DNA of 64,000 nucleotides from Tubulanus polymorphus (taxonomy: Eukaryota; Animalia; Nemertea): NCBI RefSeq assembly GCF_964204645.1, contig NC_134028.1, positions 13,771,653 to 13,835,652 of the forward strand, in the 5' to 3' direction. Position 1 is the stretch's first letter. Each line of letters opens with the position of its first letter. Under the pieces are notes generated by a model. The model was not told where the DNA came from. It saw only the letters and a list, made by a program, of their open reading frames with translations, and searched no databases. The translations under genes and the position numbers were made by a program. This document shows, piece by piece, positions 1-64,000 of the stretch.

Positions 1-1780
1 ATTCGACCAGGTATTCCTTGGTTGTCGAATATGGACATAGCGTTATGTTGATAAAACGACACGTCGGGAGTAAATTGACTGCCCTTAGCATCAGTCCGAG
101 CGGCTGTATATCGAGTCCTGAGAGTGTCTATACATGAGCGGAACGGAAACTGATTTAAACGGTTTTCACCTTATTTTGCATAAATCTTGATTGAAGGATT
201 CGTATGAAGCACATAAAACCGACTATTATTACGGTATTGAGGTTGAGATGGTGGTGTGCCTTACACACATCTCGCGCGGACTAGAATGTCTCTAAGATTT
301 TTGCCGCGTGTAAATAGTATTCTAGGAGGTTCCTTGAATATTATTCTCAGAGTCGCGTTCGATTGGATTATCTTCCAGTGTTTTGTAAGCGACTGACGGA
401 TATTATCCGTGTTCGGATGGTATTTGGTGATCAGTGAGATTGAATCAAATGAGCGCTTTTTTGTGCGCGTGTGTAAGAGATCCGTACGATATCGTTGGTC
501 CGCTTTGTAGATTTGAGCGCGGATTTCGCGAGCACTATAGCCTCGGGCCCGGAGGTAACCCTGTAGTTTTTTACATTGTGAGCGGTATTCGCTTTCGTCC
601 GAGCAGATTTTCTTAAATCTGAGAGCCTGTGCGTATGCAATGTTGTTGCTGCAGTGAGGCGGGTGACACGATTCTTTGTGTAGGAGCGAGTGTGCGTCCG
701 TGGGTTTTGTGTACACCCTTGTTGAGAGTTTACCTGAGTTCTCAAAATCTTTCCCTTTGTAGACTTCAACGTCTAGGAAGGGTACCTTCTCCCTTGATTG
801 TGTCAGTTCGTATTGGATGGTACGGTGTGATTGGTTCATATGTTCGAAAAATTCGAGTAGTTTATCTTCACCGTGGGTCCAGATTGAGAATATATCATCT
901 ATATATCTCCAATATAACATGGGTATAGTATTGTTCGGTGCCGAGCGGAGACATTTAGTCTCGAGATAATGCATGAATATGATCGCTAGACTCGGGCTGA
1001 CTGTTGAACCCATGGCGCAACCCTCTATTTGAAGGCGGTGTTCGTTTTTCCCGAAAGAGAATTCATTTCTCTTCAGTATTAGATTCAGGAATTGAACGAA
1101 GCGTCTTTTGTCTGGACGGCGAACTGCGTATTGTAGCGGGAAGTCATCTAGACTTCTAAGGATGCTACTGATGGCTTCTCCGTGAGGGATGTTGGTGTAT
1201 AGACTTTTGACATCCATTGTCACCAATATCGCATCTTTCCGGAGGGGAGGGAGGGAATTGATTTTGTTGAGAAAGTCATTGGTATCTTGGATGTATGTTG
1301 ATACTCGACTCGCGATTGGTCTCAGAAAATAGTCCAGATATTTGGATATCTTTTCCGTGGGGCCATTGTTGCCGCTTAGGATCGGTCTCCCCGGGTTGTT
1401 GACCTTGTGAATTTTCGGTAGAAGGTAGAACTCGGGGATTTTGATATCAGATCCCGGTGTTAGATATAGCCACGTAACATGGTCTATTTCTTGGTTGTTT
1501 CTCATATCGTCTATGATTCTTTTTATTTCACTTGCGACTAAAGTAGTGTCGGGTGGAGCGATTGACCGGTAGCTGTTGGTGTCATTTAGCTGTCTCAGAG
1601 CTTCTTTTTTGTAAGAGTCTTGGCTCATGATAGCTATGGCTCCCCCTTTGTCACAGGGTTTTACAATGAGATCTTTATTCCGATTTAGTTCGTTGATCGC
1701 TTTCATCTCGTTTCTCGATAAATTGGATTTGAATTTTTGTGTGAGATTGAGTTTTTTGAGCTCTGTACGCGTTAGTTCAA
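1..1780 (-). mobile_element. Inverted, 5'-truncated copy of the Penelope-like element (continues beyond the window start)
   Basis: Reverse complement of unit positions ~4835-6614; homology ends at GTTAGTTCAA (1780), followed by a 9-nt filler. Confidence 0.95.
261..1706 (-). pseudogene. 5'-truncated PLE reverse transcriptase ORF (481 aa)
   Basis: Identical to residues 142-622 of the full-length RT; the true start and promoter are lost at the inversion junction. Confidence 0.9.
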
Positions 1781-3013
1781 ATGTTACGTGACCATGTTAC
1801 GTGGCTATATCTAACACCGGGATCTGATATCAAAATCCCCGAGTTCTACCTTCTACCGAAAATTCACAAGGTCAACAACCCGGGGAGACCGATCCTAAGC
1901 GGCAACAATGGCCCCACGGAAAAGATATCCAAATATCTGGACTATTTTCTGAGACCAATCGCGAGTCGAGTATCAACATACATCCAAGATACCAATGACT
2001 TTCTCAACAAAATCAATTCCCTCCCTCCCCTCCGGAAAGATGCGATATTGGTGACAATGGATGTCAAAAGTCTATACACCAACATCCCTCACGGAGAAGC
2101 CATCAGTAGCATCCTTAGAAGTCTAGATGACTTCCCGCTACAATACGCAGTTCGCCGTCCAGACAAAAGACGCTTCGTTCAATTCCTGAATCTAATACTG
2201 AAGAGAAATGAATTCTCTTTCGGGAAAAACGAACACCGCCTTCAAATAGAGGGTTGCGCCATGGGTTCAACAGTCAGCCCGAGTCTAGCGATCATATTCA
2301 TGCATTATCTCGAGACTAAATGTCTCCGCTCGGCACCGAACAATACTATACCCATGTTATATTGGAGATATATAGATGATATATTCTCAATCTGGACCCA
2401 CGGTGAAGATAAACTACTCGAATTTTTCGAACATATGAACCAATCACACCGTACCATCCAATACGAACTGACACAATCAAGGGAGAAGGTACCCTTCCTA
2501 GACGTTGAAGTCTACAAAGGGAAAGATTTTGAGAACTCAGGTAAACTCTCAACAAGGGTGTACACAAAACCCACGGACGCACACTCGCTCCTACACAAAG
2601 AATCGTGTCACCCGCCTCACTGCAGCAACAACATTGCATACGCACAGGCTCTCAGATTTAAGAAAATCTGCTCGGACGAAAGCGAATACCGCTCACAATG
2701 TAAAAAACTACAGGGTTACCTCCGGGCCCGAGGCTATAGTGCTCGCGAAATCCGCGCTCAAATCTACAAAGCGGACCAACGATATCGTACGGATCTCTTA
2801 CACACGCGCACAAAAAAGCGCTCATTTGATTCAATCTCACTGATCACCAAATACCATCCGAACACGGATAATATCCGTCAGTCGCTTACAAAACACTGGA
2901 AGATAATCCAATCGAACGCGACTCTGAGAATAATATTCAAGGAACCTCCTAGAATACTATTTACACGCGGCAAAAATCTTAGAGACATTCTAGTCCGCGC
3001 GAGATGTGTGTAA
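1781..3013 (+). pseudogene. 5'-truncated PLE RT ORF (410 aa); the ATG comes from the junction filler
   Basis: Matches the full RT from DHVTWLY onward; the leading MLR derives from filler 1781-1789. Confidence 0.9.
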
Positions 3014-3708
3014 GGCACACCACCATCTCAACCTCAATACCGTAATAATAGTCGGTTTTATGTGCTTCATACAAATCCTTCAATCAAGATTTATGCAAAA
3101 TAAGGTGAAAACCGTTTAAATCAGTTTCCGTTCCGCTCATGTATAGACACTCTCAGGACTCGATATACAGCCGCTCGGACTGATGCTAAGGGCAGTCAAT
3201 TTACTCCCGACGTGTCGTTTTATCAACATAACGCTATGTCCATATTCGACAACCAAGGAATACCTGGTCGAATCGATACCGCCCGGCGGTCACACACAAA
3301 AAATCGCTTCAGATCACATCAGATCGATGATTTTAAGAACCTCCTCAATCCAAACAGATTGAAATATAGACGTAGTTGATACATACGCCGACAGATGATC
3401 GGTGCGATTACCCTCGCAACACCAACGGACCCTGTTTTGACAGGACGGAAAGTACTCTCCACACGAGACGAGGAAAGCCCGTCCCACCTTTGCACAAATC
3501 TAACATCTATATCGGTTCTCACCACTACCCGCCACCGTAAGGCCTCGAATGTGTTGCTGATACACACGCCATCTATCTGATTAGGCTATCAGCACTATTT
3601 GCAATGACTTGCAATATAATACAGTCATACACCGACGCCTGTTTACTATATATAAAAGAAACAACACAATGTGTACCTCACATTCTCAATATGAATTACT
3701 CGTTTTTA

Positions 3709-3911
3709 TTTCTACTGTGAATGATATAATTGTTACATTGCTTCACCCTCGTGAACTGGCTGCGTCACCCAGCCTCTAACGGTCTTACGGACCTAAATAC
3801 AACTTTTTCTACTGTGGATATTTAAACTACATACTAATGTGTACATATTGCTACACCCTCGTGGAACTGGCTGTGTTGCCCAGCCTCTAACGGTCCAGCG
3901 GACCCAAACAC
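3709..3911 (+). ncRNA. Two tandem copies (3709-3800, 3806-3911) of a putative structured RNA module in the PLE 3' region
   Basis: Shared TTTCTACTGTG...ATTGCTWCACCCTCGTG(G)AACTGGCTG-n6-CCAGCCTCTAACGGTC-n4-GGACCYAAAYAC; stems conserved, loops variable, covariation AAUG/CAUU versus GAUA/UAUU. Confidence 0.6.
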
Positions 3912-4290
3912 CTTAACATGTCTTCTTTTTTCCTACCCCCGGGTAGAAGCCGTTGTTTCAACGTGAAAATGGCCAACATAGACGGTGTGTCCAGCCACCC
4001 ACATCGGTAGCAGAATAGCAATATCGGTTCTATTTACAACCAACCATACGGTTAACTGGTCCCTGCTACGGCACGGAATTACTTGAGGAATACCAGTAGA
4101 TCGCTAACTCGAACGATCCCGTGTGGGTAACAGAACTTGCCGTGAACATCACGGTCCACACAATTTATACACAGAATCACCCCCTCATACACTGAAGGAG
4201 TGAAAAACCTGATAAATACACAGAAGAACGATCACGCAATTAGCAAATCACAATATATACACACAACACACCACCGGATGTGTACTACAC

Positions 4291-4406
4291 GACGTCAAGT
4301 GACTCAATGATTTTCTAGCCAATCAGCGCGTAACAGTGATAATTAGCCTGTGAAACAACAAACTCTCCGATTGGTGCCCTGCGGGAGCACCCAGAGAGTA
4401 TAAATA
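4291..4406 (+). promoter_or_regulatory. Pol II promoter of the PLE unit
   Basis: CRE-like GACGTCA 4291, AP-1 TGACTCA 4300, CCAAT 4319, ATTGG 4370, TATAAATA 4399, about 85 bp upstream of the RT ATG. Confidence 0.75.
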
Positions 4407-4485
4407 GTTAGCTATTCACTAACTACGACACACGCGGAACTCTGCTCACAGTATCACGCACTCACATTCCAGTCTTACTCCCCTC

Positions 4486-6354
4486 ATGGGTAGGAGGAAA
4501 AACAACCAGTGGAAAAACCACTCAACTGGGTCACGCATCAGCCGAGGTAAACCCTCCGCTACAACTGCCTCCCAGCTCAACAGATTTGTGGTCAACCTAT
4601 CAAACCACGTGGTTAGCAAAACCACCATTAATGCATTAAGCAAGGGTCTGAAATTCGTACCCAATAATGCACCGACACAGAAGGACGAACTTCTCACGGC
4701 CGCCGAAGCTTTCTTCCGCCGCCTTAGGTTGAAATATATATTTTTTAACCGTGAGAAAAACTCACTGCACCCCTTCAAAGGGAAAAGCCAATTCGATCCG
4801 CTTACATCAGGCGATCGCCGGCTCGAACGTTATATTGAACTAACGCGTACAGAGCTCAAAAAACTCAATCTCACACAAAAATTCAAATCCAATTTATCGA
4901 GAAACGAGATGAAAGCGATCAACGAACTAAATCGGAATAAAGATCTCATTGTAAAACCCTGTGACAAAGGGGGAGCCATAGCTATCATGAGCCAAGACTC
5001 TTACAAAAAAGAAGCTCTGAGACAGCTAAATGACACCAACAGCTACCGGTCAATCGCTCCACCCGACACTACTTTAGTCGCAAGTGAAATAAAAAGAATC
5101 ATAGACGATATGAGAAACAACCAAGAAATAGACCATGTTACGTGGCTATATCTAACACCGGGATCTGATATCAAAATCCCCGAGTTCTACCTTCTACCGA
5201 AAATTCACAAGGTCAACAACCCGGGGAGACCGATCCTAAGCGGCAACAATGGCCCCACGGAAAAGATATCCAAATATCTGGACTATTTTCTGAGACCAAT
5301 CGCGAGTCGAGTATCAACATACATCCAAGATACCAATGACTTTCTCAACAAAATCAATTCCCTCCCTCCCCTCCGGAAAGATGCGATATTGGTGACAATG
5401 GATGTCAAAAGTCTATACACCAACATCCCTCACGGAGAAGCCATCAGTAGCATCCTTAGAAGTCTAGATGACTTCCCGCTACAATACGCAGTTCGCCGTC
5501 CAGACAAAAGACGCTTCGTTCAATTCCTGAATCTAATACTGAAGAGAAATGAATTCTCTTTCGGGAAAAACGAACACCGCCTTCAAATAGAGGGTTGCGC
5601 CATGGGTTCAACAGTCAGCCCGAGTCTAGCGATCATATTCATGCATTATCTCGAGACTAAATGTCTCCGCTCGGCACCGAACAATACTATACCCATGTTA
5701 TATTGGAGATATATAGATGATATATTCTCAATCTGGACCCACGGTGAAGATAAACTACTCGAATTTTTCGAACATATGAACCAATCACACCGTACCATCC
5801 AATACGAACTGACACAATCAAGGGAGAAGGTACCCTTCCTAGACGTTGAAGTCTACAAAGGGAAAGATTTTGAGAACTCAGGTAAACTCTCAACAAGGGT
5901 GTACACAAAACCCACGGACGCACACTCGCTCCTACACAAAGAATCGTGTCACCCGCCTCACTGCAGCAACAACATTGCATACGCACAGGCTCTCAGATTT
6001 AAGAAAATCTGCTCGGACGAAAGCGAATACCGCTCACAATGTAAAAAACTACAGGGTTACCTCCGGGCCCGAGGCTATAGTGCTCGCGAAATCCGCGCTC
6101 AAATCTACAAAGCGGACCAACGATATCGTACGGATCTCTTACACACGCGCACAAAAAAGCGCTCATTTGATTCAATCTCACTGATCACCAAATACCATCC
6201 GAACACGGATAATATCCGTCAGTCGCTTACAAAACACTGGAAGATAATCCAATCGAACGCGACTCTGAGAATAATATTCAAGGAACCTCCTAGAATACTA
6301 TTTACACGCGGCAAAAATCTTAGAGACATTCTAGTCCGCGCGAGATGTGTGTAA
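4486..6354 (+). CDS. Penelope-like (Neptune-type) reverse transcriptase, 622 aa, no GIY-YIG domain
   Basis: Motifs KPCDKGG, LPKIHK, PGRPI, DVKSLYTNIPH, GCAMGS, RYIDDIF, FLDV, KPTD, SCHP, RGY, NLRDILVRA, then a stop codon. Confidence 0.95.
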   Translation: MGRRKNNQWKNHSTGSRISRGKPSATTASQLNRFVVNLSNHVVSKTTINALSKGLKFVPNNAPTQKDELLTAAEAFFRRLRLKYIFFNREKNSLHPFKGKSQFDPLTSGDRRLERYIELTRTELKKLNLTQKFKSNLSRNEMKAINELNRNKDLIVKPCDKGGAIAIMSQDSYKKEALRQLNDTNSYRSIAPPDTTLVASEIKRIIDDMRNNQEIDHVTWLYLTPGSDIKIPEFYLLPKIHKVNNPGRPILSGNNGPTEKISKYLDYFLRPIASRVSTYIQDTNDFLNKINSLPPLRKDAILVTMDVKSLYTNIPHGEAISSILRSLDDFPLQYAVRRPDKRRFVQFLNLILKRNEFSFGKNEHRLQIEGCAMGSTVSPSLAIIFMHYLETKCLRSAPNNTIPMLYWRYIDDIFSIWTHGEDKLLEFFEHMNQSHRTIQYELTQSREKVPFLDVEVYKGKDFENSGKLSTRVYTKPTDAHSLLHKESCHPPHCSNNIAYAQALRFKKICSDESEYRSQCKKLQGYLRARGYSAREIRAQIYKADQRYRTDLLHTRTKKRSFDSISLITKYHPNTDNIRQSLTKHWKIIQSNATLRIIFKEPPRILFTRGKNLRDILVRARCV

Positions 6355-7049
6355 GGCACACCACCATCTCAACCTCAATACCGTAATAATAGTCGGTTTT
6401 ATGTGCTTCATACAAATCCTTCAATCAAGATTTATGCAAAATAAGGTGAAAACCGTTTAAATCAGTTTCCGTTCCGCTCATGTATAGACACTCTCAGGAC
6501 TCGATATACAGCCGCTCGGACTGATGCTAAGGGCAGTCAATTTACTCCCGACGTGTCGTTTTATCAACATAACGCTATGTCCATATTCGACAACCAAGGA
6601 ATACCTGGTCGAATCGATACCGCCCGGCGGTCACACACAAAAAATCGCTTCAGATCACATCAGATCGATGATTTTAAGAACCTCCTCAATCCAAACAGAT
6701 TGAAATATAGACGTAGTTGATACATACGCCGACAGATGATCGGTGCGATTACCCTCGCAACACCAACGGACCCTGTTTTGACAGGACGGAAAGTACTCTC
6801 CACACGAGACGAGGAAAGCCCGTCCCACCTTTGCACAAATCTAACATCTATATCGGTTCTCACCACTACCCGCCACCGTAAGGCCTCGAATGTGTTGCTG
6901 ATACACACGCCATCTATCTGATTAGGCTATCAGCACTATTTGCAATGACTTGCAATATAATACAGTCATACACCGACGCCTGTTTACTATATATAAAAGA
7001 AACAACACAATGTGTACCTCACATTCTCAATATGAATTACTCGTTTTTA

Positions 7050-7252
7050 TTTCTACTGTGAATGATATAATTGTTACATTGCTTCACCCTCGTGAACTGG
7101 CTGCGTCACCCAGCCTCTAACGGTCTTACGGACCTAAATACAACTTTTTCTACTGTGGATATTTAAACTACATACTAATGTGTACATATTGCTACACCCT
7201 CGTGGAACTGGCTGTGTTGCCCAGCCTCTAACGGTCCAGCGGACCCAAACAC
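7050..7252 (+). ncRNA. Duplicated 3' RNA module, unit 2
   Basis: Copy of 3709-3911 shifted by 3341 bp. Confidence 0.6.
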
Positions 7253-7631
7253 CTTAACATGTCTTCTTTTTTCCTACCCCCGGGTAGAAGCCGTTGTTTC
7301 AACGTGAAAATGGCCAACATAGACGGTGTGTCCAGCCACCCACATCGGTAGCAGAATAGCAATATCGGTTCTATTTACAACCAACCATACGGTTAACTGG
7401 TCCCTGCTACGGCACGGAATTACTTGAGGAATACCAGTAGATCGCTAACTCGAACGATCCCGTGTGGGTAACAGAACTTGCCGTGAACATCACGGTCCAC
7501 ACAATTTATACACAGAATCACCCCCTCATACACTGAAGGAGTGAAAAACCTGATAAATACACAGAAGAACGATCACGCAATTAGCAAATCACAATATATA
7601 CACACAACACACCACCGGATGTGTACTACAC

Positions 7632-7747
7632 GACGTCAAGTGACTCAATGATTTTCTAGCCAATCAGCGCGTAACAGTGATAATTAGCCTGTGAAACAAC
7701 AAACTCTCCGATTGGTGCCCTGCGGGAGCACCCAGAGAGTATAAATA
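7632..7747 (+). promoter_or_regulatory. PLE promoter, second copy
   Basis: Copy of 4291-4406. Confidence 0.75.
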
Positions 7748-7826
7748 GTTAGCTATTCACTAACTACGACACACGCGGAACTCTGCTCACAGTATCACGC
7801 ACTCACATTCCAGTCTTACTCCCCTC

Positions 7827-9695
7827 ATGGGTAGGAGGAAAAACAACCAGTGGAAAAACCACTCAACTGGGTCACGCATCAGCCGAGGTAAACCCTCCGC
7901 TACAACTGCCTCCCAGCTCAACAGATTTGTGGTCAACCTATCAAACCACGTGGTTAGCAAAACCACCATTAATGCATTAAGCAAGGGTCTGAAATTCGTA
8001 CCCAATAATGCACCGACACAGAAGGACGAACTTCTCACGGCCGCCGAAGCTTTCTTCCGCCGCCTTAGGTTGAAATATATATTTTTTAACCGTGAGAAAA
8101 ACTCACTGCACCCCTTCAAAGGGAAAAGCCAATTCGATCCGCTTACATCAGGCGATCGCCGGCTCGAACGTTATATTGAACTAACGCGTACAGAGCTCAA
8201 AAAACTCAATCTCACACAAAAATTCAAATCCAATTTATCGAGAAACGAGATGAAAGCGATCAACGAACTAAATCGGAATAAAGATCTCATTGTAAAACCC
8301 TGTGACAAAGGGGGAGCCATAGCTATCATGAGCCAAGACTCTTACAAAAAAGAAGCTCTGAGACAGCTAAATGACACCAACAGCTACCGGTCAATCGCTC
8401 CACCCGACACTACTTTAGTCGCAAGTGAAATAAAAAGAATCATAGACGATATGAGAAACAACCAAGAAATAGACCATGTTACGTGGCTATATCTAACACC
8501 GGGATCTGATATCAAAATCCCCGAGTTCTACCTTCTACCGAAAATTCACAAGGTCAACAACCCGGGGAGACCGATCCTAAGCGGCAACAATGGCCCCACG
8601 GAAAAGATATCCAAATATCTGGACTATTTTCTGAGACCAATCGCGAGTCGAGTATCAACATACATCCAAGATACCAATGACTTTCTCAACAAAATCAATT
8701 CCCTCCCTCCCCTCCGGAAAGATGCGATATTGGTGACAATGGATGTCAAAAGTCTATACACCAACATCCCTCACGGAGAAGCCATCAGTAGCATCCTTAG
8801 AAGTCTAGATGACTTCCCGCTACAATACGCAGTTCGCCGTCCAGACAAAAGACGCTTCGTTCAATTCCTGAATCTAATACTGAAGAGAAATGAATTCTCT
8901 TTCGGGAAAAACGAACACCGCCTTCAAATAGAGGGTTGCGCCATGGGTTCAACAGTCAGCCCGAGTCTAGCGATCATATTCATGCATTATCTCGAGACTA
9001 AATGTCTCCGCTCGGCACCGAACAATACTATACCCATGTTATATTGGAGATATATAGATGATATATTCTCAATCTGGACCCACGGTGAAGATAAACTACT
9101 CGAATTTTTCGAACATATGAACCAATCACACCGTACCATCCAATACGAACTGACACAATCAAGGGAGAAGGTACCCTTCCTAGACGTTGAAGTCTACAAA
9201 GGGAAAGATTTTGAGAACTCAGGTAAACTCTCAACAAGGGTGTACACAAAACCCACGGACGCACACTCGCTCCTACACAAAGAATCGTGTCACCCGCCTC
9301 ACTGCAGCAACAACATTGCATACGCACAGGCTCTCAGATTTAAGAAAATCTGCTCGGACGAAAGCGAATACCGCTCACAATGTAAAAAACTACAGGGTTA
9401 CCTCCGGGCCCGAGGCTATAGTGCTCGCGAAATCCGCGCTCAAATCTACAAAGCGGACCAACGATATCGTACGGATCTCTTACACACGCGCACAAAAAAG
9501 CGCTCATTTGATTCAATCTCACTGATCACCAAATACCATCCGAACACGGATAATATCCGTCAGTCGCTTACAAAACACTGGAAGATAATCCAATCGAACG
9601 CGACTCTGAGAATAATATTCAAGGAACCTCCTAGAATACTATTTACACGCGGCAAAAATCTTAGAGACATTCTAGTCCGCGCGAGATGTGTGTAA
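7827..9695 (+). CDS. PLE reverse transcriptase, 622 aa (copy 2)
   Basis: Translation identical to 4486-6354. Confidence 0.95.
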   Translation: MGRRKNNQWKNHSTGSRISRGKPSATTASQLNRFVVNLSNHVVSKTTINALSKGLKFVPNNAPTQKDELLTAAEAFFRRLRLKYIFFNREKNSLHPFKGKSQFDPLTSGDRRLERYIELTRTELKKLNLTQKFKSNLSRNEMKAINELNRNKDLIVKPCDKGGAIAIMSQDSYKKEALRQLNDTNSYRSIAPPDTTLVASEIKRIIDDMRNNQEIDHVTWLYLTPGSDIKIPEFYLLPKIHKVNNPGRPILSGNNGPTEKISKYLDYFLRPIASRVSTYIQDTNDFLNKINSLPPLRKDAILVTMDVKSLYTNIPHGEAISSILRSLDDFPLQYAVRRPDKRRFVQFLNLILKRNEFSFGKNEHRLQIEGCAMGSTVSPSLAIIFMHYLETKCLRSAPNNTIPMLYWRYIDDIFSIWTHGEDKLLEFFEHMNQSHRTIQYELTQSREKVPFLDVEVYKGKDFENSGKLSTRVYTKPTDAHSLLHKESCHPPHCSNNIAYAQALRFKKICSDESEYRSQCKKLQGYLRARGYSAREIRAQIYKADQRYRTDLLHTRTKKRSFDSISLITKYHPNTDNIRQSLTKHWKIIQSNATLRIIFKEPPRILFTRGKNLRDILVRARCV

Positions 9696-10390
9696 GGCAC
9701 ACCACCATCTCAACCTCAATACCGTAATAATAGTCGGTTTTATGTGCTTCATACGAATCCTTCAATCAAGATTTATGCAAAATAAGGTGAAAACCGTTTA
9801 AATCAGTTTCCGTTCCGCTCATGTATAGACACTCTCAGGACTCGATATACAGCCGCTCGGACTGATGCTAAGGGCAGTCAATTTACTCCCGACGTGTCGT
9901 TTTATCAACATAACGCTATGTCCATATTCGACAACCAAGGAATACCTGGTCGAATCGATACCGCCCGGCGGTCACACACAAAAAATCGCTTCAGATCACA
10001 TCAGATCGATGATTTTAAGAACCTCCTCAATCCAAACAGATTGAAATATAGACGTAGTTGATACATACGCCGACAGATGATCGGTGCGATTACCCTCGCA
10101 ACACCAACGGACCCTGTTTTGACAGGACGGAAAGTACTCTCCACACGAGACGAGGAAAGCCCGTCCCACCTTTGCACAAATCTAACATCTATATCGGTTC
10201 TCACCACTACCCGCCACCGTAAGGCCTCGAATGTGTTGCTGATACACACGCCATCTATCTGATTAGGCTATCAGCACTATTTGCAATGACTTGCAATATA
10301 ATACAGTCATACACCGACGCCTGTTTACTATATATAAAAGAAACAACACAATGTGTACCTCACATTCTCAATATGAATTACTCGTTTTTA

Positions 10391-10593
10391 TTTCTACTGT
10401 GAATGATATAATTGTTACATTGCTACACCCTCGTGAACTGGCTGCGTCACCCAGCCTCTAACGGTCTTACGGACCTAAATACAACTTTTTCTACTGTGGA
10501 TATTTAAACTACATACTAATGTGTACATATTGCTACACCCTCGTGGAACTGGCTGTGTTGCCCAGCCTCTAACGGTCCAGCGGACCCAAACAC
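10391..10593 (+). ncRNA. Duplicated 3' RNA module, unit 3
   Basis: Copy of 3709-3911 with A instead of T at 10425. Confidence 0.6.
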
Positions 10594-10972
10594 CTTAACA
10601 TGTCTTCTTTTTTCCTACCCCCGGGTAGAAGCCGTTGTTTCAACGTGAAAATGGCCAACATAGACGGTGTGTCCAGCCACCCACATCGGTAGCAGAATAG
10701 CAATATCGGTTCTATTTACAACCAACCATACGGTTAACTGGTCCCTGCTACGGCACGGAATTACTTGAGGAATACCAGTAGATCGCTAACTCGAACGATC
10801 CCGTGTGGGTAACAGAACTTGCCGTGAACATCACGGTCCACACAATTTATACACAGAATCACCCCCTCATACACTGAAGGAGTGAAAAACCTGATAAATA
10901 CACAGAAGAACGATCACGCAATTAGCAAATCACAATATATACACACAACACACCACCGGATGTGTACTACAC

Positions 10973-11088
10973 GACGTCAAGTGACTCAATGATTTTCTAG
11001 CCAATCAGCGCGTAACAGTGATAATTAGCCTGTGAAACAACAAACTCTCCGATTGGTGCCCTGCGGGAGCACCCAGAGAGTATAAATA
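10973..11088 (+). promoter_or_regulatory. PLE promoter, third copy
   Basis: Copy of 4291-4406. Confidence 0.75.
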
Positions 11089-11167
11089 GTTAGCTATTCA
11101 CTAACTACGACACACGCGGAACTCTGCTCACAGTATCACGCACTCACATTCCAGTCTTACTCCCCTC

Positions 11168-13036
11168 ATGGGTAGGAGGAAAAACAACCAGTGGAAAAAC
11201 CACTCAACTGGGTCACGCATCAGCCGAGGTAAACCCTCCGCTACAACTGCCTCCCAGCTCAACAGATTTGTGGTCAACCTATCAAACCACGTGGTTAGCA
11301 AAACCACCATTAATGCATTAAGCAAGGGTCTGAAATTCGTACCCAATAATGCACCGACACAGAAGGACGAACTTCTCACGGCCGCCGAAGCTTTCTTCCG
11401 CCGCCTTAGGTTGAAATATATATTTTTTAACCGTGAGAAAAACTCACTGCACCCCTTCAAAGGGAAAAGCCAATTCGATCCGCTTACATCAGGCGATCGC
11501 CGGCTCGAACGTTATATTGAACTAACGCGTACAGAGCTCAAAAAACTCAATCTCACACAAAAATTCAAATCCAATTTATCGAGAAACGAGATGAAAGCGA
11601 TCAACGAACTAAATCGGAATAAAGATCTCATTGTAAAACCCTGTGACAAAGGGGGAGCCATAGCTATCATGAGCCAAGACTCTTACAAAAAAGAAGCTCT
11701 GAGACAGCTAAATGACACCAACAGCTACCGGTCAATCGCTCCACCCGACACTACTTTAGTCGCAAGTGAAATAAAAAGAATCATAGACGATATGAGAAAC
11801 AACCAAGAAATAGACCATGTTACGTGGCTATATCTAACACCGGGATCTGATATCAAAATCCCCGAGTTCTACCTTCTACCGAAAATTCACAAGGTCAACA
11901 ACCCGGGGAGACCGATCCTAAGCGGCAACAATGGCCCCACGGAAAAGATATCCAAATATCTGGACTATTTTCTGAGACCAATCGCGAGTCGAGTATCAAC
12001 ATACATCCAAGATACCAATGACTTTCTCAACAAAATCAATTCCCTCCCTCCCCTCCGGAAAGATGCGATATTGGTGACAATGGATGTCAAAAGTCTATAC
12101 ACCAACATCCCTCACGGAGAAGCCATCAGTAGCATCCTTAGAAGTCTAGATGACTTCCCGCTACAATACGCAGTTCGCCGTCCAGACAAAAGACGCTTCG
12201 TTCAATTCCTGAATCTAATACTGAAGAGAAATGAATTCTCTTTCGGGAAAAACGAACACCGCCTTCAAATAGAGGGTTGCGCCATGGGTTCAACAGTCAG
12301 CCCGAGTCTAGCGATCATATTCATGCATTATCTCGAGACTAAATGTCTCCGCTCGGCACCGAACAATACTATACCCATGTTATATTGGAGATATATAGAT
12401 GATATATTCTCAATCTGGACCCACGGTGAAGATAAACTACTCGAATTTTTCGAACATATGAACCAATCACACCGTACCATCCAATACGAACTGACACAAT
12501 CAAGGGAGAAGGTACCCTTCCTAGACGTTGAAGTCTACAAAGGGAAAGATTTTGAGAACTCAGGTAAACTCTCAACAAGGGTGTACACAAAACCCACGGA
12601 CGCACACTCGCTCCTACACAAAGAATCGTGTCACCCGCCTCACTGCAGCAACAACATTGCATACGCACAGGCTCTCAGATTTAAGAAAATCTGCTCGGAC
12701 GAAAGCGAATACCGCTCACAATGTAAAAAACTACAGGGTTACCTCCGGGCCCGAGGCTATAGTGCTCGCGAAATCCGCGCTCAAATCTACAAAGCGGACC
12801 AACGATATCGTACGGATCTCTTACACACGCGCACAAAAAAGCGCTCATTTGATTCAATCTCACTGATCACCAAATACCATCCGAACACGGATAATATCCG
12901 TCAGTCGCTTACAAAACACTGGAAGATAATCCAATCGAACGCGACTCTGAGAATAATATTCAAGGAACCTCCTAGAATACTATTTACACGCGGCAAAAAT
13001 CTTAGAGACATTCTAGTCCGCGCGAGATGTGTGTAA
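11168..13036 (+). CDS. PLE reverse transcriptase, 622 aa (copy 3)
   Basis: Translation identical to 4486-6354. Confidence 0.95.
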   Translation: MGRRKNNQWKNHSTGSRISRGKPSATTASQLNRFVVNLSNHVVSKTTINALSKGLKFVPNNAPTQKDELLTAAEAFFRRLRLKYIFFNREKNSLHPFKGKSQFDPLTSGDRRLERYIELTRTELKKLNLTQKFKSNLSRNEMKAINELNRNKDLIVKPCDKGGAIAIMSQDSYKKEALRQLNDTNSYRSIAPPDTTLVASEIKRIIDDMRNNQEIDHVTWLYLTPGSDIKIPEFYLLPKIHKVNNPGRPILSGNNGPTEKISKYLDYFLRPIASRVSTYIQDTNDFLNKINSLPPLRKDAILVTMDVKSLYTNIPHGEAISSILRSLDDFPLQYAVRRPDKRRFVQFLNLILKRNEFSFGKNEHRLQIEGCAMGSTVSPSLAIIFMHYLETKCLRSAPNNTIPMLYWRYIDDIFSIWTHGEDKLLEFFEHMNQSHRTIQYELTQSREKVPFLDVEVYKGKDFENSGKLSTRVYTKPTDAHSLLHKESCHPPHCSNNIAYAQALRFKKICSDESEYRSQCKKLQGYLRARGYSAREIRAQIYKADQRYRTDLLHTRTKKRSFDSISLITKYHPNTDNIRQSLTKHWKIIQSNATLRIIFKEPPRILFTRGKNLRDILVRARCV

Positions 13037-13731
13037 GGCACACCACCATCTCAACCTCAATACCGTAATAATAGTCGGTTTTATGTGCTTCATACGAATC
13101 CTTCAATCAAGATTTATGCAAAATAAGGTGAAAACCGTTTAAATCAGTTTCCGTTCCGCTCATGTATAGACACTCTCAGGACTCGATATACAGCCGCTCG
13201 GACTGATGCTAAGGGCAGTCAATTTACTCCCGACGTGTCGTTTTATCAACATAACGCTATGTCCATATTCGACAACCAAGGAATACCTGGTCGAATCGAT
13301 ACCGCCCGGCGGTCACACACAAAAAATCGCTTCAGATCACATCAGATCGATGATTTTAAGAACCTCCTCAATCCAAACAGATTGAAATATAGACGTAGTT
13401 GATACATACGCCGACAGATGATCGGTGCGATTACCCTCGCAACACCAACGGACCCTGTTTTGACAGGACGGAAAGTACTCTCCACACGAGACGAGGAAAG
13501 CCCGTCCCACCTTTGCACAAATCTAACATCTATATCGGTTCTCACCACTACCCGCCACCGTAAGGCCTCGAATGTGTTGCTGATACACACGCCATCTATC
13601 TGATTAGGCTATCAGCACTATTTGCAATGACTTGCAATATAATACAGTCATACACCGACGCCTGTTTACTATATATAAAAGAAACAACACAATGTGTACC
13701 TCACATTCTCAATATGAATTACTCGTTTTTA

Positions 13732-13934
13732 TTTCTACTGTGAATGATATAATTGTTACATTGCTACACCCTCGTGAACTGGCTGCGTCACCCAGCCTCT
13801 AACGGTCTTACGGACCTAAATACAACTTTTTCTACTGTGGATATTTAAACTACATACTAATGTGTACATATTGCTACACCCTCGTGGAACTGGCTGTGTT
13901 GCCCAGCCTCTAACGGTCCAGCGGACCCAAACAC
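13732..13934 (+). ncRNA. Duplicated 3' RNA module of the terminal unit, ending 6 nt before the insertion end
   Basis: Copy of 3709-3911; array homology ends at 13940. Confidence 0.6.
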
Positions 13935-13937
13935 CTT

Positions 13938-14131
13938 AACCCGCATTTCTATTGTTCTCCATTGTTCTACTATTGATCGTTGTTGATTGAAACAGCTGCT
14001 CAATATTGATTGGTTACAATTCTATGTTTGAATGTTGTAGTTTACAGAATAAAAATATAACTGTGTATTGCGCAATAACCGGTCCGATTGAACCGCTTTT
14101 CTATTGTTCTCCATTGTTCTATTATTGATCG
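13938..14131. repeat. Approximately 41-bp direct repeat in the flank (13938-13979 and 14091-14131)
   Basis: AACC(C)GCWTTTCTATTGTTCTCCATTGTTCTAYTATTGATCG occurs twice. Confidence 0.85.
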
Positions 14132-14168
14132 CTAAAATTTACATAATAAATATATGTGTTCATGAAAT

Positions 14169-14261
14169 AGTAATTCCACCAGTCGTTTCTTTGAATTTAT
14201 TTTCAGTTGAGGATTTGATATCGAGGATCCGAAATGACTTATCTGGACAGTTATAATTACT
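14169..14261. repeat. Degenerate AGTAAT...ATTACT hairpin (H1)
   Basis: AGTAATT/AATTACT ends, AGTCGTTTC/GAAATGACT arms, internal GAATTTATTTT as in H3, H4 and H7. Confidence 0.5.
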
Positions 14262-14539
14262 GCTCCTAATAGATAGACAATAGTAGTGAGATATTAAATC
14301 CTAATTCAAATAAAATATAATAAAAAAACAATAACTTCAACTAGCTAGTGAATTCTATTATATTTTTAATACTTTCTTTTCAAAAAGAATACTTTATATT
14401 TTGAATAGATTCAAATAGAAATTCTTTAAATTCAAATAGCTAGTATCAGTAGTCAATACTAGAATTCTTTAGCTTTAACTAGCTAGTATCATTTGAAGAA
14501 TACTTATAATATTTTTTTTGCTTTTTTTCTCTAATATAA

Positions 14540-15142
14540 ATGTCAAAGAAATCTAATAAGAATAGTATTGATATTGAAAAGACATTAGATGATTTGGGTA
14601 TAAGTGATAATAAAGATATAGTTGCAACTAATTGTGCTCAAGTTGATAACAATATAGATTATGAATACTATTTATATTGTAAGCATCATCTTGAATTATT
14701 AATTGCTGGCGGGAAATCTAAGGACTTCTTAGGAAAAATAATAACTTTTCAAGAACTAGACTCTATGAAACCCGATAAAGTAATAAAATATTTTAAGATT
14801 TATGAAGAGGCAAGATTAGCTAGAATAAACGACTCTATAAGTGATGGTATTGTCAAATGTTATTCTAAGTTATGTAACCAGTTAATACCAATTGATGATG
14901 AAAATAAATTATATAATGATTTGAAAAATGACTATTTAGTTATGACTGAATTACAAAAATGGGTTGGATATGCTTCATTTCAATTAGGATCGGTTATGAC
15001 ATTGATTTCTACTGGAGTTATAACATTTTCGAACATCAAGCCTATGGAATATAAATCAGGTAAGAACGAAACAGATGTACTACAACAAAACATCGAAACA
15101 GAAAATGAATCAGAACAAAAATTAACTAAAATAAATGAGTGA
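14540..15142 (+). CDS. Polinton hypothetical protein, 200 aa
   Basis: Open ORF, TAAATG start, overlaps the next gene. Confidence 0.8.
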   Translation: MSKKSNKNSIDIEKTLDDLGISDNKDIVATNCAQVDNNIDYEYYLYCKHHLELLIAGGKSKDFLGKIITFQELDSMKPDKVIKYFKIYEEARLARINDSISDGIVKCYSKLCNQLIPIDDENKLYNDLKNDYLVMTELQKWVGYASFQLGSVMTLISTGVITFSNIKPMEYKSGKNETDVLQQNIETENESEQKLTKINE

Positions 15143-15497
15143 TGGAGTTAAGAAAAAAGCTAGATCCGAGAAACAAATTAAATGGGCAAGAGAATTAGGT
15201 AAAAGATCATCAGAATTAAAAAAAGCTAAGAAAAAGAAATTAACTGATATAAATGAATCTGATATTGATTCAAATAATAATCCATCTAATTCTTCTAATA
15301 GTGGAAGAAATAATTACTTATATATTACAATTGGGTTAATCACAATTATTATATTATCCGGTGTAATATATAAATCAAAATTCAAATCTGACGATAAAGA
15401 TGATCGGAAACTTAGTTATCCGTGTACAGACAGTAAACCTATTATACCAGAAAATAAATCAAATGAAACTAAATCTAAAATATTATTAATGGATTAA
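15135..15497 (+). CDS. Polinton small basic protein with one transmembrane segment
   Basis: Lys/Arg-rich N-terminus; hydrophobic YLYITIGLITIIILSGVIY. Confidence 0.8.
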   Translation: MSDGVKKKARSEKQIKWARELGKRSSELKKAKKKKLTDINESDIDSNNNPSNSSNSGRNNYLYITIGLITIIILSGVIYKSKFKSDDKDDRKLSYPCTDSKPIIPENKSNETKSKILLMD

Positions 15498-15500
15498 AAT

Positions 15501-16588
15501 ATGATGAAAAAAGAACAATATTTAAGAGAGTTATATTATAATCCAGAAAGTGAAGTATCATATTCAAGTGTTTCGGAATTATGGGATAAAATTAAATCTG
15601 ATAAAGAAAAAATAAAATATAGTGAATTAAAATCATGGTTACAAAATCAACCCACATATCAAATTCATAAAAAGATGGATAAAAAATATTTAACAAGAAA
15701 AGTAATGGTTTCATATATTGATCAACAATGGCAAGCAGATTTAATTGACATGAAAAACTTAGAAGAATATAACAAAGGATATTTTTGGATACTAAATGTT
15801 ATAGATATATTCAGTAGATACGCATGGAGTATCCCGATTAAAAATAAAACTGGTATAGAAGTAACAAATGCTTTTAAATCTATATTTAAAGAAGCTATCC
15901 CAGATAAAATACAATTTGATGAAGGTAAAGAATTTTATAACAAACATTTTAAAAAGCTATTAACTGATAACGATGTAGAATATTTTTCAACACATTCAGA
16001 TAAAAAAGCATCTGTTATAGAAAGATTTAATAAAACATTGAAAACTAGAATGTGGAAATATTTCACCGCTAATGAAACATATAAATATATCGATGTGTTA
16101 GATGATTTAGTTAAAGGTTATAATAATTCTAAACATAGTTCTATAAATATGAAACCTATACAAGCTAGAAAAGAAGAAAATTCAGAAATAGTTTGGAATA
16201 ATTTATATGGAGCATTTGTTACACACGATTTTGGAGAACCTAAATTTAAAATAGGACAACATGTTAGAATTTCTAAATATCGAAAAACATTTTATAAAGG
16301 TTATACCCCTAATTTTAGAAAGAAATATTCAAGATTAAAAAGATAATATTAACTAAACCATTTGTTTATAAATTGTTTGATTTAAAAGATGAAGAAATAT
16401 TAGGTTATTTTTATGAACAAGAATTATCATTAGTACCAAATCCAGATGAAATAGAATACAAAATAGAAAAGGTATTGAAAACAAAAACTCTTAAAGGAAA
16501 AAAGTATTCTTTGGTGAAATATAAAGGATATGATGATAAATTTAATGAATGGATTTTATCTAGTAAAATTAAAAGAATAAATGAATAA
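15501..16588 (+). CDS. Retroviral-type (rve, DDE) integrase with C-terminal chromodomain, split by one frameshift near 16320
   Basis: QWQADLIDM, VIDIFSRY, QFDEGKEF, VIERFNKTLK, YNNSKHSSI; second frame EIFKIKK...FYEQEL...YKIEKVL...VKYKGYDDKFNEW. Confidence 0.93.
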
Positions 16589-17192
16589 AGATTTATTTAT
16601 ATTTGAACCACATAATATGTTAGTTACTGGAGTTACAAATTGTGGTAAAACACACTTCATATTAGATTTGTTAGAAACTATTTATAAAAATCATTTTGAT
16701 AATATAATATTATTCTGTCCTACATATGAAATGAATGAAACATATAATAGAGATATAGTTAAGATAAAAAAGTTTATTATATTAGACCCTAAAACAGTAA
16801 AAGAAAATTTAGATAATTGTATAAAAATTACATTAGATATTTATAAAGGATCTAATACATTATTTATTATCGATGATTGCGCAAATTTACATGATTCTAA
16901 AATTAGAGAAAGTGAGTTATGTTATTTAGCTTTCTCTGGTAGACATTTTGGGATAACAACTTGGGTTTTAAATCAGAAATATAATTCAATTGTGAAAGAT
17001 TTTAGAGAGAATATAAGATTTCTAGTTTTATTCTACAACAAAGATAGAAAATCTATGCAACAATCATTGGAAGAAAATCAAATTATACCTACTGAATTAC
17101 ATGATGAATATATGAATAAATTAAAAAATAATAAAGGTTCCAAATTACTTATGAGATTACAATTTCCATATGAATATAAATTTATAAAATAA
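16581..17192 (+). CDS. FtsK/A32-like genome packaging ATPase
   Basis: Walker A GVTNCGKT, Walker B LFIIDD, SGRH motif, VLNQ. Confidence 0.92.
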   Translation: MNKDLFIFEPHNMLVTGVTNCGKTHFILDLLETIYKNHFDNIILFCPTYEMNETYNRDIVKIKKFIILDPKTVKENLDNCIKITLDIYKGSNTLFIIDDCANLHDSKIRESELCYLAFSGRHFGITTWVLNQKYNSIVKDFRENIRFLVLFYNKDRKSMQQSLEENQIIPTELHDEYMNKLKNNKGSKLLMRLQFPYEYKFIK

Positions 17193-17214
17193 CTATTTGT
17201 ATACCTATGTATTA

Positions 17215-17283
17215 GATACCCTAATACCTGATACCCTAATACCTGATACCCTAATACCTGATACCCTAATACCTGATACCCTA
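17215..17283. repeat. 15-bp tandem repeat (GATACCCTAATACCT) x4.6 between the convergent gene blocks
   Basis: Directly visible in the sequence. Confidence 0.95.
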
Positions 17284-17351
17284 TTAGATACCTTAAATAA
17301 TTAAAAACCCCTTTTTTATTTACTATTATTTTATACAATTTTCAACCTTTA

Positions 17352-18323
17352 TTATTCGAGTTTTAGATAATCAATTTCTGAATCACTTTCACTATCAGTC
17401 GCTAACAATTTATTTAAATGCTTTTCCGAATCTTCTTCAATATCTTTATAATTTTTTTTCACCTTTTTCACCTTTTTCACCTTTTTTACCTTTTTCATGT
17501 TTTTTACTAAATCATCAATAGTTGTTTCATTTTTAAACTTATTCTTCCAATCAAATTTATTATTATTTTCTACTTTAAGTTTTATAGAATCTTTATTATC
17601 AATATGTTTAACTGTAACTATATCATCATGTGGGTGTATGGCATCATTTTCATTATCATCTTTATTAGTGTTTGCTCCTAATATTTCATTTACAGTGTTT
17701 GATCCTAATATTTCATTAGCATCGGTTAAATCTAATTCATCTTTATTAGGTGTTGCTAATAATAAATCTTCATATATTTTTTCACCATTTACTTTTTTAT
17801 TTGAAACAAACTTTGTAACATATCTAAATGGGTGTTCTATAAATTCTCTTAAACCAACACGTTCTATAACATTAGTAATATGTGAATTTGTATTCATATG
17901 TTTATTCCAATTTGATGGAGCGTTTGAAAATTCACCATTACAATAATCACAATAATTTCTATTTTCACTAACATTTAATATTATTGCATTATTATATGTA
18001 GAAGGTATTATATTATTTGATGTAGAGGGTATTACAGATGTAGAAGGTATTGTGTTATTAGATGTAGAAGGTATCACATTATTAGATGTAGAAGGTATCA
18101 CGTTATTAGATGTAGAAGGTATTACATTATTATCAATTACATTACTTAAATTATCAACAACACCACTTTTATTATTATCGATTTCTATCAGTTTAGTTTT
18201 ATAATTTTTAAAAATAGGATCAAATATCAAAGCTATATTACAAGGTATTACATAATATAAACCATCATTATTTTCATGTGTATCGATGTATGGAATATGT
18301 TTATATACTTTACCTCCTTCCAT
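17352..18323 (-). CDS. Polinton protein with VIPSTSNN repeats, C2H2 zinc finger and KKV repeats
   Basis: CDYC...HMNTNSH; 24-bp and 9-bp coding tandem repeats; TAAATG start. Confidence 0.8.
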   Translation of the reverse strand: MEGGKVYKHIPYIDTHENNDGLYYVIPCNIALIFDPIFKNYKTKLIEIDNNKSGVVDNLSNVIDNNVIPSTSNNVIPSTSNNVIPSTSNNTIPSTSVIPSTSNNIIPSTYNNAIILNVSENRNYCDYCNGEFSNAPSNWNKHMNTNSHITNVIERVGLREFIEHPFRYVTKFVSNKKVNGEKIYEDLLLATPNKDELDLTDANEILGSNTVNEILGANTNKDDNENDAIHPHDDIVTVKHIDNKDSIKLKVENNNKFDWKNKFKNETTIDDLVKNMKKVKKVKKVKKVKKNYKDIEEDSEKHLNKLLATDSESDSEIDYLKLE

Positions 18324-18356
18324 TTATTATACATATTTTTATTAAAGTTAAAATTT

Positions 18357-19599
18357 TAATACATAACACTATCTAATTGTGAATTTATAATATTTAATTG
18401 CGCGTCAGATATAATATAAATGTGCATTTTAAAATTTTTCCTTTTTTCTTTGTCATGAATAATTGTATTCCATCTTTAGTGTTTTGTAATTTTTTTCCAG
18501 AACCATGTAATAAGTTATCTTCAGTTGTTCTAAAATCTAACCATAATGCATATTTATTACCGGTATAATAATCAATTTGATTAATGTTACAATTTTCAAA
18601 TGATTTTATTTTTTCATTCATAAAATGTTTTCTAATTTCTGGCCATTGATCAATCATTCTCATTCCTTGACAAAATATTTTATTCGCTATACCTTCGATA
18701 GTTATTTCTACTTTTGTTATTTCAGGATTATAATAATTATCAACATTTATTGCACCATTAGTATACGTTCCAATGGTAAAAAATATTAATATACCTTTAA
18801 TAGATCTTCTTGGGAAGTTAATATTCTCATTTATTATTTCATCATTTGCATTAATAGTTACAGTTTTAAATTTATCAATATAATCATATAATAATGAAAA
18901 TCCTTGATTGTATTTAGTTTGAATTATACTTGAAATATTTTCATCAGTTACTGTATCATATTCTAAACATATATTCGATAATTTATAACTCATATCTTTA
19001 ACAACGCTAGATAATACAATTTCATTTACAGGAGCAAATGTTATCTCAAATATAATATCTTCTTGAATTACGTATTTATATAAAGGGGCATTATTATTTA
19101 TCAATTCAAAGTCTAATGGAATTTTATATTTGCTTCCATATATACTTTTTATCAATTTATCTACATCATTAGTTAATATTGCGCTATTAGCTTCTGATCT
19201 TAATTTATTTTGGTTTTCTGATTGAATTCCTTGAAATATCATATTATTTCTATTTTCTTTAGTTAACCATAAATCTTTATAATGCATAAATAAATTATAA
19301 TCATCTAATGAGAAAACTGTTTCCGGACCAATCTTTATTGTTAACTTTTTAATCAAATATCTCCCAACATTATCAACAACATAATTATTATTATTACCGA
19401 TTACTTTTATATCAGCTGATAAATAAATACTGTTTGGAACATAAAAAGTATTTTGTGTTAATCTAGGAATTCTAACGTATAAAGTTTCACCGGGATTAAT
19501 ATTTGAAGGGTTATGAGTAATTATATGATGTGATCTTTCTGCTTTAATAGCATTAGATATTCTAGAAATCTTAGAAGGAATTATATAACTCCCACTCAT
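18357..19599 (-). CDS. Major capsid protein (double jelly-roll type), frameshift near the C-terminus (~18440)
   Basis: About 410 aa; NPSNINPGETLYVRIP, LVDNVGR-like, YKIPLDF, YKLSNICLEYD, KYALWLDFR; alternative frame ends MHIYIISDAQLNI..VMY*. Confidence 0.85.
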
Positions 19600-19628
19600 T
19601 TATTTAACAAAAAAATTAATTATTTATT

Positions 19629-20946
19629 TTTGATATCATGGTTTACTTGATATTTTTTGATATCATATTTACTAAACCAAAAATAATAGCACTTACAACT
19701 GTAATTAAAAATAAAATAATATGTTCAGCAGCAAAGTTAATAATGTTTCCTGCAGATTTCAATATAAAACCAACAATTGAAGCAATAACTCCTGGTAAAG
19801 CTGCAGCAGATTTCTTTGATAGTTCCCATAAATATTTTGCTAATTTCTTTAAACCATCTTTAACTTTATCTTGTATAGAATTATTGTTTGGAGGTTTATC
19901 TGGTTTATTGGGAGTAGGAGTAGATTTTAAAGCATTTGATATTGCTAAACCAATTGTTGTAAATAACATAGTTACAGATGTTAGAATTGAAAGAATTGTT
20001 ATTCCTTCTAATTTAAATAACAATTTTATTCTATCTTTTAATGATATTTCAGAATCTGAATCTTTCCAGTTTCAGAACCAGATGTATCTGATATACTATT
20101 CATCAGTTCTTCTGAATCTCTTAATCTATCAATTTGTTTTTCTAATTGTAATTTACTTGAATAATTATCAATTTGTTGAGTGTCTCTTCTCGATGTTTCG
20201 GGTGTTGAAGATCTCAATCTATCTAATCGATTTCTATTCTCTTCCATTTCTGGATCAAAATCAGTAGGATTTGGATTTTTAAATGGTGAATATTTGTTTA
20301 TATCAATTTTAGGAATTGGTTCTTCTTCATTTACTCTAACGAGTGCATTCCATATAATTCTGAGAAATTCTCTACCACCTTTTGAATTTTCAATTGTAGA
20401 TCTTGCTCGCATTTCAGGTTCAAAAATATTTTCTTGACCCATTTTAGATAATTGAATTGTTACAATATTCCTATTTAAATCAAGATTATAATACCATGCA
20501 TCATTTTTAAATTCTAAATTATTTGTGAAATATGGGTCATCTTTAAAAATTTGTTCTACAACACCTTCAGTATCAATTTCATCTGTTACACCTGATGGTA
20601 ATAATTCGTTAACAATTGTATCTGTTACTCTAGATTTCATTTTAAATAATTCCATAGGTTTATCAGGATATTTTTCTTGTTGTTTTTCTAATAGTTCCAT
20701 AAATTCTTTTCTTTCTCTTCTAGTTGAAATTCTACCCCTTTCAGGAGCTTCTAAATATTTATTTAATTTTTCACGTAATTCGGGATCATCATCATCATCA
20801 TCATCTTCACCTAAATTAGTATAATATGCTGATTCATCATTATTATCAATATTAGCACCTGCATCATTATAATCATCATCAATATATCCTTCATTATCAT
20901 TTCCCATGTCATCCAATGGAATATCTTCTCCACCTTCTACATCCAT
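19629..20946 (-). CDS. Polinton protein with acidic N-terminus and C-terminal hydrophobic helices; probably one gene split by a frameshift near 20060 (ORFs 20038-20946 and 19643-20023)
   Basis: Adjacent ORFs; the second lacks an ATG and continues DSEISLKDRIKLLFKLEGITILSIL; homolog at 52300-54385. Confidence 0.7.
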
Positions 20947-20962
20947 TTACATAATAAAAAAA

Positions 20963-22264
20963 TTAAAATTTAAAATATAATATTCCTCCGATTACAATTC
21001 CTATACAAGTTATAGCTAATTTAGTATTTTCATGGGATTTATTATCATCATTTAGTTTAATTATATCATGTTGAATTTTATCACTTTTAATATTTTCTGA
21101 TGTATTGTAATCTTTTATTTTAGAATCATTATTTAATTTAATATTCTTAGTTTTAGTTTCAGTTGATTGAATATGTTTTTTATTTTTTTCACCTTCCATT
21201 AATTTTGGGGCAGCAATAATCTTTTTATTTATATCATTTAATCCAAATGAATTATTTATTGTTGCAGTTTTAATTAGATTATTATAACCAATTATGTTTC
21301 CCATCTTCAATACTAAATCATTAGAAATAATTAATAGATTAGGGCCTATACAATAATTAAGTCTTACATGAGATTTATCTAAATAATTTTGATATCTTAT
21401 AATGTTTTCTGGAATCGATCTATTTTTATCATTATGAATTGAATCTTCAAATAATCCTTTGAATTGTTTTTGCGCATCGAATGAAGTGTTATCATTTCCA
21501 ATTATTGGGGATCTTGTTTCAACTTGCGCACCTAAAATACATATCAAATAAATTCTAATAGATTGATTTATTCTTTGTATACCTGATTTTGTAAAACCTT
21601 CACCATTTTCTAAAATGAAATTAACCCAACCATTATTATCATCAATTTTATAATTATGATAAGCTCCAATTCTATGCATATAATCAATTCTTTTTATTTC
21701 ATACTCTTCACCAACACCTTGCAATTTACCATGCGCTCTAAAATCGGAATTAATATTTATATTAAATTCATTACATATTTTATAAAACTTGGATATATTA
21801 ATATTATTATCCAATTCTTTAAAATATTTAGACCCGGGTAAAGGACATTCTAATTCATTTAATATTATTCTGATTTGAAAATATGTGTGAAATCTAAATA
21901 TTGTGTGAATTAATTTTAAATCAGAATACTTCAAATTTTTATCTAAGTTATTTAAATGATCATTCCAACTAATTCCACATCCTGTTGTTGCACAATAAAC
22001 AGCAAAATTTAATTGGTTCTGCCAATATTTCATATTAGATTTTACTTTATATATATGATATTCATCTCGAGTAAAAGTAACTTCATATGTATTAAATATA
22101 TTTTCCATTTTAGAAATAAAAAACTGTGATTCATTAACATAAATTTCTAAATTAGTTAATGAATTTAAAACTATATTTTTATATGTAATATTTTTCTTAA
22201 AATCTATTGCTGGAATATTATATTTAATTGATTTATTATATTGGAAAGCTTTTGGAAACCCCAT
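20963..22264 (-). CDS. Polinton protein, 433 aa, with C-terminal TM anchor
   Basis: WQNQLNFAVYCATTGCG motif; homologs at 54400-55740 and from 63937. Confidence 0.85.
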   Translation of the reverse strand: MGFPKAFQYNKSIKYNIPAIDFKKNITYKNIVLNSLTNLEIYVNESQFFISKMENIFNTYEVTFTRDEYHIYKVKSNMKYWQNQLNFAVYCATTGCGISWNDHLNNLDKNLKYSDLKLIHTIFRFHTYFQIRIILNELECPLPGSKYFKELDNNINISKFYKICNEFNININSDFRAHGKLQGVGEEYEIKRIDYMHRIGAYHNYKIDDNNGWVNFILENGEGFTKSGIQRINQSIRIYLICILGAQVETRSPIIGNDNTSFDAQKQFKGLFEDSIHNDKNRSIPENIIRYQNYLDKSHVRLNYCIGPNLLIISNDLVLKMGNIIGYNNLIKTATINNSFGLNDINKKIIAAPKLMEGEKNKKHIQSTETKTKNIKLNNDSKIKDYNTSENIKSDKIQHDIIKLNDDNKSHENTKLAITCIGIVIGGILYFKF

Positions 22265-22280
22265 TTATATAACTAAAAAA

Positions 22281-22715
22281 TTAATAATTTATTAATTCTT
22301 TTAATAATTTATCTTGTTCTTCAACTGTTATATGGCCATTTAAACTTATTATATAATCTAGTGTGTTCTTTAATTTATTTATTTCTTTTATATTAGTTTT
22401 AATTTTTTCTTTATTACTTTTTATATTTAATTTTGAACTTATACCAGTTAAAACACTTGAACTTAATCCTAATACACCAATTGATATAGCTAAAGGTGTT
22501 AATGGACTGAATATTGCTAAAAATGTTATTACAGAACTAATTGTAGCCGAACCACTAATAATAAGATAATATATAATTTTACTTTTTAAATATTTTTTCT
22601 TTTTTATCTTTAAGTCACTTTCAAATTCTAATATTTGTTTTTCTAAATATGTTTTTAATTTAGTTTTATTTATATCATGAGGAATAATATCAATACTATC
22701 AACTTTATCTTCCAT
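22281..22715 (-). CDS. Polinton two-TM protein flanked by coiled coils
   Basis: Two hydrophobic segments; homolog at 63489-63917. Confidence 0.8.
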   Translation of the reverse strand: MEDKVDSIDIIPHDINKTKLKTYLEKQILEFESDLKIKKKKYLKSKIIYYLIISGSATISSVITFLAIFSPLTPLAISIGVLGLSSSVLTGISSKLNIKSNKEKIKTNIKEINKLKNTLDYIISLNGHITVEEQDKLLKELINY

Positions 22716-22734
22716 TTATTTAGAATAAAAATTA

Positions 22735-23157
22735 CTAATTAGTAAATTTATAAGCAACAAATATAACAATAACTGTTCCACCTAAAATCCAAATTATTTC
22801 ATATTTCTGTTGTTCTTTACTTGGGGTATAATAATCTGATAATTTAGGTTTGTATAGATGTAATTTTTCTTTATTGGTTACCGCGTTATATAAACTCATT
22901 GCATCATCAACTGATTGAAAATCTCTATGTGAAATCTTCTGATCATATAATTCTTTATTGATGTAATCCATATAGTTTTGTTTCTTTTCTCTATATTCTT
23001 CTGCAGCTTTATTGTATTTCTCTAACGCTAAGTTATGTCTTCTTTGTTCTCCTAATGAACTATTTTTATCAATATGTTTAAATAAATAACCACCACCAGT
23101 AAATGCTAAAGCGTTAACAATTGCTGATCCTATAATAGTTATAATTGCAGAAGCCAT
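22735..23157 (-). CDS. Polinton protein, 140 aa, with hydrophobic N- and C-termini
   Basis: NALAFTGGGYLF, EQRRHNLALE; homolog at 63040. Confidence 0.85.
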   Translation of the reverse strand: MASAIITIIGSAIVNALAFTGGGYLFKHIDKNSSLGEQRRHNLALEKYNKAAEEYREKKQNYMDYINKELYDQKISHRDFQSVDDAMSLYNAVTNKEKLHLYKPKLSDYYTPSKEQQKYEIIWILGGTVIVIFVAYKFTN

Positions 23158-23181
23158 TTATTTAACAAAAAAATTATGCAT

Positions 23182-23403
23182 TTATATGGGAGGAATATAT
23201 TTTTGTTTTTCCAAATAATCAATTGTTAAATTAGATAAAGTAACTGCTAATGTTAATTTTAGAATATCATTTATATCAAATCTATCAACATTAACACTTC
23301 CCATTTTGAATACTTTTTTTAATACCATTGAATAACCAACAGTTCCAACTGATAGTAATGCGCCATTATATAATCCAGTTATTATCCACTTATTATCACT
23401 CAT
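23182..23403 (-). CDS. Polinton small membrane protein, 73 aa
   Basis: TAAATG start; homologs at 43613-43813 and near 62800. Confidence 0.8.
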   Translation of the reverse strand: MSDNKWIITGLYNGALLSVGTVGYSMVLKKVFKMGSVNVDRFDINDILKLTLAVTLSNLTIDYLEKQKYIPPI

Positions 23404-23760
23404 TTATTTATCAAAAAAATTACTATCATCAAAATATTTAGTTAACTTAGTGATGATTATTTCAACATTTATTTCATTACTAGTTTCATTTGTATATATT
23501 TCAATTATTATTTTTTTAATATCATCGATGATAAAATCTTCATCTAATTCATAAAATCTTAAAGATTCTCTAATTAAATTAGTAATCTTTTCTACATTTA
23601 AAGTTTCTTTATCTATTGTTGTTTCATACTCAAATGTTGTTTCATTAGAAAATGCAATATTTTTGATATGTGTAATTACATCATTCATGTTAAATTTCAT
23701 TTCTTTCTCACGTTTAAAATCAAATCCAAAACATATACTCGGTCAAACAGTTATATTCAT
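23404..23760 (-). CDS. Polinton acidic protein; probable true start at 23760 with an in-frame TGA at codon 6
   Basis: TAAATG at 23760 reads MNITV*PSICFGFDFKREKE directly into the 98-aa ORF. Confidence 0.65.
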
Positions 23761-23776
23761 TTATATATCAAAAAAA

Positions 23777-24532
23777 TTACTCTCTACATCTTATAACTAA
23801 TTCATATATCACAGGAAAGTTATTTAAATCAATTAAGTATCCATTATGATTTCTTATTTCTAATTTAAAATTATTAAATTTAGGAATGCAAGGTTTAAAA
23901 TCACATTCTGTTAAATTATAATTTATTTGCGTTCCAAATTGTTTAACATTTTTTAATGGTAAAATATTTAATATACTAGAATTACAAATTGTTTCTTTAG
24001 TTGCTTCGAAAGTTTTTGTAGGCTCGATTAAATTGCAATAAATATAAAAGTGTGTATAAGGTATTATATTTGAGCTGCCTTCTGCGTTTCCAGTAACTGT
24101 AAGTGGTTTAATTCCTAACATTTTAGCCAGTGGTTTGTTTACCATAAATTTATGTTGTTCATTAGATATTTTTATTCTTATTTTATTAGTACTATCAATT
24201 TTATTAAATTTAATTTCAAATACAGAAGTGCCCCCGATTTTCAACCGAGCTCTTCTATTAATTTCCTGTGCCAATGATTCTAAATTATATAATCCTGGTT
24301 TTAAAAATATATGAAACCATTTATCTTTATTTCTCATATAAATCATAAACCCTCTATGTTCAAAAGTTTTATCCGATACATTATAAAAAGAATTACATAA
24401 ACTTATATTAACTAATTTTAAATCAACACAATTTTTGAATTCTCTATCTAATTGTACTAATAAATTATGTGATTTATAATTTGTAAGTTTTCTAGAATCA
24501 ACATATATTCTGTATTCTTTTAATTCTACCAT
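23777..24532 (-). CDS. Probable minor capsid protein (penton, single jelly-roll)
   Basis: About 250 aa; IYVDSR start, NSFYNVS, PGLYN, FYIYCNLI, C-terminal IRNHNGYLIDLNNFPVIYELVI. Confidence 0.8.
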   Translation of the reverse strand: MVELKEYRIYVDSRKLTNYKSHNLLVQLDREFKNCVDLKLVNISLCNSFYNVSDKTFEHRGFMIYMRNKDKWFHIFLKPGLYNLESLAQEINRRARLKIGGTSVFEIKFNKIDSTNKIRIKISNEQHKFMVNKPLAKMLGIKPLTVTGNAEGSSNIIPYTHFYIYCNLIEPTKTFEATKETICNSSILNILPLKNVKQFGTQINYNLTECDFKPCIPKFNNFKLEIRNHNGYLIDLNNFPVIYELVIRCRE

Positions 24533-24549
24533 TTATTTTACATATTTTC

Positions 24550-24891
24550 TTATTCGAAATCTATTTCATGGTGCCCTTTTTCATTCTTACCTTTGTATAC
24601 GAAATAGAAATCTCCAGAACATAATTCTTCTAGATCTTCACTTGATAATCTATGAAATCTATCTGGTAAATAAGTTCTGAATTTATATTTATTTCCTTTT
24701 AATCCTTCATATTCTAAATGAATTACTAATTTATCTCCATATTTATTAGTAATTGTTTCAATGTTAGTAATTAAATATTTCTTGTGAATTGTTAATTCTG
24801 TTAACTTTTTAAATTTATAATCTACAGATTTGACGCTTGAAGTATCTTTAATTCTATCTAAGAATTCACTGTGTACTTGTTTACTCTCCAT
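24550..24891 (-). CDS. Polinton small protein, 113 aa, function unknown
   Basis: TAAATG start; homologs near 45160 and at 61393. Confidence 0.8.
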   Translation of the reverse strand: MESKQVHSEFLDRIKDTSSVKSVDYKFKKLTELTIHKKYLITNIETITNKYGDKLVIHLEYEGLKGNKYKFRTYLPDRFHRLSSEDLEELCSGDFYFVYKGKNEKGHHEIDFE

Positions 24892-24919
24892 TTATTATAC
24901 AAATTTTTATTGAAATTGA

Positions 24920-27900
24920 TTAACACGTTAGAATCCTTTTCATAATCTCATTTTCTTTTGTTTCTTCTCTTTTGAATTTTATATATTCATCTAAATTGCA
25001 ACCATAGGCGACTGTGTGGATTCCATCATCTAAAATATATCTTTTATCATCAAATGGGTTTAGACTTATCTTCTCTATCTCTTCAATATACATTTCATGA
25101 TCTTCAGATCTTAAACATTTCATTTTATGTTTTCTAACTTCTTCATTAAATATACAATTGATGTAATCTTTAAAATGAATATTCTTTTCTACTACATTTT
25201 TGGTTATTCCTTTTAACTTTTTAGCTTCATGTTCTTTAGTTTTATATGAATACATTTTAGATCTAATACCAATGAACTCTATCATTTCTTCACCACCTAA
25301 TTCATCCCTAAACTTCCAGGAACTTTTTTATTATCATTGCTAAACAATTCATGATTTTTGGGATAATTGCTGAAATCAAAATGGTGTTTTAATATTTTTA
25401 AGTCTTTTGTTATGTTATCACTTTTTATCTTTAATATGTAAGAATCTGTATCTAGATATAAGATTTCTATATGTTTTTCCCCAAAATGGGGTTGCAATAC
25501 ATTATAATAGAATTCATACATCAATAGCTTTGAAATTTCTAAAACTGCAGCTCCAACATAAATAGGTTTATTGAACTTCATAGAAGTTCTTTTTAATTTA
25601 ACTGCAGCTAAATTTTCATCGAATATTCTATTACCTATGAATTTCGGATACGATTGCAAATGTCTAATTCTTTTACCATTACTAACTAACTCAATATCAT
25701 TTCTATTTCTAATATTTTCACATGTTTTTCCATAGAACGCATTATTCATTAGTTTAAAGTAATCTTTTTCAAAATCAGTTTTAGCTTCAGTTCTCTGTGT
25801 AGTATTAAAATCTATATATTTTTCTAACCACTTAGATTGACTAAATGAAATATATCTATGTACTTTTTTTAGAACCATTCCTTGTTTTAGATAAAACTTT
25901 AACATTCTATAATGTACTACATAATTATATTTATCTTCTTGAGTTACCATTAACTTTTCTGTATGAATATGATTTTCGGGTTTAATTCTTTTTTGGTAAT
26001 TTGATAATTCTTCATGTTTAACAGTTTTATGTTCGGGACAATATGCTAGATTTCTAGATTTGAATTTAATACGTTCAGGATATTCCAAGTCTACAACGAA
26101 GAAGTAACCAGTATCTGAATCATCTGCAATATCTAGAATTCTTTTCTTCCAATCAAATTTATCAATTTGTAAAACTTCAGTTATTTCAAACATCCCATAA
26201 GGTTGTGGTTCCATCATTGCCCAACCATAAAGATTATTTGCATCTATGTATAATAATTTATATCCAGGATTATCATTTACATTGAAATATCTATCACCTA
26301 ATACACCTGAAACACCTCCTCTTATAGATTTTTCAAATAATAGTAATTGATCTATATTTGTTAACAAATCCATTTTTATATCTGTAAATTTTAATCCACA
26401 ATCCCATGTTAATCCTGGGCTAGAATAACAATGACAAGGATCAATGTTAAAATATTTTAGGTTTACATCTCTAAACCTTTCAAATATATCAGTTAATAAT
26501 AATACATCTGATTTTAAATATAAATCTACTAATTGCCCATGATTTTCTATTTTGAAATGATTCCAAATATTCAATGTTCTATTATAAACTTCATCTTTAA
26601 CATATTCATTTTTTAATTCGTCATAGAATTGTTCTTTTAATAATTCAGTTATGTTAAAATCATTATGATTTTTATAGAAAGAATATGGAATTGCTCCTTT
26701 ATATCTCATTAATTTAAAATCATCATAATTTGGGTAATATTCTTTTAATATCTTTAATTCAACATCAACTAATGATTTTGATAAGTTATCTAATGAACTA
26801 TTTAAAAATCTATATGAATCTATAAATCTTAGACAACCAAATTGAAATGATATATAATTCTCAGATGTTTTAGCTAACATTCTAAATTTATAAGTTGGTA
26901 TTTTATCTTTTGATCTATTTGAATTTAATATTTCTATTTCATTATTAATTTCTTCTATTTTATGACACAGTTGCTTAATGAATAAATGCGCGTCATACCC
27001 CGATAAATTGTGAAATATAATGGGGACAAAATTTACTTTTTTGGCTTGTAAATTGCAAGCCTCATGCGCTGCACCTCTAAATTTACCATTCAAATGATCA
27101 TGGTCTCTTACTTTTTTATCTTTATAATTAAATAGTTTTTCACAATAATAACATTTATCTGCAAACGCAAATTCTTCTTTATCTTCTTCTGTCATAATTA
27201 TTTCTTTATTTGTATTCAATAATTTACTAAATCTTATTTCATATTCAATTAATAAGTCACAAAAATGATTGATAACATTTTCATTTCTATAATTATAATA
27301 TTCACTTTCAATTAGTTCTGGATAATCAGATTTTATATATAACCCGAAAGCTGCAGCTGATTGATGAATCTTTTTAATTGTATTTGTTATTGGTGGTTCA
27401 TCTGAATAATCACTTTCATTAGAATTTAATTTCTTTCTTTTATAATATATATCTTTTCTATCTTTATCTGTTAATTCTTTATTTAATGATTCAAAATCTC
27501 CATATATTACAAATGGTACTTTATTTTTGTAATCATATTTTTTGAATTCTAATATTTTATCTTTTTCATTTGGTAAAACTAATTTACAATAATCATGATT
27601 ATCACATAGTTGTTTATGATTTAATAATGTACTTTCATTACTAAATTTATGTAAACATTTTCTACATAGATATATTTTATTATGGTGATCACTTTCTGTT
27701 CTAAAAAATAAATCGATTTGTTTAATCCACATGTAATGATTTTCATAATATAGTATATCTATAACATCATTTGAATCATAATCTTTTGATAGGTATAAAG
27801 GTTCTAATGTATAATGTTTTATGTTGTTACCTTTTGTATTTGGTAATTTAATTAAATCAAATACATTTATCTTTAAATTATTATCTCTTTCTATTTTGGG

Positions 27901-28911
27901 GATGTTTTTAATTATAACAGGATACTTATCTATCTTATAATTATTTTCAAATTGTTTATAATGAGTTAATCTAAAACTATGTGTAATATCTTCTGTTGGA
28001 TGTAAACAACTTATTATAGCCCATATAAAACATTTATTATCAAAATTTTGTATATTTATTACACCATTAGTTTTAAATGGTAGTTTAATATAACTTGTTC
28101 CATTTATACTATCATCTTTATAATATGATAAATTATTTTCATCAATTGGTTTTGATTTAGTTAACTTATTATATTTTGTGTTATAAACATGTAAAGTTAT
28201 AAATATTATCTCATCAAATATTAAACCAGATCCTTCAAAATATTTCTCTTCTATTTTAGTTTTTATTTCATTATAACATTTATTTAATTTATCATCTATA
28301 TGTTGTTTAGATATAATATGTTGTGAATGAGAATTTATATTATATATTGGTTTATCTTCAGATTTTATAAACTTTACTTTAGAAGATATACTTATTTTAG
28401 GATATTCAACATCTGTAATTATTTTTATTATTTCTTTCATATTTTCTAAATGTTTTTTATTTTCTTCTAATGTTTTTCCTTTATGAAATTTAAACTCGAT
28501 AGCTGCTGGACCAATATCACTTTTAAATGCTTCGGTTATCTCTATATCTTTTTTATTATCTAATGAATTAATATAATTTCTTACATGTTCCATGTATGGT
28601 CTTTTATTGTTTAATTTATTTTTTATTCTTTTAATTGTCTTCTGTTTCTTATCGTTATCATTATCAAAATAATCTTCACCTAAAATATCATTATTCTTAT
28701 TTCTAATATGACTTATAGATTTTAAATGTTCTTTATAATATCTTTTATCACTGAATGATTGATTACATGTATCACATTTGTATGTTTCTTTTTCATTCTT
28801 TAATTCTTCTAATTTAGTTTCTAATATATCATCTTTATATTCTAGTTTCAATTTATTCTCTAAATGTGTTCTAGTTTTATTGTGTCTTGCTTTTTTCATA
28901 ACCGCGTGCAT
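24920..28911 (-). CDS. polB: Protein-primed family B DNA polymerase (pPolB) with N-terminal zinc fingers, an OTU-like Cys/His region and an EndoVII-like insert; frameshift near 25310; N-terminus truncated
   Basis: YGDFES, FHNLSGYD, YLKSDV, DANNLYG, KLMNNAFYGK, YLDTDS; CYYC..VRDHDHLNGKFRGAAH..CN; continues KFRDELGGEEMIEFIGIRSKMYSY. Confidence 0.95.
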
Positions 28912-29114
28912 TTCAGTTGAATAATAGAATAATTATTATCATTTGAATATATTTGATTATTTGAATTTGTGTATTGTAATTAAATCAATTGGTCGCGGAG
29001 CGGAGCGGTGGCGAAGCGGAGCGACCAATTGATTTAATACAATATGCTTTTTATATTATTGATATCTTAGAATAAATATTTAGTTTTGATATAAAATGCA
29101 CGCGGTTATGAAAA
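28893..29114. repeat. About 220-bp palindromic element at the truncated 5' end of polB
   Basis: Outer arms TTTTCATAACCGCGTGCATTT/AAATGCACGCGGTTATGAAAA; inner arms 28979-28996 and 29021-29038 around a GC-rich loop. Confidence 0.9.
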
Positions 29115-29146
29115 TATATTATAGTTTTTAATTACTTTTAATATTT

Positions 29147-29206
29147 TGTTTTTTAATGGGCTCGACCGTTCGACCTTTGGTATGAAAGCCTATTACCCCT
29201 ATTACT
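29147..29206. repeat. Right arm of the AGTAAT hairpin family (H2), right edge of the Polinton
   Basis: CTCGACCGTTCGACCTTTGGTATGAAA...CCCTATTACT is the reverse complement of the H3 left arm. Confidence 0.85.
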
Positions 29207-29440
29207 TATCTGGATATACCGTTGGGTTGGCAGCAATCATAATTGTTATCTATGTGAGTGTCCTATGAAATTTACTCGCATATTCCACGAGGAGAAGAAA
29301 GCACATATTTGGACACGTACTTGTCGCTATTCTTCTCATTTGTTTTGAAAATCTTGGCTGTTAATCATAAGAAGTAGCAGGGTCAATCGGTTATACTCAT
29401 GGCCTGTAGTTACTTTCAAAGTTAGTTTTCTTGTTTGAAG

Positions 29441-29685
29441 TGTGATGCTTTTTAAAAGTTGTATTTTATTATATTGTGTCTGTGTACTATCATATCGACT
29501 GTAATAACTACAAGATTATTATCCATATAGATATCAAATGATAGAATTTATTTGTTATAATAACTTAATTAATGATGATTTTTAAAAGGGTGATGCTTTT
29601 TAAAAGTTGTTTTTTATTATATGTACTATTGACTGTAATAACTACGTACAGACTGATGATCCATAAATCTTAAATAATAGAATTA
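29441..29685. repeat. Imperfect tandem duplication, period about 150 bp
   Basis: GTGATGCTTTTTAAAAGTTGT...GACTGTAATAACTAC...ATCCATA...ATAGAATT occurs twice. Confidence 0.8.
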
Positions 29686-30527
29686 ATTAGGCCTGTAAAA
29701 ACTTTGCGAGGATTAATTGCAATTGTATTATTATGATCTAAGTTGCAGGGCATTTCATTATATTTTTTCTCTGCAAAAGGTTATTTCAATAAAAACTGTT
29801 TTTAAATGTACACGAAACTGAATTTTATTTTTTTAGAGTTTTGGAATGTGGCAGGTAGATGAAATCTAGTGAATGACTATCCTTATCAGCCAAACTTCGT
29901 GTACTGTTAAATGTTGGTTGACTGGGTTGAATTTTTTTCTCGGGATCATTTTGGTTTACATTATCGTAAAAAGAAATATAACTCATGTACCGGTAGAGCG
30001 ATTTTCAAATCAGAAGTTGGCTCGTGAAAATGTTTCGATCCATCATGCATATAATGCGTGCAACATTGCGATTCATCCATCATCCAAACTACCGGTACCA
30101 GTACCACCCGGCATTGCACACCGCAGCAGCCGTGCGACTGATAAGAGTTCAACTCACGACATAATATCTCTCAGATCCTATTTCTTCCAGTTCGAAAAAA
30201 AAATCTTAAAGGTAAGAATTAAGTTGGTCACGTTGCCTATTAAACAGCTAGCCTAAACGACTCATTTCGTAACTACTGGGGAAAAATAGGGGATTCGAGA
30301 GCCTAGGTCTGGAGGAGCGAGGGAGAACAGGTCCTATTCATCTGCTCATTGACTCTCACTGAAAAGGCTTGTTGCTATAAGTGTGGCGGGCTTGGTGTAT
30401 GGCATAGTGTATTGTCTGTTAACTCCTGCAATGATGAATAGACCCATTGTTAGTACCTCAGGCTCAGACTCAGTGAGGAATGAGTATTGAATTATTAAGT
30501 CAGTAGGCCTACTAAAGCAAACTAATC

Positions 30528-30695
30528 CAGGGGCGGTGGAAGCAATTTTTGATTGCAGCAGCCAAATGCTGATTTTGGACAGATTCTAAATATTGCCACA
30601 GCGTATTTACTTAATTTCTTCAAAAACTTGGTATTAAAAAAAAACGTCATCAGTAAATTATTGTCGCTGCAGTCGCTGCATTTCCAACGCCACTG
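30528..30695. mobile_element. hAT-like MITE in an intron
   Basis: TIR CAGGGGCGGTGGAA / TTCCAACGCCACTG; TSD only partial (TAATC). Confidence 0.6.
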
Positions 30696-32917
30696 TAATC
30701 AATTTATCTACCTTTATTATGCATCACTTTGTTTAGGGTTTAGCTTCGAAAGGGTGAAATGATCAAATTTCCACTACCATTTTTGATCTACCAATTGGCC
30801 ATTTTGAAGTAGGACTAGACTATAGGCCTAGAAGCCACATCATTTTTCATTGAGTGAATGAAAAGATGTCAACAATTATTCTTTTTTATTTTTAGATGGA
30901 CAAAGAATTTGAAAATACCCATGGGCCATTATTAAACACCAAGGAAAGGTAAGCATGCCCTTGGGCAGGTCTCTACTATCAAACCATTCAGACCTAGTTC
31001 TTATAATTAACTGATACATGCACTATGTTACGTTGTTGACTTAGCCTAATGTCGTTCCAAGATCAGAGATAACTTATGACAACCTCTCTGATGAACTTTG
31101 GCGAGTTTGACTATGAAAGATCTTTTAAGCTACTTACATTTAACAGTCGTTAACTGCTTTAGTTTCAATTTGAATTCAGACAGTCTACTTTGGTGTCCTA
31201 TTTTGAGAAAGGGATGACTCATTGTGGAAATGAATTTACCAAAGGAATGGTTCGAGAAGCCAGTGTTGCTACAGGCATGCCAGAGAAATCAGTTAAGGTA
31301 GGCCTATATAACTTTTTCTTATGATCTAGGGCCTATGGTGTTTTCTCCAGACTTTGTGATGAAGCACTTTTACTAAAATAAAAAATTGATAAACTGTATT
31401 TTAAAAGTTTTAGTTTATTCTGTTAAAGAAATGGATAGAGAACCACAAGGTACAATGTCGAAAGAAAGCTGGGATTTACAACTATGAAAATCGAGTAGGA
31501 AGCAGCGCATTCGATCATGCAGACCGTACGATGTTTATCTCTCTGATAAAAAAAAGGAAAATGTAAGCTAGATACATGTTGATTTTAGTCAACCACTATG
31601 TAGTTGCTGAGCCTGTTTAAAGTGAGGTGTGTGTAATTTGTATACCATTTTAGGCCAGGGAAATTGGAATGACCAAACAGAGGAAGCAATGGCTTCATAC
31701 GCACAGAGGGCTGCAAGCCACAGCCAGCCTGTCGGCCCAGAAAATAAAGAAAATAACATCGAATATCTGGTGCATGAACTAGAAAAAAAGGTAGGCCGTT
31801 TCATTTAACCATTAACGTTTATGTTATTTGCAGTCATCTAAATAACATAATTATACTTCAGGTAAATAAATTTACTTCGACAACAGAAAAGTTGGATGTT
31901 GTGGCTATTGCTATTACTAAGGATGGGAATAGAATGTTTATATGTGGATCACCAATTCCAACAAAGTGGTTTGAAAAACAGAGAGAGGTTCAGCAAAGTC
32001 TGAAGTCACTTTATCAGCCAGGTAAAGACATTCAAACATACACACTTTCACTATCATTAACTAAGATAATTCAGGCAGTCTCAGTTTCTATACGTTTGTT
32101 GCTACATTCAGATGATGACAATCAATTGGAAGATGTCAACGTACTGCGATCGAAAGTCACAGATATGTTCAATCGTAGATACAGTAAGCATATATTTTAG
32201 CTACTTGATTTGATTATACATTCAAATAGTCGAAAAATTCAGCATTTGACAATCGTAATCATTTCATATGCGCCATTATATAGCTTCAGCAATAAAGGGT
32301 ATCCCCGGGACGAGATGCAGCTACAAAGCGGTTGATGCTGGTCAAGTCAGGGCATTTAATTTGCCAACTGGAATAATTTTGAAAAGACCATCATCTTATG
32401 CAAAAAACTCGCTGAAAGCACTTTTGAAAAAGGAAGATAAAATATACTTCGAAGGTACACTGTTTCAACTTACCGGTAATAGATATTTAACACACTAAGT
32501 TAGACACACTATTACATAATATATCAACATATATCTTTAAGAATGTCATTATTAGGCCACACAAAGAAATACCGTAGTTTCTCAGGCTTTTTCTGGAAAG
32601 TGACGCTGGTGAGCAAATTATATTTTCATAGCTCCTTTGAAAAAGAGTTGAAATAAAAAGCTCGAAACCAGAGACTTATATAAGAGATGCGGGAAGTAAG
32701 TAAATAACAAATACAGCGGTGCGGGCGAGCAGGATTTAATTTTTATAATAAAAAAAGACGATTCAGATTGATGGTTTGCCAATGCGGGTTAGCGCATTTG
32801 AATTTTCGATTTTTATTAGGGACTTTTTTTATGATGCGGGTGGCATTTGACCTTGAAGAACTAGGGTATTTCTATGTGTGGGCTTGATGAATTGAAATAC
32901 AATGTACTGGTACTGGT

Positions 32918-34101
32918 ATATGTCTTAATGGAATATGGAAGGATAACATTAGAATTATTTCTTATTAGTTGATACTATGAGCCAGGAAGAAGCAGAGTCA
33001 CCAACTGAAGAACTTCAGTTTCCAGAAGCCACTGAAGGTACAACTAAGTCTTTTTGTCTTATAAACTTACAAGCTATGGTAATATTGGGGTAAATTATCT
33101 TGTTTCTCATTGTAGATTCAGATGCTACAGAGATCATCAGAGGTACGTATTCTTATGTTATTCTTACGTTTAAGCAAAAAAGATATTGTTGTATCGCTAG
33201 GCTGAATTATTCTTTCTTTTTTTCAACAGAACCTAATATGGCAAAAAGAAAAGCCGAAGTCCTCACAAAGAAAACAGGGAAATCAGGTACGTTTTTAACA
33301 CTAAGCTATGCAGTCTTTGATGAAAATATAATTGCACAAAATCAATTAAAAAATTGTTCTCTTTCAGTAATCAAAACTGGCATCAAGAAAAGGAAAATAA
33401 ATAATGGTAGGCTATGCACGTTTAAAGAAATATTTCAAAGCAGCCAGATCAGCATTATTGTGTTTTATAAGGTAAAAAATTGATACCTTGTTTGTCCTCG
33501 GCAATAAATTTTCTAATCAGTTAATTTCTGTAACTGCCGGGTCTGTTATTGTTAGCTTGATCATGGTTTCAAAAAAAGTAAATATACAGAGTAGATACAT
33601 GGCCACCTGCGTCAATTTTTAAGCTCAGAAATAAGAAACAAGGTATCAATTCTTTTTTCCTTATATCACAAATACAATATGCTTTTTTCCAAGTAATGCA
33701 TTGGTTTGTTATTTCAAAATCAATTGATATGTTTTAATGGAAATGAAACTGATGGATAATATTAGAATTATTTCTTATTAGTTGATACTATGAGCCACGG
33801 AGAAGCAGAGTCACCAACTGAAGAACTTCTGTTTCCAGAAGCCACTGAAGGTACAACTAAGTCTTTTTGTCTTATAAACTTACAAGCTACGGTAATATTG
33901 GGGTAAATTATCTTGTTTCTCATTGTAGATTCAGATGCTGCAGAGATCATCAGAGGTACGTATTGTTCTTTATATTTAGAAAATAAATAAAATGAGATAT
34001 TATTGAATAGCTAGGCTTAATTATCCTTTCCTTTCTTCAACAGAACCTATGACAAAAAGAAAAACCGAAGTTGTCACAAAGAAAAAGGAGAAATCAGGTA
34101 C
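32918..34101 (+). repeat. Tandem duplication of a three-exon block (~32918-33291 and ~33727-34101)
   Basis: DTMS(Q/H)..AESPTEEL.FPEATE, DSDA.EIIR and KRK.EV.TKK exons are repeated with their introns. Confidence 0.9.
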
Positions 34102-34134
34102 GCAGCCTTCAATTCAGTTAATACCAATCGAATA

Positions 34135-34668
34135 CAGCATAACCTCTCTAGTGAACACTTCGCTTCCTAAGAAATTGTTCACTATAGAGAAGTGTTCACT
34201 AATTGGAGGTAGCACATATTTTTCCGCAAAACCCAGGTTTTAGAAACCCTTCTTGAAGAAGAACACTCCACATTGAACCCCCTGTCACGTAAAACTCTGC
34301 ATTTTTTGCTAGTCTAGACAGTGAACCCGCGTTCAATGCAGAGTTCGGGCGCCAAAATTGACCTTGAACTTGCACTAAAGATGTTGTTTCTTATTACCGA
34401 AACTGTGTTAAGTGTAGACGCTACTCACCGTGAACGCGGGTTTTCATTGAACCCAGGTACGTTGAAACCCGGGTACAACGCGCTAGTGAGGACAAGGTTA
34501 TTTTGGGATGGGACCACTGTTCACTATAAATACTCATTTGGTAAAGTTCACTAAATGGTGGTTCTGTTTAATTGAAAATGAGTAGGGAAAATTTGGTTCC
34601 CGGGTAAAAGTGTTCTCTAAGGGAGGTGTTCTCTAAATAGAGGTGTTCACTAAGGGAGGTGTTCACTG
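34135..34668. mobile_element. Tc1/mariner-pogo-type MITE
   Basis: TA|CAG...CTG|TA; subterminal AGTGAACAC/GTGTTCACT repeats. Confidence 0.8.
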
Positions 34669-36090
34669 TAGTTTCGTTTAAAAAAAATGATTTTTGAGTT
34701 TTTTTTTTTCATTTTAGCAAATGAATCCAGAAAGAAACCAAATGATGGTATGTATTTATGAAGAAACAGCATCTTAAAGCGCAAAATTTCAATTGTATTA
34801 TGTAGCCTGTGGTAGTATATTTGATATCATTCTTTAATTACAGACATATTCTTGGTGGAAAAAATTGTTGGTCATCAATCGAAAGGAGGTCAACAATATT
34901 ACAAAATTAAGTGGTTGGACTTCTCTTCAAAACACAACACATGGGAGCCGATTGAAAACCTGACATCCGTTATGGATATGGTGATCTCGTATGATAAAAA
35001 GATACAAAGTATTGTAGAAAAACATCGACCAATTGAATTGAAAGAATAAAAGAATTTATTATAGTACAAAAAACCAATTCATTTACATTTTTTATTCATT
35101 GAGATCGGAGTAGAGCTGTTGAGGAAACTTCACTTGCTTTGGTGAATTTAACAATTAAATTATAGTTTAGTCTACATCAGTCTTTCTGGAAAAGAAAATA
35201 TTAGAAATGCTGAAATCAATACATATATTGTGATTGGAACAGAGCCCAAATGGAATACTGAGCAAATTCCCAAGTTCCTTCAGTGCCATAATTCAGGTAC
35301 CGGTAATTTGTTGGGGGCTATTACAACTTGCCTGTTATTTGATTCTCTGAATCGCACATAGGTTATGTGAGAAACTTGATATCGAAGGGTCCATTCATCT
35401 TGTTGCTTCTGTCCAAATGAAATCGAATATACATGTAATTACAAATGTGATACTCATGTGTAAAAGACGATTTTAAAGTTTAACACATCTACTCTTTTTA
35501 GTCGTATTACAAAATCTTAACAATGCAATCAAATATCAACTAGGGGTTAGGGGACGCAATCGATGAGCATGCCCCCATTTGGATCCGCCCGCCCTGTGGC
35601 AGTACCCAAGAAGTTTTTATTGTGATCAAAAAAAAGTTTCATTTTTAAGTCATTAAAATTCAGAAATTCACCCTATGTGGAAAATATGTTCGTCAGTCAT
35701 GGTGACAATGTTCAAATTCAAGAAATCTCACAAAATGGAGGATTTTCTCTCCTATTCAACTGGACTAAAGGAGTCGTTTTGCCAATCCATCTAATTGGTG
35801 CAGAACTGGAATAATATTGGATTTCAGTTGTTGTCCACGATTTTTGGGAATCTGTTAAGACCTAAATGAGGTACGTTCCCCAAAAAGTAAGCGAGATATC
35901 CCAACATAGTACGGAAGCCCTGAGAGGATTCTTTATGTCGCGTAATTTCATAATGTCGTGCATGGCCAAATAAACTCGAAATCTCATTAACTTGGGAAAT
36001 TATGCACTGGCGAACTCGTGAACCCAATATGTCGTCTCAGGGCTTCCATACAACAGAGAAACAGGTCTTAGGCGTGAAGCTAACACTAAC

Positions 36091-36261
36091 AGGGGTCATT
36101 CATTTATTACACGCTAGAGCCAGGAGGGGGGAAGGGGTAAGTGCAATAGCGTACTGTAATGCTTAATGTAGATGCAAAAATGGCCGATTTTGCGTACTGA
36201 GGGGAGGGGGTTGAAAAATTCAAATATTATGCGTACTGTACGTAATAAATGAATGATCCCC
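36091..36261. mobile_element. PIF/Harbinger-like MITE
   Basis: TIR GGGGTCATTCATTTATTAC / GTAATAAATGAATGATCCCC. Confidence 0.75.
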
Positions 36262-36316
36262 GAAGTAGGCCTGCTAATAATGTCGAGCATGAGGCGTGGA
36301 AAACCCGAACTACTAC

Positions 36317-37250
36317 GTCTATTTCAACTTGACTTGAGAGCACATCAGGTGGCCTAGCTCGCTCATTTTTGGTAGTACATACCTGGTCTTATTAGACCAG
36401 AAAGCACTGGCAGTGGACCTAAAACATCACTTTTTAATCCATTTGAAACTGTATTAAAAGATATCCAAAGGGGATTAGGCCGCCTAATGCCGGGTGCACA
36501 CCTTTGCGATCATCGCGACATCGTATCATCGCATGCGATGTAGCGATGACACGATGAAAATCGCATCATCGCCGCATACCTTTGCTATTTTTATGAGGGC
36601 CTCGAGTTGGATTCAATCACGTGACTGAGCCGCTGATTTTGAACATCATATGACTGCTTCATCCTTAATTCTGATTGGTTACGAAAAATTTTTATCCGGA
36701 ACATCGGCAGCGTAGCCCGCACACCTTTCTTATCTCACGGAAAAATCGCATGCGAAAATAACAAACATGTTTGATTTGTTGCGATGTAATCGGCTCCGGA
36801 TGCCACCGCATACCTTAACAATGATGCGATAAAACCATGCGATGAAGCGATCATACGATCAATCGCAAAGGTGTGTGCCGGGCTTAAATAAAGAAATTTG
36901 ACTCCATAATTTGAAAGTTTAACAATAGGTTTCCATGCCTACACACCAAACTTCAGTTGAGTTGGTAGGCATGGAAACATATTCAGATATTGATAAACAT
37001 TTAAATCATAATCATGGAGGCTCTTTTCTCTCATGAACCTCTTTCAATGCAGACTTTTTGGATGTCCTTTAAAGCAGTTTAAAATTGATTAAAACACGAT
37101 GTTTTAGGTCAGCTGCCATTGCTTTCCGGTCGTAGTGAGACTTTTATCAGGACAGGTATACGTGTACCACCATAACTGACTGAGCTAGGCCACCCGGTAT
37201 GCTTCTCACGAAATGTCACAAGTCAGGTTGAAATTGAAAATGAAATAGAC
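36317..37250. mobile_element. Old foldback/MITE with degenerate inverted arms of about 150-190 bp
   Basis: GTCTATTTCA/TGAAATAGAC, GGTGGCCTAGCTC/GAGCTAGGCCACC, GACCTAAAACATC/GATGTTTTAGGTC. Confidence 0.75.
36488..36884. mobile_element. PIF/Harbinger-like MITE nested in the foldback element
   Basis: TAA TSD on both sides; TIR CACACCTTTGCGAT / ATCGCAAAGGTGTG. Confidence 0.85.
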
Positions 37251-37269
37251 ATTAGGCCACCTTACTTAC

Positions 37270-37404
37270 CAGTGTACACGGGGATTGGATGCAGATTGTC
37301 GTCTTGATCGAATTGAGGCCTAAAATCCTTGTAAAACGCGATTGTTATGCCGGCCGGAGGAGTTTTGTATGGCCCAAATAGGCTTCGTCCTTGAGAAGAT
37401 GGAT
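37270..37404 (-). other. Exon-like segment of an unidentified gene
   Basis: 135 bp, open frame (PSSQGRSLFGPYKTPPAG...PIPVYT), AG acceptor and GTAAGT donor, phase 1-1. Confidence 0.4.
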
Positions 37405-38479
37405 CTGTCGATAACAATCGACAGTTATGCCGAACTAAGTACCAAAATATAAATTTACGACCAACGCGCGCGCCCTTCTGGCAATGAGTATCTAAGAAGG
37501 GTTACCATGATATAGTATACTATAACACGAGGCGATAGACTATCGAATGAAGGTTAACCCTTCTTTGATAAAGTATCGATGAAGGGGATGTGTATCGGGT
37601 GGCTACGCTTACTATGCTGATGTTTTCAGAATTAAAAGGTGCTCTAAATGGATATATATTCTACGAAGCTGCTGATTGTATGAGAATTCCCCTGACGTTT
37701 TGGTATCCACTCTCGAGGATGGACATTCTAATGGTAACAAACATCCACATATCGTGTCGGTAATCTTCATTAAAAAGATATTGATTGTTGGTACTTTTTT
37801 CAGATCTCTCAAAATCAAAATTTCCAAATATCTCTGCAAATATAGCTGCAATTATAGCAGCGATATCGAGTTTTCTGACTTGCTGGGTTAAATGTTGCAC
37901 CTGAAAGTGTACAAACATTTCTCCAAAATTGATCTCATCCGTGTATGCGGGTATTTTGATGGAGTACGACCTAGGGGTCAACACTGTGGTTCCACATGGG
38001 CTAGTACAAAGTATGTTGAAAAACAGATCAGTCCTGAAGTTCAGTCAAAATAACTTGGATGAAAATGAAGGTATAAGGCTTATGGTGATTTCACAATCCC
38101 TTGGTGGAAATTGTATGAAATAACCATGCCAGTTGACATATTGCAAATGCAGTGGTACCAGATTTTGTGATTTTTATAATTAAAAAAAACTGAGTTGCAC
38201 GCAACATTTACGCCACCTAGGGTTCGTTGGAAGTTCAATTGTTTCTTTTCGTTACGTTTTGGCTTGAATAATTCAACCCAGTTGATTTTAAAATGAAGAA
38301 TAGTAACAATTGTAGTAGGGGGCTGATATATCGCACAAGGGACCTCTCTGTATCTGTATCTGTAATAACTAGGTTGTTTGTGGTACTTATGAGGCGCAAT
38401 TGTAGCCGGGCTTGTGTCGGTATTAGTGTCACACGCCCGGGTCGATGGCAGCTTTAAACTCTCCGTCCGACTCTTACTG

Positions 38480-38601
38480 AGTAATAGGGAATAAGTTGTT
38501 TCATACCAAAGGTCGAACGGTCGAAAAATAAATTCTCGCACACTCGAATTTATTTTTCGACCCTTCAACCTTTGATATGAAACAACTTATTCCGTATTAC
38601 T
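38480..38601. repeat. 122-bp near-perfect hairpin AGTAATAGGG...CCGTATTACT (H3)
   Basis: Arms of about 56 bp around the loop TCGCACACTC. Confidence 0.92.
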
Positions 38602-38908
38602 CATAAAATATTCATATATATGAATATGAATAACTTCTAAAATCAATTTTAATAAAAAATTGGATATTAAAATGGAAGCAAATAAGAAGTACTACTGTCC
38701 AGCATAATAATCTAGAAAAATGAGATCAAATATAGATTTCGAATCAATTTTTAACATAAAAAGTGTGAGTAAAGTGTGAGTGAAATAATTCATATTTAAA
38801 ACAGTGAATATTTATATTTATATGCGTTAAATTCTTATTTTCAATATAAAAAGTGTGAGTAAAGTGTGAGTGAAATAATTCATATTTTAATAGAAAAATT
38901 ACTTTTAA

Positions 38909-39520
38909 ATGAATGAACAGATACTACAGTTCAAAGATATCGATTTAAATGAATCAGAAAAAAAATTTTACAATTAGAAATTTTAGTCCTATTAAAGATT
39001 TGATTAAAACTGGACGTTTTCGTTTTCAAGTGAAAAATATCACTGAATTAATGTTTTAAAATCATTATCTAATGATAGAGTTATCGAATGAAAAAGATAA
39101 AATCTTATTCAATACAATAATTCCAAAATTCACAACTTTTGAAGAAATAGATCAACATTTAATAATTTCAGATGAAATACAATCACTTTTAAATAATGAA
39201 AATTCACATAAAACATTATTTTTACACTAACGTTATTGCCCTTTCAGAGAATGGTATGTATTATTTTTCAGATTACAAGAGAAAAGATATATCCCTGACA
39301 TTCCAAATGAAGATGTGGGAATTCAGTTAATGATAATTCATATAAAGATGTTGCAGTTCAATGTAATTTAGATGATGAATTTAGAAAATTCAATCCTAAT
39401 GAGAAAGTGTATTGTTATTGCAGAGGTACATATTTAAAATCACATAAATCAAAGCATTATCAGACAATTAAACATACCAATTATGAATAGAATAATAAAT
39501 ATATATTGAAACAAGATTAA
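38909..39520 (+). pseudogene. Disrupted copy of the 153-aa arm gene
   Basis: Homologous to 41691-42152 with frameshifts and stops. Confidence 0.75.
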
Positions 39521-41690
39521 GCTGTATGTTTCAAATATAATAACTCAAAAATAATAATTCAACTCTAAATATTCATATTCAAAATAAAATATTTCAAATT
39601 ACTTTTAATTTTTTTCTTTAAATAAATGGATAGTTTCAGCATTCCTATTGGAAAGATTTAAAACATTATCTTGTAGCAGGAGGTTTAATATTAGCTGCAC
39701 TTTACTTTTACTATAAGAATATTAGTAAGGATTAGTAATGAATGAAAACAGGATATTGAGTAAAAAGTTAAAGAAGTTAAATGGAAACAATCACAGAAAA
39801 AATAACAATAAAAAAGTTAATTTAGAAAATGATTTAGAGGATTAAAACCCCCTTTTTATTAACTATTATTTTACAGTATTTTACAATAATAGTTAATAAA
39901 AAGGGGGTTTAAGTATTTGTATATAATACGTATTTAATACGTATTTAAGTATTAACGAAAATGAATAATTATTTATACAATATATTTTACATTTTCAGCG
40001 AATATATTTTTATTTTTTCAACTAATAAATGAATAAGTTTGAAAATAATAAAGGTTATATAAATTAATACATATTCGATGCCTTAATACCTAAAACCCCC
40101 TTTTTTGTTAACTATTATTTTACACAATTTTCAACCAATATATTATGTGAGATAATTATATGTTTTCACTTAATTAGAATAAAAATAGATTATATTATAA
40201 CTATTTCTATATCATTATATATATTTATATAATATAAATATTTATTCATCTCACAGATTAATCATATATTTTTTATTCAGTAATGATAAAAATATTGATC
40301 CATCTCACAAATTCATCATATATATTTTTTATTTCCTAAGTACGAATAAAATAAAGATTTATTCTTTATGTACTAAAAGTACTAAGACTACTAAAGACAT
40401 AAAGACATAGGGGGGTCTTATATTCAAATAAACCCCTATGTCTTCACAGATTTATCATATTTGATATAATTTATATTTCAACACTGGAAATGTACAAATT
40501 ATATTCAAATATATATTTTTATTTTTATAGTGATATATAAAATCTATCAGATGAATATTTTTATTCTTTACGCAGCACTAGAGTATGTTATAATTCTTTA
40601 AATTAAGACTAGCTATTGTTTCTATTTGCTAACTGGGTTAAATAATATTTTGAATAGATTCAAATAGAAAAACATTAGAATTGAATAAGTTAGTGTTGCT
40701 TATTCAATTGTATTGTTTTTCTTATGTTTTTTTTTATTAATTCTTATTAATACTAAATTACTTTACATTTGACTAAAATGATATTAGAAAAACTTTACCT
40801 TGAATAACTTAGTATCATCTTGTATTATTTTAGTCAAATGTAAAGAATTAAAATATCATATATGAATAACTTAATATGAATTATACAATTTATTGTTAAG
40901 CTCATGAATATATTTATGATTTCTCAAACTCTTTTTATTTTTATATCTTTTATTACATATTTCACAGCATTTAATATTATCAATTTTATCTGATACATAA
41001 TCAATGTTTTCTTTTAATTCAGCGTATCTAATTTCACAGTTATCATAGAATTCTAAGAACTGTTTTATACTATAAAATGAAAAATCCTGTAAGCATAATG
41101 ATTGATTTAATTTTCTGTTGATTTTTATAAATAAGGTGTAATATTTCTAATACCTTATTCGCACTCATTTTCATAGTTGAAAAATATAAAATTAATTAAA
41201 TTAAAAGATGCTGTTTTAATCCTCTAATTCTTTTAAATCATTAACTTTTTATTGTTATTTTTTTATGTGATTGTTTCCATTTAACTTCTTTAACTTTTTA
41301 CTCAATTTCATATTTTCATTCATTAGATCTTTACTGATATTTTCATAGTAAACGTAATGTGCAGCTAATATTCACCCTCCAGCAACTAACCAATGTTTTA
41401 AATCACTTTTTCCAATTGGAATGCTGAAACCATCCATTTATTTAAGAGAAAAATTAAAAGTAATTTGAAATATCTTATTTTGAATATGAATATTTAGAGT
41501 TGAATTATTATTTTTGAGTTATGATATTTGAAACATACAGCTTAATCTTATTTCAATATATATTTATTATTCTTTTCATAATTGGTATGTTTAATTGTCT
41601 GATAATGCTTTGCTTTATGTGATTTTAAATATGTACCTCTGCAATAACAATACACTTTCTCATTAGGATTGAATTTTCTAAATTCATCAT

Positions 41691-42152
41691 CTAAATTACA
41701 TTGAACTGCAACATCTTTATATGAATTATCATTAACTGATTTCCCACATCTTCATTTGGAGTGTCAGGGATATATCTTTTTTCTTCTACTCTGAAAAACA
41801 TTACATAACATTCTCTGAAAGGGCAATAACGTAAGTGTAAAAATAATGTTTTATGTGAATTTTCATTGTTTAAAAGTGTTTGCATTTCATCTGTAATTAT
41901 CAAATGTTGATCTATTTCTTCAAATGTTGTGAATTTTGGAATTATTGTATTGAATACGATTTTATCTTTTTCATTCGATAACTCTATCATTAGATAATGA
42001 TTTTTAAATACTAATTCAGTAACATTTTTCACTTGAAAACGAAAATGTCCAGTTTTAGTCAAATCTTTAATAAGAATGAAATTTCTAATTGTAAAATATT
42101 TTTCTAATTCATTTAAATCGATATCTTTGAACTGAAGTATCTGTTCATACAT
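41691..42152 (-). CDS. Unknown 153-aa protein in the inverted arm; a shifted frame continues into a zinc-finger-like CYC...KHYQTIKH
   Basis: Open ORF with TAAATG start; not present in Polinton 1. Confidence 0.6.
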   Translation of the reverse strand: MYEQILQFKDIDLNELEKYFTIRNFILIKDLTKTGHFRFQVKNVTELVFKNHYLMIELSNEKDKIVFNTIIPKFTTFEEIDQHLIITDEMQTLLNNENSHKTLFLHLRYCPFRECYVMFFRVEEKRYIPDTPNEDVGNQLMIIHIKMLQFNVI

Positions 42153-42450
42153 TTATAAGTAATTGTTCTATTAAAATATGAATTATTTCACTCACACTTA
42201 TCTACTCACACTTTTTATATTGAAAATAAGAATTTAACACATATAAATATAAATATTCACTGTTTTAAATATGAATTATTTCACTCACACTTTACTCACA
42301 CTTTTTATGTTAAAAATTGATTTTTTATCATTCGAAATCTATATTTGATCTTATTTTTCTAGATTATTATGCTGGACAGTAGTACTTCTTATTTGCTTCC
42401 ATTTTAATATCAATTTTTTTATTAAAATTGATTTTAGAAGTTATTCAAAG

Positions 42451-42538
42451 ATAAACTCTCGCACACTCGAATTTATTTTTCATTTTTTATGAACTCGACC
42501 TCTCACATTTGATCTGAACCCCCAAATTCCCTATTACT
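42451..42538. repeat. Hairpin family loop plus right arm (H4)
   Basis: ATAAACTC-TCGCACACTC-GAATTTATTTTT...TCGACC...CCCTATTACT. Confidence 0.85.
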
Positions 42539-43612
42539 TAACTAGACGAGCGCTTCCCCCTAACGGTCGACCTGGTCTGCTTAGACAAGAGCCCCAAGAG
42601 GCACTATGGCCAGCTTATCATAAATCGGGCAAATGATGCATTCTGTGGTTACATTTATGAGAATACAGTCCCAGCTCGATGAAAATACCTATAATTTCCA
42701 CAATCGTGTTTGAGCTGGCAGGAACAAATACCTCAGATAAATCTTTTCCATTGGTCTTATCGATTATAATGCGGAATAGAATTGAATTTTCTCAAATTTG
42801 CTCGATAAAACAAAATTGAATTGCAGAATAAAATTTGATTGAATTTGCAGTGCGAGCACATGGCTAATTAGCATATCAAGGTCATCCATCCGATTTGAGA
42901 AAAGCTATTTTCCCGGACTTTGCATAAATGTCAATGATATTTTCTGTAGTGCAAATAGAAATATACCTTCCAAAAACCAAGTCATTTAAAGATTTCACAG
43001 AAATCGATCTTGAGATGCAATTTCAGATCTTAAAATAAAACCCGGAAGTAAAATGGTAGACGATACCGCGGGTTCACGTGAAAACCTGCAGATATCGGCT
43101 AAGCCAATCACAGAGGAGTCTTTGCTTTCTGATTCGCTTTTTAAAACACTTATTCTTGCGTTCAGATGTTCGCGAAAAAGCTCATATAAATTTTAACGAG
43201 GCCCTTTATCAAAATTCAGCTTCATAGGGTAGGTGAATGGATAATGGTCTAATAAATGATGAACATATCCTCCTGGCATTCAAACATCGTGATGCTGTAT
43301 TTTTACCACGCTTAAAAATTGATCTGTCCTATTAAGAACTCATCTTAAGCACCTGCTGAGTCGATAGATTGAGTAAATTTACATATAAGAACGTATTATG
43401 ATTTTGAATAGATTTGAGGAGTTAATCTTTTTATTGAAATAAATATATGTATATTGTAGCAGATTCAATCAATAAATTATGAATTGATTTAGTCTGGGTT
43501 TTACGCAAATGTTGATTTCGGCCTTTATGGATTACTAATTCTATACTGATTAACAGTTTATACCTGCAACATGTGTGTAAATCTGTTTTTCTATATATAA
43601 ATATCTGTATAA

Positions 43613-46600
43613 TGTTTTTCTAAATAATCAATTGTTAAATTAGATAAAGTAACTGCTAATGTTAATTTTTAAATATCATTGATATCAAATCTATCAAAAT
43701 TAATACTTCCCATTTTTAAATACTTGTTTTAATACCTTTGTATAACCAACAGTTCCAACTGATAGTAATGCTCCATTATATAAACGAGTTATTATCCACT
43801 TCTGATCCGCCATTTATTTAGAAAAAATACTATCTTCAAAATATTTAGTTATCTTGTTTATAACATATTTTCCTATATTTCAATTATTATTTTTCTAATA
43901 TCATCAATAATAAAATCTTCATCTAATTCATAAAATCTTAAAGAATTTCTAATTAAATCAGTAATCTTATCTACATTATAAATTCCTTTATCTATTGTTG
44001 TTTCATATTCAAATGTTGTTTCATTGAAAAATGCAATATTTTCAATATGAGTTATTACATCATTAATGTTAAATTTCATTTCTTTCTCACGTTTAAAATC
44101 AAATCCAAAACATATACTCGGTCATACTGTTATATTCATATTTATAAAACAAAAAAATTACTCTTTACATCTTAAAACTAATTCAAAAATTACAGGAAAA
44201 TTGTTTAAATAATTTAAGTAACCATTTTGATATCTTACTTTTAACTTAAAATTATTCAATCGTGAAATACAAGGTTTAAAATCACACTCACAGCTAAATT
44301 ATAATTTATTTGAGTTCCAAATTGTTTAACATTTTTTAATGGTAAAATATTCAATAAACCAGAATTACAAATTGTATCTTTAGTTGCTTCGAGAGTTTTT
44401 GTTGGGACAATTAAATTGAAATATATATAAAAGTGTGTAAAAGGTATTATATTTGGTGTAGTATCAACATTTGAATAAACTTTATTTGGATTAACTCCTA
44501 GCATTTTAGCTCATGGTTTTCTTACTATAAATTTATGTTGTTCATTAGTTAACTTTATTCTTATTTTGTTAGAACTATCAATTTTAATAGATTTAATGTT
44601 AAACCCAATAGATTCACCCACTTTTAACCGAGCTCTTTTATTTATTTCTTGAGATAATGTTTCCAAATTATATAATCCTGGTCTTAGAAATAGATGATAC
44701 CATTTATTCGTATTTCTATCATGAATCATAAACAATCTATGATCAAAACTTTTAACCGATATATTATCAAAAGAATTACATAAACTTATATTTACTAATT
44801 TTAAATCAACACAATTTTTAAATTCTCTATCTAATTGTAATTGTTAATTATGTGATTTATAATTTATAAGTCATCTTGAATCAACAAATATTCTATATTC
44901 TTTTAATTTATCATGCATTTATTTTAATTTTATTCATAAACTATGTTCTGAATTTACATTTATTTCCTTTTAATCCTTCACATTCTAAGTGGATAACTAA
45001 TTTATCTCCATACCTATAAGTAATTGTTTCAATATTTGTAAATTAATATTTCTTATGTAATGTTAATTCTGTTAACTTTTTGAATTTATAATCTACTGAT
45101 TTGACATTTGTAGTATCTTTGATTCTATTTAAGAATTCACTGCGTTATTTGTTTACTCTCCATTTTAATAACAAACTTTTTATTGAAATTGAATTAAAGC
45201 CGATTAACATGTTAGAATCCTTTCATAATCTCATTTTCTTTTGTTTCTTCCCTTTTGAACTTTAAATATTCATCTAAATTGCAACCATACGCGACTGTAT
45301 GAATTCCATCGTCTAAAATATATCTTTTATCGTCAAATGGGTTAAGACTTATCTTCTCTATCTCTTCAATAAACATCTCGTGATCTTCAGATCTTAAACA
45401 TTTCATCTTATGTTTTCTAACTTCTTCATTGAATATACAATTGATGTAATCTTTGAAATGAATATTCTTTTCTACTACACTTTAGGTAATTCCTTTCAAT
45501 TTCTTTGATTCATGAGTTTTTGATTTTATATGAATACATTTAAGATCGAATTCCAATAAACTCTATCATTTCTTCGCCAACTTATTCATCTTTGAATTTA
45601 CCGGGCACCTTTTTATTATCATTGCTAAACAATTAATGAGCTTTTGGATAGTTACTGAAATCAAAATGATGTTTTAATGTTTTTAAATCATCTGCTATGT
45701 TATTAGTATTAATCTTTAATATGTAACTGTCAGAATCAAAATATAAGATTTCTATATGCTTTTCTCCAAAATGAGGTTGTAATACGTTATAGTAAAATTC
45801 ATACATTAATAATTTTGATATTTCTAAAACTGTTGCTCCAACATAAATTGGTTTATTAAATTTCATAGAAGTTCTCCTCATTTTAACTGCAGCTAAATTT
45901 TCATCAAATGTTCTGTTACCAATAAATTTAGGATATGTTTGTAAATGTCTTATTCCTTTACCATTACTAACTATCTCAATATCATTTCTATTTCTAATAT
46001 TTTCACTAGTCTTACCATAGAATGCATTATTCATTAGTTTGAAAAAATCTTTCTCAAAATCAGTTTTAGCTTTAGTTTTCTGTTTGGTGTTAAAATCTAT
46101 ATATTTTTCTAACCATTTAAATTGACTAAATGAAATATATCTATGTATTTTTTTAGAATCATTCCTTGATTCAAATAGAATTTCAAAATTATATAATGTA
46201 CTACATCATTATATTTATCTTCCTGAGTTACCATTAACTTTTAACGTATGAATGTGATTTTCAGGTTTAATTCATTTTTGATAATTTGATAATTCTTCAT
46301 GTGTTACAGTTTTATGTTCGGGACAGTATGCTAGATTTCTAGATTTAAATTCAATATGTTCTAAATCTACAACAAAGGAGTAACCGGTATCTGAATCATC
46401 TGCAATATCTAGAATTCTTTTCCTCCAATCAAATTTATCAACATTTTCGTGCTGTAAAATTTCAGTTATTTGAAATACTCCATAAGGTTGTGGTTCCATC
46501 ATTGCCCAACCATATATATTATTTGCATCTATATATAATAACTTATATCCAGGATTATCATTTACATTGAAATAACTATCACCTAATACACCTGAAACTC

Positions 46601-47710
46601 CTCCTCTTATGGATTTTTCAAATACAAATAATTGATCTATATTTGTTAACAAATCCATTTTATATCTGTAAATTTTAAACTACAGTCCCAAATTAAACCT
46701 GGGCTAGGATAACAGTGACACGGATCCATATTAAAATATTTTAGATTTACATCTCTAAACCATTCAAATGATTTTTTATTTTGAAATGACTCCAAATATT
46801 CAATGTTCTATTATAAACTTCGTCTTTAACATATTCGGATCTTAATTCATCATAAAATTGTTCTTTTAACAATTCAGTTTTGTTAGAATCATGTATGCAT
46901 TAATATTACTAATTATGCGATTTATAAAATGAATATGGAATCGCGCCTTTATATCTCATTAATTGAAAATCATCATTATTTGGATAATGTTGTTTTAATA
47001 TCTTTCATCATCGATTAAACTTTTTGATAAATTATCTAATGAACTACTTAAAAATCTATATGAATCTATAAATCTTAGACATCCAAATTGAAAAGATATA
47101 TAATTTTTAGATGTTTTAGCTCACATTTTAAATTGATAAATTGGTATTTTAGCAACATCTTTTGATCTATTTGAATTTAATCTTTCTATTTTATTACTGA
47201 TTTCTTCTATTTTATGACATAGCTGTTTGATGAATAAATGTCCATCATATCCTGATATATAACTGGAACAAAGTTAATTTTCTTAGCTTGTAAGTTACAA
47301 TTCTCATGTGCTGCATCTCTAAACTTTCCATTCAAATGATCATGATCTCTCACTTTTTTATCTTTAAAATTAAATAGTTCTTTAGTCATTATAATATCTA
47401 TATTTGTATCTAATAGTTTACTAAACTTCATTTATATTCAATAAATAAGTCACAAAAATGATTGATAACATTTTCATTTCTATAATTATAATATTCACTT
47501 TTCATTAGTTCTGGATATTCAGATTTAATATATAACCCGAAAGCTGCAGCTGATTGATGAATCTTTTTAATAGTATTTGTTTTTGGTGGTTCTTCTGAAA
47601 AATCAGTTTCATTAGAATTTAATTTCAGGATAATTATCTAATATTATAATTATTTTCAAATTGTTTATAATGTGACTTATAATGTAACTTGATCCATTTA
47701 TATCCATTTA
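43613..47710 (-). mobile_element. Decayed Polinton block: polB, 113-aa gene, mCP, 98-aa and 73-aa genes
   Basis: Colinear with 23200-28100; broken ORFs containing MNNAFYGK, YFDSDS, DANNIYG and DDKRY. Confidence 0.92.
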
Positions 47711-47806
47711 TAAAATGAAAAATAAATTCGAGCGTCGAAATTTCTTTTTTTTATGAGATCGACCTCTCGACCTTCGGCCAGAACCAACTATTGGTATACA
47801 ATTACT
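47710..47806. repeat. Hairpin family partial copy (H5)
   Basis: AAAAATAAATTC-GAGCGTC-GAAATTTCTTTT...TCGACCTCTCGACCTT...ATTACT. Confidence 0.7.
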
Positions 47807-48777
47807 ACTGCTGACGCGCGTCAAAATACCTCCATCCACAAAATGTCAAAAATATGCTAACATATACGGACTTTTTTTCTAGAAATAAAAAAAAAAACAG
47901 CGATGATTTTTTTTAAAATAAATACCGACTGACCCACTACGTACCCTGCCATTGGTATCGTCATACTTGCTAGTTCAGAATTGCTCCTGAATTGAATAGC
48001 CTACTTATATTCGTGACAACGCACAAATTATAAGCAAACATACAATTACATCAGAAACGCCGAAATTCCCGGAATTTTCCGTATATCCCACAGGTTACAG
48101 GGTCAACTCAAATAAATAGAAGCGAGGAAATTTAGGGAGTTTATTATAATGTGAGGGCCTGTAGGTCGAAAAGTACATTGAGATTAGTCGAACTAAAAAC
48201 GGCGACACTTGCAGGGAGGATTGAACTTTTATATATTTCAATTCCAAGCATGGAAATTGCCATATATAAAAATGTGCCATTACTTTGTGCTAAAAAGCAG
48301 GGTTTTGCGTGTTTTTCAAGAATAAGTCCCCTAAAAATAACTCGATCACTATGAAATTTTTGTGGGCTTGAGAACTCATTAAGCTGAACCATGACACTAA
48401 AAATTAACACTATTGGTTCAATAGCCAATATCTGTGCCTTGTTGACACACCGGTTCTCTATTCATTTTCAATGAAAACCGCTTCAGCAGACCGTTTGCAT
48501 TGGCAAACCTACGGTTCGCCAGTAATGAAGTAAACAAAACACAGCGGAGTTATATCAGATTATATACTGGACATAACTGACTATCGGTTGTTACAAATAG
48601 ATTGTCTGGTCCCTCCGAGGTGCTTCTAACTGTACGTACTCACACAAACTGGAATTAGGACCTCGCCTAAAGAAATTTGTAAGGTTATCTATCACACTAC
48701 CTTTTAAACACAATGATCATGAATTAATTATTATGCGTAGGCCCGAGTTGTATAGATCATTGATCTCTTGTTGATGT

Positions 48778-49560
48778 TTAATTCTTTTTTGTATTATAAA
48801 TATTTAAATCTAAAAATATAATTTCATTCAATTTAAAGCCAGAACCATCTAAATATCGTTCTTCAATATGACGTCTAAATTCATGAAATATTTTTTTTTC
48901 TAACTTCTCTTTTATCTGTGTTTTTGAAATTATTTCTCCAGAATGTGTTTTAATGATATATTCCATTTTTTCTTCTGATTTTATAAAACTTACTTTTCCA
49001 GAAATACAAATTTTTGGATATTCAGCATCTGTTACAAAATCCATAATTTTTTTCCATTATTTCAGTATATCTACTATAGTTTTGCCTTAGATAAATCTAA
49101 ATATGATAGCTGCAGGTACAATTTTACTACGTAATGTTTCTAAAATTTCGATGGTATCTTCGAATTCTAGTGAATCATGTAATTTCTAACATTTTCCATA
49201 TAAGGGTTATTCGAAATAGATTTAGTTTTTAGTTTCTGGGTTTTTATAGATTTTTTTACTTGAAATTTATCATCAAAATATTCTGTTCCTAATATATTTT
49301 TACATAAATTTTGTTGGTGTAGTTTTGTGATTCAAGATGTCTATAATAATTCGTTATACTTATAAATTCATTACAAACATTACATTAAATTTCATCTTTT
49401 TCCACATTTCTTATTGTTCTTTTCTCTCATTTGAATTTTTTGGAGTTTCAAAGTCTATAACATTTTTTTAATGATTTGCCGTTATTCGGTGCAGTGAGTT
49501 TTATTACCATCATTTTTTCTGTTTGAAACTCACTCTCTCCAATTTAAAAGGAAAAAAATT
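48778..49560 (-). pseudogene. Decayed polB N-terminal fragment of a divergent Polinton
   Basis: EYPKICISGKVSFIKSE...IEERYLDGSG matches the N-terminal region of Polinton 1 pPolB. Confidence 0.85.
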
Positions 49561-49620
49561 AAAAGTGGTGGCGACTCGCCCTTTCGCCCTCTGGTATGAA
49601 ACCCTGATTTTCTCATTACT
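49560..49620. repeat. Hairpin family right arm (H6)
   Basis: CTCGCCCTTTCGCCCTCTGGTATGAAA...CATTACT. Confidence 0.65.
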
Positions 49621-49635
49621 TATATTGAATCTAAA

Positions 49636-49893
49636 CAATCTAAATGGTTAAACAATCTAAACAATCTAACATTTTTTAAATCTAATCTAAATATTTAGAA
49701 ATCAATACAAAACAACGCACAGTAGCAATGACTGATTTTGAAAAAGATGTTTTCAAGTTAATGAATAATGCATTCTATGGTAACTCTTGGGAAAATAATA
49801 GAAATAGAAGTGATATAGAATAAGTTACTAATGGCGAAATAATTAATATAATATTCACTATTTTAATATAATATTAAAATAGTGTACCACGTT
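49636..49893 (+). pseudogene. Polinton polB fragment (motif B to start of motif C, with an internal deletion)
   Basis: QSKWL..NTKQRTVAMTDFEKDVFKLMNNAFYGNSWENNRNRSDIE*VTNG...NIKIVYH. Confidence 0.88.
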
Positions 49894-50960
49894 TCTGTAA
49901 CGATACACCATTATCATTAAAATACAATAATCGAATTCTAATTAGAAGAATTTGAGAAATTATTCCTTAACAAAATGAACTTTATATTTCGTATGGTGAA
50001 AAGGAATTAATACAAATAAATGGGTTAATGGAATTTTGGACAAGAAATGAATGGGAAAAAATTATAAAATATAATGAGGCATCAAACAAATTAAAGAATA
50101 TATAGAGTTAGAACTAAATTAGTATGTGTAGATGTTACAGAAGACCATAGTTTAATGAGAAAAAATGGTGATGAAGTAAAACCAACTGATATAAAGATTG
50201 GAGATGAATTATTACTTAAAAGGTTTTTTCCAAAAATGAATCACATGTCATTAAATAATTAATTATACTTATAATATACAACCTGAAACATTACTTGAAT
50301 AAGATCATTTTATTAAAGGATTTTTCACCGGAGATGGTTCAGCAGGTGTTTATAAATATGTTAGTCGCACTCAAAATTGTTGGTATGTGAAGAATATTTT
50401 ATTAAAGGATTTTTCACCGGAGATGGTTCAGCAGGTGTTTATAAATATGTTAGTCGCACTCAAAATTGTTGGTATGTGTGCAATCAAGATTTTGAAATTA
50501 TTTGAAAGAACAAAGAAATATTGTGAAGAAGTTAATTCAGATAAAATATCTAAAATCGTGGATGTTATAAAATCATCACAATGGTATAGAATACATGTAA
50601 ATAATCCTAAAGATTTTGCTATAAAATATAATGATGAATTCTATGTTCCTGCAATAGTTAAAAGTAATACTTCAACAAAAGAAAAGATATTTCCAGATAA
50701 TGTATTGAATGCAAAATATAATTTAAGAAAATGATTTTTTTAGGATTTCATGCTGCAGATGGTGCGACAAAATTGTGAGTTTCCCATCAATAAAATTTGC
50801 TCAAAAACGAAAAGTTGCTATATCAGGATTAAATATATTATGCAATAACTAGGTTTCAATATGAGTATTGGATTAATTAAATTAAAACCAAATTGTTTTA
50901 ATTTAAGACATGTAGAAAGAGAATTAACTAAGTAAAAGATTTATTTGAAATATATAAGAA
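49894..50960 (+). pseudogene. Decayed intein with LAGLIDADG homing endonuclease at the polB motif C site; C-terminal splice blocks missing
   Basis: Block A SVT/DTPL; block B CVDVTEDHSL (50125-50154); FIKGFFTGDGS; FLGFHAADG (50737-50763); LGFNMSIG; internal duplication with 89-bp period. Confidence 0.85.
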
Positions 50961-53900
50961 TTTCTTTTTGATTTATCATTATTCTTCTTACATTTAACTC
51001 GTTTTTCATAATTTCATTGTTATTTTCTGGCATCTACATCACAATAAGGGCATATTTCAGTATCTTTATCAAATTCCTTACCGCATTTATAACATTTTGT
51101 TTTATATTCATCTGGATGTCTCTTGATGTTTGTTTTTTAATTCGATATATGTTTGGGCGTTTTATCGTGGCACTTTTTATTTTTTACTGAAATATTATAA
51201 AATTTGCATTTATATTTTGTAGTGTCTTCATTTTCATCATTTTTATTTCTTGAGTCGCAATATTCTTATTTTCTTTGATTATATTTTTATTTTCTTTTTC
51301 AAGTGGTTTCAAGAATTCAGCAATATCTTCATCATACATATCAATTATATTTTCTAAATGATCTTTATCATTATACATATATTCGTGATAACCTTCATAA
51401 TCAGAATCTATTGTATCATTATATTTATCATATAAATCTTTAACAAGATTTTGTTTTATGTTTATCATATAAAGTTAAACAATATTTTTGCATTTATTAT
51501 TTCATTAAATTGTGGTAAATATGTACCAAAAACTACTGTTTTTTGGGTCTCCGTTTTTTGGGAACTGGAACTATATTTTCAGTATTGTCATTTTCAATAT
51601 TTTCATTTTCAATATTTTTATTTTCATTATGAATAATTTCATTTTTTTTTCATCAACAATTTCATCTTTAATATCATTACTTATTTCATTTCTATTTTCA
51701 TCATTAATTTCATTGTTGTTTTTGTCAACAATATTTTCATTTTCAGTTGTATCAACAATTATTGGAGCTTTTGCTTTATTTAACTCTAAATTTTTTTAAT
51801 TTTTTATAGATTCCAAATGCTTTTTCCAATTAGATTCTGACATCGTTTTATAATCTTTCTCCTACATATCACTTCGCCGTCGTTTTTTATCCGCCGTTTA
51901 TTAGGTAAAAAAATTACCTATTAACTATTCATACCCAAGTTTCTACCCAACCAAAAATTACCCAAATATTTTTTTACCTAATATCAATCCATTTCATTAA
52001 TCTAAGGTTTATTTTCATTCCTGACTATTTTTTAGTTTCCTGGGCTTCGTGATTAAAATGTTTTTTGAAAAATTCTTTTCATAACCATAATAAGATAAAC
52101 CCCCAAATGTTGATATAGCAGTTGTAAAATAAAAGTATTTATTAAAATATCTATTATTAACATTAATTATTTGAAAGATTATGAGTAATTATATGGTGAG
52201 CACGTTCTGCTTTTTAATTGCATAGGATATTCTAGAATTCTTAGAAGGATTTATATAACTTCCACTCATTCATTTAGAATAAAAATAGTAACATGCAGCA
52301 AATGATACTTCCAGCTGATTTCAATATACAACTACCAATTGATGCTACACCTCCAGGTAAAGCTGCAACAGATTTTCGAGATAGTTCCCATAAATATTTG
52401 GCTATTTTTTAATCCATCTTTAACTTTATCTTGTATAGAATTATTATTATTAGGTGGTTTAGACCTTGGTGTAGATTTTAATGAATTTAAGCTGGGGATA
52501 TATTTCTTCATTATCCATTCAATGTGGGGGAATTAATTTTGGCCTTTATTGTCTTATGATTTCTATGTAAAGTTAGATACATTTCCAGTGTAGAGACCCT
52601 GCTAAAACCAATATCTGTTATGAAGCTAATAGGTATCTCTACCAGAAAATGTTAGTTATAAAAAGTTTGGACCTACGGGTGCAAGGTAGGACCCCCCAAA
52701 ACCTGAGGTCAAGTTGAGGTCATGCAACCAAAAAAGTCTTTGTATTGCACTTTAGAAGCCAGAATCTTATACAAATAAAATAGTAAATAGCTATTTTCTT
52801 TCATAATATCATAGGACAACAAGAAAACCATCCAGGGCAGTCATTTTATTCTTTGGGGGGTCAGAAATTTCAAAAAATCCTCAGGGTCTCAAAAAAGTGA
52901 AAATCGCTCAATTTTCGCTGATTTCGTAATCACTTCTCAGTTGTTTGGTTTCTTTGGGTTTCCTCAATGTTGATCTTCTGAATCCTCTAGATATCTCATT
53001 TCCTTGATATAAAACGTGTCAGGGAGTCATCTGGGGGTCATCTTGACCCCCCAGATGACCCAGGGTTTTCAGATAATTAGGCTCCTAAAAATGAAACTTA
53101 TTCAAATGAAATTCAAAGAAATCGTTCAAATTTATTCAAGCATTAATTTGAGAGTTTATTTAGTGATAAGATTGCATTTTGCAAGTTTGTTTAGTTAAAA
53201 GATTGATATGTTCTAAGCGATAATTGAGCTGGGTATGGTATATGTCGAAACAGGGAATATGGTCCAAAACGCCGACGACAACCAGTACATACTGCCTGTG
53301 TGTGTAGAGTATATACAATCGCTTGTGAGCTCTCTATAGAGCATACTGGCTCTCTATAGAGCATACTGACTCAGTGTCAGCAGCCAGGCTTGGCTACTTT
53401 GCCATCTATCGGGGGTAATAGGAACCGTCACTTGAGGCGTGACCACGACCTAGTCTCTTTGTTTAAGCTGTCACGTGAGGCGTGGCGACGCCAACTGAAG
53501 AGTTTAATATAGCTAAACCTATTGTTGTAAATACCGTAGTTACAGCTGTTAGAATTGAAAGAATTGTTTACACCTCCAAATTTAAATAATAACTTTTTAT
53601 TCTTTCTTTCAATGGTATTTTAGAATTTGGTTTTATTAATAAATCTTTAACAATAACTTTTAATCTTTTAATACAATATCACATTATTTTAATAATAATT
53701 TCATTTCTTCTTTCTCTACTTCTAAATAACCTTCTAAATTATTAATTTCTTTTTCTACATATGCATTTCTTTCATCATATGCATTTCTTTTTTTTTAAAT
53801 CCAATTGCTTCAATAACTTTAAATTCTCTATCTAATTTTGATTGTTCTAATTCTTTTCTGGAATTAAATTATTTATTTTCTAAAAGCATAATTCTTTATC

Positions 53901-56437
53901 TCTAATCATTTTTTTCGTGCGCAATTCTATGAGCTTTATTTCGTATACTAGTTATTTCTCTAATTGCTTTTTCATAAAACATACTGAAAACAGCTTCTGT
54001 TTCTTGATCTGTTGCATCCAATAATCCTTCCGGGAAAAGTTTTTCAGTTTGAACTTCCGTTGAAATTAGTTAACGTCTAGCACCTTTATCATTCAAATTA
54101 TACCCAGATCTTTCAAATATAGGTTTGAATTTATACATAAATTCATTATTATCTAACTTTTGTTTTTCTAAATCTGGATTATCATTTTTAATATTTATTC
54201 TCGATTAAGCTCTTCTATCAAATTCCTCTGTTGATGGATTAGTAGAACCACTATCTGCTAGATTTGAAATACGTTCACCATTATCAAGATTAGTATCTTC
54301 ATTCAAATATTCATCATTATCATTAGTATTACCATCATTTCCCATTTCTTTCATTTCAAAATCTTTTCCACGTTCTTAATCCATTTACCAAATATAAAAA
54401 TTAAAATTTAAAATATTATATTCCACCTAATACAATTCCAAATACAATTAACAGCTAATTTAATATTTTCATGTGATTTATTATCATTATTGTTTCTAAT
54501 TATCTTATGTTGAATATCATCGGTTTTAATATTTTCTGTAGTACTATAATCTGGTTTAAAATCATAATTTAATTTGTTATTTTGAGTTTTAATTTCAGTT
54601 CATTGAATTTGTTTTTTATTTTTATTTTCTTCCATTAATTTATGAGCAGTAATAACTCTTTTATTCACTTCATTTAATCCTAATTTATTATCTATTCCGG
54701 CAGTTTTAATCAAATTATCATACCCAATTATATTTCCTATTATCAATACTTAATCATTAGTTATTATTAATGAATTAGGACCTATACAATAATTTAATCT
54801 TATATGAGATTTATCTAAATAATTTTGATATCTTACTATATTTTCTGGAATTGATATATGTTTGTCATTATGAATTCAATCTTCAAATAAAATTTTGAAT
54901 TATTTTTGTGTATCAAATGATGTATTTAAATGTCCAATCATTGCTGACCTTGTTTCAATTTGTGCACCTAAAATACAAATCAAATAAATTCTAATACGTT
55001 TATTTATTCTTTGTATGCCAGATTTTGTAAATCCTTCACTATTTTCTGAAATGAAATAAATCCAACCATTTTTATGTTCTGTTCTGAAATTATCATAATA
55101 TTTTGGTAATTCATTGAAATGTTTTACTAACAAATTTATTATTACATAAAAGATTAAAACTATTAACTGGTAAAGGAATTGCACAATATTCTAACATATT
55201 TTCAGGACAAGGAATTGATCTTATTGTAACAATTTTTGTTCTAAAATCAGAATTATTCATATTCATATTAAATTCATTACAAATTCTATAAAACTTCGAT
55301 GAATTAATATTATTATTTAATTCATTGAAATATTATGATCCTGGTAAAGGACAATGTAATTAAGTATAATTCTAATCCGGAAATAAATGTGAAATCTCAA
55401 AAAACTTTGAATTAATCTATATTTTGAATTACTTAAATGACATTTCCTACTTATTGCACATCCTGTTGTTGCGCAATAAACTACAAAATTGCATTGATTT
55501 TGCCAATACTCAAATTAGATTTTAATAAACAAATTAATTAATGTTTTGCTTCTTCCATTTCTTTTAAATTTATCAGATTTATATGAAATATATTTTCCAT
55601 TTCTACATTAAAATTATCAGTTTCAGTGACATGAATTTTTAAATCAATTAATGAATTCAAAAATAAATCTTTTTATGTAATATTTATATTAAAATCCATT
55701 GCTGGAATATTATGTTTAATTAATTTTTTATATTGAAAAGTTTAAAATGTAGTATTTTTAATATGAGTTATCACATCACTTATTTCAAATTTCATTTCTT
55801 TCTCACGTTTAAATTAAATCCTAAACATATACTCGGTCCAACAGTTATATTCATATTCGTATCACCAAAAAATTGTTCATTACATCTTAAAACTAATTTA
55901 TAAATTGCAGGAAAATTATTTAAATCAATTAAATATCCATTATGATTTCTAATTTCTAATTCAAAATTATTGAATTGTGGAATACAATTTTAAAACCACA
56001 TTCAGATAAACTATAATTTATTTGTGTTCCAAATTGTTTTACACTTTTAATGGTAAAATACTCAATATACTAGTATTACAAATTGAACTTTTCTAACTTT
56101 ATTTTATTGGAACCGTCACTTTTTAGAAATCTAATACCAAATCCGGCATCACTACCTAATTTGAGCCGAGCTTTTCTATTAATGTCTTGCTTTAATGTTT
56201 CTAAATTATATAATCCTGGTTTCAAAAATAGATGAAACCATTTATTGATTTTTCTGACATAGATTGAAAAAAATTAAAAAATTCGAGGCTTTTATTCGAT
56301 GTATTAAAAAAAGAATTATATAAACTTGTATTTACCAATTTTAGATCAACACAATTTTTAAATTGTCTATCTTATTGTATTTGTAAATTATGTCATTTAT
56401 GATTTGTAAGTTTTCTAGAATCAACATATATTCTATA
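50960..56437 (-). mobile_element. Heavily decayed Polinton block: mCP, 433-aa gene, membrane gene, MCP 5' end, zinc-finger genes
   Basis: MSGSYINPSKNSRIS at 52270; GFTKSGIQRIN; CATTGC; same gene order as Polinton 1 with deletions. Confidence 0.88.
52491..53503. mobile_element. About 1-kb insertion with TTAA target duplication (Kolobok- or piggyBac-like target; TIRs weak)
   Basis: Interrupts the homolog of 19930-19945; TTAA on both sides. Confidence 0.7.
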
Positions 56438-56518
56438 ATAAGATAAAATCCCACTATTTACAGATTAAAAGAATTTAAAAACCCGAATTTATTTATTAAA
56501 TCTAGAATATATAAAAGA

Positions 56519-56558
56519 GACGACGTTTCGATCTCACGCGAGAGATCATCGTCAGGTC
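56519..56558 (-). ncRNA. Minimal type I hammerhead ribozyme of PLE type, in an orphan pLTR remnant
   Basis: Minus strand GAC-CUGACGA-U-GAUCUC(UCGCGU)GAGAUC-GAAAC-GUC^GUC, followed by AAUAAA. Confidence 0.85.
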
Positions 56559-57367
56559 CGTCGTACACTCGTCCAATTCGTCAAATTCGTCCATGATCGG
56601 ACTAATAAAACAAAATACGACGTAATTATTGATGGTTTAACTCGTAGTTATGTTGCTCCGCTGGAATTTACGCCAAAGTAAGTGACGATTCTGCCAGTTT
56701 GATAAGATATTAGACAAACAGGTAACAGAATAACATTCTAATCCGCGAACGACGAAAATTTTATTCATCAGTATATTCAACTGCCGCGATTTGGTAATTC
56801 AGCGTAAGTTCAAACATCCACTTGAGAAATAGTGCAGGCCACATCCTACCAGCGCGGTAGTATGTGTATGATGTTTAAATGAACATATCTGTATTCCTCC
56901 AGTAATAACGGATTTGAACATCTGAAAAAATCTGTATTTTCAATATATTCAATTTTGGTTCAATTTCGATGAAATTTTGACACAACATTGCTGATAAGGA
57001 GCTTAGATGGTATTGAAATATTCAGTTTTATACAATCTTCAGGTAAAACGTTTTCTGACCCCAAAAGTATGCACTAGAGAGCTGCACCTGTTTAGTTTTT
57101 GGTTTTATGAATCTAGGTTACTGTGTGAAGCTTGTTGCGCCGCTTGTGTCCCGGTACTAGCAAAGTATTTCCAGGCAGTTCGTGCGAGCTATCGTATGTA
57201 GGCCAGCTCTCGGTGACCTTTCTCTCCCTGCAACCAGGAAATTTCACGTCATTGATACGGATATAGCCGAGTCAAAAAGGCGATGGAATCACCAAAATTA
57301 CTAATATAGCGGGATTTTATACGAATAAGATTTCAACTCTTCCATTTCTTCAAGATTTCCATCTTAA

Positions 57368-58056
57368 CCCTTTAAGACTTTCATACATATTTATATGTAT
57401 CATATTCAAATTGCGTTAAAACTTTGATACATATAAATATGTACTTTGGCAAATGAGTATTTTGCTCTGGTAGGAGCAACATTATTCAAACTCAGGAGAT
57501 TCAAGGTCAATGTAAGGCATCAGGAAAACATTTTTATCAATATTTTTTTAAGTTCTATAGGATTTTGAAGGATAATATCATCAATATCTAAAAATGTGCA
57601 TAATTTGCCATTTTATGAAAAAAAATCAAAATTATATTTTTGTTTGGTCAACCATTTGAGATGATAACATTGACCTATTGTGTTATAGTTTTTTGTTATA
57701 GTTTCCCCAGACATTATGGGCAGACAAAACTGAGATTTATGCACTGAAATAAATTATATATTACTGAAAATTTTGAAAATTGAAATGGTTTATGCTTTTT
57801 TCCAAATTTTCTTGAAAAACGGTCCATTTCCATGGCAACAGCATCCTTGCTAGAAATGCATTATAGAAGACAGATAGTTGTTAATTTTGTTAGCCTATGA
57901 TGTAAGCTGATAGAAAAAGTTAATTTCATAAGCCTAAGCCTAGTGGTTAGATTTTTCTGAGCCTTTTATTGGGAAAGAGAAGATCGTAAAATTTTGGGAC
58001 AAAAAATCCAAAGTACAGGGGAGATTTTTCAATGAAAAGATAAAAGTATTAAAGGG
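57368..58056. mobile_element. piggyBac-type MITE
   Basis: TTAA|CCCTTTAAGACTTTCAT ... ATAAAAGTATTAAAGGG|TTAA. Confidence 0.88.
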
Positions 58057-58704
58057 TTAATGTAGAAAAAAACCGGGAATTCATAAATCAATTATCTGTT
58101 CAGTTATCGTTCTGTCAGTGCAAAAATAGCCCATTTCGAGGCTAAAGTACTGAATTTATCATTCCAACCTACATATTTTTCCAGGATATTTAGTATAGTG
58201 TAGGTTGGCGCATTGGAAAGATAAATTAACTCGTGAACTTTAATAGGAAAATCCAGCTCATTTTTTTTCTGAGCGACGGAGGTTTTCGGGAGAGATGATT
58301 GTAGCGCAAATGACGATCTATCTGAAAACAAAGATCGCCCGAAATCTTCTTTGAATAAAGCAAGAATTAAGAGAATCGGATGACTAATAACGAAGTTATG
58401 ACCATTTTAAATAGACAAGACGCGCTCTGCAGCGCACTATACATTGACCCGCGCCGGATTGATTTTTCCATAAGATCACTTGTGTGTGATGGGGAGGGGG
58501 AAGAGTAAATCCTAGATGGTGCTTTCTTTTCCAAGAAATCCCGAGTTTCGAGACCAAGAAACCACGAATTTAAAAAAACAAATGTAAAACAAAATAAAAA
58601 CATTTTATTCACCGTTAAAATGTACGGTTTAAACACGGTTCAAACACGAATCCAATTTGATTCGGATTAGTTTGATTTGGATATAACGGAAAAATTTGAA
58701 TTTT

Positions 58705-58790
58705 GCCGCCATCTTGGATGACGTCACTTCCGGTTGTGATCTTGGATGACGTCACTTCCGGTATAACGTCACTTCAGGTGTGACGTCATC
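58705..58790. promoter_or_regulatory. Dense YY1/CRE/ETS motif cluster
   Basis: GCCGCCATCTTG, TGACGTCA x3 plus TAACGTCA, ACTTCCGG x2. Confidence 0.6.
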
Positions 58791-59540
58791 CCCCTCCTCC
58801 CTTACTCCACTGTGGTCCCATAGTGCCAACATGTAACTACTAACTGTATAACTATGGAATGAAATTTCGATATCACTTCTAGCAAGCGATAAAAGGGTTC
58901 AGTATTCATAAACGAACAAGCAAAGAACAGCGCGACAAAGTGAACATCACACGGATTACTTGAAGATTGATTTTATCGAAATAGACAATAATCGTAGGTT
59001 AATTTTAAGTATTTTGGATACATTTTTTTTTGAATATTTTTTGTAGTCTTTCATCCAGATAATGAGATAAATAGGACATAATTCATTTTATGAACATATG
59101 ATTTAATGCGTGCATTCCTCTCTCATATATCCTTGAAGACAAATCAAGCATCAAAGACAAATCTTTTATGTCTTTCATTCCTAAAGAATCAAAGATGAAT
59201 GATCGTATGAACGTACCAGAATGTTTTATTTTCGAAAATAAAACAAAAATCATGTCATTCCCAAATTAGGACTGTTTTAAAATGTATAGTACTGGAAAAG
59301 TAGCCGATATTGTTAATTACTTATTGTTCTCAAGTGGCAACAAAGTAAAATTACATGTTTGATCTCAAAAGTGCGATAAAGATGTTCTTGGAATCAGCCT
59401 TATTTACTAATTGTCATGCGAACGGGAACGAACGATGTGGCAAACATATATTCTTGTACCCAGATTTTGATACAGCGAGGATCAAATGCATACACGGTAT
59501 AATATACGTATAGCCATGACCTGCCATCGGATCAACTAAC

Positions 59541-61089
59541 CTTTGGTTAGCAGAGCCACTGTGCCTAGCAGTTCTAGGAATGATATATATCCATTTTCAT
59601 CAGTGTCCACGACATTAAAAAGTTGCTCGACAAACAATGAATTCACTTTCATCGCCAAAGCCTCGGCTAGCTCATCCTAGAAATGAGAGCATTTACATAC
59701 AATGTCAGTTGTAACTTCGTTAATTCGTTTTTATTTGGAAAGGGTACCTTGGTTATTTCCATAGTAAGGACGCTCCTTGGAGTTCGTTTTCGCAAACCTT
59801 CGGTGTTTCCGGCTTCACTTTCAGAAAATGTCTGTGCGAATAGATGTTACATCATTATCATAACCAGAAATAAGATTTCATTTCTGTCGGAAATTTTACT
59901 TAGCCTACTTACGTGTATGAAAACCGAGACGAAGAACTGCTCTAATATGAGTTTCCGTTTGTCTTTAGTTATGGCGTCTTTGTATATGTCTTTTGCTTTA
60001 GATATCTCAATGAAAACGGTTTTTCTGTCAAATATCTTCACTTTCTCCTTCATTGTAGCAATGAATTCCGACATTTCAATGATAGATTTAAATATTACAA
60101 CCTGAAATAATTATTACATTCTAAATGGATAGTACTTGTAAATTATCAAGTGGGTTTGTTCTGGATTTTAAAACCACTTTGATTTTGAATGATCTTATTA
60201 ATGAATATATGATAACGAATATACCCTGAAACATTTCAGACTCATCGGAGCTAATTATGGCTTCGAGGGGAATATCGATTCTCTGCGGGTCCACTGCCAC
60301 AATACATGGCAGCTATTTACGGTACAGCCTAAAAGAAACTTCAAACCGCGTTCTGTGATTCGTTTTCATTTAAATTCCGAACGCGTTCCACGCTCGTAGG
60401 GACGAATATCCGTTTCAAAATAATGTGTTTTGCTACGGGCTCATGGGTGCTACGAAACTTCAAACGCTCCTATTAGGCGTTCACAATGTTAATGCATGTA
60501 TTTTACCATGTAGTCATCGAAATACAAAAAGTTGCACTCAAAGCAAGGGAGCTGCTATTAATACGTATGTGCATTCGATGTGACGCGCACCAGACGTTGA
60601 ATTTGAACCGCGGTAGTAACTAGTTTGATTCTCGTTTCAGTTTCGCTTTATCAAAAGCGAAAACGCAACGATCTCCGACAAACGCCGGACGAGTTATGGG
60701 TTATGTTACTTCTAGGCTGTACCGTACCTACATTCATTTCAATTATAACATAATATCCTCAGTTTTTAGAGATCTCGATGGTAATCTACGTTGACAACTT
60801 TTTTCGCAAGTAATCCAATACCCCCGGTACTCCTCGTCAGAACTTTTTTATTCTTTATAAGCTTGGATCTCCCTTACCAGATCATATCCTCTATCTACTG
60901 GTAATCTTATCATTGGTCGGTTTGTTTTCTCTGTTGCAGTAGTAATCAGTATATGGTCCGGTAAATCAGCTATCTTGATCATTCTGACGGTTTTTCCCAT
61001 AGAATCCATTATATGGAGAATAGATGGTGTTTCTTCAAAGCCCAATTCAACAATCCTTGTCTCTTCGTTTACCCCACGCCATTCGGTGA
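59541..61089 (-). CDS. DUOX: Dual oxidase, four consecutive exons (61089-60878, 60101-59913, 59831-59748, 59676-59541) covering the cytosolic linker and first EF-hand
   Basis: In-frame GT-AG splicing gives EW..RLPVDRGYDL|VVIF..AITKDKRKLILEQFF..EITK|DELAEALAMK..FVEQLFNVVDTDENGYISFLELL..TKG, matching the DUOX consensus as recalled. Confidence 0.85.
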
Positions 61090-61158
61090 CTAGAAAGTAT
61101 TTCCATGTGGATAGTTTAAATGTACATTTTTATTTCGTACGACGAAAACTTTATTGAC

Positions 61159-61308
61159 AGTAATAGGGTATATCTTGTTTCATACCAAAGATCGAAGGGT
61201 CGAGCTCATAAAAAATAAAAATAAATTCTCACACGCTCGAATTTATTTTTATATTTTACTCACTCGCCCCTTCAACCTTTGATATGAAACAAGATATACC
61301 CTATTACT
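61159..61308. repeat. 150-bp hairpin AGTAATAGGG...CCCTATTACT (H7)
   Basis: Near-perfect outer arms; loop TCACACGCTC. Confidence 0.92.
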
Positions 61309-64000
61309 CTGATAATATTCATATATATGAACATTATATAAATGAATATCATATTATATGAAATAAATTTTAATAAAAGATTTGTTATCAAAATGGACAG
61401 TAAACAAATACACAGTGAATTCTTAAATAGAATTAAAGATAGTACAAATGTCAAATCTGTGGATTATGAATTCAAAAAGTTAAATGAATTAACATTACAT
61501 AAGAAATATGTAATTACAAATACTGAAACAGTTACTAACAAATATGGAGCTAAATTAGTTATTCACCAGATAGATTTCATAGATTATCTAGTGAAGATAT
61601 TGAAGAATTATATTCAGGTGATTTCTATTTCATATATAAAGGTTAGAATGAAAAAGGGCACCACGATATAGATTTCGAACAAAAATAAATGGTAGAATTA
61701 AAAGAATATAGAATATTTGTTGATTCAAGAAGACTTACAAATTATAAATCACATAATTTACTAGTACAATTAGATTAGGAAATTTAAGAATTGTGTAGAT
61801 TTAGAATTAGTAAATGTTAGTTTATGTAATTCTTGTTATAATATATCGGATAAAACTATTGAACATAGAGTCTTTTTAATTGACGATAGAAATAAGAATA
61901 GATGGTTTCATCTTTATCTTAAACCAGGATTATATAATTTGAAAACATTAGCTCAAGAATTAAATAAAAGAGTACGCTCAAAAATGGGTGCATCTGCTGG
62001 ATCTGGATTTAGACTTAGTAAAGGTGATAGCTCTGGTAAAATAAGAATAAAATTAGGCAAAGAAGATCAACATCAATTTCTAGTTAAAAAACGTTTAGCT
62101 AAAATTTTAGGAATAACTCCAGATGTAAGGATACGTAATTTTGATGCTACATCAAACTTAATACCTTTTACACACTTTTATATTTATTGCAATTTAATTG
62201 ATCCTACAAAGACATTTGAACCAACTAAAGATACAATTTGTAATTCTGGTTTATTGAATATTGTGCCACTGAATAATGTTAAAGAATTTGGAACGCAAAT
62301 AAACTATAATTTAGCTGAGTGTGACTTTAAGCATTGTATTTTACACTTTAATAATTTGAGATTAGAAATTAGAAATCACAGTGGATACTTAATTGATATA
62401 AATAACTTTCCTTTCATATATGAATTAGTTATAAGTTGTAAATAGTAATTAAATTATAGTAAAACAGTAGGGCCGAGTATATCTTTTTGGGGTTGATTTT
62501 AAACATCGTAAAGAAATGAGAATAAAACTAAATGATGTTATTACTGATATTAAACGTAAGTAATTTAATAATGCATCAATGATTAATAAAGAAAATTGTA
62601 ATATAGAAAAAGTAATTGATTTAATTAAAACATCTTTAGAATATTATGAATTAAATGAAGATGGAATTATCGATGATATTAAAAATAATATTATCTAAAA
62701 TATATGATAATCATAAAAGTAGTGATGAAATAAATGTTGAAATAATTATAGATAAGATAACTTAATATTTTGGAGATGGTATTTTTTTTTATTAATAAAC
62801 GAGTGATAATTAGTGGATAATTACTGGATTATAAAATGCAGCATTACTATCAGTGGGAACTATTGGTTATACAATGGTATTAGAAAAATTATTTAAAATG
62901 GGAAGTATTAATGTTGCTAAATTTGATATAAATGATATTCTAAAATTAACATTAGCAGTAACTTTATCTATTCTAAAATTGATTATTTGGAAAAACAAAA
63001 ATATATTCCTCCTATAAATGCAAAATTTTTGTTAAATAAATGGCATCTGCAATTATAACTATTATAGGATCGGCTATTGTTAACGCTTTAGCATTTACTG
63101 GTGGTGGTTATTTATTTAAACATATTGATAAAAACGGTTCATTATCAGAACAAAAAAGACATAACTTAGCATTAGAAAAATATAATAAAGCAGCAGAAGA
63201 ATATAGAGAAAAAAAGACAAAATTATATGGATTATATTAACAAAGAATTAATATATAATCAGAAAATTTCACATAGAGATTTTTCAATCAGTCGACGATG
63301 CTATGAGTTTATACAACGCAGTAACAAATAAAGAAAAATTACATATATATATAAACCTAAATTATAAGATTATTATACACCAAGTAATGAACAACAGAAA
63401 TATGAAATAATATGGATTTTAGGTGGAACTGTTACTGTAATATTTGTAGCATATATATTTATAGATTAGTAATTTTTTTGCTAAATATATGGATGATAAA
63501 GTTGATAATATTGATATCATTCCTCATGATATAAATAAAACTAAATTGAAAACATATTTGGAAAAACAAATATTAGAATTTGAAAATGATTTAAAAGTTA
63601 AAAACAAAAAATATTTAAACCTAAAATTATATATTATTTTATTATTAGTGGTTCAGTTGCAATTAGTTATGTAATAACATTTCTAGCGATATTCGGTCCA
63701 TTAACACCTTTAGCTATATCAATTGGCGTGCTAGGTTTAAGTTCAAGTGTTTTAACTAAGTTCAAAAAAAATATGAAAAGTAATAAATAAATAATTAAAT
63801 CTAATATAAAAGAAATTAATAAATTAAAAAAAATACACTAGATTATATTATTAGTATAAATGGTAATATTACAATTGAAGAACAAGATAAATTATTAAAA
63901 GAATTAATTAATCATTAATTTTCTTATTATATTAATCGGGTTTCCAAAAGCTTTCCAATATAATTAATCCATTAAATATAACATTCCTGCAATAGATTTT
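61309..64000 (+). mobile_element. Decayed Polinton block lacking polB: 113-aa gene, mCP, 98-, 73-, 140- and 144-aa genes, start of the 433-aa gene
   Basis: Colinear with the reverse complement of 22200-24891; frameshifted ORFs. Confidence 0.92.

Follow-up and report, generated by a model that had tools for sequence, protein, structure and literature searches.

The locus described here raises the question of how the broken peptides of an intein come to follow a fragment of a Polinton polymerase, and of whether the two belong together. An initial annotation had seen in them an intein of giant-virus type, with blocks A and B and two LAGLIDADG motifs, at the pol-c site (YxD/TDS, the slash marking the point of insertion here and below) of a protein-primed family-B polymerase (pPolB). 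We examined this reading in the window, that is, the whole 64-kb stretch of DNA that was analysed, and in relatives of the intein and of its host polymerase.

A decayed intein in the window

All of the peptides quoted in the initial annotation lie where it had placed them. Motif B of the polymerase, KLMNNAFYG, starts at 49755 on the forward strand, and NIKIVYHV/SVT follows with its Ser at 49894. Downstream of SVT come DTPLSLK, EFWTRNEWEKI, MRHQTN with a stop and then RIYRVRTKLVCVDVTEDHSL, VKPTDIKIGDELL, two copies of FIKGFFTGDGSAG, FLGFHAADG (50737) and LGFNMSI. These peptides are scattered across three frames of the forward strand between 49755 and 50935, and the intein remnant contains eight frame changes and five in-frame stops. 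Ser1, the TEDH of block B and both LAGLIDADG motifs can all be located in it (Table 1), as had been proposed, and whole copies in relatives agree with this layout. Two details of the junction differ from the earlier description: the intein does not follow motif B directly, as 139 nt lie between motif B and the site, compared with 102 codons (306 nt) in the near-intact Polinton of the window, so that about 167 nt have been deleted; and the residue before the intein is V, not D. This copy lacks blocks F and G as well as the C-extein; a profile of the intein family detects nothing in it beyond profile position 334 and finds no second intein piece elsewhere in the 64-kb window. On sequence grounds, the stretch at 49894-50935 (+) is a decayed LAGLIDADG intein whose 3' end has been lost. 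This copy is dead, and can neither splice nor serve as a donor.

Table 1 Features of the window that bear on the intein and its Polinton setting.
Feature	Position	Strand	Evidence or remark
Near-intact intein-free Polinton	14540..29206	.	Integrase, A32 ATPase, capsid-like ORF, pPolB, end motif
Integrase	15498-16346	+	Pfam rve 1.6e-9
A32 ATPase	16581-17192	+	Pfam Pox_A32 1e-11
Capsid-like ORF	18394-19599	-	Capsid_N 0.0028, below cut-off
pPolB of near-intact copy, two ORFs	24920-28932	-	58% to P0165 over 575 aa
Empty motif-C site YLD/TDS	25441..25459	-	Junction 25450/25449
Polinton end motif of near-intact copy	29142-29206		
Empty motif-C site YFD/SDS in decayed copy	45726..45744	-	Junction 45735/45734
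Polinton end motif (..ATTACT) of neighbouring decayed element	49575..49619	+	Abuts intein-bearing fragment on left
Polinton pPolB N-extein fragment with motif B	49621..49845	+	225 nt; broken by short local duplications
Residual N-extein NIKIVYHV just before site	49870..49893	+	NIEIIYGD in P0165, HIEILYLD in empty copy
Intein N-terminal splicing region, broken, block A (Ser1 at 49894) to block B	49894..50259	+	tblastn of P0165, 50% and 43% identity; profile E 8e-10, 8e-22
Block B VDVTEDH	50128-50148	+	Within intein splicing region
LAGLIDADG endonuclease region, ending before blocks F and G	50270..50935	+	Reading of frames, tblastn of P0165, family profile
83-nt exact tandem duplication over LAGLIDADG motif 1	50307..50478	+	Period 89 nt
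LAGLIDADG motif 1 FIKGFFTGDG	50309, repeat at 50398	+	
LAGLIDADG motif 2 FLGFHAADG	50737	+	

Read as one frame with X at the stops, the remnant has similarities far beyond chance: a search of 1.84 billion proteins gave 759 matches at E<=0.001, the best at 5.7e-28. In most of the parsed matches the alignment lies inside an insertion that starts YGD/SVTGDT and ends N/TDS, as it does in 80 viral loci; in a minority the insertion starts DQD/SVT and ends N/TDG, in a host protein that we take to be topoisomerase II. This second site accounts for 18 of the 335 parsed inteins, L005, L010, L020 and L037 among them. Because the matches lie within insertions ending in this way, the remnant is an intein with a homing endonuclease and not a hedgehog Hint domain. 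The hedgehog type is ruled out by the inserted LAGLIDADG domain and by the polymerase C-extein downstream of it in the relatives, and the best matches are PolB inteins, not free-standing endonucleases.

Other searches were less productive. Pfam and NCBIfam were nearly blind to the broken pieces (the sole LAGLIDADG match has E 0.2), a PDB sequence search with these pieces was uninformative, and the ORF at 50303-50731 found no match among longer proteins. The phage collection gave one weak, unannotated match only, and no match of the viral contigs to whole P0165 (the filled pPolB described below) or to its intein was confirmed. Prokaryote genomes yielded 28 loci (best E 9e-64 at 38% identity), none of them classed as Polinton-type. 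In Atlas, matches to the intein of P0286 reach at most 0.87 and are leads only, while an unexplained Polinton ORF found no match there; Rfam has 0 matches in the window.

Whole inteins split motif C of protein-primed polymerases

With residues 850-1211 of the window's own pPolB as the query, the best 120 relatives include a single insertion-bearing pPolB, P0165 (1693 aa), and the intein is therefore rare. P0165 reads NIEIIYGD/SVTSDTP...GFPLIISN/TDSLVLK, and its intein is the best-scoring match to the window remnant among the 335 parsed inteins, aligning along it from residue 4 to 319; tblastn of P0165 onto the remnant gives E 9e-33 and 2e-26. The P0165 intein, used as a query in turn, added P0286, P0299, P0300 and P0302 (best 120 of 1102 matches), and a scan of metagenomes added contig L096, whose intein copy has two breaks.

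The whole inteins of these five proteins are 337-354 aa long and are all inserted at motif C, in the form xxD/S...N/TDS. Each has Ser1, TEDH, two acidic LAGLIDADG motifs and VYD, and all five retain the block F Asp, the terminal Asn and the +1 Thr, in the region that the window copy has lost. The penultimate His is replaced by Ser in P0165 and by Lys in P0299, as it also is in the Mimivirus intein P0351. LAGLIDADG_3 scores above the Pfam cut-off in all five, and Intein_splicing in one, with E values of 4.5e-7 to 1.3e-5 in the other four. A predicted model of the P0165 intein (pTM 0.75) has whole intein-endonuclease structures as its top matches (7qsu, E 9e-16). As for the host elements, represented here by their pPolB, DNA_pol_B_2 is above the Pfam cut-off in three of five, and P0300 and P0302 are assigned by similarity. 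P0299 is a pPolB of a type very different from the other four, so that the intein has passed between deep lineages of the polymerase.

The insertion is thus in frame and splits a conserved motif, with empty alleles both in the same cluster (P0286) and in the window. That the host is a Polinton protein, as had been claimed, is borne out by these five protein-primed polymerase clusters, which supply the intact pPolB-intein copies ending in N/TDS that had been sought and which place the intein inside Polinton-type pPolBs rather than in a non-Polinton polymerase. The claimed pol-c site likewise agrees with an insertion at exactly that point in the five whole copies and with their grouping with pol-c inteins.

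Filled and empty alleles

A tree of the upstream polymerase region could be built for the 32 of 41 rows that were parsed, leaving out nine unparsed rows (eight with CDS) and the divergent P0299. On this 32-row tree the filled state is scattered, with four state changes, all forced by starred branches. The intein closest to that of the window is the one in P0165, yet the N-extein fragment of the window has 72% amino acid identity to the intein-free P0154 and 57% to P0165. By itself, the patchy tree does not tell gain from loss.

The P0286 cluster brings the two states side by side. It has 136 members, and its contigs, at 57 kb to 1.0 Mb, greatly exceed a Polinton in length; among the 15 members listed 7 are filled, 6 are empty and 2 end short of the site. 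Filled and empty members share 96-99.6% identity upstream of the site and differ in its flanks, at several of the 6 residues that precede it and, here and there, among the 40 that follow. Such mixed alleles with differing flanks fit co-conversion during homing. The filled copies are 97-99% identical to one another, a likeness that points to recent multiplication of copies able to splice, unless polymerase was provided in trans by empty ones. The sequence after the intein is TDS in all 7 filled members, and the site reads CDS or TDA in all 6 that are empty. Of the 120 best relatives of the window pPolB, 49 read TDS, 47 CDS, 15 TDA and 1 TDG, with 1 filled and 7 unparsed, and 13 of the 15 closest to the window pPolB read TDS. 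Many intein-free pPolBs related to the P0286 family (P0170-P0266, P0397-P0404) also have CDS or TDA. On one reading, CDS and TDA at empty sites may be escapes from the nuclease; on another, they may be a lineage trait unrelated to the intein.

These data bear on whether the intein still homes. A nuclease without selection is expected to decay, and both acidic LAGLIDADG motifs are kept in all five whole inteins; the intein has also reached the very different pPolB type of P0299, and the flank differences in the P0286 cluster centre on the site. Each of these points argues against an intein that splices but no longer homes and owes its spread to recombination between Polinton copies and to expansion of the carriers. 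We consider that reading unlikely but worth keeping in view: the flank differences could be recombination patches, the intein is 96-98.6% identical between copies of the P0286 cluster, slightly below the upstream extein at 98.7-100%, and Polinton genomes are described as mosaic in the accessible text of 10.64898/2026.10.13.758929.

Chromosomal setting of the window

The window is a pile of mobile elements. At 14.5-29.2 kb, a near-intact Polinton brings together pPolB, rve integrase, A32 ATPase and capsid, the last with a match below cut-off. Its pPolB carries an HNH-type domain, PF02945 (Endonuclease_7, 4.4e-6), and is divided into two overlapping ORFs that split near 25300, so that this empty allele may itself be inactive. 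The Polinton end motif is common to eight places in the window, and the near-intact copy showed no left end to match. Decayed copies occupy 43.6-47.7, 48.8-49.4, 52-56.4 and 61-64 kb. The N-extein fragment beside the intein is 78% identical in nucleotides to the near-intact copy at 25665-25821 and 70% identical in amino acids over 50 residues. Both of the empty sites reported in the window, YLD/TDS and YFD/SDS, are present, and they may be homing targets, as the initial annotation proposed. At the second of these, which reads SDS, the first 4 nt after the site equal the first 4 nt of the intein; this may reflect either the past loss of an intein or a simple substitution.

Two Polinton-related pieces stand out. 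The first, at 38480-42543, is about 4 kb long, bears the Polinton end motif at either end and has long inverted arms that are 95-99% complementary; it is a Polinton derivative, palindromic and poor in genes, with a single ORF of 153 aa. The second, the decayed copy at 48781-49402 (-), is a divergent pPolB N-terminal remnant with 42-50% amino acid identity to the near-intact copy; the contigs that match it have depths of the same order as those of the intein, and it may belong to the intein-bearing subfamily.

Apart from Polintons, the window contains a tandem array of a reverse-transcriptase element (PF00078) at 261-13036, with a period of 3341 nt, two identical ORFs and an inverted piece at 261-1796; by its motifs the element is presumably Penelope-like. 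A chromodomain (PF00385, 3.6e-15) at 34846-35046 (+) is exon-like, lies between intron-like borders, and ends a multi-exon-looking gene that starts near 32.9 kb and has duplicated exons. Given the element array, the exon-like chromodomain and the nested decayed Polintons, the context of the window is eukaryotic and chromosomal. An array of this kind, an intron-bounded chromodomain exon and many nested Polintons make up a style typical of animal genomes, and they argue against a protist or other non-animal host, in which case the intein would extend the known viral inteins and be silent on metazoans. We regard such a host as improbable and an animal, the host assumed in the initial annotation, as likely, although a precedent exists in the viral polymerase inteins on nuclear scaffolds of algae and a labyrinthulomycete, as given in the parts of PMC10710043 that were available.

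Origin of the intein

To place the intein, 285 inteins of 300-470 aa were reduced to 129 by removal of near-duplicates, and L096 and the window remnant (with X at its breaks) were added. A FastTree analysis of the resulting 131 rows and a careful IQ-TREE analysis of 47 of them, from which L089 was omitted for its long branch, agree; the root in each case is formed by three inteins of another host protein. In the 47-row tree, all seven Polinton rows form one clade (100/100), within which the window copy pairs with P0165 (97/90), its nearest relative at 56% identity over 278 columns. The sister of the Polinton clade (97/93) consists of pol-c inteins of RNA-primed PolBs that share a GxPLI ending, and Mimivirus P0351 lies farther out. 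For unnamed rows, 'giant virus' here means PF00136 together with similarity to the Mimivirus polymerase, not contig context.

With the Polinton clade nested in this way and the root on inteins of another host protein, the tree points to one transfer from a giant virus to a Polinton, and a single acquisition, from a family-B polymerase of a giant virus, is likely. The giant-virus origin proposed earlier therefore holds insofar as a giant-virus clade is the sister group; the closest inteins are those of the GxPLI clade and not that of Mimivirus itself. We had considered the GFPLI ending as Polinton-specific and dropped this idea, as 15 viral loci, 13 of them named GVMAG, have the matching DNA pattern and none of them matches a Polinton protein; these loci pointed instead to the sister clade. 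In the giant-virus contigs L012 (5575-7818), L014 and L015, a separate ORF of 747 aa, beginning about 67 residues ahead of the pol-c intein, makes up the C-terminal part of the polymerase.

It is highly unlikely that the intein is ancient in pPolBs and mostly lost, or that it passed from Polintons to giant viruses. Inteins of another host protein alone provide the root, and the Polinton clade has a long stem (0.52) that would allow an old age; yet the seven Polinton rows are nested within RNA-primed PolB inteins through three starred branches, and one family holds near-identical filled and empty alleles.

Further copies in the same organism

The stretch is present in three sequencing runs (X1, X2 and X3), from at most two samples of one study. 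Contigs with 80-95% likeness cover most of the intein, and their summed depths are far above those of the contigs identical to the window: in X2, one 428-nt intein contig has a depth of 323 against about 18, and in X1 the intein depth bins are 800-30,000 against about 39. Depth is not a copy number, and these values indicate only that many further copies of the intein exist. The ratio of intein depth to that of window-identical contigs is far higher in sample S1 (X1) than in S2 (X2 and X3), for which copy-number variation or free replicating elements are possible reasons; depth is a poor measure of either.

Contigs were then aligned to 45560-51000, a range that includes one empty allele. Position 45731 lies 4 nt past the empty site at 45735/45734, and these 4 nt are the same as the first 4 of the intein, so that a filled copy should leave the alignment at 45731. 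One X1 contig, at single-copy depth, joins 45731 to 49979 on opposite strands, with 45 letters on its shorter side, and contigs of X2 (depth 205) and X3 (depth 69) on the N-extein end at 45731, beyond which 38 and 35 letters, respectively, remain unplaced. No contig joining intein to C-extein was seen among the 15 of 23 joints listed. From the window alone, a chance junction would be possible, given the gap before the site and 150 best matches without a Polinton protein. As judged by these contigs and the intein tree together, the link between Polinton and intein is not a chance junction: a scrap of giant-virus polymerase lying beside a Polinton fragment by accident is barely conceivable and already largely refuted, since, even with a junction that is a deletion, with IKIVY also preceding the intein in L012, L014 and L015, and with 0 Polinton proteins among the 150 best matches at 50% clustering, the window intein is nearest to that of P0165 and inside the Polinton clade, and contigs of the same organism join Polinton N-extein to intein at the site.

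A model for splicing and spread

We hold with high confidence that a pol-c intein resides in Polinton pPolBs, that it likely came once from a giant virus, that it is predicted to splice and likely homes, and that the window contains a dead, truncated copy. The whole copies likely splice themselves out. In the predicted class 1 reaction, an acyl shift at Ser1, helped by the T-x-x-H of block B, would be followed by transfer to the +1 Thr of TDS and cyclisation of the final Asn, which would rebuild the YxDTDS without which the polymerase could not work. The intein also likely spreads by cutting empty copies. Its two-motif endonuclease would cut intein-free pPolB genes at the codons of motif C, and repair from a filled copy would convert the cut gene and carry over a few flanking codons. 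The first jump would have taken place while a Polinton and a giant virus were replicating side by side in one cell; with the integration of Polintons the intein would then have entered host chromosomes, in which copies like that of the window decay.

A bolder extension is that the intein has entered several Polinton lineages and homes among their many integrated copies in animal germlines, and so acts as a natural gene drive that selects for escape from TDS to CDS or TDA; this would make it the first true intein family of metazoan chromosomes. We put this forward tentatively, as plausible but short of probable.

Relation to known inteins and significance

The closest described counterpart is the Mimivirus PolB intein P0351, which the available text of PMC549080 places at the same YGD/TDS site (position III, pol-c allele). 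Its blocks, SVTGDTP, DVTEDHSL, GFFMGDG, GYYAADG, VYD and N/T, are as in the Polinton inteins, and its 351 aa compare with 337-354 aa. The hosts differ: the Mimivirus polymerase is an RNA-primed, Pol-delta-like PolB (PF00136), whereas that of Polintons is protein-primed (PF03175) and belongs to an integrating element. The Polinton inteins also end in GFPLI and group with a giant-virus clade other than that of Mimivirus. The archaeal LAGLIDADG inteins TliVMA (7qsu) and PI-PfuI (1dq3), as well as PI-SceI (1vde), resemble the P0165 intein in modelled fold (TM 0.63 to 7qsu) and differ from it in their host proteins and in sequence (12-18% identity).

Inteins in viral-like DNA polymerases have been described on nuclear scaffolds of Klebsormidium, Tetrabaena and a labyrinthulomycete in the portions of PMC10710043 that could be consulted. 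These are alike in that integration brought a viral polymerase intein to eukaryotic chromosomes, and unlike in that, as presented there, they are endogenous giant-virus genes in algae and protists; the words polinton, maverick, metazoa and animal occur 0 times in the main text, and six such terms are absent from two supplements. HNH and VSR nuclease insertions occur in Polinton pPolBs according to the available text of PMC10748475, and one sentence in that of PMC11071308 guesses that they arose from intein invasions. They too are nuclease domains inside Polinton polymerases, as the HNH-type PF02945 of the window pPolB illustrates, but in these accounts they lie elsewhere in the protein and come without a described splicing domain, whereas the Polinton intein has full Hint blocks and a LAGLIDADG nuclease and splits a catalytic motif.

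In the literature searched, we found no description of an intein in a pPolB. The nearest statements are those of PMC11071308 and PMC10710043; the search also took in the accessible text of PMC12220804, PMC8502044, PMC7765530, PMC3671162, PMC13768754, 10.1101/299784 and PMC10120064, with subscription papers, preprint supplements, InBase, Repbase and Dfam beyond its scope. A 2018 survey put the number of inteins in Metazoa at zero and described metazoan genomes as lacking them (PMC5784728, in its available text). The view in the initial annotation that inteins are established neither in animal genomes nor in Polinton pPolBs fits both that survey and the texts searched. The intein is thus of a known kind, in a host class for which no earlier description was found, and is probably the first in the chromosomes of an animal.

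The Polinton intein family would then be an exception to the absence of inteins from metazoans, carried in by an integrating element. In it, a pol-c allele has jumped between two polymerase classes that share little besides YxDTDS. A common, nested intein is direct sequence evidence that the same cells have hosted the replication of both Polintons and giant viruses, a point of relevance to the question whether Polintons are parasites of the virophage kind. Where filled and empty alleles occur side by side in one family, the eukaryotic nucleus becomes a place in which homing, co-conversion and resistance can be put to the test.
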